From Macrostomum lignano (lineage: Eukaryota), in NCBI GenBank assembly GCA_002269645.1, contig NIVC01001580.1, positions 62,001 to 126,000 on the forward strand: a DNA stretch of 64,000 nucleotides. The letters are read 5' to 3'. Shown here piece after piece: positions 1 through 64,000 of the stretch; positions within the stretch are counted from its first letter, which is position 1, and the number at the start of each line of letters is the position of its first letter. The position numbers and the translations under genes were made by a program. Below the pieces are notes generated by a model that saw only the letters and a program-made list of their open reading frames with translations, searched no databases and was not told where the DNA came from.

Positions 1-789
1 CATGCCAGCGTCGATGCATACATTAACGCCGCAGACCTGCACTGCAAGCTCAAGACCGGCCGCGGCCTTCCTCGCGACCCCCGCATCGACCTGCTCCTCC
101 GCGGTGTCCAGCGCAAACTCGCCAAGCCACCGGCGCGCAAGGCGCCCATCACTCCGGGTGACCTCCTCAAACCGCGAGGAACCCTGCGCCTGCAGCAGCC
201 TCAAGATGCAGCCTTCTGGGCGGCGGTCCTGGTCGGATTCTGGGGCCTCCTGCGCCGCGCCAATCTGTGCTGCTCGAAACCGTTCCCACCAGCCGGCGAG
301 GCGGTCACCTGCGGCGACCTGCAAGTATCACCGGATCTGGCCATCCTGCACATTCGGCGTTCCAAGACGAACCAGTTCCGCCAGCGAGTGCACCGCGTTG
401 TCCTGCCGCGCCTCCGGCACGCGGTGCAGCACCCGCTCTGCCCGGTGGCAGCGCTGCTTCACCACCTGCGCATCAACCAGCCCGACCGCGCCGCTGCTGC
501 CCACCTCTTCGCCTACCGAAGCAGCGGCGGCCTGACGCCTCTGACCGGCACCCGGTTCTGTCGCCTGTTTCAGCACGTCGTCCACCGTGCCGGCCTGGCA
601 GACCGGTCTCTGTCCCCTCACAGCCTTCGACGCGGCGGCGCCTCGCTGGCGTTCCGCGCCGGTGTGCCGCTGCCGGTCGTCAAGGCACTGGGCGACTGGC
701 GGAGCTCGGCAGTTGAGGTGTACCTGGGGCTGGAGAAGGGCTTCGATCTCCAGCTGGCGGCTGTTCGCAAACTGTCAAACTGCCTATAA
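1..789 (+). mobile_element. Tyrosine recombinase ORF of a DIRS-order (Ngaro/DIRS-like) retrotransposon, 5' end outside window
   Basis: Frame 1 is open from base 1 to TAA at 787-789 and carries the YR catalytic set: LLRRAN (R), RSKTNQ (K), LCPVAAL, HSLRRGG (HxxR), GDWRS (W), VEVY (Y). A T-rich tail follows. Terminal repeats could not be resolved. Confidence 0.9.
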
Positions 790-1772
790 GTTTTTCGTTT
801 GCCTGCTCTGGGTTGAAGCTGGTGTGCTGTCTGCTTTCTTTTTCCTCTGGCTTGGACTCAAATGCTCTGATTTTTTTTTCTTCTCAACTTCTTGCACTTT
901 TTCTTATTTCGTATTTTATTTTTTTGCAATGATGACTGTTGTTTTATCGATTAAGTGCTGTTTTAATGACTGTTAATTTTATTTTGCTTGCAAGCGTGTC
1001 CCAGCATCCTGCGTGCCCCCCGTTTTTCTTTCACTATTTTCCCATCATTTTTCGGATTTTGGACCGTCGTATCCACTCGCACTGTACTCAATTCTCGCAA
1101 ACACTCGCGTCCGTCTTCCCTTCCCTTGGGGTGTGGTGTTTACCAGAATTATGAGCACTTAAATCTTAGGTGCAATGCTAACAAGTGAGCCTTCTAATAG
1201 TTTAACAAAATGGGTGTTGCGTCCAGATTACTTCTAGCGGTCCTTGTGCTGCCTACGCACTTTACCCGACTCACTATTGTAAGCTGGAGAAAATAGCTAA
1301 CGCATTTGAAAGAATTTCATCTCGTCGCTTCTTGGGCATCACAGCATCATGCCAAGGTGAAGCGCGCGACCATCTCTTTTTTCTTCTGTCTCCACTCCAT
1401 CTCTCTCCACTCCAGCCCAAAAATAAACTGTACACCTATTCCAAGCTCAAACAGAATTAGTGCACTTACTTTGGCGCTCTCATTGCGGTATTAAATATGC
1501 TAAGAAGCCGGGATATTCCACACAGGATGCCGCGAATTTACGAGTTCGGAAATCCAAGATATCCGGCCTGAACAAAACCGGGAAACCTAACGTTTTTGTG
1601 AGTGGCAAAGATTTCGCTTTCGTCCCTCTTGCATATCCCTGAATTAAAACTGCATTATTGAATATATATACAGGTGAATTCACAGCAGTGTGTGTGCAAT
1701 AAGCAGTGGCTACCGCACTGCTCAAGAAGCATTCTATCTGGAAAATACAATACTCTAAAATTGCTGCCCAAC

Positions 1773-3000
1773 ATGAGCAATTATAACAAGCTCGCCATCG
1801 GACTGGTTGTTCTCGCCCTGAGCCTGATTGCAGCCGCTGACTGGGCAGGTGAGAGCTAATAAGAAGGTCCCGCATTTCCAAGAGTATTATCTTCTTTGAA
1901 CCTGGTACCTCACAGATAGCTTTGTGCAAGCCTCTGATACCGCTTTGAACCGATTTCAGACCAGCCAGCTTCAGACAAGCCAGCTTCAGACAAGCCAGCT
2001 TCAGACAAGCCAGCTTATCTGAAAAACTACCATCCAGTTTTCGGCTGGGACTGCATCGAGTCCAAGTACGTTTCAAGATTCGTTTTCATAAAATCGCGCA
2101 AGAGATGCGCAGCAGTCTGCAATTTATTCAAGACCTGCCAAGCCTTCACAACGATGGGTGGACACTGCAGACTGTTTTTGTTTGACAAGTGCAGCAAGAA
2201 CGTGCGCAAGTGCAGCTGCAATCGCGCTGCCAAGCTGTACGTGAGGCGACAGCCGGGCTTGCGACCGGGCGCCTTGTGTCCGGCCGACTTTCATCACGAC
2301 AGGTGCGTGCGTTTTTGCTTCGCTTAGCGCCCTGGGGTGTCTTTTGGGTTTCCTGTGTGCCAGCAAGCGAGTAGGAAGTGTTGCCGCTTTGCTGACCCAT
2401 TGGCCGCCCTCGGTGCTTTGTCACTCTGTGCTTTCGGGTTGGTCCTCATAAACTCGAATTCCATGAATAGCCCCAGGCTGATTTTAACGAATCAAGAATC
2501 GAACGCAGTGTCCTTGTTACGAGAGTCAAAGGCGATAACGCTTCTCTACGCAACCCGTCGCCAGGTGTGGCGTGAAGTACAAGTTCGTTCGGCCGCGCTC
2601 GCGTCGCTGGGACTCGGCCTTGGCCAGCTGCAACGCGGAGCGGGGACTCACCATCATGGCCGAGCCGATCGACAGGGCCAAGTACTTTTACTTGAGGGAG
2701 CTGCATGCCAGATGGTTCAGACGGCCACGTGATTCCTGGAGCTTCTTCCTCGGAGGCCGTCAAGATCCCGGAAGCAAGGAACCGGCAGGCGGCTGGTTTT
2801 GGCACACCTGCCGGATCCCCATCGATCCCAGTCTGTGGCAGAAAGAACAGCCTGACAACGGTGGGAAATCTGAGAATTATGCGTGCACATGGAAAGGCAT
2901 GTCATTGATGAACGACTGTCCGATATTTCTACGGAGTATCGGCCATGACTACGTAGATGGCACGTTTTGTGAATGCGTGTCACCATTTGACATAGAATAG
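1773..3000 (+). CDS. Secreted protein: signal peptide + PAN/Apple-like domain + C-type lectin domain (258 aa)
   Basis: Exons 1773-1848, 2038-2302, 2565-3000 (777 nt, phases 1 and 2 compatible, GT-AG). Exon 1 MSNYNKLAIGLVVLALSLIAAADWA is a signal peptide. Exon 2 has CAAVCNLFKTCQAF...HCRLF (PAN-like Cys pattern). Exon 3 has WDSALASC, FFLGG, GGWFW, WQKEQPDN, ENYAC, MNDCP, FCEC (CTLD). Confidence 0.85.
1958..2017. repeat. 15-bp tandem repeat (CAGACAAGCCAGCTT, ~4 copies) in lectin intron 1
   Basis: Direct reading of repeat units. Confidence 0.9.
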
Positions 3001-3532
3001 TGATTCTCACCTCGAAGGCTCTATTCCTGCTGTAGTTTACTAAACTGAACTGTTTGTCACTTAAGCTCAACATCGGGCTAAATTGAGAAGATATTAGTAG
3101 TTTACTGTTGAAACTTTTATTCCAAATATTTATTGAAGAAATTCTCTGAATTTCGATATTCCAGACGCTAGCGATTAGAGCGCAACTCAAATCTAATTAC
3201 TCGTAATATGCAAAGTGTGCCTGGTGAAAATGTTCAATCTGCTGCTAAATCTGCTGTATTTTCAAATGTAGACTCGATTACTAAAGAAATAAAGTTCTGT
3301 CCTGAATCAACTTTTTTCGATGCCCAGCTATAATGGGTCCAAATACGAACAAGTTTACATAAATAAATTCTATATTCTAAAATTTGTGAAACAGGTCACC
3401 GACAGTGACTTACGAGCGTATTGCCCAGTTTTAACTGAAAAACGGCAGTATTTTCTTTATGTTTTCAAAAATTCTCATCATCTTGGGTGGACTTGTTGAG
3501 TTCTACAGCTGCAAGGCAATGGCTTTACAATC

Positions 3533-6500
3533 TCATGGTGTTGCAGAGTAGGTTGTTTCATCTGAATGCTGAATATTTATCAAATGGCAGGCATACTATG
3601 TATTGTTTCTAAAATATATTTAACATCTCATATCTAAGACAACCGAGTGGAAAATAAAACTAGCTCTAGAAAAAACGAGCTTTAATCATCAAGCTGAGCA
3701 ACGGGTTTTTACCTCTGCGATGACTGACCGCCCGCTGGCTTCCCCCGGCAACGGAAGCATCGGATCCAAATGCAGCCGTGGAGCTCTGCCGTGGAGCTCG
3801 TTCGCGCTGATTTCGCAGATCTGTGATCTCAATCTCGCGACCAACCTGACGCTCCTGCTGCTTTAATGTTGCCGGATTGTGAATTGGCTGTCAATTTAAA
3901 CAAAAAAGTTTCTTTATGTTTCTTAGAAAATAAGTCAACCTTCTTAAATATAAACTTGCAATTGTAGTTTTAATTCACTACTACTACACCCGCCATGCTA
4001 TTCAATAATCTTCTGACACTGACATGCTTACATTGCCTTTACACACATCGTCACATCCCAAATAGTGCTGCCAAGATGGTGCTGCCCATTGGACAATTTT
4101 ACACCTGAGCATATGGGCTGTCATTTAGCAATAACCACACTTTAGATAATTGGTTTTAGGCATCGTAGAAGATGACGCAGTAACAAAATTCGTCTCAGTC
4201 GATAAAAATACACGTGTCATAAAGTTCATCAATTCGAAAGTACATGTATAAAACAAATTTTAATGCATTTTCGGACACCTACGAAGTTTTAAAATCAGCC
4301 TAGCAGACTCGATCATGTTTCACGGCTTGCACTACATGGGGAATATATAATGTCTGTCGATATTTTTCAAGCGATGTAACACAGGTAGCTATTGACAAGT
4401 CACATTGATAATGAATATCGCTGCATGCACCTGGAGCACACCGAAACTCACGCAGTTAAATGGCCAAGAAGGCGACGGTGGTACCTGCGACGGGGTTTGA
4501 GTAAATTTGTTTTAATAAAGTAGCCAGCTGCGTAGTTGGCCAGTAATAAATATTATTCTAAACTGGAAAAAATGGCTGCCTTTGTTCATGCAAGTATTTG
4601 CTATGGCTTTTAAGAAAAATAAAATAATAGGTCTTGGATTTTTGCTTACTTTTGTATTAGTGAGGATAAAAATGCTTTAACATAATCTTGAAAAGACATA
4701 AATAAATGCGCAGTTTAGTATAGTCACTCAAAAACTATGCGAAGTCTGGTTAGTGATCTCATTTTCAAACAATTTTTAAATGATAAAATATTTAAAACCA
4801 ATGACATCTAAGAAACAATGGGACAGCTAAGAAACAATGGGACATCTAAGAAACAATGGGACATCTAAGAAACAATGGGACAGCTAAGAAACAATGGGAC
4901 ATCTAAGAAACAATGGGACAGCTAAGAAACAATGCGACATCTAAGAAACTATGGGACATCTAAGAAACTATGGGACATCTAAGAAACTATGGTACATCTA
5001 AGAAACTATGGGACATATAAGAAACTATGGTACATCTAAGAAACTATGGGACATCTAAGAAACTATGGGACATCTAAGAAACTATGGGACATCTAAGAAA
5101 CGATGTGACATTTAAGAAACCATCTGATATCTAAGAAACTATTTGACATCTAAGAAACCATCTGACATCTAAGAAACCAACTGACATCTAAGAGACCAAC
5201 TGACATCTAAGAGACCAACTGACATCTAAGAGACCAACTGACATCTAAGAGACCAACTGACATCTAAGAGACCAACTGACATCTAAGAGACCAACTGACA
5301 TCTAAGAGACCAACTGACATCTAAGAGACCAACTGACATCTAAGAGACCAACTGACATCTAAGAGACCAACTGACATCTAAGAGACCAACTGACATCTAA
5401 GAGACCAACTGACATCTAAGAGACCAACTGACATCTAAGAGACCAACTGACATCTAAGAGACCAACTGACATCTAAGAGACCAACTGACATCTAAGAGAC
5501 CAACTGACATCTAAGAGACCAACTGACATCTAAGAGACCAACTGACATCTAAGAGACCAACTGACATCTAAGAGACCAACTGACATCTAAGAGACCAACT
5601 GACATCTAAGAGACCAACTGACATCTAAGAGACCAACTGACATCTAAGAGACCAACTGACATCTAAGAGACCAACTGACATCTAAGAGACCAACTGACAT
5701 CTAAGAGACCAACTGACATCTAAGAGACCAACTGACATCTAAGAGACCAACTGACATCTAAGAGACCAACTGACATCTAAGAGACCAACTGACATCTAAG
5801 AGACCAACTGACATCTAAGAGACCAACTGACATCTAAGAGACCAACTGACATCTAAGAGACCAACTGACATCTAAGAGACCAACTGACATCTAAGAAACG
5901 ATGTGACATCTAAGAAACGATGTGAAATCTAAGAAACAATTTGAAATCTAAGAGACCATCTGACATCTAGAGCTTCATAAAGAGCTATAACTATGACCTT
6001 ACCCGGCCGACCATTTTCTGTTCTGGAGCTTTGAGCTCATCGCCTCCGAAATCGGATCGATATCTTGAATGCCGCTGATTCGTGGTGTGGTCTGTCGAAA
6101 TTTGCTGACCAGCGAACCCTGCATGTAGTTGGAAGGTTCGACTTTTTCATGAAATCTATCACACTACTTAATCAGATGCATTCCGTAAGTACGATTACTT
6201 ACAGTGATCATAATTTCCTGCGGTACCTTGATTCTGTTCGGTGAATCCAGGTTTCTCAATTTGATAATTGCTGGTGACAGCCGTTTCGACTGCACTACGA
6301 CGTGAACGATGATGGTTGTTGGGCCGATCTGAAAATGTTAATGTTAAATTTGGTCAAGCATCCCACAAAAGTATTGCTTCAAATTTTAAAAAAATATTTA
6401 GAAGATGGAAAGCATTGACATCTTTAAATATTGTATCAAATGTTTAATGAAGCCTGTGTTACAAGAACATACGAGCTAATTGTATGTCACAAAGTTTTTT

Positions 6501-7733
6501 AATATCTTATATCCGGTATCCAGAACTATACAGAATACAGAACTAGACAGAACTATTAATCTTGATTTGTTGTTATAGTAAACGCAAGCAGTTCTAACAA
6601 CTGACTCACTCGTTACAAAGTCTTTCCTGCGCATTGAAACGCCATCCCTCAGTTCCCTGTCTTTAACAATCGCATCTTGCCGAATCTTCCAATCGACGTT
6701 TCCGTGCTTTTTCGATTGCTGAAACGTTTCAGGATGCCGTTTAGACTTCGTCTGAGGCTCCCCATCCACATCTGCATCGTTCAGAAGACGATTCAAAAGT
6801 CGCTCCAGATCTTGCAGCGGGTCGCCAAAGTCCTGCTGCCTGCTGACACCGCCTGCGGCTAGGTGGGAGACCCTACTGGCTGCTGTGGGGCGACTCTGGT
6901 GGCTCCACTGGCTATTCGTCGAATGCTGCTGCCTGCCAAAGCTGCCGGAAGTTCCGCCGCTTGCTGGAATGGAGTCAGGGCAATGAAAATCTGCTTTTGA
7001 AATCTTTTAAGACGGTAAAATCTTAAAATGCGATCCCACTCCCACGATAGCTTGTAGCACTGATTACATGCAAGTGCTATTTAGAAAACTAGCAATCACT
7101 GACGGCACCAACAAAATCCATCTTGGGCATCGCTACTGATTCAAAATGCGCAGATTAATCTTGAAAAATGAATGCTAAATAAATTCTGCACAGTGCAGAC
7201 AAGTTAAACTATTTTAGGTCGTATATGAAGTCAATAGATCCTAATAGCTTCAAAAGATTCCAGAGATTCAGAAGATGATTCATCCGATTTCAAAATATTC
7301 AGAAGATTCCAAGGGGTTCAGAAGATTATAAATGCTTCAGCAGATTTAAAATGATTCAGCAGATTCCAAATGATTCAGCAGATTCCAAATGATTCAGCAG
7401 ATTCCAAATGATTCAGGAGATTCCAAATGATTCAGGAGATTCCAAATGATTCAGCAGATTCCAAATGATTCAGCAGATTCCAAATGATTCAGCAGATTCC
7501 AAATGATTCAGGAGATTCCAAATGATTCAGGAGATTCCAAATGATTCAGCAGATTCCAAATGATTCAGCAGATTACAAATGATTCAGGAGATTCCAAATG
7601 ATTCAGCAGATTCCAAATGATTCAGCAGATTACAAATGAGACTGCACATGGTTCCAACCAAGCAAGCCAGCATGCGCCAAGCAATTTACTTCTCACCGTG
7701 AAACGCCGAACTGAAAAGTCGTTTGTCTTCCAT
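3533..7733 (-). CDS. Candidate six-exon gene for a hydrophilic, low-complexity protein of unknown function (~287 aa)
   Basis: Exons 7733-7697, 6990-6610, 6328-6203, 6118-6003, 3887-3713, 3561-3533 join in frame (864 nt) with GT-AG sites (donors GTGAGA, GTGAGT, GTAAGT, GTAAGG, GTAAAA). The two minisatellites fall inside predicted introns. No recognisable domain; last exon least certain. Confidence 0.45.
4803..5968. repeat. 19-bp minisatellite (GACATCTAAGAGACCAACT core, variant flanks)
   Basis: About 37 near-perfect core copies at ~5187-5890, with GACATCTAAGAAAC(A/T)ATGG-type variants on the left and mixed variants on the right. Confidence 0.97.
7328..7638. repeat. 19-bp minisatellite (GATTCCAAATGATTCAGCA, ~16 copies)
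   Basis: Direct reading; CAGCA/CAGGA variants alternate in blocks. Confidence 0.95.
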
Positions 7734-9479
7734 TCGGAAACCGAAATGTTAGCTAATAGAAAAATATCTTACAAAGAAAAGTGATTCTTGCCAATCACTA
7801 AAAGAAATGTGAAAACGTTAAAGTGAAGCGCTACAGCGAATGAGCAAAAGGCGTTAATATCGAAAGTGAAAATATCGGTTAACGATAACAAAGATCCTAA
7901 GAAAAAGAATTCAGTTAAACTACTTCTTTTTCTCCGTCTATACTTTTGCGGGCACCGATCTGATCCCCTAGTTTTCTTACTGAGACTGTGGATAGTGAAG
8001 AATCAATGTCGATAGAAAAGACAAGAGATAAAAACAAATACAGAGAGAAAGGCAGAAACTAAAAAAGAAAGGCCAAGATGGAGGGTGGCACACGTGTAGC
8101 AGAAAAATTTGCCCGGCTTGTTTAAATAACGGCGTCCTTAGCCTAACCGAGAGAAAAGAAAGTATGGGGGCTGAACAAGAGAAAAGCGGCACTGAAGACG
8201 CAGCGGTCTAGATTGCATTTGCCAAGCGGATAAGCTTGGGCGCAATGGAAAGGGAGGATGTTCGGAACTCGTAGCGAAATATGATTTGCGCAAAACGCCC
8301 AGGAGAAAAAAAGGAGAGCGAGGGAGGTTGGGCGTTCCAGATCGCCCTAGCCAGGCTGCCAACTATACCAAAAAACTGTTCAATTGCCGCCGACCGGAAC
8401 CTCCCTCCATCCACTGACTGACCCTCTCTCGTATCTCCCCCACCCCTGCCGACACTTATAACCGTCTCCCCTGTCCTACACGCGAGTTCCATTCGCCTCC
8501 AGAAGGCCGCATAGCCAAGGGTGAGCGACCGAAATTTGCCCGCCTGGGATCAATAATAGCAGGCGGAATGCAGGGCGGCACCGGGTGGAGTGCAATATCT
8601 GCTGCCCGGCATGATTGCGGTGTGATAATCTTCTAACGTGTCCTCCTTGCAAATCCCGTCATTCTATAGCCTCGATAGCTTAATGTCCTCCACTGCTGCC
8701 TTCTCCGTTCAATGCGCAAATCTTCTTCCAACCGTTTTTACTGCCGAACTAATGAGCGCTTAAACTTTTTTCTGATTTCCTAACGACCGCTCCACCCACG
8801 CTAGATAGGGGAGTTCGCTCCAATCTCCTATAATCCCCAGCCTCCTACTGAGATGAAGTTGTCTGCCTGAACCCCGACCTGGCATATCAAGGACGGATCT
8901 CTGGCTAGAAAGGATGAATCATCGAACTGCTTCACTTCAGATTTCGAAGTCTGTATCAGCCATGGTAAAAGTATAACCCAGTCAGCCATGGTTTCCCGAT
9001 CTACATCCGTTTTTGGCAATGGCTTTTTAGCCTTGGTGTTCCTTTCTGCTTCCCCAGTTTTTCAGTTTTGCAATATCAAGCCACGCATTCAATGGGCCAA
9101 GTGCACTCCTAATTTATTGTCAATTTACTGCCTTCTCGATATCTGCTTTCCATCTCTATCCGCCTACTGCCTCTGTGCGTGGGGGAGGTTTTTGGCATTT
9201 GCGCAGAAATTATTCAAACAAATCGTAACCATCAAGCAGCCAAATAAACATTTTGTGGCAACAGGAGTGGCTTCCAGCTTCAAGCCCCAGTAACTATATG
9301 AATCACTGGATTTACAATTTTAACATGCATAGATTGAGTCTTTGCAATGACACATTGTTAACATACGCCAAGTTATAAAAAAAAATCACTCAAGATGTTG
9401 CCACACGAGCCAAAGTTAGTGGAGCAGCCAGAAGAGATAAAAAATACTAATCGGGGAAGGGAGAGAGAACAATAGCGTA

Positions 9480-9735
9480 TCCAAGTGGACTAGTGCGGTG
9501 CTCTCATGGTTATATTTAGTTTTGAGCTAATTGGAATCTCGGCTTGGCTTTGGTCGTGAAAATAACGTCCTTGACAGGCAACTCAGAAAGCACAGTGAAG
9601 TCTACATGCCTGACGATAAAAAGTTAGGGCCGCTGTACACTCCTGTGTGACTGTTTGCCTGCTCAGGGGAGTAGGCAGAATGGGCCAGTGTGACAATGTC
9701 ACTTATGTGCGCCGGGGTGCGCACAGCTAACTGCC
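9480..9735 (+). mobile_element. Degenerate copy of SINE family B
   Basis: Shares blocks TCTCGGCTTGGCT, GCACAGTGAAGT, GCTGTACACTCCTGTGTGA and GCTCAGGGGAGT with 16714-17055 and with the reverse complement of 26578-26930. Confidence 0.7.
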
Positions 9736-10706
9736 TCTATAAATCAAAAAGAGAAAACAGACGACAGCAAAGCCCAGCCAATCAGAGCAATCAGCCAATC
9801 AGAAGGATGGTCACAGACAAAGGGGGAAGAGAGTTGAGGAGGTGCTAGGTCGCAATCAAGGGGTACAAGAGAGAGAGAGAGAGGAGAGAGAGGGGCGCCA
9901 CAACCCAGCCAATCGACTAGCGACCATCCAGAACCTAGAGGCCAAAGGTCAAAACAAGCGCGCAAGCACCCCACGTCAACTAGAAGAGCGTAGGCGTCAC
10001 AATGCGCGAATCATGACTCAAACGAGAATAGTTGGTCAAATTTTGAGATGTTTTTAAAGTTTTTTTCAAAAAAAATATTACGAGAATGTACTACCTTTGG
10101 CTTAGAAGTTTAGATACAGCTGTGTGTAAATTATTTAGATGCAAACTAGGATATCTACAGGTTCCGCTTGTACGCTCGTAGTATGAGAATATAATCAAAA
10201 CGACTACTGAAAATGATGGTGATACAGAAAAAATGGGTTTCTGTAGCTTATCTACATGTATATGTGCCGATTGCTCATGGTTGTCTAGTGGTGACCTAAT
10301 CAGCATATTTGTCGCTAAGTCCGCATTTGAGCCTCTTATACTCAGCAATATTGAAAAGTCGTCACTTGATGCGCGAGTGAGCAATTTCTCTTGGACTATT
10401 TTGAAACTGATTGGGGTAGCTTTAATCCGTTCAACCCTCGCACACCGCTCCTCCCACTTCATTCCTCAACTCAAGTCTGCCGCGGCTGAGTTGCGTCACA
10501 CGCAAGATTGAGAGACTTCATCTGCACTCTCTCAAAATTGGCGACGACAGACGGAATCTTCTGTGATGGCGAATTTTCGATGTTGCTGTGGGTATACTTT
10601 TGCTAGATGTTCTTTCTGCAAACATAAAATAAGAATAAAAACCGCTGAACAATTATATAATAGATTGAATCAGAAGTGCATTTATTGCCAAGATGTCAAT
10701 AGGCAT

Positions 10707-13700
10707 TCATGGAACCACATGATCGGTGACCATCCGGTAATACACATTATAGGCATTCTTCACCTCGAGGTGCTTCACTCCCGTCAGCCTCTTCTCAGCG
10801 GTCATGCCTGGGAACCGGCAGGTCACAGTGGTGTACACAATGCAGCCCAGGGTGAGAAGTTCGTCATCAACCGACCAGATTGCATAGCGGTGGGCGCCCT
10901 CGAATCCCGGCTTCTGCAGCATGTCGTTGAGGAACCGCGACCGGCCGGTTACCTGCTGGAGTAGCGGGTTGAACACGCCAGGGTAGAAGCCGTCCCGGCT
11001 GTTGCATGTCTTCAATAGCGGACTGAAAAGAAACCAGGAGCACAGTTTTGTCTATGGCACTGAGCCGGATATCCAGTCAAGAAATCTCGCCTTCACAATT
11101 ACGCTAATGTGGCTTTGTCGGTATTAAGTCATGAAGTCCCTTTCGGGTTTTTGATTTACATCAACAGAAATCTGAGTATGTAACTTTATGCGCGCACATT
11201 GTCTCTTAACTAAGTATGCAACCTAAGCGGACGCCCCCTCCCCGAAATAACTTGATATAACATATTGCGCCTCCCAAACCTAAGTTTTCGCCCTTTAAAC
11301 TTGATTTTTCGCCCCCTACACGCCTTAAGCTACATGCCTTAATTGTAGCTTAAAAATTGGCGCCCCAAACTTCAACTGCCCCCCCCAAAAAAAAACTGCG
11401 GATCATCTATCGAGGCCAGACTTACGCCAAAAAGCAATTGGTCAGTCCATAGTTGCCGCCAGCCATGCCTACGAAGGTGTCCACCCGACTGGTCAACGGT
11501 TCACCCAGATTCTGTCCATCCAGTAGGCCGCCTTTGATAGCCTTACGCGCCAGGGTTACTCCCATAGAGTGCGACACAATGTCCACCTTCCTAGCGCCCG
11601 TGTATCGCAGCACCGCTAGAATAAACTGCCGAATATGGCTCACGTAGGCAAAGCTGTGAGTCTGCTCTCGAGCCTTGGATTTGTCTGCCGGGCCCCAGGT
11701 GGAGGCGTAGAGCTCAGCTGAGCTGTAGCCTATTTAAAAATTTGGGTTTAAAGACGATATAAAGGTTACTATAACAAATGATAATTTCAACGTAAAACAG
11801 TTGGGCAGTTTTACTAAAGCTCAATGAGCAATTGTCAATGTTAACCAAATTTTGAAATTGCGGTTACTAAGAAACCTTGAGATTCGAAATATAGCACTAG
11901 AAAGCATCTTTCATCCTGTTCAATAGAACCATTGCTAAAAAAACAAACAAGTTTTTTTCGAAGCAGTTGAAGCCTATTTGCCGCATGAAGTACCTGTTAA
12001 ATCTACCTGGGGTTCTACGCTCGTAAACCCTGCTGTCAGCAAAACAAATTTCTAAATATAGTAGGGACGAGTTGAAGGTTTTGTTTTAATTCAGCTTGTT
12101 GCATAGAGTAACAAATCAATTCACGGTCATATCCTGTGGTTAGTTTTCGAAAGCAGCTGCCTAACAGGTCAGCAGCAGTACAGCTATAGTTGTTTTTCAC
12201 CCAGGTAAGAAATGAAAGCTATAATAATTGCAAAAAGGTCAGAAATAGTGGATAAACTTTAATAGCATTCACTCCAGTCCATCCTACATTCGAAAATTTC
12301 TTAGTCTTGCTGTGCCTCGGGAATGGATTTTCTGTAAAAAAACTCGAATTCCCACTTTCTTACACCATAAAACTTTGCAGCTTGAACTGGACGAGAATCG
12401 GGGTTTGTAGGGACATTCACCGACCAGAGGCCGTAGCTGTGGGAATGCGGAGTTTGTTTTAAACGCCGGCTTTTTCTTGACACACAACAGACGAAGAGAC
12501 AAGCGCGGTCAAGCAGCGGGGTAAATGGATGGTGAAAACACACAGCACGGCCTTAGTAAAAATTGTCAAAACACTGACTGACTGACTGACTGACTGGCTG
12601 AATGATCCAAAATGCAGTCAATAGAAATTGTGGGTCACGAAAATTTTTGTCGTTTTGTTTTTTTAAGTCGTAATTTGATTGATGTACTGAAAAAGTCTGA
12701 CTCATTTCGGTCCCCTGGCAGCTTGAATTAATGTTAAACTTCTTTTTAATGCTTTGATAAAGACAACCACCATTCCTTTCACGACAGAGAAGCTGCTTTG
12801 CACCTACTCGCAAGTAGACAGTAAAAAATACAGCCGAAATTTTTGTCAAATAATACGCATGTTTGTATAACAAGTATACGAAGTAATTTTACTCTAGGGT
12901 TGTAGCCGAGTGGTTAGAGCGTCGGATTCATGACTGGAAGGTCGGGGGTTCGACTCTTGACGTACTCGGAACAATTTGTGTCCTTAATTGAGCAAGACAC
13001 TTACCTCTTTATTGCTTCAGTTCACCCAGTTGTAAAATGGGTTGTGGACTGAACAGCCGTACGCAGCCTTCAGATGCGCCGCGCAATAGCTGCGGCTGAG
13101 CTGTCAGCTGCACATGTAGCCATATTAAAGTAAGAAATATGAAGTATTTGGTGCCTATTATAGTCATACTCATACCTGACTCACTCACAGACAGTTTGGA
13201 AGGCTGACAAATCAATAGTATAAGCCCTATTGACTTGTGAAAAGGCCATAAAACACTTCAGATTTCAAGTTCTTTGTTATTAAAGGAACGTCTAAAGACC
13301 ATAAAACTACATGTACAGATTCGTTGCCCAAGGTGTTAGTTAATAAAAATGCTCGAACATTGTGAACTGTAATTGAGAGGTCTGATACAAAGCATCAAGT
13401 AGCAGTCTCACCTCGGCTCTCAAAATAGGCCACAGCCTTAGTCCAGCCTCCCATTTCGCCACCCAACGCCCGATCCGAGTTGCCGTGTACAAAGATAACC
13501 GGATCGCGTGTAACTCTGTCGGTGGCAGCACGGCGACCTCCAAAGCTTCCGCCACTGGCACCACCAGCGAGGTCGTCTCTGGCCAGAGCTGCGGCATTGA
13601 ATCCGTTGTTGCTTAGCCAGAGTCTGAAATGGCTGGTGAGCCCGCTGTCTATGGCCAGGACTGCCGGCAAGGGCAGAGCACTGAGACAGAGAAGGATCCG

Positions 13701-13724
13701 ACAAGTTGTTATTAGCGCGACCAT
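10707..13724 (-). CDS. Secreted lipase/esterase, Lipase_2 (EstA / Bacillus LipA-like, nematode lips-like) family (310 aa)
   Basis: Exons 13724-13412, 11729-11426, 11022-10707 (933 nt, phases 1 and 2). Signal peptide; oxyanion motif [10 protein letters not shown]; nucleophile VSHSMG; putative Asp SVDDELL and His KHLEV. AATAAA on the minus strand at 10686-10681. Confidence 0.92.
12896..13122 (+). mobile_element. tRNA-derived SINE, family A, in lipase intron 1
   Basis: Pol III A box TAGCCGAGTGG and B box GGTTCGACTCT, then GAGCAAGACACTT...CTTCAGTTCACCCAGTTGTAAAATGGG (CORE/V-like body). An inverted partial copy lies at 17572-17765. Confidence 0.8.
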
Positions 13725-14465
13725 TGTTGACTATTGTTGTGTGTGCTTATTCTGCAGCGGCTGTTGCGTTATGCCAATTTGTGCGGAATAATGAAGACCC
13801 TTCACGTTGCAAAGGCTGATTTATCTGAGCGTGTATTCGTGCTTTATCTGAGAATTTAGCATTTTGGAGGAGTGCTCTGTCTCTATACACCTGGCTCGTA
13901 CCAGTACATTGGAACACTAGTACTTTCGGCGGCATGAAAATTTAATAAACTGTTACTTCGAGGTATAACCTTCAACTGAAATCAATGAGCTTTGCATGTA
14001 ATCGTCTTCTGCCTCGGAAAAATCGAATTTGATAGCTTCTTTCTGTTTCTTAATTATCGCAGAAACGGAAAAAAGCAGCAACTCGTGTTGAAATCAAACA
14101 ATTTTCCTGTACTCGTATTAGTCTATCAGAGTGGATTAGCAGATCTCAGGACTGAGTTGGGTGGGCGGGGCTTCCTTAATCCTACGGTGATGTCACTGAA
14201 ATCAGTGAATTTATCCGTCTAAACATGCAATCGCTTCTTTGACATGGCTATTCTTGGAAAGACCGGATCACGGAACCGACTGGAGCATGAATATACTAGA
14301 CTTCGTAGAAATTTGATCTATTTCATGAAATTATTGATTTGAAGCTCCCAGCCTTCTATCAATCTCGGACAAAAATTGTCCCGGACAAAGGTGTTTGCTA
14401 TATGATTCTCTTTTTTTCTAAAAGTACCAAAAATACACAAAATAAAACCTTCACAAAGATAGCAG

Positions 14466-14980
14466 ACATTCCCTCTAAATGAAAGCATACCCCAGACAGC
14501 AAGCATCCCCCTAAATACCAAGCATCCCCAAATAGCAAGCAAGCCCAGACAGCAAGCATCCCTAAAAAGCAAGCATCCCCCTGATAGCAAGCATCCCCGG
14601 TAGCAAAGCAACTCCAGACAGAAAGCATCCCCCTGATAGCAAGCATCCCCGGTAGCAAAGCAACTCCAGACAGAAAGCATCCCCCTGATAGCAAGCATCC
14701 CCGGTAGCAAAGCAACTCCAGACAGAAAGCATCCCCCTGATAGCAAGCATCCCCGGTAGCAAAGCAACTCCAGACAGAAAGCATCCCCCTGATAGCAAGC
14801 ATCCCCGGTAGCAAAGCAACTCCAGACAGAAAGCATCCCCTGATAGCAAGCATCCCCGGTAGCAAAGCAACTCCAGACAGAAAGCATCCCCTGATAGCAA
14901 GCATCCCCGGTAGCAAAGCAACTCCAGACAGAAAGCATCCCCAAATAGCAAGCACCTCCAGATAGCAAGCACCCCCATAT
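14466..14980. repeat. 51-52-bp minisatellite built of three ~17-bp subunits
   Basis: Unit CCCTGATAGCAAGCATCCCCGGTAGCAAAGCAACTCCAGACAGAAAGCATCC, ~7.5 copies, with degenerate 17-mers on both flanks. Confidence 0.95.
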
Positions 14981-15480
14981 AGCACACTTGGTCTTGTTTT
15001 CAATTTATTGACGGCGCTGCACACGCCCAATGTAGATAAGAGTCGAGTAAGAATACAAGGGCAATGGTAATCCGACACTGCCACCGACCAGAGCGCTGGG
15101 TGGAGGCGAAATCCGACACAGCATCGGGACCCAGCAGCTGTCATCATTAGCCCCCAGTAGGCCTCTGGGGAGGCGGTTTCCCAGCTGGCCTGACTGGCAT
15201 GAAAGAGGAACTGGAGAGAGTGCAGTTGTTGAGAGGGTGATGGAGGGTGAGCACATTTTTTAATCGATAGTTATGAAAACTGCTGCTCTCGCCCAATGAA
15301 ACCACAGGGGCCTGTGAGAATGCAAGGATCGAGAATTATGGGATATATTTAGCTATTAATTGGTAAAGAGGGCTGGTTTGACCTCATAATGAAAGCTCTT
15401 GTCGAACTGAACACAAACTTCCAGGTCTCGTCGCGTGAAAGTACGTGTGAATTCGAACAGTAATAGTTTAATAGAAGACA

Positions 15481-18149
15481 ATGGCCGTTGTCAGGACAAC
15501 CACAGCTGCTGCTGCCACCAACGAGAAGCTATCAGGAAATGTCTATCTATTCGGGTATGCAACAACGGATACTTGTAGTCATATGCAGGGTAAATAATCA
15601 AATATCTAGTGCCGTGCGAGGCTTATTGCTCTGTAAATATATTTCCAGTAGTTTGGTGTTGGTGTAGTAAGCATCATTGAAAATATGATCATATCTCTTA
15701 AAAACCACTCACATCACAAGCCCGAAAAATCACATCGTTGAAAAGCATCCACCATCAGAAGCTCAAAAAGTCCTATGCTTGAAAAATCTCATCGTTTGCG
15801 AAAAATCACAAAAGTAACCAAACCTTCGCAAGCTCGAAAAGTTACAAGCTCGAAAATTCACATCTTCGAAAACTCATATAACGTGTAGCAGCCACTAACA
15901 CAAGCTCGAAAAGGGTTAGAAATAGGGTTAGGGTTAGGGTTAGGGTTAGAGCTTGTGCCTTTTCGAGCTTGTGTTGGTGGCTGCTAGATCAGTTTTCGAC
16001 GATGTGACCTTTCGAGCTTATGATGGTGGCTGCTAGATCAGTTTTTGACGATGTGACCTTTCGAGCTTATGATGGTGGCTGCTAGATCAGTTTTCGACGA
16101 TGTGACCTTTCGAGCTTGTGATGGCGGCTGCTAGATCAGTTTTCGACGATGTGACTTTTCGAGCTTGTGATGGCGGCTGCTAGATCAGTTTTCGACGATG
16201 TGACTTTTCGAGCTTGTGATGGGGGCTGCTAGATCAGTTTTCGACGATGTGACTTTTCGAGCTTGTGATGGGGGCTGCTAGATCAGTTTTCGACGATGTG
16301 ACTTTTCGAGCTTGTGATGGGGGCTGCTAGATCAGTTTTCGGCGATGTGACTTTTCGAGCTTGTGATGGTGGCTGCTAGATCAGTTTTCGACGGTGTGAC
16401 TTTTCGAGCTTATGATGGCGACCCTTTCATGGTGAAGCGTCAATTAAATTAAATTCTATTTTTTATCCGATTAATTACTGAACCGGCTTCAGAATTTTCA
16501 ACTCGCCAGGCGACGAACAAGTGATGGGCAACATCTTGAAGTCTTGCGGATTAATTCTTCTTACTGTGATCATTGCCTGCCTGCTGGTGCAGCTGAAACG
16601 GTGTCTGTCGCGCAGAAATCCATCTATTTCTAGCAGGCGCGCGCCTGTTATTACTAGAGTCTTAGGTATGTATTGCTAATATATAATATTTCATTTAAGT
16701 ATACTAAGCAAATGGGGGACGTAAGCGCTTAGTGGCCCAGCGCGGCGCTCTGATGTACCAGCGGCCCAGGCTCGATTCCAAGTGCAGTCACATAATTTGG
16801 GGCTAAACTGGATTCTCGGCTTGGCTCTGCATGCTCGCGTCAAACCCCAAGGCACAGTGAAGTGTACATACCTAACGATAAATAAAGTTAGGCCTGCGCT
16901 GTACACTCCTGTGTGAGTGTGTGCCTGTGCGTATGACTGCGTACGTATCCGCGCGCTGTGTACCTGCATGCTCAGGGGAGTCGGCGGAATGGCAGTAATG
17001 CCTCTCGCCGTTGTGTGAAAATGTCGCTTAAACTGCGCCAGGATGCACACAGCCCCTTGCCTGTTAACAAAATTCTGAGTAAATGAGTCATAGAAGGAAG
17101 TCTGTATAATGTTTGAATTTATATGATTTGCACTTTTAATTCGGCTCCAGAATTCCATTCTTCGATAAATATTTCAGAGGCCAGACCATGCTTTAGACAT
17201 CAGGTGCAACCAAATTTTCACCAATCGCCTCTGCCACCGTCTTATAGCGAAATCGATTGTGAGCGTTTGACTTTTGTTATTACGAGGTATATGTACATGG
17301 GCGGCACTTCGGTAACAAGTTTGGAGTTCCAAATCAAGGCATACAACTGAAATAACGGAGAGTTCAAAATTGCGTTGAAAGCCAACAGGGCTGCATGTAG
17401 GAGTCGCCAGGAGTATTTCAGAAAGAAAATCACCGACAGCAGTCGCTGTTAACGCGTGTTTTGACAGTTGCTCTTAAGTTGGAAAGTTCACAATCAATTG
17501 TTTGTTTGCAAGTAAGCTTAACAATATTAATTGATTACACCTGCCCCAATTGGGCCAGATGTGCAACCGACAGCTTAGCCGCAGCTACATGTATAGCGCG
17601 GCGCATCTGAAGGCTGCGTACGGTTGTTCAGTCCAAGGACTGGGGGTCGCCACAACCCCCTCAATTACCCCAATTCTAAAAATGCTGGCACCCATTTTAC
17701 AACTGGGTGAACTGAAGCAATGTAGAGTTAAGTGTCTTGTTTCTCATGGACAAAAATTTTCACTAGGTCATTACCAAAGAGCAACGGTAGGCATGCGCTC
17801 ATTCATGTTGTACAGTGCAGGCCTTGAATTCCTCATGGACGTGAGCCACACGAAAGCCCCAGACCAGCCTAAAAGTTATAGCGACCACGAGCGCACTCGA
17901 TAAAGGCGCATTACCGCGCTGAGCTACTAATTTGAACTATTTAACATGCTCTTGATGAAGCTGACACCTAATTCCACCCCTCCATCAGTATCGGCGGCCA
18001 CGGCCTCGCCCTGCTACGCTGCTCAGGATCACCCAGCGACGACCGCGACAACACCGCAGCAGCTGCTCCGGACGCCGTCGTTGAGCAAAGCTCCACCTCC
18101 GTACACCTTCCAAAGTAAAGTTCTCGGCTTTATTACCGGCTTTTATTAA
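15481..18149 (+). CDS. Candidate single-pass membrane protein with two PPxY motifs (~177 aa; additional 5' exons possible)
   Basis: Exons 15481-15589, 16510-16665, 17151-17258, 17989-18149 join in frame (534 nt, all phase 1). TM segment ILKSCGLILLTVIIACLLVQL followed by KRCLSRR; cytoplasmic LPPSY and APPPY. The SINEs and the 49-bp array fall in its introns. Confidence 0.5.
15700..16430. repeat. Palindromic repeat element: inverted arms around a (TTAGGG)n tract plus a 49-bp tandem array
   Basis: Left arm (~15830-15915, ...CACAAGCTCGAAAAG) is the reverse complement of the right unit (CTTTTCGAGCTTGTG...). GGGTTAGAAATAGGGTTAGGGTTAGGGTTAGGGTTAG lies at ~15914-15949. About 9.5 copies of TTTTCGAGCTTGTGATGGTGGCTGCTAGATCAGTTTTCGACGATGTGAC follow. 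Confidence 0.9.
16714..17055 (+). mobile_element. tRNA-derived SINE, family B
   Basis: Head GGGGACGTAAGCGCTTAGTGGCCCAG...GGCTCGATTCC (A and B boxes); body colinear with the reverse complement of 26578-26930. Confidence 0.8.
17572..17765 (-). mobile_element. 5'-truncated copy of SINE family A
   Basis: Reverse complement contains CAAGACACTTAAC...TTGCTTCAGTTCACCCAGTTGTAAAATGGG and GGACTGAACAACCGTACGCAGCCTTCAGATGCGCCGCGC, matching 12990-13100, plus an internal ~55-nt segment absent from that copy. Confidence 0.8.
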
Positions 18150-21089
18150 CCTCTATATTACTGAGCAAACCAAAAATACATTTACAGACAATCCAGCGGA
18201 TCTGGGAGACCCAGACGATGACGAGCTTCCAACTTACTCTTGCGTATTGAGAACACTCAGCCACAACCAGCAGTGACTACCGATTGAAACTTACTAAATG
18301 AATTTGTTATGTCTTACTTAGTTGAAATCGGAAGAATTTAAATAATGCGAAACCCCCAGACTGAGGATGACAATTGTGAAGCATCATATGCGGATGAACT
18401 CAGTTGAGCCTTATTTAAAATAATAGTGCTCGCTTTAAGTAAATTGTGAAATCGGAGCGGTACCTTTAGAGTCGAAAAACTCAACCTAACAATTGAAAAT
18501 AAAAACCTTTCAACTGCAGTGTGCTGTGATGCAGTGCACCTCAAGGTGGAGATCGAGATGTACTATTAAGGTATGCATTTTAAATGCTAAACCTTAAATT
18601 GTTGTTTTTCGTCAAATCTTCAAATCTGATGCTAAGGCGGATGTTTATTTAGTTATTAAAAGTTTATGCAAGCGCGTAATATCTTTAATTTTTTGTGTTG
18701 CTGATCTATACGTGCAGGTGACTAAAGAGACATATATTTTGCACATGTACCGCAAGTTTGATGGGAGAATGTAAGGGCTTGTGCACGAAGTATGTCGTTT
18801 GTCGAGGAGTTGTCGTGTGCGACTCACACGTCTTGCACAGAGGGTGTTACATGTTAGATGATAAGTGAGGGCCCGCTGAGCTAGAAAGTCAGGGTCCGAT
18901 TGCTATACCCTGTGTGAGCGGTGTACGTGTGTATGAGTGCGTACAGTATTGGCCCAGGAGTCACGGAAATGCGCAGAATCGCCTTTCAGCGCTGGTTGTG
19001 GAACGAAATCGTCAAAGGCGTGTGTCAGGGTTACTCGCGACTTCCGACTATATGCATGCATATTCCACTATTAAACAATCAAGTTTGTCTTGCTACGATC
19101 AGAGCAGAGCCCTAAAATAATTGGTTCGCAGAGTTACATGTGTACGTGATCAGAATGAGCTAGTGCATTCAAAAGTAGTGCGTTACATGTATCTGTCCAA
19201 TGTAATATATGTAAGCTAAAATTTTCCGAACGCCGAACGTATTCTGAATGAAAAATGAAGCTACAGTGTGTCAGAGTTTTCAATCTGTACTTTACCGAAA
19301 GACTGAAGTCCAGTGTACCGAAAACCTTGTACAGTACAAGGTACAAGGTCCCGTGTGCCGGATATAGTCATCTACAAATTCTCGAGCGTTGCTAAGCAAT
19401 ACCGGTTTTACTGAAAGGCACCTGCACACAATGGTTAAACTGCACCTGTACAAGAGCCAGGCGCTGTGCACGACCAACTTCCTGTGTACGTGGAACCAAT
19501 GCGCCAGGGTTCCCGACGACTCACTGAAATTATCGAAATTGAAATTATTGACCGTAAAAACCACAGCATGATCATCAAATGCTCTCGAGGCGCTGTACAT
19601 TAAATAGCTCTAAACAGTGGCGGATCCAGGATTCCTTTTTTGGGGGGGGGGGGGGGCGGACAGGCAGACAAGGGGCGCACTACTGCTAGAGGGGCGCCAT
19701 ATGCACCTAGCACCTTAGTCCTTAGACCTTAGCTATATTCTTCTCAATGTCATCTGTGATAATTATTGACATGCAAAGCAATATAAATTAAATGGCTAAT
19801 TGACTTTACACAAAATGTAAATTTCTTGCTGTGTGGTAGTTTAAGCTTGTCATTTAGCTGCAATGAAAGTAGCATTAGGCCTAGGCGTGTAGCAAATTGG
19901 AAAAAATGATTAAACAGCTAAGTCTCAAGTAATGTGTTTAGCAACTGCTTGAATGTCAGCCGGAGGGACATATTGTCATATTGACTATAAAATGTGAATA
20001 GGTAGCTTTATTAAAGGTGCAATTGCAATGCAAGCTTTATTAACCACCCAGTGGGGATATTTAGTACGCCTAACCGTACGCAGACGGCAGTGCTCAATTC
20101 GGGGCGACAGTGAATCTCGCCAAGTCGGTGCTGCGCCTTGCGCTGAGCGTACGGTAACATTTTTAGGCAGCACAAATTCACTGATTCTACTGTTAGTAGT
20201 ATGATGAAGATATTATGCTTAAGCGGACCCACCCTGGAGCGCAGCTGCGCAGCTCGATTTCGTGAGCGTAGTTGCACCAACCTGCACAGTATAATGACCA
20301 GTTATTAACCATTAACTGAAAATGCATGTACCATCCCCTAATCATCAAATAATTTTCAGGAAGAAAGGGAAAGGGAAGAGAAGAACAGTTTTTATATTAT
20401 TTGTTTCCATTCGGTGTATTAACAATGAAAAATTTTTAAATGATACAAACAAATGACAATAATAAGCACTTTTACACATACTAGGTACTAAAGAAAAGAA
20501 AAATACCAATAACACGTAAAAGGTACCTTAGGTATAATTATATTTAAAACATTTAAAATAGATTGTAAGACGAATTATAGAATTGGAGAAGAGTCAAGAA
20601 GATAGTGAAACAGCTGACAGGAGACGGAAAGAAAATTCGAGATTTAAAGAAAATTTAAGGATTTTTCAGCAGCGCAAATTCCCTGATTTTACTCTTAGTA
20701 GTATGATGGTTGCATTATGCTGGAATTTTTAAGATCCCACTACCTATTTTAACATTCCACTATCAATTTTAGGATTCCATCGTGCATTCTAATTAAGATC
20801 AGTCTTAAATTATGAAAAGGTACTTTAGCTGCTATCCAACACTTTCCAGCCTTTAATAATTTTATCATTCACTGTCAATGTCACTGTCTTCTAGAGACCT
20901 TCTCCTGGCACCTGGTGCTTCAGTTAAAAAACCCTGGGGCGGATGCCAGTCGGAGTCCGAGTTAGAACTTAAATCTGTTGTTTAAACATCCTTAAAATTA
21001 AGCTTTGAGGATAAAAATCCACATAGCTTGACTAATAGCAAATAGTTGTTAATAGCAAAAAGACGGATGCTTGCAGAAAGGGTGAAAAT

Positions 21090-23460
21090 TCAAATAACAA
21101 AGTCTTTACGGCGGCGTGAACCACTGCTGCAAAATCGATCAATCACCTGATCCGCAGTCTCTGCAAACTCAGGGTGGGTGTGCAACAGAGCCAGACTGAC
21201 AAGTCTGTCCTGCTGCATGGTAGAACGCAAATACGACTTCAAGCGTCTTCGGAAGCAAACATGTTAACTGGAGAAAATCATCATGCTGGGCCTGGTCCCC
21301 AAAGCGCTGCTGGAACTGAGACAGAATGTGCTGTAGGAATGGCTCGTACACATCAGCACGGAAGTGTTCCTCCGGCGTGTCTTCGCTAGCACCACGCCCT
21401 TGCTGACAGCCTCTACGACGAGGGATGCGCAGCTCTACGTCCGCTTCAGCTGCAGCTTCGGATGCTGACGACCAGATACTTTTGAAGGCAGTGCTGGCTT
21501 CTGCCTGCATCTTTTCCAGCGTGACACGCACGTTTTCGATGTGCTTGCTTGCTGTAAACAGATCGATACTAACTTTCTGAAGGAAGCTGGACAGAGGCCG
21601 GATTACTGCCATCACCTCGCCCATCACATGCAGCGCCACGATGAAGTTCGGCATTGTGCAGGCGGCCTTCAGCATCTGCGCATTGGCAGCAGTTCTTGGA
21701 TCGCAATCGGAGGCGGATTCGCAGAAATCAAGAAATTCTACAATTGATGCGAAAAGCTGCGAAAACACGAGCACGGCGTCATTCCGCTCGACCCAGCGAG
21801 TATCGCAGAGGGTTAGCAGTTTCCGCTGACGGCTGCTGCACGAGCCACTTGCGGTAACTCTTTGAAAGAGCTCGAGCCGCTTTGCCGATGAATTGACGAA
21901 GTTTGTTACTTCTCCTATAACTCCCATTGAGTTACGAATTGGGGGCAGTTGGCAGGCATGAACGAGTACAAGGTTTAGGCAGTGACTGGAGCAGTGAATG
22001 TAGTACGCTTCTGGACACTTCTGCCGAACATGTGCCTGAACTCCATTGAACTCACCCGGCATTGCAGCGGCTCCATCGTAGCCTTGACCTACGAGTAGGT
22101 GGTAGTTGATGCCCAACTTCTCGAGAAAACTAAACAATGCAGCGGCGAGTGCTGAGCCGGACTGATCGGTCACATGAACAAATCCGAGAAAATCTTCCCT
22201 GAGAGTGCAGTCAGCATCGACGTACCGAGCAGCAACTGACATCTGCTCCTTTTTTGAGATGTCACATGTCTCATCCATGAGTACAGAAAAACATTTTGCT
22301 GCATTGACTTTGGTGGCCAGAGTTTCCTGAATCACGCAACCAGCGGCTTCGAGGAGCTCGTTTTGAATTGTCTTGCTGATGTACGTTGCATTTGCTGCTG
22401 AATTCTTGAGATGTTTCTCCAACGCTTCGTCACCAGCATCAACACGAAACTGCAGTAAAGCGCGAAAGTTGCCGCTGCCTGAAACCATCGAATTGTCGTC
22501 ACTCGTGTCAGAGTTGGCACTTGAAAGCGGGCCATCGTCGCGGTGAGCGCAAACTGGAATGTTTTGTCTTCCACAGAGCAAAAGCGTCTTCACGATTGGC
22601 AGCAGTCGATTTCGATTCTCTGCTGCCTGTCGTTGCCGCGCTTCGTCCAGCTGTTCACCACGTCGCTGCGAGCTGCTGCTTGCTGCTTGAAGGTGGCCGC
22701 GCGTGTCACAGCATCTTGGTGATACGCTGTTGCAGCATGGGAGATGACATAGCCGTTTGCACCAAACAGATGGTCGTACATGTACCTACTCAAGGGCTTC
22801 GACACTAGGTTGCGGAGCTGCTGGTTGCGTACATCCCCAGACGCTGGCCCAAAAAGCGCACAGAACCGACAGAAAAGCCCAGATCGAGCTTCTGAGAAGG
22901 CTAGAAAGCTGTGCTTCTGCAGGTGCTCATGTCTTAGATAGCGCTTTTCAGCCTTGCCATTTAAAATGCGCGTGGAGTAAAGGCATTGAGTAGTTGGCTG
23001 ACGGCGACCAGGCAGAGTCAAGCAGCTTAAGACAAATGTGGTCATTCAGGTGTTCACTCAGAGGGCTACCAGCAACGTACAAACCGAAGTCGATCATGCA
23101 GATTCCCCTGCTAGTATCTGCAGCAGTAGAAGCATGGGCTCTGGCAGCAGGGACGCCGTATTCAGCAGCAGCAGGGGCGCTTGATTCAGCAGCAGCAGGG
23201 GCGCCAGATTCAGCAGCAGCAGGGGCGCCGGATTCAACAGCAGCAGGGGCGCCGGATTCAGCAGTAGCAGGGGCGCCGGAATCAACAGCAGCAGGGGCGC
23301 CGGATTCAGCAGTAGCAGGGGCGCCGGATTCAACAGCAGCAGGATGTCCAGAAGTTTTGCTCAGGAAAGTTCTAATTCCTACTGTGCTTCTGGCGCTTTC
23401 CTCGAGAAGACGAAGCTTTTTCTTGCGTCTATTTTCAACCCCGGAGGCTTTACGTTTCAT
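21090..23460 (-). pseudogene. hAT transposase (ZMYM1/P52rIPK-like, DUF4371 type) pseudogene
   Basis: TTF-type Zn finger (GLFCRFCALF), GNFRALLQFR, ISKTIQNELL, catalytic FSVLMDETCD, GQGYDGA, YIHCSSHCLNL, LCDTRW, and C-terminal RRLKSYLRSTMQQDRLVSLALLH ending at TGA 21090. Frameshifts at ~22980 and ~22660; an internal deletion with frameshift at ~21250 removes most of the dimerisation domain. Confidence 0.92.
23150..23345 (-). repeat. 24-bp coding repeat (xxESGAPA x8) in the transposase N-terminus
   Basis: Plus-strand unit CAGCAG(C/T)AG(C)AGGGGCGCCGGATT-like; translation AVESGAPA/TAESGAPA/AVDSGAPA etc. Confidence 0.9.
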
Positions 23461-25385
23461 CGCAACGGAGATTTGAATGTTTATTGCAATATTTGAGGAA
23501 CTTGGAAATCAGCAACATTTTTAAAATATTTTAATTCCTTTTAAGCTCGGGTGTTCCCAGGCTGGGGTGGGCGCCGAAGTTGGCCACTTGCTAAACCGCG
23601 CTAAACCGCAAAGTGAGGCCACCCCAGCACCCCTCAATGTACATGTGTCGCAGCTGCAAGTAATTTCTTCTGTTCGACCGTTTGCCCTTTGTCTCTGTTT
23701 ACTCAGCTGTTTTCTCCCTCTGTCTAGTTCAGTCTTGACTCTTGTTTTCTTATCTTTCTCTCTCGCTGCCTTCTGATTGGCCCAAGCTTGCCTCTTTCCT
23801 CAGTCGCGTACTTACCCCTCTCGTTTTCTTAATTTACCTAACCCCCCTGATTTAATGTCTTGTAAATAACGTGTACTCGTTTGGGCCGGCGCGGGCCCAC
23901 TTCCGCTGAACTGACTCATTGCGCCTATCTATTTGCAGCACAGGCCTAACTCGCGCCTCCCAACTAGGATGGCTAACCGCCAGTTGGTTTTAGTAGGAAG
24001 CTGCTCCATCACTCTGGCTTAGTGGGCGTCTAGCGTGTCTCACAATGGGCGCCTGGCTGAAGTCAACTTCGGCCCCCGCCCCCCTCCCCCCTGTATCCGC
24101 CCCTGGCTCTAAGCCCACCCTGAACATCCGACTTGGGACTTGGGAGCAGAGAGGGGGCCAGTGTCCATTTTAAAGGTGTTCTAAAATAAGAGTCTTCTGA
24201 TCTATGACCTTGCCTCTGAAAATAATTGTCATCTATAAATTGTTTTATTGCATCTTTAGACAATTAATTAACTAACTCTACCATCTTTCTGTATAATTCC
24301 CTGATAATCGTAAACGTGTCACCGCAAACATCATTAAAACTGCAATTTGATTAAACAAAAAAGAAAAAAAAGAAAAAATTCTATTATTTTGTTTCTTGCA
24401 CTATTTTTCCTATATTCCTAAAACGTACCGGCGCCGTTGCATTTAAAAAGTAGATAAATGTATAGCAGCATATCAATTAAAACGAGGATATTGCGTACTA
24501 GCAATCGTACATTAGATTAATAGGCCGTCCCATTAAATAATTGTGCGAATAAACGAAAAATACGAAAAATACAGAAAGTAATAGTAAAAACACTGCAAAT
24601 ATTGTCTAACCTACTTAAATAAAGATCGATTCTAAACTGCATTATTTTCTTGAGATCTATATTTAAAATATGGCATCAGCTTTTGGTCTTAGGCTAGTAT
24701 AAGGCGCACGCTAGTTAATTCAAAAAAATTTGAGGTCGCCGCGCAGCGCGTTTTATTAATTTAAAAAACCACGGTTAAAATATCGGAGTATAAAAAAAAC
24801 TTTTTTGTTTTCATTTACAAGAAATATTATTAATATATAACAAAAATTGTTATTTTTAAAACAATTATAAAGAATATTTCAATTTTAAGCTATTTTTTGT
24901 TATAGTAGACACGTAAAAGTCTTGGAAAATAAACTTGCCAAATATTTTCATTTTTCTTGCCTTCTACTTTCCGTACTACTGTGGCTGTATGTCTAGAGTG
25001 TGGATAGAATTTTGTTGAAACACAGTTTAATCTCTGGTTGATTAGTTCACAAGCAAATTACATTGTTAAATCTTACCTACATGTTCTTTATTTGACTTCT
25101 GGCAGCTGTTTTTATGTAGCTCGAGTAGACTCATTTTTTGACTGACAATTAATTTAATGTAAATTAGTTTATAGGCCCTAGCGCTAGCTGTATTTGTTTT
25201 ATAGACTATAGTTCTGCTGCCATTTGGCTTGAATTTAGTCACACTTTTTTGTTTTTAGCAGCACTGCCATAATAGGGCCTAGTCCTGACTAAATAAAAAG
25301 CCTCCGAAATCTGCTGCTCTAGAAGTCACAGAAGTGTATATAGCCTAGGCTAGAGTCTAGACAGACTTAACTATCCATAACAAAT

Positions 25386-28300
25386 ATGACTGATGATAAG
25401 CCACAGCAGGAGAGTTTTTTAGCCCAGCTAAATGAAGTTGCAGAAGTGCCTAATCAATGCCATCAAGTTGTTTTGCAAGAAGTGACCCCTGCATTTGATC
25501 CTGCATCTTCTGTGCAAATACCTATTGTGAATACATATATTCCAAGTAGTCCTGGGCCTGATACAGCTCAAGCACCTTCATCTGGCATAATTGTTGATGC
25601 TGAGGATCCTACTAATGGAAATCCTTATTCACAGTCACAGACTTCTGAGCATGGTAAATTGGTTTAAACATTTTGTTTTTCTGGGTATATATATATACTT
25701 TTTACAAAAACCTACTTTAATTTTTAATGGTTCTATGAACTTTTAAATAAAGTTAGTCTACTTTTTGTCAACAAGGCAGCCACCTCGCACCCTAAGTTCC
25801 ATCTTTCTCTATAGTCTAATTCCTTTACCTGGCAAGATTTAGAAAAGGGGTTTGAAAATTGACTAACTTTTGGCTGCTACAAGGTTGCTAATGCTTGTTG
25901 TTCTATATAAAGTGATTGTCTTCAAACTTGACTATTCTTCATTGATGTTTTTTTCTATTTAAATTTAAAGTAAAAATATAAGATTGTAATGATAAAAGAG
26001 ATGAAATGAGATATAAGAGAAAAGAAATAAGAAATAAAAGAACTAAGATAAAAGGGTCTAAAGTATAGAAGTTAAATTGTTTATGTATATCTGTTAGGAG
26101 AATAGTGGATTCTCCTTTTAGGAATCAAAGTAGCACAAATCCTAATATACTTTTATTCTTGTCAATTTGCCTTAAAGCTCAAGTATATTTTAGGGAAACA
26201 AAACTATGAGTAGTGATTTAGAATGCTTGCAAAAATATAGGACATAAAAAACAAAACTTGAAGGAAATGAAAGAGTGGCTTTGCCAAACAGACAATAAGA
26301 TAATTGCCAGACAATATACAATTGATAATTGATTGAATAGTATATCAATACAGTTATAAGAGGTGGTTTATGTGCATTTGCTCAATGCACAATAAGAAGA
26401 AAAGAAAAAAGAGTACAGAAGAGAAAGATGAGGGAGCAGATGGAAGAACATACATTTGCAACTTCCAAAATTTGGTTGGCCATGCAACATAGTTTTAACA
26501 AAAAAGGCAACATAGTTTTTGGCCAAAAATGCAATTTACATATAAAAGAAACAGTAAAGCAAAACTTTTTTTTTATTAGAGGCAGGGGGGTTGTGTGCAC
26601 CCTGGCGCAATTTAAGCGTCATTGGCACACAACCGGCGAGAGGCATTACTGCCCATTCCGCCAACTCCCCTGAGCAGGCATACAAGCGCGCGGATACGTA
26701 CGCAGGCACACACTCACACAGGAGTGTACAGCGGCCCTAACTTTATCAATTGTTAGGCATGTACACTTCACTGCGCCTTGGGGGGTTGGCTCTCAAGGCC
26801 GTTAATTGCACAAGCGAGCCAAGCCAAGATTCCAATGCAGCCCCAAATTAATGTGGCTGCACTTGGAATCGAGCCTGGGTCGCGGCACACCAGAGCAGCT
26901 GCGCTACCACTGGGCTACGGCCCCCCCCCCTAATGTAAGCAAAACTAGCAAAACTAATGTAACTTTAGATAAACAGCAGGAGTAACTAGTATGACTATCT
27001 TTTTAAGGCAAAATGCCTCTATTTAGTACTACTTGGATATTTTTTGGGTGGGCATTTTTGAGATGATAAAGCAGAGACATTGTAGAAATAAGAAAAGAAA
27101 GCAGACTTGTTTGTCATTCTGTGTGGTATCCTAGCAAACAAGATCAATGCTTGCCTCAAAACTTAACTTAATACAAATTTACTCCAATTTATGCTTACCT
27201 TTATCCTAATTATTATTTTTTTAACCATATTTTGTTTGAGTAGGATTTTAAATTTCAGAATATTTGCAAAAATAGTTCCTTTCCTGGGGTTGAACAAGTT
27301 TGTTTTTGTTAAGCCTGGTGTTTTTCTATCAAGTGAGATTTTTTAATTTTAGAAATTTTCATTGTGATAAATTAAAATATAATTAATCTTTTAAATTAAC
27401 TCAAAACTAAATTTATAAGTAGTTGAGCATTATGTTTTAAAGTCTTTATTTGATACTAAAAGCTGCTAGCATGCTTGTTATAAAGGTATATACATTAGTA
27501 TATATGAATTATGAACCTAAATATTATAATTGATAAATAAAAAATGTTAATCTGTATAATTTTTAATACTGCCTATGTTTCAATATCTTGACAAGCTATA
27601 GTTGATTAAAGCCTATTAAGATAAAATTGCAAACAACAATGCTTATGAATTCATATTGGACTTCTACTAAATGTGTAGCCATACTCATTTGCATCTGTTT
27701 GGAGCTGATAGATAAACATGATTGACTAGCTATCAAGTATTATTAATAAAACTTTTTTGTAGACTCACCAAACAAAGACACCAGTTCGAGTTCAGCGCCT
27801 CAGACAGTCACTGGAAAGTAAGTTGATAACACCAACACTAATTTACCTTAATATCATGCTGCTCATATTTAAAATGCACTAACAATGCTACTGACAGTAT
27901 TATAAGAACAAGATACTATCGCAATTCTATTCAGCGTGAAGATTCAGCTCATGGAGATCTCAGTGGACGAGTTCAAGGCCAATGTGGAGTACATCCAGTC
28001 GCAGTTTCCAAGCATGCAGCGCCGGCTGATTTGTGACGCATTCAGCAAAGCAAATTTCGATTGTCGAACAGCGATGGAGCTGCTGACTAAAGAGCAGGAG
28101 AAGAAAGATCAAAGCATTGTGCCGCCTCTGCTTCTAGCCGCTAGGCAGCAGCAGCAGCAGCAACAACAGACGCAGCAGCTGCATCAGAAATATCAACAGC
28201 AGCAGCAACAAAAGCAGAAACCTCCACCGAAAGCGTCTCAACAGTCTCCGCAGACTCCTCAGGCCCAGCGCCAGCCGGCCTCAACCGCCGCCACCCCTTT

Positions 28301-31300
28301 GCCGCTGCCGCACAACAGCCGTCGCAGCCGCCTGAGCCAATCGCCCAAAGAAGACCCCTGCTACAAACGAGTGGTCAGCGGCGACAAGGAGGCCGAGAGA
28401 GCGCTGCGTCAGAAGCTGAAGAGCAACGTTCGATCTCGGGTGTTCAGCCACGGTGTGAAGATTGGGCGAGGAAGGTGAGTGCGATCTGGTCTGTGGGCTG
28501 TTTTGCTGGCTTCTAGTAGCTCTTGGAAGCTCAGCGGAGGGTGACAGAGTGGAGACTCTGGTAGATGTGAGCGGAGGCACCGGTGGATGAGAGAGCGGAG
28601 GCACCGGTGGATGAGAGAGCGGAGGCACCGGTGGATGAGAGAGCGGAGGCACCGGTGGGTGAGAGAGCGGAGGCACCGGTGGGTGAGAGAGCGGAGGCAC
28701 CGGTGGATGAGAGAGCGGAGGCACCGGTGGATGAGAGAGCGGAGGCACCGGTGGATGAGAGAGCGGAGGCACCGGTGGGTGAGAGAGCGGAGGCACCGGT
28801 GGGTGAGAGAGCGGAGGCACCGGTGGGTGAGAGAGCGGAGGCACCGGTGGATGAGAGAGCGGAGGCATCGGTGGGTGAGAGAGCGGAGGCACCGGTGGGT
28901 GAGAGAGCGGAGGCACCGGTGGGTGGCGGCGCGAGAGACACCGGTGAGTGTCGGAGTTAGAGACACCGGTGGGTGTCGGAGTGAGAGACACCGGTGAGTG
29001 TCGGAGTGAGAGACACTGGTTGGTGTCGGAGTGAGAGACACCGGTGGGTGTCGGAGTGAGAGACACCGGTGGGTGTCGGAGTGAGAGACATCGGTGAGTG
29101 AGAGAGTGGAGGCACCGGCGGATGAGAGGAGAGAATGGAGACATCGGTGAGTGAGTAGTGGAGGCACCGGTGAGTGAAAGCGCGAGACACCGGTGGATAA
29201 CAGAGCGGAGGCACCGGTGAGTGAGAGAGCGGTGGAAACTTCAAATGAAGGCAAAAGCCCCATCCAGAAGCCCCCTCCGGAACCCCATCCAGACCCTTCC
29301 ATCCCAAACCATCCGGAACCCTCATCCAAAAGCCCATGCCCCAGCCATCTCCAAATTCTTAAACCGCACCGCAGAGAGACCGCAGCCAGCGCACTGCAGC
29401 TGAGGCGCGCCGGCCCGGGTTCATCTCAGGACGCGGACAGCAGCATCGATGCTTCAATCATTGACGATGAAGATTCGTCGAATGTGGTCATTTCCCGACG
29501 CTCCAATGCGGAGGCTACTGCCGATGTCGATGTGGACGCTGACGCCCCGGAGCCGGCAGCCAGCGACAGCCGGGAAGATCTGGTTGTCATGGACGCTTCG
29601 GAACCGGCTGGGGCTTTGCGCATTCTGCGGGACTCGTTCCCCGGACTGTCCGAAGCCGAACTGGCCGAGTGCCTGTCCGAGTGCGACCAGAATGTGGACG
29701 AGGCCATCCGAGTTCTGTCCGGCCGTAGACTGGAGTCCAGCGGCGGTGGTAGTGCGGCTCGATTCTTTAAAAGCAAGCAGTTGGCGGGCAAGGTGCAGCA
29801 GGCCAGGAAGGATTACGTGAGAGCCGAGCTCAACTCGGGAGCCTGGATGGGCCGGCAGACCGGCGCTGGTGCAGCCGCTGCGCCAGGCTCGTCCACCCTG
29901 CGAGTGTACACGGTGCCGCAGAAGCGCAGATTAAGTGAGTAGTAAATTTGATTGATAATAAATGCTTGTAAAAAAACGCTTTCACCCTACTCCTTTTCAG
30001 TAGCAAAAATAGCGTTTTTTGCTTTTTTATAGTAAAAAAATAGTTAAAAAATAAAAAATATCTGAAGTTTTTAAAACGACTTTAGACTAGATTGCATGAA
30101 AACTTGAAAACACCCAGAGATCCATGCATGTGCACTTTTAAAAAAAGGGGTGGCCTCCCAGATCTCTACCGCTTGTGTCTGTCTGACTTTATTTTCTTAC
30201 CTAACTACTCTCATTGGGTTTATTGGTTGATTCCTAACCCGAAATTTATATAATTTCCATCTACTGTCCGTTTTATTACTTTAAGTAGCATAATAGCAAT
30301 TGTCGTCTCTTTACTTTAATAACTATATGTATATTCGCATTAACAGTCAAATAAAATATATATTTTTTAACTTTAACCCCATTCACTTCAGCAGGCGAGC
30401 CGACAGACAGGCAGACCCAGTGACTCAGAGTGATCCAATGACTCAGAGTGATCCAGTGATTCAGAGTGACCCAGTAACTCAACATTGATCCAGTGACTCA
30501 AAGTGATCCTGTGACTCAGAGTGACCCAGTGACTCAACATTGATCCAGTGACTCAAAGTGATCCTGTGACTCAGAGTGACCCAGTGACTCAACATTTATC
30601 CAGTGACCCAGTGACTCAACATTGATCCAGTGACTCAGAGTGACCCAGTGACTCAACATTGATCCAGTGACTCAGAGTGACCCAGTGACTCAACATTGAT
30701 CCAGTGACTCAAAGTGATCATGTGACTCAGAGTACAGTCAGTGGATCACTTTGAGTCACTGGATGACTGTGAGTCACTGGATCACTTTGAGTGACCCAGA
30801 GTGATCATATTTGATATCCAGAGTGACCCAGAGTGATCCTGTGACTCAGAGTCATCCAGTGACTCATAGTGATTTTGTGATTCAGAGTGATCCAGTGACT
30901 CATAGTGACCCAATGACTCAAAGTGGTACAGTGATTTAAAGTGACCCAGTTATTCATTGTGACTCGGACAGACCCAGTGAAATTTTATTTGATATTCAGA
31001 AGCTAAATTTGAATCAAGTTTTTATTGTTGAAAATTTCCCCTACACATTCTTTTATATCCAATCGATGGTTGACAGACTTGAGTTTGCAAGTTTAAAAGT
31101 ATTGCATATAACTCTTCCGTTCGTGTTTAGGACTGTTTAGTCCACTTTGTGTTTATTTCTTGATGATTCCACATTAGAGACATTTTCGAAGCCGTTTGTC
31201 TTTTTTTAATTCTTCGATGAAGCTGACCCAAATTTCAAGCATTTAAACTGTAGGTTAAAAGAGACAGTCTTGAAGATTAACATAAGAAATTTACATAAGA

Positions 31301-33766
31301 CTTGATCTGCTTCTCAAGTTGTATTACTGAGCCCTTGTGGATACTTTTGTGTCTGACTTTCTGTAGCTAAGATAAATTGTTGTAATTAATTAAAATATGA
31401 AACTTTTCATTATCTGTACTGATAGGTTAATAAAACTATATTGTAAGATTAATTTCTTTACGTAAGCAAATATGACTAATTGAATTATTTTTTACGAACC
31501 TTTTTGTTTTTGTTTAAATTTTAGTTTTTGATATTATTAATCTTCCAATGATAATCAATGACATGATTTATGATGTTCCAGAGCGAGAGCCCGGTGCTCA
31601 TCAGGCATTGCCAACTGTTAAACCTGCGAAATCCGCCACTGCTGCCGCTGCCACCGCCTCGGATCACGAAGACATTGACATGAGTGGAGTCTGCGATGAT
31701 GATGGAAATTATAATAGAGAGCAGGATTTTGATAGCGAGGATAGCGATTATGAGAATGTGAGTTTGAAGTTTCACTGACCTGCTGGGGGCTTCAGTTTGT
31801 CTGCTTAGGGATCTTAAATTAGGTTGGGATCTACTAACGACTTCGGTATCTAAAGCCCCTTATTTGTTATGTAAGGCCTCCGATTCGGTATCTAAGGACT
31901 CTTATTTGGTATCTAAGGACTCCTTATTCGGTATCTAAGAACTTATTCGGTATCTAAGGTCTCCCTTCGGTATCTAAGGACTCTTATTTGGTATCTAAGG
32001 CCTCAGATTCGGTTTCTAAGGACTCACTTTCGGTATCTAAGGTCTCAAATTCCGTATCTAAATACTCCGATTCGGTATCTAAGGCCTCCAATTCGGTATC
32101 TAAGGACTCACTTTCGGTATCTAAGGTCTCAATTTCCGTATCTAAGGACTCCGATTCGGTATCTAAGGGCTCCGATTCGGTACCTAAGGAGTTATTCGGT
32201 ATCTAAAATCTCCGATTTGCTATCTAACATCTCCGATTTGCTATCTAAGATCTCCGATTTAGTATCTAAGGCCTCCGATTCAGTATCTAGGGTCCCCTTT
32301 TCGGTATCTAAGGCCTCAGCTTCGGTATCTAAGGTCTCAAATTCCGTATCTAAAGACTCCGATTCGGTATCTAGGATCCCATCCTATACCTAGCACTCAA
32401 TACCCCCTCCGCCCAACAGAAGCACTCGGTGCAGTCAGACGAAGACAAGGCAGCCGTGCTGGACTTCTTCAACACGGCGGCTCTAAGCGAGCTGATGCAC
32501 ATTCCCACTGTGTCCAAGAAGAAAGCAGAAATTCTCTACAAGATGCGGCCGTTCGAAGATTTTGACGATCTGCTAAACCGGCTGGAGAGCCACCGACAGT
32601 TCAACAGCTCGCTGGTGCAGGGCGCCCGCGAGGTGCTGCACATGAGGCGCATGGTGGTGTACCTCATGAACAAGTGCGAGGTCATCACGCAGAAGCTAGA
32701 GTCTCGCGTGGCGTCATTGCTGGACTCGGTGACCTTGGACTCGGCCGGGGACACCGGGGGCATCACGCTGCAGCCGGCCGCACTAAATCCGGACCTGCAT
32801 CTCAAGCCGTACCAGATGGTGGGGCTGAACTGGCTCCGGCTGCTGCATGAGGAGAACCTGTCTGCCATACTGGGCGACCAGATGGGGCTGGGTGAGTCGC
32901 AGTTCCTTCATGTGCAACTAACCCCTGAGATTTACCCCTGAGATTCACCCCTGAGATTCACCCCTGAGATTCACCCCTGATTAACCCTGAGATTCACCCC
33001 TGATTAACCCTAAGATTCACCCCTGATTAACCCTGAGAGTCACCCCTGATTAATCCTGAGAGTCACCCCTTAAGACCGCTCCTAAAGATCACGTAAGCAG
33101 ACTTGAAAAGAGTCTAATAAGCATGATATTTTATTGACCTTTTCCCACGATATTCTAAAATTACCCAAATCTAGATTTTAAGGACTTGCTACTATTCAGT
33201 AGTCTAAACTAAAAAGTAGTTTGCAAAAAAAGTTAGCATAGATGATGAAAAAAAATGTTGCAGTTGCATCAAAGGGGGTAATTTTGAGTTGCATATCAGT
33301 GTCGCAATGAGGCTTGAGTAGAAGTGAATGCCTGCCACTGGGTGAGTCTTCTCAGCGTGAGCCAGAAGTAATTTTCCAATTAGCTATGCAGAAATCGTGC
33401 TGTCACTATCTGGGAGTTGAGTTCGGCCACTTCAGTCAGCACTAATTGCAGCCTGCCTCCCTTTCACCTTCCGCTCCGATTCTCAGGCAAGACAATTCAG
33501 ATAATTGCTTTCCTAGCCCAGCTGCTCGAGGAGGGCGACCGCGGGCCTCATCTGGTCATTGTGCCGTCCAGCACCCTTGTCAACTGGGAGCGCGAGATTC
33601 GCAAGTGGTGTCCGCAGCTGCAGGCCGTCACCTACCATGGCAGCATGGAGGAGCGCAAGGCTGCCAGACAGGCCATTTACAGCGGCGAGACCCAGTTCCA
33701 TGTGCTGCTGACCACGTGAGTGGCTTGCTGTGTCTGTCTGTGTGTCTGTCTGTCTGTCTGTCTGTG

Positions 33767-33801
<35 letters not shown>

Positions 33802-33802
33802 G

Positions 33803-33857
<55 letters not shown>

Positions 33858-33879
33858 GTGTCTGTCTTGTGTGTCTGGC

Positions 33880-33914
<35 letters not shown>

Positions 33915-33953
33915 GTGTCTGTCTGTCTGTCTGTCTAACTGTCTGTCTGTCCC

Positions 33954-33990
<37 letters not shown>

Positions 33991-36900
33991 ATGTCTGCCA
34001 TAGTGTCTTTTGTCTGTCTGGTTGTCTGCCTGTCTCTTTTCCTATACATTTCCCTGTGTCTGCCTGTGTCCCCCCTAGCTGTCATTGGCTCCCTGCAGTC
34101 CCTATCTAAGTGCATAAAAGTGCAGCAAGTGAGTAAACACGACTCCATCCGTCTGATCTTCAATTCTTCCCTAATCCCCTTCTCTCCCCCATCGAAGCCT
34201 TCAAAAATCCCCAAGGACTCCGATGCCAGTCTCTCCAGCTCTGCCTATGTATTAAATTTGCTAGCCAGTAGTTGCCTTAGGCTAGAAAAGCCATCTACCA
34301 TCTCCCGAAGGATCTTCTATTAAGTCTCCTTTGCCCGCCTCAGCCCCTTCACTCATTTACAGCTATTCTGTTCGTGAAGTCTAATTTTCAAAGCCAGGCC
34401 AGTCGCCCAGCACTCACCCACCCTCTTTTCCGTTCTGCAGATCCTCAATTTTTCATGCCTCTGCGCTCCTCTCAGAGTTTCTTTTCTGGCTTCACTCTTC
34501 CGTATAATTCCCAATTTCTGCAGCCAGTCTGCATGCCCGTCTGCTCGTCTGCCCACTCTGACGCTATAAAATCAGCAAGCCAGACGAACTTTTCTATAGT
34601 GTTGAATCTAGGGTTGTTTCTTTGCGTGTACTTTTTCTGCTTAGCGATCGGCTGGTAGACAGGATTAGTCATAGGGTTGCAGTGGAGTTTTTTTTGAGGG
34701 ACAACTTAAACCGTTTAGATTATGTTGGGTGTTTTCAGGGCATATTTTTTTCCAAGTTTCACGTACATGTATTACAATCTTCAGGGTCACTCCAAACCTG
34801 TGCCACAACCTTCAGAGTGCCTTCAAACCTGTGTCACAACCTTCAGAGTGCCTTCAAACCTGTGTCACAACCTTCAGAGTGCCTTCAAACCCGTGTCACA
34901 ACCTTCAGAGTGCCTTCAAACCTGTGTCACAACCTTCAGAGTGCCTTCAAACCTGTGTCACAACCTTCAGAGTGCCTTCAAACCTGTGTCACAACCTTCA
35001 GAGTGCCTTCAAACCTGTGCCACAACCTTCAGAGTGCCTTCAAACCTGTGTCACAACCTTCAGAGTGCCTTCAAACCTGTTTCACAACCTTCAGAGTGCC
35101 TTCAAAAAACCTATGTCACAACCTTCAGAGTGCCTCCAAACCTGTGCCACAACCTTCAGAGTGCCTCCAAACCTGTGTCACAACCTTCAGAGTGCCTTCA
35201 AACCTGTGTCACAACCTTCAGAGTGCCTCCAAACCTGTGCCACAACCTTCAGAGTGCCTTCAAACCTGTGTCACAACCTTCAGAGTGCCTTCAAACCTGT
35301 GTCACAACCTTCAGAGTGCCTTCAAACCCGTGTCACAGCCTTCAGGCTTCCTTCAGACCTGTTTCACAACCTTCAGAGTGCCTTCAAACCTGTGTCACAA
35401 CCTTCAGAGTGCCTTCAAACCTGTGTCACAACCTTCAGAGTGCCTCCAAACCTGTGCCACAACCTTCAGAGTGCCTTCAAACCTGTGTCACAACCTTCAG
35501 AGTGCCTTCAAACCTGTGCCACAACCTTCAGAGTGCCTTCAAACCTGTGTCACAACCTTCAGAGTGCCTTCAAACCTGTGTCACAACCTTCAGAGTGCCT
35601 TCAAACCTGTGTCACAACCTTCAGAGTGCCTTCAAACCTGTGTCACAACCTTCAGAGTGCCTTCAAACCTGTGTCACAACCTTCAGAGTGCCTTCAAACC
35701 TGTGTCACAACCTTCAGATGCCCTTCAAACCTGTGTCACAACCTTCAGATGCCCTTCAAACCTGTGTCACAACCTTCAGGTGAATGTGTACGGAGCCTCT
35801 ATCCTCCCCAATTTAATTGGCAGGTACAACATCGCCACCGGCACCCTGGAGGACCGGGCCATGATGAAGAACCTGGACTTTGAGTACGGCATATTCGATG
35901 AGGCGCACATGCTGAAGAATTGCCAGTCGAGGCGCTACAAAATGCTGATGAACTTTCGGGTGAAGCGGCGCATTCTGCTCACCGGCACCCCGCTGCAGAA
36001 CAACCTGGTTGAGCTGATGTCTCTGCTGTCCTTTGTCATTCCGGATGTCTTCAGTGCGTCTAGGCAGTGCGCTGACCTGCTCAAGAAGATGTTCAACCTC
36101 TTCTCGGTGAGTCTGCTGTGTGGCTTGAGATTGGAGCTCAGGTACTGGCGCAATGGGAGCTCGGAGAATTAGAATGGGATCTGACAATGGGGGAATCAGA
36201 ATCGGAGCTGAGAATGGGAGAATCTACATAGGAGAATCAGAATAGGAGAATCAGAATGGGAGAATCAGAATGGGAGAATCAGAATAGGAGAATCAGAATT
36301 GGAGAATCAGAATGGGAGAATCAGAATGGGAGAATCAGAATATGGTCATTTGCGGTCCCACCCCAGCGCTCGGCCACCACGGATGAGTCGTCTGCGGGCT
36401 CCGCCATGCCAGCGGCGGCAGCTGACCGGACCACCTACGAGATGGAGCGGATCCAGCACGCTAAGCGCCTGATGCGGCCCTTCTTTCTGCGCCGCACCAA
36501 AGCCCAGGTGCTCACGCAGCTGCCGGCCAAGACCGAGGAGGTCATGCTGGTCCCAATGACGGAGCGCCAGCGCCACGAGTACCAGGAACTCGTCGCCAGC
36601 CTTCGCCGACGTTTCGAAGGCGCCGGCGAGCGAGGCAGCAGCGGCGAGGTGGCGGTGAACTACATTCTGCAGCTGCGGAAGGCGGCCAACCACTGCCTGC
36701 TGCACAGGCGGGTGTACACTGACTCTCTGCTGCGCCAGATGGCCAGCAAGATGCTGAAGGACCCCGGCCATCTGCGCGCCAACGAGGACTACATCTACGA
36801 AGATCTGGCCGCGATGAATGACTTCGAGCTGCACAGGACCTGCCAGATGTACCCAGTGCTGGCTGAGCACCAGCTTGATGAGGCTGAGCACCTGCTGCTG

Positions 36901-39492
36901 TCTGGCAAGCTGGTAGCGCTAGACAGCCTGCTGCCAGAGCTCACAGCTGCCGGACATCGTGTGGCTCTGTTTAGCCAGTTTGTCATGATGCTGGACATTG
37001 TGCAGGCCTACCTGCAGCTGCGCGCAATTCGATTTCTGCGCGTTGACGGTTCCACGCCTGTGGGCGAACGGCAAGCGCTGCTGGACAGGTTTGCTGAGGA
37101 CTCCAGCATCCCCGTGTTCCTGCTCAGCACCCGGGCTGGCGGGCTGGGTGAGTTGTCTGAGTTTCTGTACCATGTCTGTCTGTACCTGTCTGTCTGTCTG
37201 TCTGTCTATCTGTATCTGTCTGTCTGTATCTGTCTGTCTGAGTGTCTGTATCTGTCTGTCTGGGTGTCTGTATCTGTCTGGTTGTCTGTATATGTCTGTC
37301 TGAGTGTCTGTATCTGTCTGTCTGAGTGTCTATCTGTCTGTCTGAGTATGTGTACCTGTCTGAGTGTCAGTATTTTTGTCTGGTTGTGTATGTCTACGCC
37401 TCACCATGCATGTGTCTGTGATCCTGCTTGCCTCTACCGCAGGAGCCGCAGCTCAGCAGTCTCTGGCGCCCTTTAGTCCGGTTTGATTATTAATAAAGTT
37501 AATCTGAGCGTAAAATGAACAGGATATGAAGATTAATTGATTTACCTATCAGAGCCCTCGGGGTTTATATGCTGTGCTTCTCCTTGGTTTATTGCAAAAT
37601 AGCTTACTTAGTATATTAACTGCCAAAACCCGCCGCCATCAATCTTAACTGCCCCGGATGTGTTTGCCTTCTTCTGAGGCCTGAATAGAAGAATTGCACA
37701 GGAAGTGGCCCCAAAATCCAGTACCAAATTAGGGAAAATATTTTAGCGCGTTGCCAGTTGGTCTGCGCAAGGTGACTTGTTTATTAGCCAAAATGTATAG
37801 AATTATATTTCATTAGAGGTTAGAAAGATATCTTTACTATAGAGTAGTCTACAGCTTCAGTATAGGGTAGTCTATGGCTTCAGTATAGGGTAGCTTATGG
37901 CTTCAGTATAGGGTAGTCTAGGCTTCAGTATAGGGTAGTCTATGGCTTCAGTATAGGGTAGTCTATGGCTTCAGTATAGGGTAGCCTATGGCTTTAGTAT
38001 AGGGTAGCTTATGGCTTCGGTATAGGGTAGTTTATGGCTTCAGTATAGGGTAGCTTATGGCTTCAGTATAGGGTAGTCTATGGCTTCAGTATAGGGTAGT
38101 CTATGGCTTCAGTATAGGGTAGTCTATGGCTTCAGTACATGGTAGTCTATGGCTTCAGTATAGGGTAGTCTATGGCTTCAGTACATGGTAGTCTATGGCT
38201 TCAGTATAGGGTTCAGGGTAGTAGTCTATGGCTTCAGTATAAGGTTCAGGGTAGTAGTCTATGGCTTCAGTATAAGATAGTAGTCTATGGCTCCAGTATA
38301 GGGCCGTCTGTGGCTTTAAAAACGAATATTCCTGACGTCAGAAAAGCTACAGAATATGGTTAGGCAACACGGTAGGAGCTAAAAGTTTAGCTGACTGCTG
38401 ACTAGTCTATCCATATTTTCATAACCTTCATACGATAGCAGAATTGCCAGCCCATAGCGCTCGCATCTCGTCAGTCTGAACTGATGCGGTTCTGCGCATT
38501 TCAGTTCCAAATAGAGGTCACAGCGAACCCAGGCCAAAAAGTCATTCCAGTTCAGTTCGGAGTCTGTCTGGCCATTTCTGCGCCAACAAATATTTCTGTA
38601 AAAGAACAGACCGTAAAGCTGCGGTGTTTGATTTTGCTTCGCTGTTCTGTCTCGGCTCTCGTGTCTCACTGTCTGTCTGTGCACTATTGCACTTTTCATA
38701 CTGCCAGCGCGTGCAATTTTACGTGGGTGGGGACAGTGTTGGAGAGAAGCGCTTGTCTGCAGGGCACAGGTGGGCATGCCTGAGAATCGTGATATAATTA
38801 ATGCGTCCCTTGCCCCCGATGCAGGCATCAACCTCACGGCAGCCGACACCGTCATCATCCACGACATTGACTTCAATCCGTACAACGACAAGCAGGCGGA
38901 GGACCGCTGCCACCGACTCGGCCAGGAGCGCCCAGTTCGAGTCATCCGCCTGCTGTCGGCGGACTCCGTTGAAGTCGGCGTGCATCGGATCGCCTGCGAG
39001 AAGCTCCGGCTAGAGAAGGACGTCGTGTCGGATGACGCTGCTCTAGGCGGCGGCGGCGGGAGCGGCAAAGCCGGCAGCGTCAGCGGCAACGGCAGCGAAG
39101 CGGCCGACCTGGAAGAGGACGCCGGCGATGCCGAAGTCGGCGGCGACGCCAACGGAGACGGTGGCGGCGGCCGGAAGCGCAGGCGGGCAGCAGCGGCGGT
39201 GAAGCGCGAGCCGCTGGTCGCCTCGCCGATCAAGAAACGCCGGCGCAGCGGCCTGACCTCCGCCGCTGAGGAGCCCGACGATGCCGCCACTGCCGCGGCG
39301 GATGCCGAGACGGCTTCAACTGCGAGCGCCACCACTGCAGCTGCCGCGACCGCCGGCTCCGCGCCATCGGGCGGAACCTCCTTGAAGTCTAGCGAGATGA
39401 TCAACCTGCTGTCGGAGTGCCTCGGCGTTGGCGGCCAGAAACCTGATGATGAAGCTGTGGAAGCTGAGGTTTCCGCTGCTGCTGCCGAGTGA
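25386..39492 (+). CDS. SMARCAD1: SWI/SNF-related chromatin remodeller SMARCAD1 (Fun30/Etl1), ~1343 aa
   Basis: Exons 25386-25653, 27763-27817, 27935-28474, 29375-29934, 31582-31757, 32420-32891, 33487-33715, 35824-36106, 36367-37147, 38825-39492 (4032 nt, all phases compatible). Two CUE-like domains ([20 protein letters not shown]; [26 protein letters not shown]). [86 protein letters not shown]. Confidence 0.95.
26578..26930 (-). mobile_element. tRNA-derived SINE, family B, in SMARCAD1 intron 1
   Basis: Reverse complement begins GGGGCCGTAGCCCAGTGGTAGCGC...GGCTCGATTCC (A and B boxes); body matches 16714-17055. Confidence 0.82.
28565..29230. repeat. 24-bp (GAGAGAGCGGAGGCACCGGTGG(A/G)T) then 25-bp variant minisatellite, SMARCAD1 intron 3
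   Basis: About 14-15 copies of the 24-mer, then GAGTGAGAGACACCGGTGGGTGTCG 25-mers, decaying to the right. Confidence 0.95.
30410..30980. repeat. 18/19-bp TGACTCA-containing minisatellite with an internal inversion, SMARCAD1 intron 4
   Basis: Units GTGACTCAGAGTGACCCA / GTGACTCAACATTGATCCA; ~30735-30795 is in reverse orientation. Confidence 0.9.
31845..32380. repeat. 21-bp minisatellite (GGTATCTAAGGACTCCGATTC-like, ~24 copies), SMARCAD1 intron 5
   Basis: 21-bp periodicity of GGTATCTAAG. Confidence 0.93.
32922..33070. repeat. 13-bp minisatellite (TTCACCCCTGAGA and variants), SMARCAD1 intron 6
   Basis: Direct reading. Confidence 0.88.
33725..34035. repeat. (TCTG)n microsatellite, SMARCAD1 intron 7
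   Basis: Direct reading; begins just after the donor site. Confidence 0.97.
34780..35779. repeat. 31-bp minisatellite (CCTTCAGAGTGCCTTCAAACCTGTGTCACAA, ~32 copies), SMARCAD1 intron 7
   Basis: 31-aa three-frame cycle in the ORF track corresponds to a 31-nt unit. Confidence 0.97.
36160..36342. repeat. 14-bp minisatellite (GGAGAATCAGAAT(G/A)), SMARCAD1 intron 8
   Basis: Direct reading, ~9-10 copies. Confidence 0.9.
37170..37400. repeat. Degenerate (TCTG/TGTA)n tract, SMARCAD1 intron 9
   Basis: Direct reading. Confidence 0.85.
37848..38302. repeat. 23-bp minisatellite (TATGGCTTCAGTATAGGGTAGTC, ~18 copies), SMARCAD1 intron 9
   Basis: 23-bp periodicity of TATAGGGTAG. Confidence 0.95.
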
Positions 39493-40917
39493 CGTCACGA
39501 GCGCATGCAGTGCTGCTGACTAATCTTATCATTGCTGTCAAATGGTTATCCGTGTATCTCTGTTGTGCTTCATCAGATGGATTGCATCGCCCATCAGTTT
39601 GTGTTTTGTTTTATTTATCATCTCTAATTAGGTTTATCGTGTCTGCTGTAATCTAATTCAACTCAGCACTTTAATCTCTGTTTGCTTCTTCGATTTTGCT
39701 GCTATGTTGTTGTGTTGCGCTGTTGCTGTCTCGATTCCGGTATAAGCTGTTGCTGTTATCAAAATTAACCTATTATTGCTTTATTTAATTGTTTAATTCT
39801 TTATTTATTTGTTTAAATTATGCAGTCAGTCTAAAAGCCGTACCGCTATGCCAGCTGTGTAAACATGCTTTTGTTATTTTAATCCTTAAATTTGTGTTGT
39901 TAGTACACCGTGTACTCTGTAGGTTTAGCAAATCCAGCAAAATGTTGCTGCTTTTATGTCCATATACTAATTTTATCAATGCGAAATTTTACTTGTCAAT
40001 GCGCGCAATACGCTGTCTAAACTATATTTAATTGAATTACAAATATAAATATTAATTGTGTGCATCAGCTAAAGTCGCAGTTACATTCACATCCTGTGCA
40101 CGCATATTATGCTGTATCAAATTATATAAAGTCGGAAACTCCAATTAATGCGTTGATTTTTTTATTTGGAACTTTTTAACGGGAACAGGATGGCACTTGA
40201 GAGCCGGGGCTTGAGTTTTATTGTTAATGTATATTATTTATAGTTGTTTTATACAGTGAACACAGACAGTTGTATGCTATATATAAGAGTATGTATACTG
40301 ATGAAGCCAGTGGTTTTAAATTACACTGAACGGCGTTACTGTATAAATGATTGCAACAGATTTATTATAAACAATAATAAGAAGTGTACCGATTGTTAGT
40401 TTAGTTACTATCCAAGTTTGGGATTATAATTACAGTTTTGATTATAGAATTAAAAGTGTGCTTCGCTGGCAAGGCATCGCATAAAGGGGGGTGGGGGCTT
40501 CAACGAATCCATTTCGAAGTAGCAACAGAAGGGACATTTAGAGGTTAAATCAGGAATGATGATGACATCAAATGGACTAGCGAATCAAATCGGGCTTATT
40601 TGTGCTGTGAGTGGATGAAGAGCGAAATGCAAATGCGAAGAGTCTGAGGAGAGCAGATTACAGATTGTGTCACAGCAACTGCTCAGTGTGAGACTCAACC
40701 GGATCGCTGTTTGTTTTAATTTCCAGTTCTGCTCTGCAGCTGACGCGACTCGCGATCGAAAATTCGAAGATGGAGTCAGAAAAATGAGAAATTCAAACAC
40801 AGGAAGGCAACAAAGCCTGTCATGAAAATTTACTGACAGCTGTCAAAACATGGCTTAAACTAAATGGAATACATCCGTTTAACAAAATCCAGTCAAGTCT
40901 GCATTTCAATCAGTGCG

Positions 40918-43900
40918 TCAGTTGGCCCGCAGGTCCTTCAAGCACACGTCGCCGTCAACAATCTCAAGCGAGACGACTGCAATCTCCTGAGACTTGCCCA
41001 GCACAGACTCGATGTCGCTGGCCTCGATGCTTGACACGGTGGCGTCGAGCGCCTTCAACCGCTCCATAGTCAGGAAGAAGATGATATTCCACGGACCTAG
41101 GCGCATACAGTTTGGCACGAGGCCTTTCCAAAGAGCTCGGAGACCTTCGGCCCGACAGGTCTGCAGCAGACAGTCCCAGCTGCTGGTGTACAGACCAGCG
41201 CCTTTGGTGCTGCAGCTGCTGTAGTGCTGATTCATCATGCGGCTCTGTGGTGAAACAAATTAGCGATGTTTTCAAACTAGCGAACTTTCCTCACTGTACT
41301 AAATCAACTACACACTGTTTACAGAGACAACTGAGGTGACCCGGGACAGCGCAAACACACACAAGGTTGATCCAGAAAACAGCTACATTTGAGCCACACT
41401 TGAGCTTTGAGCCAGGCTTTCGCGGCTGCATCTTTCATGGCTTGAATTGTCATTAAACAAGGCTCAACATAAAGGCATACACTGAAACTAAAAGCATTGT
41501 CTTTAGCAGGGGCGGGGAGTAAATAGGGGGGTTGCTGTCATGCCACTCCGGTAGAGAACGCGCAGCTACTAACAAATTCAGTAGCATAATAGGGAACGAT
41601 GCCTTGTCTCTCGTCCACTCTTTTCTCTGTATATTACCCTGCGCTAGCAGCTTTGCACTAATAATTCTAGGAAAGAGAAGGCAGAACTCCGTCCCTGCTT
41701 TTGAAAACACTCTAAACCGGTTTAGAGACCGGCCTCGGCCTCAAGACTCCGGCCCCCGGCGCAGTGAATGCAACTGCACGCGCTATACACAAGCACTCTA
41801 ATTACTTGTCAAAATGTGAGTGGAAAATTACCAAGCACGCAGTTAACGCGTGGCCAACTGGGTGGAGTAGGGGGTGGGTCCAATCCCAAACCTACTTTGC
41901 GCTCGGCTATTGAGCGTGAATCGACCTTGAAGTTCAGAGTGGAGTGGAAAATTTCTAAAAATAGAACAGAGAAAATACTGGACGGCCGCACTTGACGAAC
42001 TACTAGAGCTCTTAGCGTCACGTGCTCTGCTAGACAAACCCAACCTCTACACACTGCACGCGGCTGTTTCTTTTCCTTTCGTCCCTTCACTGCTGCAGGG
42101 CCTTCACCTCACCCTCGCCCCACCTCTCCCCCTACGCGGCGTCACTGCTGGCGTAGCTGCACCGAGGCCGTTGCAAAGCAAGCCAAAAACGGGGATGCTG
42201 CTGTGAATAATAGGCTCAGGCTTAGCCGGATTTTTAATAGATAAGCAAGCATATCCATTTACTACTCTCTTCACTGGTGGGCCGTGGTGGCTTCGTGTCC
42301 CACGCCAGGTAACTATATTTAAGCGAGCGAATGTACTTAAAGGCCATTTTGATTATATGCTTATGTTGAGCATACATATAGGCTTCCATTTTTCTATTAT
42401 CAAAACTGGAAAAACACTGGAAAGGCTTTTTTATAGATGAGAGACGACTTTATTTACCAGAATTCAACTCGAGAGTGCACTAAATATCTTTGGTAAATAG
42501 AAAACTCCTATACAGAAATTTAATTAGCATTTAAAATACAGAAAAATGAAAGATTTATGCAACAACTCACCTTGATAACGTCAATAGGGTTGCACGCTGC
42601 AGCGCTGGCCACCCCAGCCCCAATGCTGGACCTGCGGAATAGCAAAATACATGGTAAAAACCTATAATTAATGCAACAACAGCACGCATGCTAATAATAT
42701 CAGCAGCATTTATGGAAAGAAACACAGACTCAGTACGGAATATTCTGCAAGCACCCAAAAACCCGGCTTAAAGTTGACAGACACAGCTGCAAAAAGAGTA
42801 AACCCCACGACAGATAAGATAAAAAAGGAGGTCACAAACTTTTTATAAGTTTTCTTGTCGGTGACCGTGGGCGGGAGGGGAGGTAGGTTTTACATTCTGC
42901 AGTAACCAATTTTAGTACATTGTTTACCATAAAATGAAAGTCAAATGTCACTGCAGCAGGAGACAGTCAAATGTCACTGCAGGAGACAGTCAAATGTCAC
43001 TGCAGGAGACAGTCAAATGTCACTGCAGGAGATAGTCAAATGTCACTGCAGGAGACAGTCAAATGTCACTGCAGGAGACAGTCAAATGTCACTGCAGGAG
43101 ACAGTAAAATGTCACTGCAGGAGACAGTCAAATGTCACTACAGGAGACAGTCAAATGTCACTACAGGAGACAGTCAAATGTCACTGCAGGAGACAGTCAA
43201 ATGTCACTGCAGGAGACAATCAAATGTCACTGCAGGAGACAGTAAAATGTCACTGCAGGAGACAGTAAAATGCCACTGCAGGAGACAGTCAAATGTCACT
43301 GACAGAACACAGTAAAATGCCACTGCAGGAGACAGTCAAATGTCACTGCAGGAGACAGTCAAATGTCACTGCAGGAGACAATCAAATGTCACTGCAGGAG
43401 ACAGTCAAATGTCACTGCAGGAGACAGTCAAATGTCACTGCAGGAGACAGTAAAATGTCACTGCAGGAGACAGTAAAATGCCACTGCAGGAGACAGTCAA
43501 ATGTCACTGACAGAACACAGTAAAATGCCACTGCAGGAGACAGTCAAATGTCACTGCAGGAGACAGTCAAATGTCACTGACAGAACACAGTAAAATGTCA
43601 CTGACAGAACACAGTCAAATGCAGACACAATCAATGAATTACTCACACAAAATGGCAAACACCGCCATCTTTGAGCAGCTGATGCCTGGTAAGGAACCGT
43701 TTAGCAGCCTCATAGGTAGGCAGTTGAACACTGCAGATCAGAGTTGCCCGCTGCGCCGTAGGTCCTGTACCGCGCCAAAGGCCTCGCAGGCCCTCCTCCC
43801 GGTAGATGGTTCGGAAAATGTTAATTAACGAGCCGGTGTACCGGTTGCTAGGGCAGAGGCCGCTAGCCTGCAGGCGGACTTTCAGCACATCAGTTGGTGT

Positions 43901-46900
43901 AGCGCAACAGCTGCTCACGGTGCCAGCAACCGCAGCACACATGATGTTGTTCAGCATGGTGTCTTTCGGCGCGAACGGAATTGAAGCGGCCGCGTGCGGT
44001 TTCAAACTCTCGTAGATGCCCACCTTGATGGTGCCGTAGCTGGCCTGTCGGATCAGAGCCACGGACAACCTGAATGCGGGAAAAATATCCCGTGGAAGGA
44101 TAGCGGGGAGCTGGTCAGATCAGATGCTCAGTAAGTCTAGCAACAGTGAATCGTCAAGATACACGCCAGTTAACAGCAGATTGGTTAATTCATTCTGCAA
44201 TGCCTAATAAATCTGCTGCTGCTTAACGCTCAAACTCTCTATCTTATTAATCCATTTTTAGCCTAAATCCTGAGCACGAATCCACTGAATTGATTTGAGC
44301 TGAGCGGTAAACGAAATGAGCAGCAGATATTTCTTTCCGTCTTTCTCGTTCTCAAGACAAAAAAACTTAAAACGTATCGATCAAGATATTAGGAAGCGAT
44401 GTAACTTCACTTTGGCGACTAGTCTCGAATGAGAATTTTTGTACCCACAATTTTGTCTAAGACTGTTTGCTCCAGTTCCACTAATTTCATCATCAGACAG
44501 CATGGCTTCTGAGCCCTATACTGAGTAAATTATTAATCATAGCTAAGCTAACTTTGCTGTCCGTGTCTTTTTGAAAAACAAATCCAATTTGAATCAACTG
44601 CCAAAAACGCATTTCATTGGCCTCTGGTGCTGCGATTAGCTTGATCAAATCAGATGCACTTCTCATCGATGAAGAAGAGTAACACCGCAGGACTTGCTGA
44701 TTGTCAAGAATGATACTAAAGAGCAGGCATTTGAAGACCCGTAAGTAGACGAGATGTTCGCAAGACAATAATCATAAGCTTCTAAGACAAAAAGCGGCTG
44801 GCAAAAATAACTCTTGCTTGGCGTATAAATATGCATAATTTGATGTTCGACATGCGTTGGTCTTATTGGAATTAGGTTACAGATGCTGCTGATGTTGCGT
44901 CATGGCAATCCATGGAAGCTTAAAGCAGACGGTGTGTCCTGACAACCTTGTACCTTATACCTTGACAAGCCGGCTGACCTAATCAAGCAGACAGCAGCAC
45001 AAAAGGCGACAATGCGCTTTTTAAAAAATAAATCGAAATTTACATGTGTATGTGAATCAACTAGGCCCTAGGCACTAAATCCTAGACATAGAGGAAGCAT
45101 GTATGTTAGGCAATAAAGAATAGCCCAATTGATATTAAGTACATGTAGCAGAGAGTGCTTGATCCTCACTCCACCGAGGCTCTCAAAGTCCTCGGCTTCT
45201 GATAAAATAGCCCCACATAGCCACTGACAGCCAGTTGAGCATTGGTTGCGCCGGGATTCAGGATTGTGCCAATTTCCTGCAATAGAGAACAATTAGCAAT
45301 GAAGAATGGCAATTGCAGCTCCAAATAATTTGCTTTCTTGATAATTAATTTGCTATAATAGTCATGCACTTTGTGCAAGAACATGGACAATTGTTAATCT
45401 GGTTTTAAAGCTCATAAGTAAGCAAGCAAGGTTGCTACTTGTGAGTTTAACAAAAATTAAATTAAAATTTTGATTTGTGATTCAAGTTTTGCACTTTATT
45501 TGGAGCTTTTTTATTTAATAGTTGCACAATTTAAAGCAATTAAATAGAGTAAAATTTAAATCAAATACAGAATTAAGCAATTTAAATGCCAAAAAATCAA
45601 AATGCAATCAAAGAAAATTATGTACAAATAAAAGTATTCATCTACCCTAAGTTTAACTTGAATAAATTTCAAACGCTGACAATAAGATTTTTATTCTTCT
45701 TGTGTTTCAAGGATGCCTTAATCCAATGATTATTAAATGAAAATTCCAAAACACTTGACATTTTCCATGTGCCAGTAGTTCTTTCGTACCTTACAAAGTA
45801 TTAGCAAAGCTGCTAATTGGAATTGTGGATTTGAGATATGGAAGTTATATGGTATTCCATATATAAAAACCTTCCTGAAAGAAGAAATGGAATTGGATTT
45901 TGGATAATAGAATGTTATACTTATTTTATTACCTTTGTAGTTTCTTGTCTGTATTTTTTATTAGTAATTTTGACTTTAAACCTTCCTGAAGAATATATAG
46001 GAATAAATTTGTGACCTTTATGAAGTATTGTGCTTGTGTTTTCCAATAGTGGTATTGATTTTGTACCCCCCAGAAGGAAATAAAGGAGTTAAAGGATTGG
46101 AATTTTTGGTGAATTTTCAATAATAATTGTATTTTAACATATCTTCACTTAAGCATTAATATAATACTATGCTTTAAATGCTGACTATAAAAGATTTGTA
46201 CAATTTTTAAGGTCTATACACTTTAATAAAAGCTAAAGGTAATAAAATAAATCTTAAATAACCTTCTATCTAGGCCTACTACTTTGAAAACCTTTAAATT
46301 CAAATTTATTGTTTTTATGTACAATAATATACATAATATTTAAATAAGACAATTTTTATACACTTTCACACTAATTTAAAAACAAACTTTATGAAAATAG
46401 CTATTATTATTCAGATTTGATTCCAAAAAAAAGATTAGAGAGGTACATTGAATTTATTGAAATCTATGATTCTGAGATTATAGAAATGGATCAAGATCTA
46501 TATTTAATATTTAAGCATTAGATGGAATTTTGATTGGACAGAACTTCTTGGGATTGGGATCAATCCTATATTGTAAAACTAAAGTTAACCTTTACTTGGG
46601 GAACCCTAAATATACTATAAAGCTAGCCAGATTCTTGAAGTCTTTATCAAAATTAGCAAATATATTTCTAAATATTGCATTGGCAAATAATAAATACTAT
46701 AAAATCATTCAATTAGAATTACAAATAGTTAATTGAAAACAAACCAGAAAAATTAAAAAAACAGAAAGATAATTATTACATACCCTTTAAACAATGCTTT
46801 GTGGCCTTCGTCCAAACATATCTTGTAGAATGTGTGAAGCATCCCTTTATATCTACATGCTACAATTTCACTTGCAGTTTGCCTTTGGCCTTGAACCATC

Positions 46901-47934
46901 AGCCTAGTCTTAGCAGTGTCCAAGGGGAAAGTACCTACAAATTAACAAAAAACAAAAATTATTAACAAAGAAAAACAAGGAAATGACAAGAACCTACTTT
47001 TTATTCAAATTTCATTTTTGTGCATTTGTGTATTGGCACCTTGACTGGACCCATACTGAAATCTCAACCTAGACTAACTAAAAGATGGGCCTAGGAATTG
47101 CATTTGCAATGCCTAGGCCTATCATTACTAAATATAGAATAAAGCAATACCTCAACCCATTCTTAACCCACCAATGGATATTGATAAAATTGGCAACAAA
47201 CAAATTTGGCAATAATTACTGAATAAAACATTTTTTATCATTTTGGCAATTCTTCAACTACAATGGTATTATTCAATGCATATTAGCTTTAGTTTTTAAT
47301 TGAGTTTGTTTTATCTATCATTTATCCTTGTGTGTTTTTAAAGTCCTTTCCAATAAATATTTGTTAATTTTAAGGTGGGACAACCTTAGAGGCAATGGGA
47401 CTTGGGGAAAAACAAGAAAAATGATTTTCTTATATTCCTACTAAAGGTCTTTCCACTGATTACAATGTACGGGAAATGGATTTGAAAAAATACACCATGC
47501 CAATGCAAAGAAAAATTACAAAATTAAAAAATGTAAGATGCAGAATGACCAATTCAACAACACTTTTCTTATCATTTTAACACACTCATGCAGCCATTAT
47601 TTCACATATATAAACTTTAATGAGTATTTTAAGAAAGCCTTATTACATGCACACATATAAATTTGCTTTAACTTGTCTTTGGCTATAAAAAGACTTGTTG
47701 CCAAATTTGCATGCATCCCCGACCAAGATACCAACCAAATATTGGCACCTCTTAGCATTCAAGCTCTTTGTAATTAGAAGTCCTGCTTAAGCCTCTAGAA
47801 AAAAGCCATTTCTAATATTAATAATATATGTACACTAACAATATATCATAAGAATTCAACTCACCAAACTCTGCAAATACAGAAGCTGTGCCTCCATATA
47901 CAAATGATCGAACATCAAGAAACTTAACAGACAT
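40918..47934 (-). CDS. SLC25A14: Mitochondrial carrier of the UCP5/BMCP1-KMCP1 (SLC25A14/SLC25A30) type, 343 aa
   Basis: Exons 47934-47865, 46934-46784, 44069-43647, 42631-42571, 41244-40918 (1032 nt, phases 1, 2, 2, 0). Three carrier signatures [27 protein letters not shown]. Subfamily-typical [40 protein letters not shown]25A14 versus SLC25A30 is not resolvable. Confidence 0.92.
42942..43622. repeat. 23-bp minisatellite (GTCAAATGTCACTGCAGGAGACA, ~29 copies) in carrier-gene intron 3
   Basis: Direct reading. Confidence 0.96.
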
Positions 47935-48627
47935 AGTGACTCGGCCCTTCAATTAACACCTAAATAACAGGCAAAAAGCTGCTACTTAGGGCGGGTCGAT
48001 AAATAGTTTTTATAGTAGGCCTATAGGCTCCTAAGGCAAGCTAGGCTAAGATTAACAACTGCTAAATCCGATTTTTGTTCACAAATTCTGTTATGAGGTA
48101 TTATAAAAGTGACTTATTTATTATGAACAAAAGCCAAAAAGTTATTAAGTTACTTTATTAACAGTTGGTAATTCGCTTAAGAAATAACTATAAGAATGCT
48201 AAGGTAAGGGTGCAACTTAGGCCTATCGTTTATATCGCTCAATAATAAAAAAATTTTGCGGGGTTCATGAATTGCTCAAGAATTCTTGATTTGAAGTTTT
48301 ATATGTTTGCTTGACAAAATTTAAACAATTTTTTTATTTGCAAAAAGTAAGTATGCCGTCGTAAGTGACTTTTTGTTTTCTATTATTTTTTACAAAAAAT
48401 AACACAATTTTTTTTAATAGCTTCTTCAAATTTAAAGTTACGTAATCCACTAAAAAGTTAGATTGAAGATGTACCGATTATGAGAATTCGTTGTCAATAT
48501 GAGAAATTCGCCTGCGTCGCTAAAATGGTGCCTGCTGCGCAAAATAAATGTACATGTAAGGCGCTGCGACACTAAAATGGTGGCCAAAATTATTGCTAAC
48601 AACACCGATTCTTAAAAAAAGGCATAC

Positions 48628-49215
48628 TTTCTCGTTTAAACTGATAAATTTAAACTAACTTTAACTTTTATCAAAAACATTGGTTTGGCGAATTATAGCT
48701 AGGCTCTTTGGTACTACTTCTCGTGTGGTAAGTTGATCGGCTTTACGTGTATAACTGTACGTTTGCAGTGAGGCACGCAGCAATCTTTCTGGGAGGGGCG
48801 CCAATACTTGACTGTTTGGTGTCTTCTTGTTGGGCGCCCCTGTCTCTTAGTGTGGGCGCCCCTGTCTCTTGGTGGGCCCCCTTGTATTTTAGTTGGCGCC
48901 CCTGTCTCTTGGTGGGCCCCCTTGTATTTTAGTTGGCGCCCCTGTCTCTTGGTAGGCGCCGCTCTCTCTTATAGTGGGCGCCCCCTGTCTCTTGGTGGGC
49001 GCCCCTGGTCTCTTAGTGGGCGCCCCTGTCTCTTAGTGGGCGCCCCTGTCTCTTAGTGGGCGCCCCTGTCTCTTAGTGGCCGCTCCTGTCTCTTAGTGGG
49101 CGCCCCTGTCTCTTAGTGGGCGCCCCTGTCTCTTAGTGGGCGCCCCTGTCTCTTAGTGGCCGCTCCTGTCTCTTAGTGGGCGCCCCTGTCTCTTAGTGGG
49201 CGCCCTTCTCTCTTC
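48628..49215. mobile_element. Composite repeat copy 1: ~115-bp leader + 20-bp GGGCGCCCCTGTCTCTTAGT array (48820-49215)
   Basis: Leader TTTCTCGTTTAA...ATCAAAAACATTGGTTTGGCGAATTATA...CTTCTCGTGTGGTAAGTT recurs at 57666-57783 in front of the same satellite. Confidence 0.8.
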
Positions 49216-50646
49216 GTCCGTGGGAAGAATCTGCTGCTGCACTCGTGGGTTGTGTGGATTTAAAGCCTCACTTGCATGGCCTCAGAGCATCCCTTTTGTC
49301 CGTGATCTCGTCTCTTGGAGAACAAGTTTTTTTGGCTATCCCAGCGAGGGAAACAGTAAGCCCAGCATTGTTTGGGCCTATTGCCAGATTAGTAGATAAA
49401 TTAAATCCATGTTGTCGGCTTCGAAATAAAATAATTATGGATAAGTCGCGTTATATAGTATCACATTTTGGTATTACATGTAGAGTTCATGAGGCTGCTG
49501 TAAGCCAATTTGCTAGACAACTGGCACTGAGAAAACAATGGAAGTTTTTGAGTCAGAAATATGGCAGCAGTTGGCTCGCCTGCCCATTCCTTTCTCTATT
49601 ATGCAATTCATTTTGCTTGTTCAAATTGTTGCTTGTCCGTGTGAAGTCTTTTGTGACCTTTGCCTCTTGGGGCTCGCTTGACTGGCTGACTAACGCATTT
49701 TGTTGTTGTTGCTCTTGCTGTTGTAAAGTAGCTTTTTAAATGCGAACCAATTGGACTACTCAAGTATTCTACTCTACTCCACTCTAGTCATTGATGCGGT
49801 CCTTCCTGACAGGCCTGCTCAAGCATCTCAAGCAGCGGCAGCAGCCCCGGACAAGACAACAACAGCTCAAATAATCAATAAACTACTTGGCCCCTTGTTA
49901 GCGTCTAAAACTCAAAAAAACGATATGGAATCATGCACCTGTCCCTCAAGCCCAACTTCCAACAGCCTCAAGGATCAGCCATATTGTGTGAGTAGCTCAG
50001 TGTAGTGCAGATTCAATGCGTCTCTCTGCAAGCTGCAACTGAAGAAAATCCTATATACTGGTTTATAAACTGTTTTTCAGTGCATCGTTAGCGGCAGCAA
50101 CTCCAGCACCGGATGCAGGCAGGCTAAAGGCGTCCAAGCCAGAAACGCACCATAAAAGATGCAATTGGGGCAATGGTCACTGCAGGCATTGGTCACTACA
50201 GGCATTGGTCACTGCAGGCATTGGTTTTGCTACCGTTGCAAAAGCAGCAGAACCTGAAGCAACATTTGGTGCCGTCAGTAGACTTTTGTGACACCTTTGG
50301 GCCCTCAGCCTCCTTTACCAAGCCTTGTGGATCTGTGAGTGCTGTAACTTCAACAGAGACTCTTCAATTCTGCGGCTACAACGAGCAACTTCAGCCTCTA
50401 TGCTTTACATTTCCATGCCGGCATGTTCAAAGCCGATTCTCAGTGCTTAAATAAATCAATCAAATTTTTCAACTGGCAGCACGAAGAGTTGGGAATGAGT
50501 TAACAAATGCGCATTTGCGATCCAATGATAGGGTAGCAGCTGGTATAAATAAATAGATAATATCAATTATTAAATTATTATTGCACAGTCTGCTTCAGCA
50601 GGTGCAAAACTCAAAACTGACCATTTCTGCAGCCGCCTCAATGAAA

Positions 50647-50797
50647 TGTAGCTGGCGCCCCCTCTGTAGCTGGCGCCCCCCTCTGTAGCTGGCGCCCCCT
50701 CTGTAGCTGGCGCCCCCTCTGTAGCTGGCGCCCCCCTCTGTAGCTGGCGCCCCCTCTGTAGCTGGCGCCCCCTCTGTAGCTGGCGCCCCCCTCTGTA
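50647..50797. repeat. 18/19-bp minisatellite (TGTAGCTGGCGCCCCCTC, ~8 copies)
   Basis: Direct reading; same unit as 51346-51562. Confidence 0.95.
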
Positions 50798-50884
50798 AAG
50801 ACTGCGATAGTGAAGGCGGCAGTGTGAGCGCGAAACGAAAGGCTTAAGGCCCCATATGGCCGTGGGCCCAATATATATATATAT

Positions 50885-51345
50885 TTGTTAGGCGACAGTG
50901 AACGATGCGTACATTCATGAACATGTACATTGCTACGCTATTGATGCTATTGATTAGGACAGAGCGGGCGAGAGAGAGAGAGAGCGCTGGCAACAGGCAC
51001 CGCCCTGCTAGGCTAATTCAACTAGGTGGCAATAACACTTCTCCCAAAGCAGAAAGAAACAAAGAGGGGATAAAAGCTCGAATGACAGTCATCGAAGTAC
51101 TGAAGGAATGAACCTTGACAGGTAGGTTGCCAGCTCAAGGAATGAGCGTAGCTCCGATGTGTTCGTGGGCTCCTTGAAGGCCTTGAGCGCCTTTATTTTC
51201 TCCTCTGTTGGCTGGACGCCGCTGGCGCTGATGCGCATTCCGAGAAATTCGATGGAAGGTTGGGCGAGACGGCACTTATCGGGGTTAAGGGTGATCCCGT
51301 GGTCTCTGAGGCGCTGGAGGCACGCCTTCAAACGGCTTGGCGCGC
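50885..51345 (-). mobile_element. Ty3/Gypsy LTR-retrotransposon fragment (RT C-terminus, possible LTR end)
   Basis: 51345-51105 encodes ACLQRLRDHGITLNPDKC...IEFLG...QPTEEKIKAL...ELRSFLELATYLSRFIP. The minus strand ends ...CGCCTAACA at 50885, which is LTR-like but uncertain. Confidence 0.8.
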
Positions 51346-51562
51346 ATCTGTAGATGGCGCCCCCTCTGTAGCTGGCGCCCCCTCTGTAGCTGGTGCCCTC
51401 TCTGTAGCTGGCGCCTCCCTCTGTAGCTGGCGCTCCCTCTGTAGCTGGCGCCCCCTCTGTAGCTGGCGCTCCCTCTGTTGATGGCGCCCCCTCTGTAGCT
51501 GGTGCCCTCTCTGTAGCTGGCGCCTCCCTCTGTAGCTGGCGCCCCCTCTGTAGCTGGCGCCG
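51346..51562. repeat. 18/19-bp minisatellite (TGTAGCTGGCGCCCCCTC, ~11 copies) at the Gypsy/LINE junction
   Basis: Direct reading. Confidence 0.95.
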
Positions 51563-53980
51563 TCCAACGTGAGCCCCAAAAAGGTCGGCGTGAGCTCAAA
51601 ATTGAGTTTATCTCCATTAATGCAAAGGTTCACCTGGCTCTTTCCGTTGTTCCCATTTGGGGCCAGAGTGAAAGTGGTATAGCAGCATTTGCTGTTGCTA
51701 ATGGTGACCTTCCAGGTCCTGCACCAGCTGGTCACTGCTTCCAGAGCAGGTTGGAGCTCCTCGGCGCAGGTAGCCAGGGAGCGGGCCGTTGCAAGTAAGG
51801 CGGGCAAGCACCATGCACTCTGCGCACTTAGCGACACAGCTGGTCAAAGCGACCGGACGGCGACGTAGCACTCTTGTCTTTTTTCGGATCGGGATGATGA
51901 TGCCATTTCGCCAGCTGGTCGGTGTTTGCCCTTCGGTCCAGGTGCGGTTTATGAGTTTGAGGAGAATATTCTCAGCGGCCGCGGGGAGGCGTTTCAGCAT
52001 CTCGTTTGAGACGCCGTCGGCCCCCACAGACTTTCCCGACTTGAGGCGACGAACGGCTGCGCGGAGCTCGTCGATAGAGAAGAGGGCATCCGGGCCGTGA
52101 GCGGGGGTTCGTCTGTGACTGTCGTAGCCTCGTTGGCTTCGTAGCGGATTGAGGTGTCCTGGCGGCGTCTGGGGACTCGGCTCACTTCCGCGTACATCTG
52201 GCAGAAAAGCTCTGCCTTTTCCTTGTTAGTGCGGGCCGTACGCTCGGGGCGTTTTCAGAGGTCTGACTCAATGACCTTCAAGTCTAAATCAGGCGGGTCT
52301 ATAGTAATCGCTGCGTGGTCCGCAGTCTTGTGCCCTTCGCCTCTCATAGCGCAGGGTAGGCCAAAGATGTCGGAGCCTTGGTGGAAGTGCGCCGCCCTTT
52401 CCAGCAGGAAGGCTTTCTTTTCCTTGTTGAGGTAGTCTGAGGCATTATGTCGGGCCCGAGCGGCTGCGGAAAGATTCTCCTGGGTCGGATCTGCTTCGAC
52501 GGCCTGGCAAGCGGCTTTGGTCGCTTTCGTGGCATCCTCGCATGCGTCGTTCCAGAAAGGGAACCGGCGCATTGGCTTTCCTGAGCTGCGCGGGATGCTG
52601 TGTCGCGCGGCTGAGAGTATAGCCTCGGAGAGCCGAGTAGCCTCATCGTTAAGCGCGACCGTTTGTAGATCGGAGTCGACCCAGGCAGTCAAAATATCCC
52701 GGAAGACGGCCCAGTTTGCTTTTTTGTAGATCCAGCGTTTCTGTCCCTGGCGGGTTGGCGTCCGGCGTTGGAAGCTGGGATGTCGCAGAGGATGGGCAAG
52801 TGGTCGCTACCCCAGTCGGGGCCTGTTCTCCAGGAGTCGGTCAAAACGCCGGAGAGGGCGCTGCTGCAGATCGTCACATCCGGACTGCTGATGCGACCTG
52901 TGCTAGGGCACGTTCTCGTGTGGTTGGTTGAGTTGCAGATGGTCAGACAGTTGCGAGCAACCCATTCATCAACCGTTTGGCTCCTGGCGTCCTCGTCGAG
53001 GTGATGTTTCCAGCTGCCGTGGGCGTTGAAATCACCCCCGAGGATGGCTCTGCCGGTGACCGTCAGATTGTTAAAGGTTGGCTGCCAGGTATCGTCAGGG
53101 CGTTTGTAACTGGTGGGTGGGGCGTAAATGGAGGCCACCACGGTTGGCTGTTGTTCTTGTAGGCGGATGCGGCAGGCGACGACATCCAGGAGTTCGTGCT
53201 CGCGGTTGATCGATAACCTATCGTATTGGAAGTCTTCCCGAACGAGCACCAGGGCACCGCCACGCCCCGTGATTCTTTTTTCGGTTTTTTGGATTGGTTG
53301 GGGCTGACTAGCAGGCGTCGTGCTGGTAGGGCTCGCTCCGGGTTGGGCCGGCTGGTGGGAGTTGGGCCATGGCGTGAAACGGACGCTGCATGCGGTGCGG
53401 CCGCTGCGGCATCCGGGGCACGATTCTGCACGGAGGCTGGGGTATCTGAGGCGGCAGCGTGGGTTCTTGACGCGGCGCTGTTTCCCGGCAGTGCCAGCGG
53501 GGGGATCGGGCAGAGGTGGAGTAGGCTGGTCGGCAGTGTCAGTGACGTTAGCGCCGGTTTTAGGCCTGTCCAGGACGGCGCCGTCCGCTCTGGCTGCTAC
53601 CACATACCCTCTTGGTAGATTGTACTCTTCGTTATGCCGTAGCTTAGTTTCCTGAAGGAGGGCCACGGCAGGGCGTAGGAGAGTGAACCTGTGAGCTAAC
53701 TCCGTTTGGCGGCTTTTAATGCCGTTGCAGTTAAACTGCACCAGGAGTTCTGGGCCCAGCTCGGCTCTGTGCGATGCTGTGGCTTCTCGGCGCCTCCCAC
53801 GCCTCCGGCAGCGATGCGCTTTTTGGGCGTCGTCGTTTCCTCCGCGGAGGCGCATGACGGTTCGAAGGTTGTCGATGGCGCTGTCAGGTGACGCGTTGTT
53901 TCCAGCTTCCTCGCAGACTCGGTGGTTGTACGGTCCTTTAGAATGATCCAGAGACACCTCATGGAGGTGGGTCGTGGGTC

Positions 53981-53985
<5 letters not shown>
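51563..53985 (-). mobile_element. Decayed APE-RT non-LTR retrotransposon (I/Jockey/Ingi-type LINE)
   Basis: APE motifs QFNCNG, LLQET, GGALVLV, SIYAPP, GGDFNAH, SPDVT, GSDHLPI; linker YKKANW; RT start GADGVSNEML...W...IIPIRK...RPVALTSCVAK; RT end KCC...TFLGLTLD. Frameshifts at ~52750, ~52260 and ~52100. The RT core including YADD is deleted at ~51800. Confidence 0.92.
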
Positions 53986-54057
<72 letters not shown>

Positions 54058-56061
54058 CTGCTCAACCGGCGATCTCTGTTCCACTGGCCTCGGAGGAGCG
54101 GCATAGTGCAGCTACTAAAATGGGCTGCAATATGGAGCAATACGAACCGGAAACCGTCAGCTGGATGAATCAGTCAGTGAATCCGTGCGAGTCCATGTAC
54201 GAATTCGCCACTGGAAATCTGCCCCATGAAGACCTGTTCAAGCAAGCTGATGAGACAATGAGAAACCGACTGCACAAGCTGTTGACAAACTCAAGTAATG
54301 GAGTGCAGCAGCAGGACGAAATGATCTCTAATCCGACCAGAATTGCCAGTAGGCTGTACGGTAACTGCCTCAGCTGGTGGAACGGCTCTGACGCAGAAGC
54401 GATGCGTGGCGCGTTTCTCAGATCCGCTTTTAGCCAGCTGCTCAACAATCTGGAGACCGAATTTAGACATCGAGGCGAAGTTCTTGAGCTCGAGTCTCTG
54501 CTAGCGACTCTTGCCTGTTGTAGAGCCTGTTTCCACCTGTTGGCAGCCAGGTTCAAAGTACTTTCACACCGATTCGCCAATATTAGCGGACCGAAACCCA
54601 GAGCCATGAAGTCGTCAAAGATGATTAAATTTCTGCGATTCCTTCGGAAATGGAACGTAACGAATTCCGTTGAGCTGGAGGCGACGAATATTGTGCAAAA
54701 GCTGGCCTCATTGGATGAACTGTCGAAGTCGGATTCAGTGTAGCTTAAGCTTGAGAGCTGCATACAGATACAGGGCTGGGGATGAAAAAGAAAACCTGAT
54801 GTTTACAGCCAAGCAGCTTGAAAACTTTACTAATTGCATTTCGGCTGATACTCGAGTTTCATTTTCAAGGACAAATTTTTTGAAGAAGTGGATTCGAGTT
54901 ATGAAGGTGGCCGTTTGTTACTTGCAGCCTCTGTTCAGATTGCCTATTTAGGTGCATTCATAAATTTAACATCCGATGGTATGCTACGTAATGGGAATTT
55001 CAAGTCAATACTCGAAGCAACCAGCACTCAGATAATTTTGTTTGACTGGCTCTTCAAACTGTCGAAAATGATCCCGAGCTGGTTTATCAAGAATAATCAC
55101 TATTGTCTTGACGCTGCAAAAAAACTGCTCCGAGCAGTGGTATCCACAATGTACAATGTGGCATAATATAACTCAACTGATGCAGCCAATGTGGAGTCTC
55201 AGAATTGGTGGACGGAAAGCGATATTGATGAAGTTAGACAGCTGAGGTACACTAGCAACTTTTTCGAACTTTCGGATCAAGGAAGTTCGGCTGAATTCCT
55301 TCCAGCTCTAAAGAGTATCTACGCGCCTCTTGCTTGAACCTATATGCCGAAAGATTTGAAGCTTTGAAGCTGACGAGGAAAACAACTTTGGCGCTCTGAA
55401 TTTGATGAGCCTCGCTTTCCAGCTGAGAATCCGGTACTTTGCGGCCAGAAATACAGTACTGCTTTCTTTATGAGGAATCCTTTTGATGTTGAAGAAAAAT
55501 ATGCAAACACAAAACACGGGTTTAGAATTTTCTCCATCCCTCTGCGTCGGCTCACGCCACCAATATTTACATTAATTTTATTTACATCATTAATTGGGCC
55601 CGCGGCTGGTCAACTGCATTCAGCATACCGATTTGGCAAGCTGTGAAAGAAATAAACCAAATAAGTGAAAACAGATCTTTAATTGTAGAGCAGCAGAAAC
55701 TTCAAGCCCATTCCAGTTACCAAGCGTTCGTCAAGTGACCCCGCAGCAAATCTGCAACGTGCAGATACTGGTTTAGAGCATTCAATCAGCTGAGCAACTC
55801 CAGCCAACCGCAGATGAACTCTGCGCAGCCGAACCCGCTGACCAAAATCAACTCAATCGAATGTTTTTCACACTGATTGCGCAACTCTTTTACCAAACCG
55901 GGATGACAGAACAGATTAGCGAGCCTTTCAAACCGTACAATGCTCTCCAAGTCAAGTTTGACAGCGCCATGTTCAACAACAAGGAGTTCGCCAGAGCATT
56001 CGAATGCAGCGAATCGTGCACTTTAAATCGAAAGAATAAATGTACCTATTGGAAGAATTAA
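53961..56061 (+). pseudogene. Highly diverged M13 (neprilysin/ECE-like) peptidase pseudogene or non-catalytic homologue
   Basis: Poly-Leu signal/anchor; N-terminal MNQSVNPCESMYEFATGN (cf. MDxSVDPCxDFYxFACG); LRRLTPPIF; C-terminal MFFTLIAQ...NKEFARAFECSESCTLNRKNKCTYW. In-frame stops at 54741 and 55164 plus several frameshifts; no HExxH found. Confidence 0.72.
53983..54055. repeat. (CTG)~24 trinucleotide repeat
   Basis: Direct reading; poly-Leu on the plus strand, poly-Gln on the minus strand. Confidence 0.98.
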
Positions 56062-56324
56062 AGCTGAGGTATGGGTGTTGCCTGCCAGATAACTCGATGC
56101 AGCAATATTTAATCAAGTGTTTGACTTTCACTTTGAAAAGAATGCGAGAGTGAAGCGAGAACTTTTGATGAAAATAAAAGCAAACTTAGTCAAGTAAAGT
56201 CATTCAAATCGGCACTGCTATGTTGTTTAAAATATTTTATTTATTTGAAAAATTAACCATCCTTAGCAGCATAGAAATTGGGAGACAAATTTGAGTAACT
56301 TTCTCATTTAAGATCTTCACAGCA

Positions 56325-56880
56325 TCCAGACCCGCCCAGCTTTACAGCTTCATTCAGACCCACTCAGCCTCGCAGCTTCATCCAGACCCACTCAGCCTCG
56401 CAGCTTCATCCAGACCCACCCAGCCCACAGCTTCATCCAGACCCACTCAGCTTCACAGCTTCATCCAGACCCACTCAGCCTCACAGCTTCATCCAGACTC
56501 ACTCAGCTTCACATATAGCTTCATCCAGACCCACTCAGCTTCGCAGCTTCATCCAGACCCACTTAGCTTCGCAGCTTCATCCAGACCCACTCAGCTTCAC
56601 ATCTAGCTTCATCCAGACCCACTCAGCTTCACATCTAGCTTCATCCAGACCCACTCAGCTTTACATCTGGCTTCATCCAGACCCACTCAGCCTCACAGCT
56701 TCATCCAGACCCACTCAGCCTCACAGCTTCATCCAGACCCACTCAGCCTCACAGCTTCATCCAGACTCACTCAGCTTCACAGCTTCATCCAGACCCACTC
56801 AGCCTCACAGCTTCATCCAGACTCACTCAGCCTCACAGCTTCATCCAGACAAACTCAGCCTCACAGCTTCATCCAAACAC
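56325..56880. repeat. 28-bp minisatellite (CAGCTTCATCCAGACCCACTCAGCCTCA, ~19 copies, 32-bp variants)
   Basis: Direct reading. Confidence 0.95.
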
Positions 56881-57082
56881 ACTAAATAAACTGGCGTGGC
56901 CTGTGCGCAGCTTTCTACTCACCTGGTCTTCAAAAACCAGGAGTTCTAACTAGTCACCCGTACAGCAACCCGACGTCGGCAACGGTCTAAATTGCACCGA
57001 CGTTCGGCCGACATATGACGTTGTTAATGTTATATTTATTAGTTCAAACAGAATAATTTTGGCCTTGGGTTGACGCTTTCGA

Positions 57083-57358
57083 CAGGGGCGTCGATCGCCA
57101 CCAGGGGGGAACAGGGGGACATGTCCCCCTCCAGATACTCCCATTAAAAGTTATGGGGGGACATGCCAATGCTTTGCCCCCCCCTCACCCCGCCTTTGTT
57201 GACTTGTTATGGAAATCAATAATTTTGCTTCAGGGCAACAAAACATATATAGTGCTTGCGTCCAAAATGATTGTTAACAACATCAATTCCTAAAATGATG
57301 TACATGTAGAATTCTTGGGCTTTGTCCCCCCACCATGAAATCCATGGCGACGCCCCTG
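57083..57358. mobile_element. hAT-type MITE (276 bp)
   Basis: 11-bp TIR CAGGGGCGTCG / CGACGCCCCTG; flanking 8-mers GCTTTCGA and GTTTCCGA (6/8 match); internal GGGGGACA/TGTCCCCC subterminal motifs. Confidence 0.75.
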
Positions 57359-57665
57359 GTTTCCGACATCTCGTATCGACGTCACTGCAGGGTTAGGGTA
57401 TTTTAAGTATATGAACTCAAAGTGTGCAATAACACGGTAGTAGTGTGACACCCAGACATTTGTGTTTTCTCTAGTTCCATCTATCAGGAACTGTACGTGT
57501 TGTACCCACTCAGTTCAGTAAAACGTGACACTTGACAGATTTACTGAACTATCTTGGCAACTCACACTGGGGTACCTGCAATGCGTGCCTAATTTAGCAG
57601 GGCTTGCATGTCAGTAGGACGAACAGAAGTATAAAATGGATACAAGCCAGGCTTAAGGGCAATAT

Positions 57666-60435
57666 TTTCTCGTTTAAGCTGATAAATCTAAACCAACTTT
57701 AAGCGTTTATCAAAAACATTGGTTTGGCGAATTATATGTATATCTAGACTCTTTGGTACTTCTCGTGTGGTAAGTTAATCGGCAAAAATACTTCGTACAT
57801 TGCTTTTGCAGGGGCATACTCAAAAATTTTTATATAAGGGCCTCGTACATAAAGGGGCGCCAACATTCTGTAAGACCAGAATTGCGAGAGAAATACACAC
57901 TCAAAGGCCAAAGTTAGTCGATATATATATTTGTCACGCACGAAGTATTCATGTACATGTAATCGATATTGACGCAGGTAAATAAAAGCGTGCCCAACCC
58001 CCCCCCCAGCGCCGGCCAACCCCAAAACAGCCAACACAAAACTCACAATTCGAATGCTTGGTGTCTCGGTGGGCGCCCTGCTGTCTGTTGGTGGGCGCCC
58101 TGTCCCTTGTTGGTGCATGGGCACTCCTGTCTCTTAATAGTGGGTCCCCCTGTCTCTTAATAGTGGGTCCCCCTGTCTCTTAATAGTGGGTCCCCTGTCT
58201 CTTAGTGGGCGCCGCTGTCTCTTAGTGGGCGCCCCTGCCTCTTAGTGGCCGCCCCTGTCTCTTAGTGGGCGCCCCTGTCTCTTAGTGGCCGCCCCTGTCT
58301 CTTAGTGGCCGCCCCTGTCTCTTAGTGGCCGCCCCTGTCTCTTAGTGGCCGCCCCTGTCTCTTAGTGGGCGCCCCTGTCTCTTAGTGGGCGCCCCTGTCT
58401 CTTAGTGGCCGCCCCTGTCTCTTAGTGGGCGCCCCTGTCTCTTAGTGGGCGCCGCTGTCTCTTAGTGGGCGCCCCTGTCTCTTAGTAGTGGGCGCCCCTG
58501 TCCCTTGGGTATGGGCACTCCTGTCTCTTAATAGTGGGTCCCCCTGTCTCTTAATAGTGGGTCCCCTGTCTCTTAGTGGGCGCCCCTGTCTCTTAGTGGG
58601 CGCCCCTGTCTCTTAGTGGGCGCCCCTGTCTCTTAGTGGCCGCCCCTGTCTCTTAGTGGGCGCCCCTGTCTCTTAGTGGCCGCCCCTGTCTCTTAGTGGG
58701 CGCCCCTGTCTCTTAGTGGGCGCCGCTGTCTCTTAGTGGGCGCCCCTGCCTCTTAGTGGGCGCCCCTGCCTCTTAGTGGGCGCCCCTGTCTCTTAGTGGG
58801 CGCCCCTGTCTCTTGGTGGCCGCCCCTGTCTCTTAGTGGGCGCCCCTGTCTCTTAGTGGCCGCCCCTGTCTCTTAGTGGGCGCCCCTGTCTCTTAGTGGG
58901 CGCCCCTGTCTTTTAGTGGCCGCCCCTGTCTCTTAGTGGGCGCCCCTGTCTCTTAGTGGGCGCCGCTGTCTCTTAGTGGGCGCCCCTGCCTCTTAGTGGG
59001 CGCCCCTGCCTCTTAGTGGGCGCCCCTGTCTCTTAGTGGGCGCCCCTGTCTCTTGGTGGCCGCCCCTGTCTCTTAGTGGGCGCCCCTGTCTCTTGGTGGC
59101 CGCCCCTGTCTCTTAGTGGGCGCCCCTGTCTCTTAGTGGGCGCCCCTGTCTCTTGGTGGCCGCCCCTGTCTCTTAGTGGGCGCCCCTATCTCTTAGTGGG
59201 CGCCGCTGTCTCTTAGTGGGCGCCCCTGCCTCTTAGTGGGCGCCCCTGTCTCTTAGTGGGCGCCCCTGTCTCTTAGTGGGCGCCGCTGTCTCTTAGTGGG
59301 CGCCCCTGTCTCTTAGTAGTGGGCGCCCCTGTCCCTTGGTGTATGGGCACTCCTGTCTCTTAATAGTGGGTCCCCCTGTCTCTTAATAGTGGGTCCCCTG
59401 TCTCTTAGTGGGCGCCCCTGTCTCTTAGTGGGCGCCCCTGTCTCTTGGTGGCCGCCCCTGTCTCTTAGTGGGCGCCCCTGTCTCTTAGTGGGCGCCCCTG
59501 TCTCTTAGTGGGCGCCCCTGTCTCTTAGTGGCCGCCCCTGTCTCTTAGTGGGCGCCCCTGTCTCTTAGTGGGCGCCCCTGTCTCTTAGTGGCCGCCCCTG
59601 TCTCTTAGTGGGCGCCCCTGTCTCTTAGTGGGCGCCCCTGTCTCTTAGTGGCCGCCCCTGTCTCTTAGTGGGCGCCCCTGTCTCTTAGTGGGCGCCGCTG
59701 TCTCTTAGTGGGCGCCCCTGTCTCTTAGTAGTGGGCGCCCCTGTCCCTTGGGTATGGGCACTCCTGTCTCTTAGTAGTGGGCGCCCCTGTCCCTTGGTGT
59801 ATGGGCACTCCTGTCTCTTAATAGTGGGTCCCCCTGTCTCTTAATAGTGGGTCCCCCTGTCTCTTAATAGTGGGTCCCCCTGTCTCTTAATAGTGGGTCC
59901 CCCTGTCTCTTAATAGTGGGTCCCCCTGTCTCTTAATAGTGGGTCCCCCTGTCTCTTAATAGAGGGTCCCCCTGTCTCTTAATAGTGGGTCCCCCTGTCT
60001 CTTAATAGAGGGTCCCCCTGTCTCTTAATAGTGGGTCCCCCTGTCTCTTAATAGTGGGTCCCCCTGTCTCTTAATAGTGGGTCCCCCTGTCTTTTAATAG
60101 TGGGTCCCCCTGTCTCTTAGTGGGCGCCCCTGTCTCTTAGTGGCCGCCCCTGTCTCTTAGTGGCCGCCCCTGTCTCTTAGTGGGCGCCCCTGTCTCTTAG
60201 TGGCCGCCCCTGTCTCTTAGTGGGCGCCCCTGTCTCTTAGTGGGCGCCCCTGTCCCTTAGTGGGCGCCCCTGTCTCTTAGTGGGCACCCCTGTCTCTTAG
60301 TGGCTGCCCCTGTCTCTTAGTGGGCGCCCCTGTCTCTTAGTGGCCGCCCCTGTCTCTTAGTGGGCGCCCCTGTCTCTTAGTGGGCGCCGCTGTCTCTTAG
60401 TGGACCGTGGTGCCCCTTACTCTGCGTAAGCCACG
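57666..60435. mobile_element. Composite repeat copy 2: shared leader + 2.3-kb 20-bp/23-bp satellite array (58070-60405) + terminal hairpin
   Basis: Leader matches 48628-48741. Units GGGCGCCCCTGTCTCTTAGT (20 bp) and GGGTCCCCCTGTCTCTTAATAGT (23 bp). The array ends in ACCGTGG-TGCCC-CTTAC-TCTGC-GTAAG-CCACGGT. Confidence 0.85.
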
Positions 60436-60643
60436 GTAGTTTAGCTGCCAATGTTTTAAAAGTTCACTACTGAAAGCACGAGTTTTGTAAATACCGTTTC
60501 AGTAGATTATGTACCTTGTGCATGCATTTTAACCAAGTGTAATTCCTAAGCCACTCTGATTCACTCACGAAATAAAAACATCACTTGAATCGCAGGCTGC
60601 GCTGGTCCTACAACTGCATTGTCCTGAGTACCATTTGATCAAT

Positions 60644-63600
60644 ATGACGACTGCAGTCGGTCCGCCTGCAGCAGCGCAGTTACAGAATGAGAAGATCAGA
60701 GGAAGCCTGCTTGTTGAAGCCAAACGAGGCAATTTCGAAGTTTCCATCGAGCACATTAAGCAGGCTTTCAGTTTGGAAAGAGACGAGGAGGGTCGAACTG
60801 CGGCTCACTTTGCCGCCATGAAACCAGGAGGCTTCCGTTTGCTCGAGGAACTGTCTCGCAGTGCAGGACTTTCTTGTCTTGACATGGAAGATGAACACAA
60901 AGCAACTCCGCTTCATTACGCCACCGCAAGCTACTCGCTCGAGCAACTCAAGCAACTCTGGCCGAACGTGCTTCGTTTTTTATGCAGCTACCGGCTCAGA
61001 GACAAATACGGAAACACACTGGCCCATTGTGCCGCTCGGAACTGCAGCCACGAGGAGGTCATTCTAGAAATTTTACGAGCATCAGACGGCAACCAGCGGA
61101 CCAACTGGCCTGTCACAAGAGGATTTATGCTGTGGAAGAATAGCAAAAAACAGACCGTGCTTCACATAGCCATGGAGCACTGCAGTGTAGAGACCGCCAA
61201 GACTTTTCTAAATCATGCATTGGAATCTGATGAACTCGGTGCTCCTAAAAATCTGGTTGATGACGAGGGCGACACTCTCGCTCACTATGCAGCTAGGAAC
61301 CAGCACGTTCATTTGGATGCATATTCAGGGAAACAGCATGACAGCTTTTTCAATTCAGTGGCTCTGGCATGTTGGGGACAAAAGTGCTTGAATTGGAAGA
61401 ATGCCAACGGTCAGTCAGTGATGCAGGCTATCATTAAGTACCTGCCTGACAGCGCAGCAGAACAAATGGCTGACATAGTCTCACTGGAACTGTTTAGACC
61501 CGATAAGTCCGGTAACACGGTTCTGCATTACACTGGGCTGTATGGGAAGCCCAGGACTTTCATGAAAATTATCAGACGGATGATCATGACGCCAGTTGAA
61601 AATTTCGCTGAGAAAATAGCAGAAGATGCCAATAACGACGGCCAGACACCGATACATTTTGCTGCGCAGGACAAAGGCGTTATGGACTTTCTCAAAGAAA
61701 CAAGCGACATCAACTGGTACTCAAGCAAGCAGGACCGATTCGGCAGGAACATGCTGTTTTACGCATGCATGGGCTGGAATTTCGAGTTTCTTCTCGCTAC
61801 TGATGCACCTAAGAAGGACTTTCGAATTTGTGACTTGGAAGGAAACAGCCTACTTCATGCTGTCATGCTCGGCAGTGGAAATAGCGAGTCAATCAAGAAT
61901 TTCAATGCCGCTGTCCAAAAGCTGATCAACAACTTTGGCATCGATCAGAGAGCTGAGAACATTCTGGGACAAAACTGGCTTCAGTGCAGTCGCCTGAATG
62001 AAGACGTTCTTAAAGCCGTGCTATCATCGGCTTCAAAGCATGTCAAAGTGTCACTAAACTTGAACGCTTACAACTCGTCAGGTTTTCATATTCTTCATTT
62101 CTACTCTGGCAGGTATTCTCTAGAGAACATTGTTAACGTATTTAAGACCCAGTTGAACACAAAGTCGTACAAACTTGTAAGAGAGCAGGTCCTGAAAGGC
62201 CCCAGACTCGGCGCCACCTGCCTACACTTTGCTTGTCAAGCTGCTCACAAGAACAACATTGACTTTCTTTTGAAGAAGCGGCTAAGACTTACAGATTTAG
62301 ACAGCGCAGGGCTCACTTGCATTGACTATGCAGTTGAAGCCGGCAAGCTAGAAAGCCTTTTAGAGGCTCTCGAAATCCGCGTAGTTGACGCGCTTCGTTT
62401 TACTGACCCAATCCGATGGTCGCTAGAGCTACCTGACTATGACAGCGCATGTCATGTGCTGTCTGTGGCAGACAATGGATCAACGGTTTCCACTCTGGAG
62501 CAGCAGCTTCTTGTGGTATCAAAACAACAGATGCTTTTTGCAGACGCATTTCGCCAAGCTTGGTACCTAGACTCTTCTGTGGCTTTCAGAAGTGCACTCA
62601 GACTAAATCTTATTAGTCCAGACGCGGAAACAAAGTTCCTCGACTATCTGGTTGAGCAAAGTCGATCAAATCTGCTTCCAGGCTGTCAGCAAACAAATTC
62701 GCAGTCGGAGCTACAAATAGTTGATATCGCCCTAAAAGCTGGCAAGTTCGAGCTTCTACCAGATCTTGTCATCACGAGACAGTTTGACCTGATTCCTGCA
62801 TGCCTGCGTCTGATCATACAGCTGCAAAATCAGCGGGGTGAGACTTGCAGCGGATATGAGCAACTCGAAAACCTATATAAAAGAGTAACAAGAGTTCTCG
62901 TCGTTGTCGTCAACCATCTGTTTGAAAATGCTAGCTGGAGCGAGAAACAGATGCTATTCCGGTACATCCGGGGCAACATTTGTGACGACCAAGCTCAAGC
63001 TGGTGGGCCTCGTTTTCCTGGAGCGAACTGTAGTACTTGTGAAATTTACCACACCGCTACGAGTGTCACCATCATGGATCTGATTGAGGAGGCCGACTGC
63101 GACGAGCTTCTAGCAACAGATTGTCTTCATAGGATGACCAATGATGAATGGCGATCTTCATGCTATGAAAGGCGAGGCCAAGGAACAAGTTCCAGCTCCT
63201 GGATTTATAGCTTCGGACTTGCAATGTTGTTTTATGCGCGTCTAGCCGTCCATGCAGTGTTCCTACTTTACTTTTCGTGGTACACAACTGACTTTGCGCG
63301 GACTTTTAACTCATGGACAATTGACGCGATTTTAACAGCCTTTGCTTCGTTCTTCCTAATTCTACAAGTGATCGATGTTGTCATGGCTTTGATGCCTCAC
63401 ACCTGCCGCAGATGCGGGACCAGCGCCAGACCAAGAAGACTTGGAAGCTGTCCGCCGTACTGCAGAGACTTCTCTAACTTGATAGACTGGTGTGCTCTTA
63501 TTCTACTCTGGTTGGGAATAATTTGGAAGTGGTGCATCTTTCTCAGGCCCACTGATATCACCGTGTACGCTTGTCAAGCCACAATGTCGGCCTCATGTCT

Positions 63601-64000
63601 GTTGTTTGGACTTCGGCTAATTGCTTTCTTGAACTTTTCATCGACAGTAGGACCCATGATAGCTATGATGAAGTGCGTTGTTCTGAAAGACTTTCTGCCT
63701 TTTCTAAGCATCGTTGGAATTATTTTTTACTCATTCGGAGTTTTCTACTTCAACTTGTTGTTTCCTGTGACTACGTCAGTGCAGAGTGAGCTCAGTGCGA
63801 ACACCTACTGGTGGCGAGTGATTCTACAGATAATCACCCTGCCACTTGACCTGCTGTTTACAAAATTTGACCAGATCAACTTCGACACACCGCGTAGCGG
63901 CCTCGACCAATCTGTAGGATCAGTTGCCAACGCGATCGGGCTCTCCTGGTTTCAAAATCTACTCGTGTTTGTCTTTCTCAGCCTGGTAAACATCGTGATG
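60644..64000 (+). CDS. Intronless ankyrin-repeat TRP-type cation channel (>1119 aa, 3' end outside window)
   Basis: Manual translation from ATG 60644 gives 1119 codons without a stop. About 14 ankyrin-like repeats (e.g. EGRTAAHFAA, KATPLHYAT, GNTLAHCAA, KQTVLHIAM, GDTLAHYAA, GNTVLHY, GQTPIHFAA, GATCLHFAC) to ~62360. A TRPM-like linker/pre-S1 follows (TIMDLIEEADCDELLATDCLHRMTNDEW), then hydrophobic S1-S5, S4-S5 linker GPMIAMMKCVVLKDFLPFL, pore region and the start of S6. Confidence 0.88.
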   Translation, partial: MTTAVGPPAAAQLQNEKIRGSLLVEAKRGNFEVSIEHIKQAFSLERDEEGRTAAHFAAMKPGGFRLLEELSRSAGLSCLDMEDEHKATPLHYATASYSLEQLKQLWPNVLRFLCSYRLRDKYGNTLAHCAARNCSHEEVILEILRASDGNQRTNWPVTRGFMLWKNSKKQTVLHIAMEHCSVETAKTFLNHALESDELGAPKNLVDDEGDTLAHYAARNQHVHLDAYSGKQHDSFFNSVALACWGQKCLNWKNANGQSVMQAIIKYLPDSAAEQMADIVSLELFRPDKSGNTVLHYTGLYGKPRTFMKIIRRMIMTPVENFAEKIAEDANNDGQTPIHFAAQDKGVMDFLKETSDINWYSSKQDRFGRNMLFYACMGWNFEFLLATDAPKKDFRICDLEGNSLLHAVMLGSGNSESIKNFNAAVQKLINNFGIDQRAENILGQNWLQCSRLNEDVLKAVLSSASKHVKVSLNLNAYNSSGFHILHFYSGRYSLENIVNVFKTQLNTKSYKLVREQVLKGPRLGATCLHFACQAAHKNNIDFLLKKRLRLTDLDSAGLTCIDYAVEAGKLESLLEALEIRVVDALRFTDPIRWSLELPDYDSACHVLSVADNGSTVSTLEQQLLVVSKQQMLFADAFRQAWYLDSSVAFRSALRLNLISPDAETKFLDYLVEQSRSNLLPGCQQTNSQSELQIVDIALKAGKFELLPDLVITRQFDLIPACLRLIIQLQNQRGETCSGYEQLENLYKRVTRVLVVVVNHLFENASWSEKQMLFRYIRGNICDDQAQAGGPRFPGANCSTCEIYHTATSVTIMDLIEEADCDELLATDCLHRMTNDEWRSSCYERRGQGTSSSSWIYSFGLAMLFYARLAVHAVFLLYFSWYTTDFARTFNSWTIDAILTAFASFFLILQVIDVVMALMPHTCRRCGTSARPRRLGSCPPYCRDFSNLIDWCALILLWLGIIWKWCIFLRPTDITVYACQATMSASCLLFGLRLIAFLNFSSTVGPMIAMMKCVVLKDFLPFLSIVGIIFYSFGVFYFNLLFPVTTSVQSELSANTYWWRVILQIITLPLDLLFTKFDQINFDTPRSGLDQSVGSVANAIGLSWFQNLLVFVFLSLVNIVM

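What the first reader, a model, noticed from the sequence alone, without database searches (positions are those of the whole stretch)
60644..64000. Chimeric TRP channel: TRPA-like ankyrin array on a TRPM-like linker and pore, encoded without introns
Seen: ~14 degenerate ankyrin repeats, then a helical region resembling TRPM MHR4/pre-S1 (FRQAWYLD; IPACLRL; YKRVTRVLVVVVNHLFE; TIMDLIEEADCDELLATDCLHRMTNDEW, cf. TCLxLA...FIAHxCxQxLLxxxW), and a TRPM/TRPC/TRPN-style S4-S5 linker (GPMIAMM...KDFLPFL...SFGV...LLFP). Cys-rich loops occur at NCSTC and CRRC...CPPYC. Established: canonical TRPMs have MHR1-3 and no ankyrins, TRPA1 has ~14-18 ankyrins with a different linker, and TRPC has ~4. Inference: a lineage-specific subfamily in which ankyrins replace MHR1-3; >3.3 kb without introns in an intron-rich region suggests retroposition or recent expansion. 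Best candidate here for an undescribed sensory system.
Basis: partly seen in the sequence, partly recalled or inferred. Interest (0 to 1): 0.72.

Follow-up and report, generated by a model that had tools for sequence, protein, structure and literature searches.

The report
Ankyrin-bearing TRPM-like flatworm ion channel
This is a real, intact gene for a flatworm (Macrostomum) ion channel that joins 14 ankyrin repeats to a TRPM-like pore; it is one of dozens of copies of a flatworm-only channel family that I found described in no paper.

Summary
Window 60644-64000 (+) is one open frame of 1119 codons. It encodes 14 ankyrin repeats, a helical linker and S1 to mid-S6 of a TRP channel.

The organism is the flatworm Macrostomum: a 99%-identical protein and about 30 paralogue clusters are all M. 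lignano, with distant relatives in liver flukes.

A family profile hits only TRPM among the best 60 solved structures (E down to 5e-37). Foldseek ranks TRPM above TRPC and TRPV. Family HMM scores are TRPM 72-119 bits, NOMPC 60, TRPC and TRPA1 12-14.

The linker has no direct match. It is homologous (hhalign 95%) to the linker of short-ankyrin flatworm paralogues, which carry Pfam's TRPM2-like domain.

In NJ trees the family falls outside crown TRPM (97-99% bootstrap) and outside TRPC+TRPN. Its tie to TRPM is only moderate (38-71%), and TRPS could not be tested.

The ankyrin array is generic, not TRPA-derived. The retroposition idea fails: the three A-group paralogues mapped share one giant 5' exon plus one conserved 3' intron.

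Verdict: a divergent member of an undescribed, flatworm-specific, ankyrin-bearing TRPM-related subfamily. No functional data exist.

The parts
60644..64000 (+). Partial coding sequence (aa 1-1119) of the channel gene. It starts at an ATG and is cut by the window end inside S6.
   Evidence: Open frame with no stop. An in-frame stop lies upstream. It is 99% identical to the public protein P0001 (1175 aa), which continues through the rest of S6, the TRP box and a C-terminus.
60776..62377 (+). Ankyrin repeat domain, 14 repeats (aa ~45-578), preceded by two N-terminal helices (aa 9-38).
   Evidence: Pfam Ank_2/Ank_4/Ank/Ank_3/Ank_5. AlphaFold model pLDDT 81.7 with 14 helix pairs. Foldseek matches ankyrin-R/B, NOMPC and fly TRPA1 ankyrin arrays. 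Motif positions.
62381..63193 (+). Helical linker domain (aa 580-850), counterpart of TRPM MHR4 / the TRPC-TRPN linker helices.
   Evidence: All-helical in the AlphaFold model. hhalign of the family linker against the linker of P0036-type paralogues gives prob 95.3%, E=2.2e-8. Those paralogues hit Pfam PF25508, the TRPM2-like domain, and align to Nematostella TRPM2 571-1132. There is no direct PDB or Pfam hit.
63068..63151 (+). Pre-S1 motif TIMDLIEEADCDELLATDCLHRMTNDEW (aa 809-836).
   Evidence: Family consensus ADCxDLFATDCIxxLxxxxW, with invariant C827 and nearly invariant T825 and W836 (listed there as C248, T246, W257 of the alignment's first sequence, which starts at aa 580). It aligns with SFITMPSVQSALDMEW of P0036 in hhalign. 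The likeness to the FxAHxxCQxxLxxxW motif of TRPC/TRPM/TRPN comes from my memory and is a lead only.
63209..63289 (+). S1 (aa ~856-882).
   Evidence: Hydropathy. AlphaFold helix 280-303 of the 540-aa model. Aligned with TRPM2 S1.
63314..63391 (+). S2 (aa ~891-916), with Q908 and D911 at the positions of the TRPM Ca2+-site E and Q.
   Evidence: Alignment to TRPM. The family has E-x-x-D; the window has Q-x-x-D.
63392..63466 (+). Cytoplasmic S2-S3 loop, Cys-rich (CRRC...CPPYC).
   Evidence: The CPxY(F/C)xD part is conserved in the family. pLDDT is low.
63470..63541 (+). S3 (aa ~943-966), with N945 and D948 at the positions of the TRPM Ca2+-site N and D.
   Evidence: N is invariant and D nearly invariant in the family. 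Aligned with the N/D of TRPM2 'DLWNILD'.
63569..63679 (+). S4 (with the invariant R991) and the S4-S5 linker VGPMIAMMKCV.
   Evidence: Best direct PDB matches of the window protein: Chlamydomonas TRP1 6pw4 (E=1.3e-3) and TRPM2 (E~0.02) over S3-S5. G1003 is invariant and P1004 nearly invariant.
63680..63763 (+). S5 (aa ~1013-1040).
63806..63871 (+). Pore helix and putative selectivity filter LLFTKFD (aa 1055-1076).
   Evidence: AlphaFold helix 476-492. Family consensus LLFTNFD; the window has K for N. It occupies the place of the TRPM 'FGQ/E' filter in the alignment. The filter assignment is inferred.
63929..64000 (+). First part of S6 (aa ~1096-1119), cut by the window end.
   Evidence: P0001 continues LYLLIARFSS...GLWRRSYFELLREHQ.
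63226..63546 (+). In-frame 321-nt GT...AG segment (aa 862-968, S1-S3) that the public gene model P0001 removes as an intron.
   Evidence: The segment is homologous to S1-S3 of all paralogues, so the unspliced reading is the channel. Whether it is ever spliced is unknown.

Best explanation
The ORF is the large 5' exon of an intact Macrostomum (free-living flatworm) gene. It encodes the pore-forming subunit of a tetrameric TRP cation channel.

From the N-terminus the protein has two helices, a solenoid of 14 ankyrin repeats and a helical linker homologous to the TRPM MHR4-type domain. A pre-S1 segment follows, then S1-S4 carrying the four acidic or amide residues of the TRPM/TRPC Ca2+ site (Q908, D911, N945, D948). 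Next come a GP-containing S4-S5 linker, S5, a pore helix with an FT(K/N)FD loop, and S6. The end of S6, a TRP helix (GLWRRSYFELLREHQ) and about 110 further residues lie beyond the window.

The gene belongs to a flatworm-specific family, with dozens of copies in M. lignano and short-ankyrin relatives in M. lignano and flukes. The channel core of this family is closest to TRPM, but it carries ankyrin repeats where TRPM has its SLOG/MHR1-2 domain. I think the family most likely arose in a flatworm ancestor from a TRPM-type channel whose N-terminus was replaced by, or re-expanded into, ankyrin repeats. It then evolved fast and multiplied.

Inferred working: a Ca2+-modulated, non-selective cation channel. 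The ankyrin array serves as a cytoplasmic spring, tether or binding platform coupled through the linker and TRP helix to the gate. Its use is probably sensory.

What is shown: the anatomy, the homology and the family structure. What is inferred: ion selectivity, Ca2+ dependence, stimulus and tissue.
For: ORF and motifs.

Ankyrin domain.

TM topology and model.

Organism and family:
- HMMER against 1.84 billion representatives gave 42 hits, 26 of them at E<=1e-30.
- All 27 named hits checked are M. lignano, Opisthorchis or Dicrocoelium. Three come from environmental assemblies, one of them filed as a bacterial MAG.

TRPM affinity of the core:
- The family profile against the PDB gives TRPM in all top 60 places, with zebrafish TRPM2 at E=4.9e-37 over pre-S1 to past the TRP box.
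- Foldseek ranks 1-9 are all TRPM, TRPC starts at rank 10 and TRPV at rank 36.
- The A-group HMM scores TRPM 72-119 bits, NOMPC 60, TRPC 12-14 and TRPA1 13. The TRPM HMM scores short-ankyrin flatworm channels at 143-184 bits against NOMPC 74 and TRPC 63-67.

Linker: hhalign 95.3% to paralogues carrying Pfam PF25508. P0036 aligns to Nematostella TRPM2 571-1132 in one stretch.

Not an annotation fusion:
- Ankyrins and channel share one exon in the window and in four paralogues.
- The same holds on an independent environmental contig.

Not decaying: 17 of 95 family-conserved positions differ, mostly conservatively. This is within the paralogue range of 3-17.

Downstream intact: P0001 reads through S6, the TRP box and on to a stop.

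Ca2+-site residues.

Literature:
- Ankyrins are reported absent from TRPM and TRPS, and the study's pooled Lophotrochozoa (annelids, nemerteans, brachiopods, phoronids, molluscs) included no flatworms (PMC7306681).
- M. lignano also has a canonical, functional TRPM_PZQ (PMC9910428).
Against: - The window protein on its own is only weakly similar to solved TRP channels (E=1.3e-3 to 0.02, S3-S5 only). It gets no Pfam Ion_trans hit.
- It is the most divergent family member against a TRPM HMM: 60.9 bits, below NOMPC's 74.
- Bootstrap support for 'flatworm channels + TRPM' is only 38-41% in full sets and 71% in the reduced set. The trees are NJ on nine reference sequences.
- TRPS, TRPV, TRPVL and protist TRPs were not in the trees.
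- Several conserved features are altered in this copy: Lys in the putative filter, Asn->Tyr in S6, no LPPP motif after the TRP box, and no obvious C-terminal coiled coil in P0001.
- There are no expression or functional data.
Confidence: 0.72

Rival explanations
1. An ancient, separate TRP lineage. It would be sister to TRPM (or to TRPM+TRPS), would have kept the ancestral ankyrin repeats and never gained the SLOG domain, and would survive only in flatworms.
For: - Crown TRPM (Nematostella TRPM2-like, TRPM7, TRPM2, TRPM4, TRPM8) is monophyletic at 97-99% with all flatworm ankyrin channels outside it.
- MHR3/4 are themselves reported to hold degenerate ankyrin repeats (PMC13143021).
- Ankyrins are thought to have been lost before the TRPM-TRPS split (PMC7306681).
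Against: - The whole-library search found it only in flatworms and in three assemblies of environmental DNA. An ancient origin would need losses in every other phylum.
- Long branches are pulled to the base in NJ trees.
- Short-ankyrin members score against TRPM about as well as TRPM subfamilies score against each other. P0036 against TRPM gives 80-118 bits; TRPM7 against TRPM8 gives 116.
Confidence: 0.18
2. A divergent TRPN (NOMPC-type) channel with a shortened ankyrin spring.
For: - The overall layout is the same: a long ankyrin array, linker helices, 6TM and a TRP helix.
- NOMPC is the best full-length PDB TRP hit, through its ankyrins.
- NOMPC is Foldseek rank 5 for the ankyrin model.
Against: - NOMPC is absent from the top 60 of the family profile search, meaning under 72 bits against 72-130 for TRPM.
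- The A-group HMM gives NOMPC 60 bits against TRPM 72-119.
- The grouping with NOMPC gets 1-2% bootstrap, while NOMPC joins TRPC at 74-93%.
- NOMPC is not in the Foldseek top 50 for the linker+TM model.
Confidence: 0.05
3. A retrocopy or decaying pseudogene of a channel gene that merely happens to be still open.
For: - 3.36 kb without an intron.
- It is the most divergent copy, with unusual residues at the filter and in S6.
- It is flanked by a satellite array and transposon remains.
Against: - The long intron-less 5' exon is the normal structure of the family, with a conserved 3' intron.
- There are 1119 open codons.
- Changes at conserved sites are mostly conservative and fall within the paralogue range.
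- A near-identical copy reads through to a stop.
Confidence: 0.05

Closest known systems
TRPM channels, especially TRPM2 (zebrafish 6drj, Nematostella 6co7)
   Same: - S1-S6, the S4-S5 linker, the S6 'VNLLIA(L/M)F' motif and the TRP helix W(K/R)xxR/YxxLxEY plus LPPP align over about 330 residues.
- The Ca2+-site positions in S2/S3 are kept.
- TRPMs are the best Foldseek matches.
- The linker is related, through paralogues, to Pfam PF25508, the TRPM2-like domain.
   Different: - There is no SLOG/MHR1-2 domain; 14 ankyrin repeats stand in its place.
- There is no NUDT9H domain.
- The filter reads FT(N/K)FD, not FG(Q/E).
- The family falls outside crown TRPM in NJ trees.
TRPN / NOMPC (5vkq)
   Same: The architecture is the same: a long ankyrin solenoid, linker helices, 6TM and a TRP helix. 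The ankyrin model matches the NOMPC array.
   Different: It has 14 repeats, not 29. TM similarity is lower than to TRPM. The two do not group in trees.
TRPA1
   Same: A similar number of ankyrin repeats (14 here against about 16-17).
   Different: The TM region is unrelated beyond the superfamily level: 13 bits, and TRPA1 is not in the Foldseek top 50. A true W-R-R TRP box is present here. There is no specific ankyrin similarity.
TRPS (soromelastatin, ced-11-like)
   Same: It is also a TRPM-related lineage lying outside crown TRPM (PMC7306681).
   Different: TRPS has SLOG and Nudix domains and no ankyrins, and among lophotrochozoans it is reported only in molluscs. The sequence relationship could not be tested here.
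Chlamydomonas TRP1 (6pw4)
   Same: It is the best single-sequence PDB hit of the window protein (S4 to S5, E=1.3e-3).
   Different: The match is only about 60 residues long. crTRP1 has no ankyrin array. It was not analysed further.

Membership tests
TRP channel superfamily (group 1) | Six transmembrane helices with a pore helix and loop between S5 and S6 | tested here: met
   Hydropathy and the AlphaFold model. Pfam Ion_trans is found in 6 of 12 family members but not in the window protein itself. The family profile aligns to TRPM S1-S6.
TRP channel superfamily (group 1) | TRP helix or TRP box directly after S6 | tested here: met
   It lies outside the window. It is present in the 99%-identical P0001 (GLWRRSYFELLREHQ) and in all paralogues (IWRxxYFEMLREY + LPPP), and it aligns with TRPM2 IWKFQRYELIKEY.
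TRPM | N-terminal melastatin domain MHR1-2 (SLOG/LSDAT) | tested here: not met
   Pfam finds only ankyrin families in aa 1-580. The model is an ankyrin solenoid.
TRPM | MHR3/4-type linker before S1 (Pfam PF25508, TRPM2-like domain) | tested here: inconclusive
   The window protein and its family linker profile give no direct hit. Homology holds by transitivity: hhalign 95.3% to paralogues that pass the PF25508 cut-off. Foldseek alignments to TRPM8 and TRPM4 span the linker.
TRPM | Channel core most similar to TRPM | tested here: met
TRPM | Phylogenetic position inside the alpha/beta TRPM crown | tested here: not met
   Five TRPM references, including a cnidarian one and TRPM7, form a 97-99% clade that excludes all flatworm ankyrin channels. 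These are NJ trees only, so a long-branch artefact is possible.
TRPM | No ankyrin repeat array | tested here: not met
   14 repeats.
TRPA | Long N-terminal ankyrin array | tested here: met
   14 repeats.
TRPA | TRPA-type transmembrane core, and a TRP-like helix without a W-K/R box | tested here: not met
   TRPA1 scores 13 bits with the family HMM, against 72-119 for TRPM. TRPA1 is absent from the Foldseek top 50. A W-R-R TRP box is present.
TRPN | About 29 ankyrin repeats and a NOMPC-type core | tested here: not met
   14 repeats. NOMPC scores 60 bits, below TRPM. Grouping with NOMPC gets 1-2% bootstrap.
TRPC | About 4 ankyrin repeats, a TRP_2 linker (PF08344) and a TRPC-type core with EWKFAR | tested here: not met
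   No PF08344 hit. TRPC3 and TRPC6 score 12-14 bits. TRPC ranks below TRPM in Foldseek.
TRPS | SLOG + Nudix domains, no ankyrins, and sister position to TRPM | not testable with these tools
   The architecture does not fit: there are ankyrins and no Nudix domain (P0001 C-terminus, read by eye). No TRPS sequence could be obtained, so the sequence relationship is untested.

The most novel reading that the evidence does not exclude
The gene belongs to an unnamed TRP subfamily of its own. This would be an ankyrin-bearing sister of TRPM/TRPS confined to flatworms. It would have radiated into dozens of receptor-like channels in free-living Macrostomum and persist as one or a few short-ankyrin copies in parasitic flukes, where it could be a new kind of anthelmintic target alongside TRPM_PZQ.
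Probability: 0.45. Interest if true: 0.7.

Novelty: new variant of a known kind. Interest (0 to 1): 0.58.

Why it matters
Current accounts of TRP evolution state that TRPM and TRPS are the families without ankyrin repeats. They date the loss of ankyrins and the gain of the SLOG domain to before the TRPM-TRPS split (PMC7306681). A family with a TRPM-type core and a long ankyrin array is one of two things. It may be a secondary domain swap, showing that the TRPM gating core can be driven by an ankyrin module. Or it may be a survivor of the pre-SLOG state. Either way it makes the question of what the N-terminal domain does for gating testable.

The size of the Macrostomum expansion suggests a lineage-specific sensory repertoire in a tractable laboratory flatworm. 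The fluke relatives matter because flatworm TRPM channels are proven drug targets (PMC9910428, PMC10868838).

The sequences already sit in public databases as 'uncharacterized'. The novelty therefore lies in recognising and classifying them, not in the sequences themselves.

Tried and rejected
1. The word-indexed protein search failed three times. The C-terminal 540 aa, a TM alignment and a linker alignment gave 0, 3 and 0 hits. It missed even the 99%-identical protein. The exhaustive HMMER search was what worked.
2. Pfam on the non-ankyrin part of the window protein gave nothing.
3. The linker profile against the PDB gave nothing. Direct sequence evidence for 'MHR4' is therefore absent, and only transitive homology holds.
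4. I looked for reference TRP sequences in paper supplements and found none held. NOMPC was taken from the printed alignment. TRPC6 was shown identical in the printed alignment. TRPC3, TRPA1, TRPM7 and TRPM8 were accepted from full-length matches at about 2.2 bits per residue without seeing the alignments. What I had typed as TRPC5 proved to be TRPC3.
5. Retroposition: rejected, because paralogues share the giant exon and a conserved intron.
6. A TRPA-derived ankyrin array: rejected.
7. A tandem array in this window: no other family member lies in the other 60 kb.
8. Gene-model fusion artefact: rejected, because it is a single exon.
9. The bacterial promoter and terminator scan is not meaningful for a eukaryote.
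10. No ML tree program was available, so only NJ with Scoredist distances and 300 bootstraps was run.


Full report
**1. What is in the sequence**

Window 60644-64000 (+) translates as 1119 codons without a stop and runs off the end of the window. The chance of such a frame arising by accident is about (61/64)^1119, or 5e-24 (own arithmetic). The first ATG follows an in-frame stop 29 codons upstream.

Pfam sees only ankyrin families in the whole protein (Ank_2 E=3.4e-27). It finds no Ion_trans, no TRPM domain and no SLOG.

Hydropathy gives six hydrophobic segments between aa 856 and 1119. An AlphaFold model of aa 580-1119, built on a 12-sequence family alignment (pLDDT 66.6), shows an all-helical linker, S1-S4, an S4-S5 helix, S5, a pore helix and S6.

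A second model, of aa 1-619 (pLDDT 81.7, pTM 0.73), is an ankyrin solenoid with 14 helix pairs. These coincide with 14 'xxLHxA'-type motifs. Its best structural matches are ankyrin-R and ankyrin-B. NOMPC comes at rank 5 and Drosophila TRPA1 at rank 8. The ankyrin array, however, is a generic solenoid with no specific link to TRPA.

**2. Where it comes from**

An exhaustive HMMER search of 1.84 billion representative proteins with the non-ankyrin 540 residues found 42 proteins, 26 of them at E<=1e-30.

The best hit, P0001, is 99% identical. It differs by 14 substitutions and one 107-residue deletion. It extends the protein by 147 residues: the end of S6 (LYLLIARFSS), a TRP helix (GLWRRSYFELLREHQ), a WWxxxxYPxEY motif and a stop. 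I saw no NUDT9H in it by eye, and no domain search was run on it.

Thirty of the 42 hits were looked up, and 27 of them carry a species name. Apart from three, these are Macrostomum lignano (a free-living flatworm) entries called 'hypothetical' or 'ANK_REP_REGION domain-containing'. The exceptions are the distant fluke proteins (Opisthorchis, Dicrocoelium) and a protein on a 5.1-kb contig deposited as a Kangiellaceae bacterial MAG. Two further hits lie on short unnamed environmental (ENA) contigs, and P0001 carries no name. The rest of the window fits an animal genome, with hAT and LINE remains, an SNF2 helicase gene and satellites. No second family member lies in the window.

**3. What kind of TRP channel**

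The flatworm proteins fall into three groups:
- **A:** the window protein and its long-ankyrin paralogues, 30-48% identical.
- **B:** a few divergent ones (P0033, P0039, P0070).
- **C/T:** short-ankyrin proteins of M. lignano (P0036, P0038, P0040; about 1120 aa with about 5 repeats) and of flukes (P0042, P0069).

*Sequence profiles.* A profile of 12 A-group sequences (linker to TRP domain) searched against all PDB chains gives TRPM in all of the best 60 places. These are zebrafish TRPM2 (E=4.9e-37, 130 bits), Nematostella TRPM2-like (1.5e-35), then TRPM1, 3, 4, 7, 5 and 8. The aligned region runs from just before S1 to past the TRP box. NOMPC, TRPC, TRPA and TRPV do not reach the top 60, which means they score below 72 bits.

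*Reference scores.* I obtained TM-region references whose identity the PDB search confirmed: NOMPC, TRPC6, TRPC3, TRPA1, TRPM7, TRPM8, two TRPM2 and a bear TRPM4. Local HMM scores with these references are as follows.

| HMM | TRPM | C/T group | A group | NOMPC | TRPC | TRPA1 |
|---|---|---|---|---|---|---|
| A-group | 72-119 | 125-135 | - | 60 | 12-14 | 13 |
| C/T-group | 120-162 | - | 84-125 (3 tested) | 69 | 49-52 | 2 |
| TRPM (5 refs) | - | 143-184 | 61-113 (window copy 60.9) | 74 | 63-67 | 8 |

*Structure.* Foldseek of the linker+TM model puts TRPM8, TRPM4, TRPM2 and TRPM3 in ranks 1-9 (E from 1.2e-5, TM-score 0.33-0.40, 437-594 aligned columns). TRPC follows from rank 10 and TRPV from rank 36.

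*Single sequence.* The window protein on its own is only weakly similar to solved channels. Its hits are Chlamydomonas TRP1 (E=1.3e-3) and TRPM2 (E about 0.02), both confined to S3-S5.

**4. The linker**

A profile of the A-group linker finds nothing in the PDB, and Pfam finds nothing.

The C-group proteins P0036 and P0038, however, pass the curated threshold of Pfam PF25508, the 'TRPM2-like domain' (28-29 bits against a cut-off of 27), between their ankyrins and S1. P0036 also aligns to Nematostella TRPM2 residues 571-1132 in one stretch. A profile-profile comparison of the A-group linker with the C/T-group linker gives 95.3% probability (E=2.2e-8) over 197 columns. That stretch includes the pre-S1 motif. 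The linker is thus homologous to the TRPM-type linker by transitivity.

**5. Trees**

I built neighbour-joining trees (Scoredist distances, 274-292 trimmed columns, 300 bootstraps).

| Grouping | Bootstrap support |
|---|---|
| A group monophyletic | 100% |
| Window protein + P0043 | 100% |
| Five TRPM references, excluding every flatworm ankyrin channel | 97-99% |
| TRPC + NOMPC | 74-93% |
| C/T + TRPM (reduced set) | 71% |
| All flatworm channels + TRPM | 38-41% |
| Flatworm channels + NOMPC | 1-2% |

Membership of crown TRPM is not shown either.

Two limits apply. NJ on long branches is weak evidence. And no TRPS sequence could be obtained, although TRPS occupies a similar position outside TRPM.

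**6. Gene structure**

The 'no introns, hence retroposition' argument fails.
- The nearest paralogue, P0043, has aa 1-1204 in one exon of 3612 nt, then a 944-nt intron.
- P0013 has aa 1-1591 in one exon.
- P0007 has aa 1-1580 in one exon, then a 2.5-kb intron.
- In each case the intron lies just after the TRP domain, before the WWxxxxYPxEY motif.
- The environmental contig has the same layout, with a GTAAGT...TTTGCAG intron.

The window simply ends before that position. A long 5' exon is the family norm, so the ankyrin-channel junction is not a gene-model artefact.

The public model P0001 removes an in-frame GT...AG segment of 321 nt (63226-63546) that encodes S1-S3. All paralogues keep that region, so the unspliced frame is the channel.

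**7. State of this copy**

At 95 positions where at least 10 of the other 11 A-group members agree, the window protein differs at 17. The range among paralogues is 3-17. Most changes are conservative (L/F/V/M, F/Y, E->Q).

Notable differences are Q908 for E in S2, K for N in the FTNFD pore loop, Y for the S6 Asn, and no LPPP after the TRP box. P0001 also has no long heptad-rich tail like those of P0003 and P0013. This is a fast-evolving but not visibly decaying copy.

**8. How it probably works**

*Shown:* the domain order and the homology.

*Inferred from TRPM and TRPC structural knowledge:*
- The channel is a tetramer.
- The four S2/S3 positions that bind Ca2+ in TRPM2, 4, 5 and 8 carry oxygen ligands here. 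They read E/Q-x-x-D in S2, with N invariant and D nearly invariant in S3. The TRP-helix Glu is also kept. Gating by, or dependence on, cytosolic Ca2+ is therefore likely.
- The S4 Arg, the GP of the S4-S5 linker and the TRP helix are kept, so the usual coupling of the S1-S4 domain to the gate should hold.
- The acidic residue of the FT(N/K)FD loop suggests a cation pore.
- The ankyrin solenoid would act as a spring, tether or binding platform, as it does in TRPN and TRPA.
- A sensory role is suggested only by the large lineage-specific expansion.

**9. Known or new**

I searched the paper library in several ways and found no description of ankyrin-bearing TRPM-like channels in flatworms.
- The TRPS paper states that ankyrins are absent from TRPM and TRPS. 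Its pooled 'Lophotrochozoa' comprised annelids, nemerteans, brachiopods, phoronids and molluscs, not flatworms (PMC7306681).
- The 2026 TRPM survey does not mention flatworms (PMC13143021).
- M. lignano also has a canonical TRPM_PZQ that works in heterologous cells (PMC9910428). The ankyrin family is therefore additional to ordinary TRPM, and the proposed expression assays are feasible.

The sequences themselves are public but uncharacterised.

**10. Verdict**

I file it as a new variant of a known kind: a divergent member of an undescribed, flatworm-specific, ankyrin-bearing, TRPM-related TRP subfamily. Its exact position relative to TRPM and TRPS, and its function, remain open.

Noticed in passing
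window 58138-60403 and 56323-56883: A 20-bp satellite (TAGTGGGCGCCCCTGTCTCT, about 109 copies, 89% matches) ends about 240 bp upstream of the start codon. A 28-bp array (19.5 copies) lies further upstream.
   Followed up: no
window 63226-63546: The public gene model P0001 splices out this in-frame GT...AG segment of 321 nt, which removes S1-S3. It is either a mis-prediction or an exon-internal intron giving a non-channel isoform.
   Followed up: partly
L005 (GCA_036350755.1, JAZBNS010000602.1), 42-4966: A family member (P0016, 1537 aa) lies on a 5.1-kb contig deposited as a Kangiellaceae bacterium MAG. The contig has a canonical spliceosomal intron (GTAAGT...TTTGCAG) at the family's conserved position, followed by the WW...Y..FLKYQA exon. 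This looks like eukaryotic (probably flatworm) DNA mis-binned into a bacterial genome.
   Followed up: yes
window 21169-22593 (-), 52689-54140 (-), 34622-37476 (+): A hAT-type transposase remnant (DUF4371), a LINE endonuclease ORF, and an SNF2-family helicase gene in two large ORFs separated by a short repeat-bearing gap.
   Followed up: no
P0034 (Opisthorchis viverrini, 1906 aa): This fluke gene model contains two complete channel units (TM hits at 802-982 and 1470-1662). It is probably two tandem duplicates fused by annotation.
   Followed up: no
L004 6684-7199: The 2.5-kb intron of paralogue P0007 contains a separately called ferritin gene.
   Followed up: no
P0001 (beyond window end, aa 1120-1266 of the joined protein): This copy has Tyr where 11 of 12 family members (and the TRPM, TRPC and TRPA1 references, but not NOMPC, in the alignment) have the S6 Asn. 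It lacks the LPPP motif after the TRP box, and it ends without the long heptad-rich tail seen in P0003 and P0013.
   Followed up: partly
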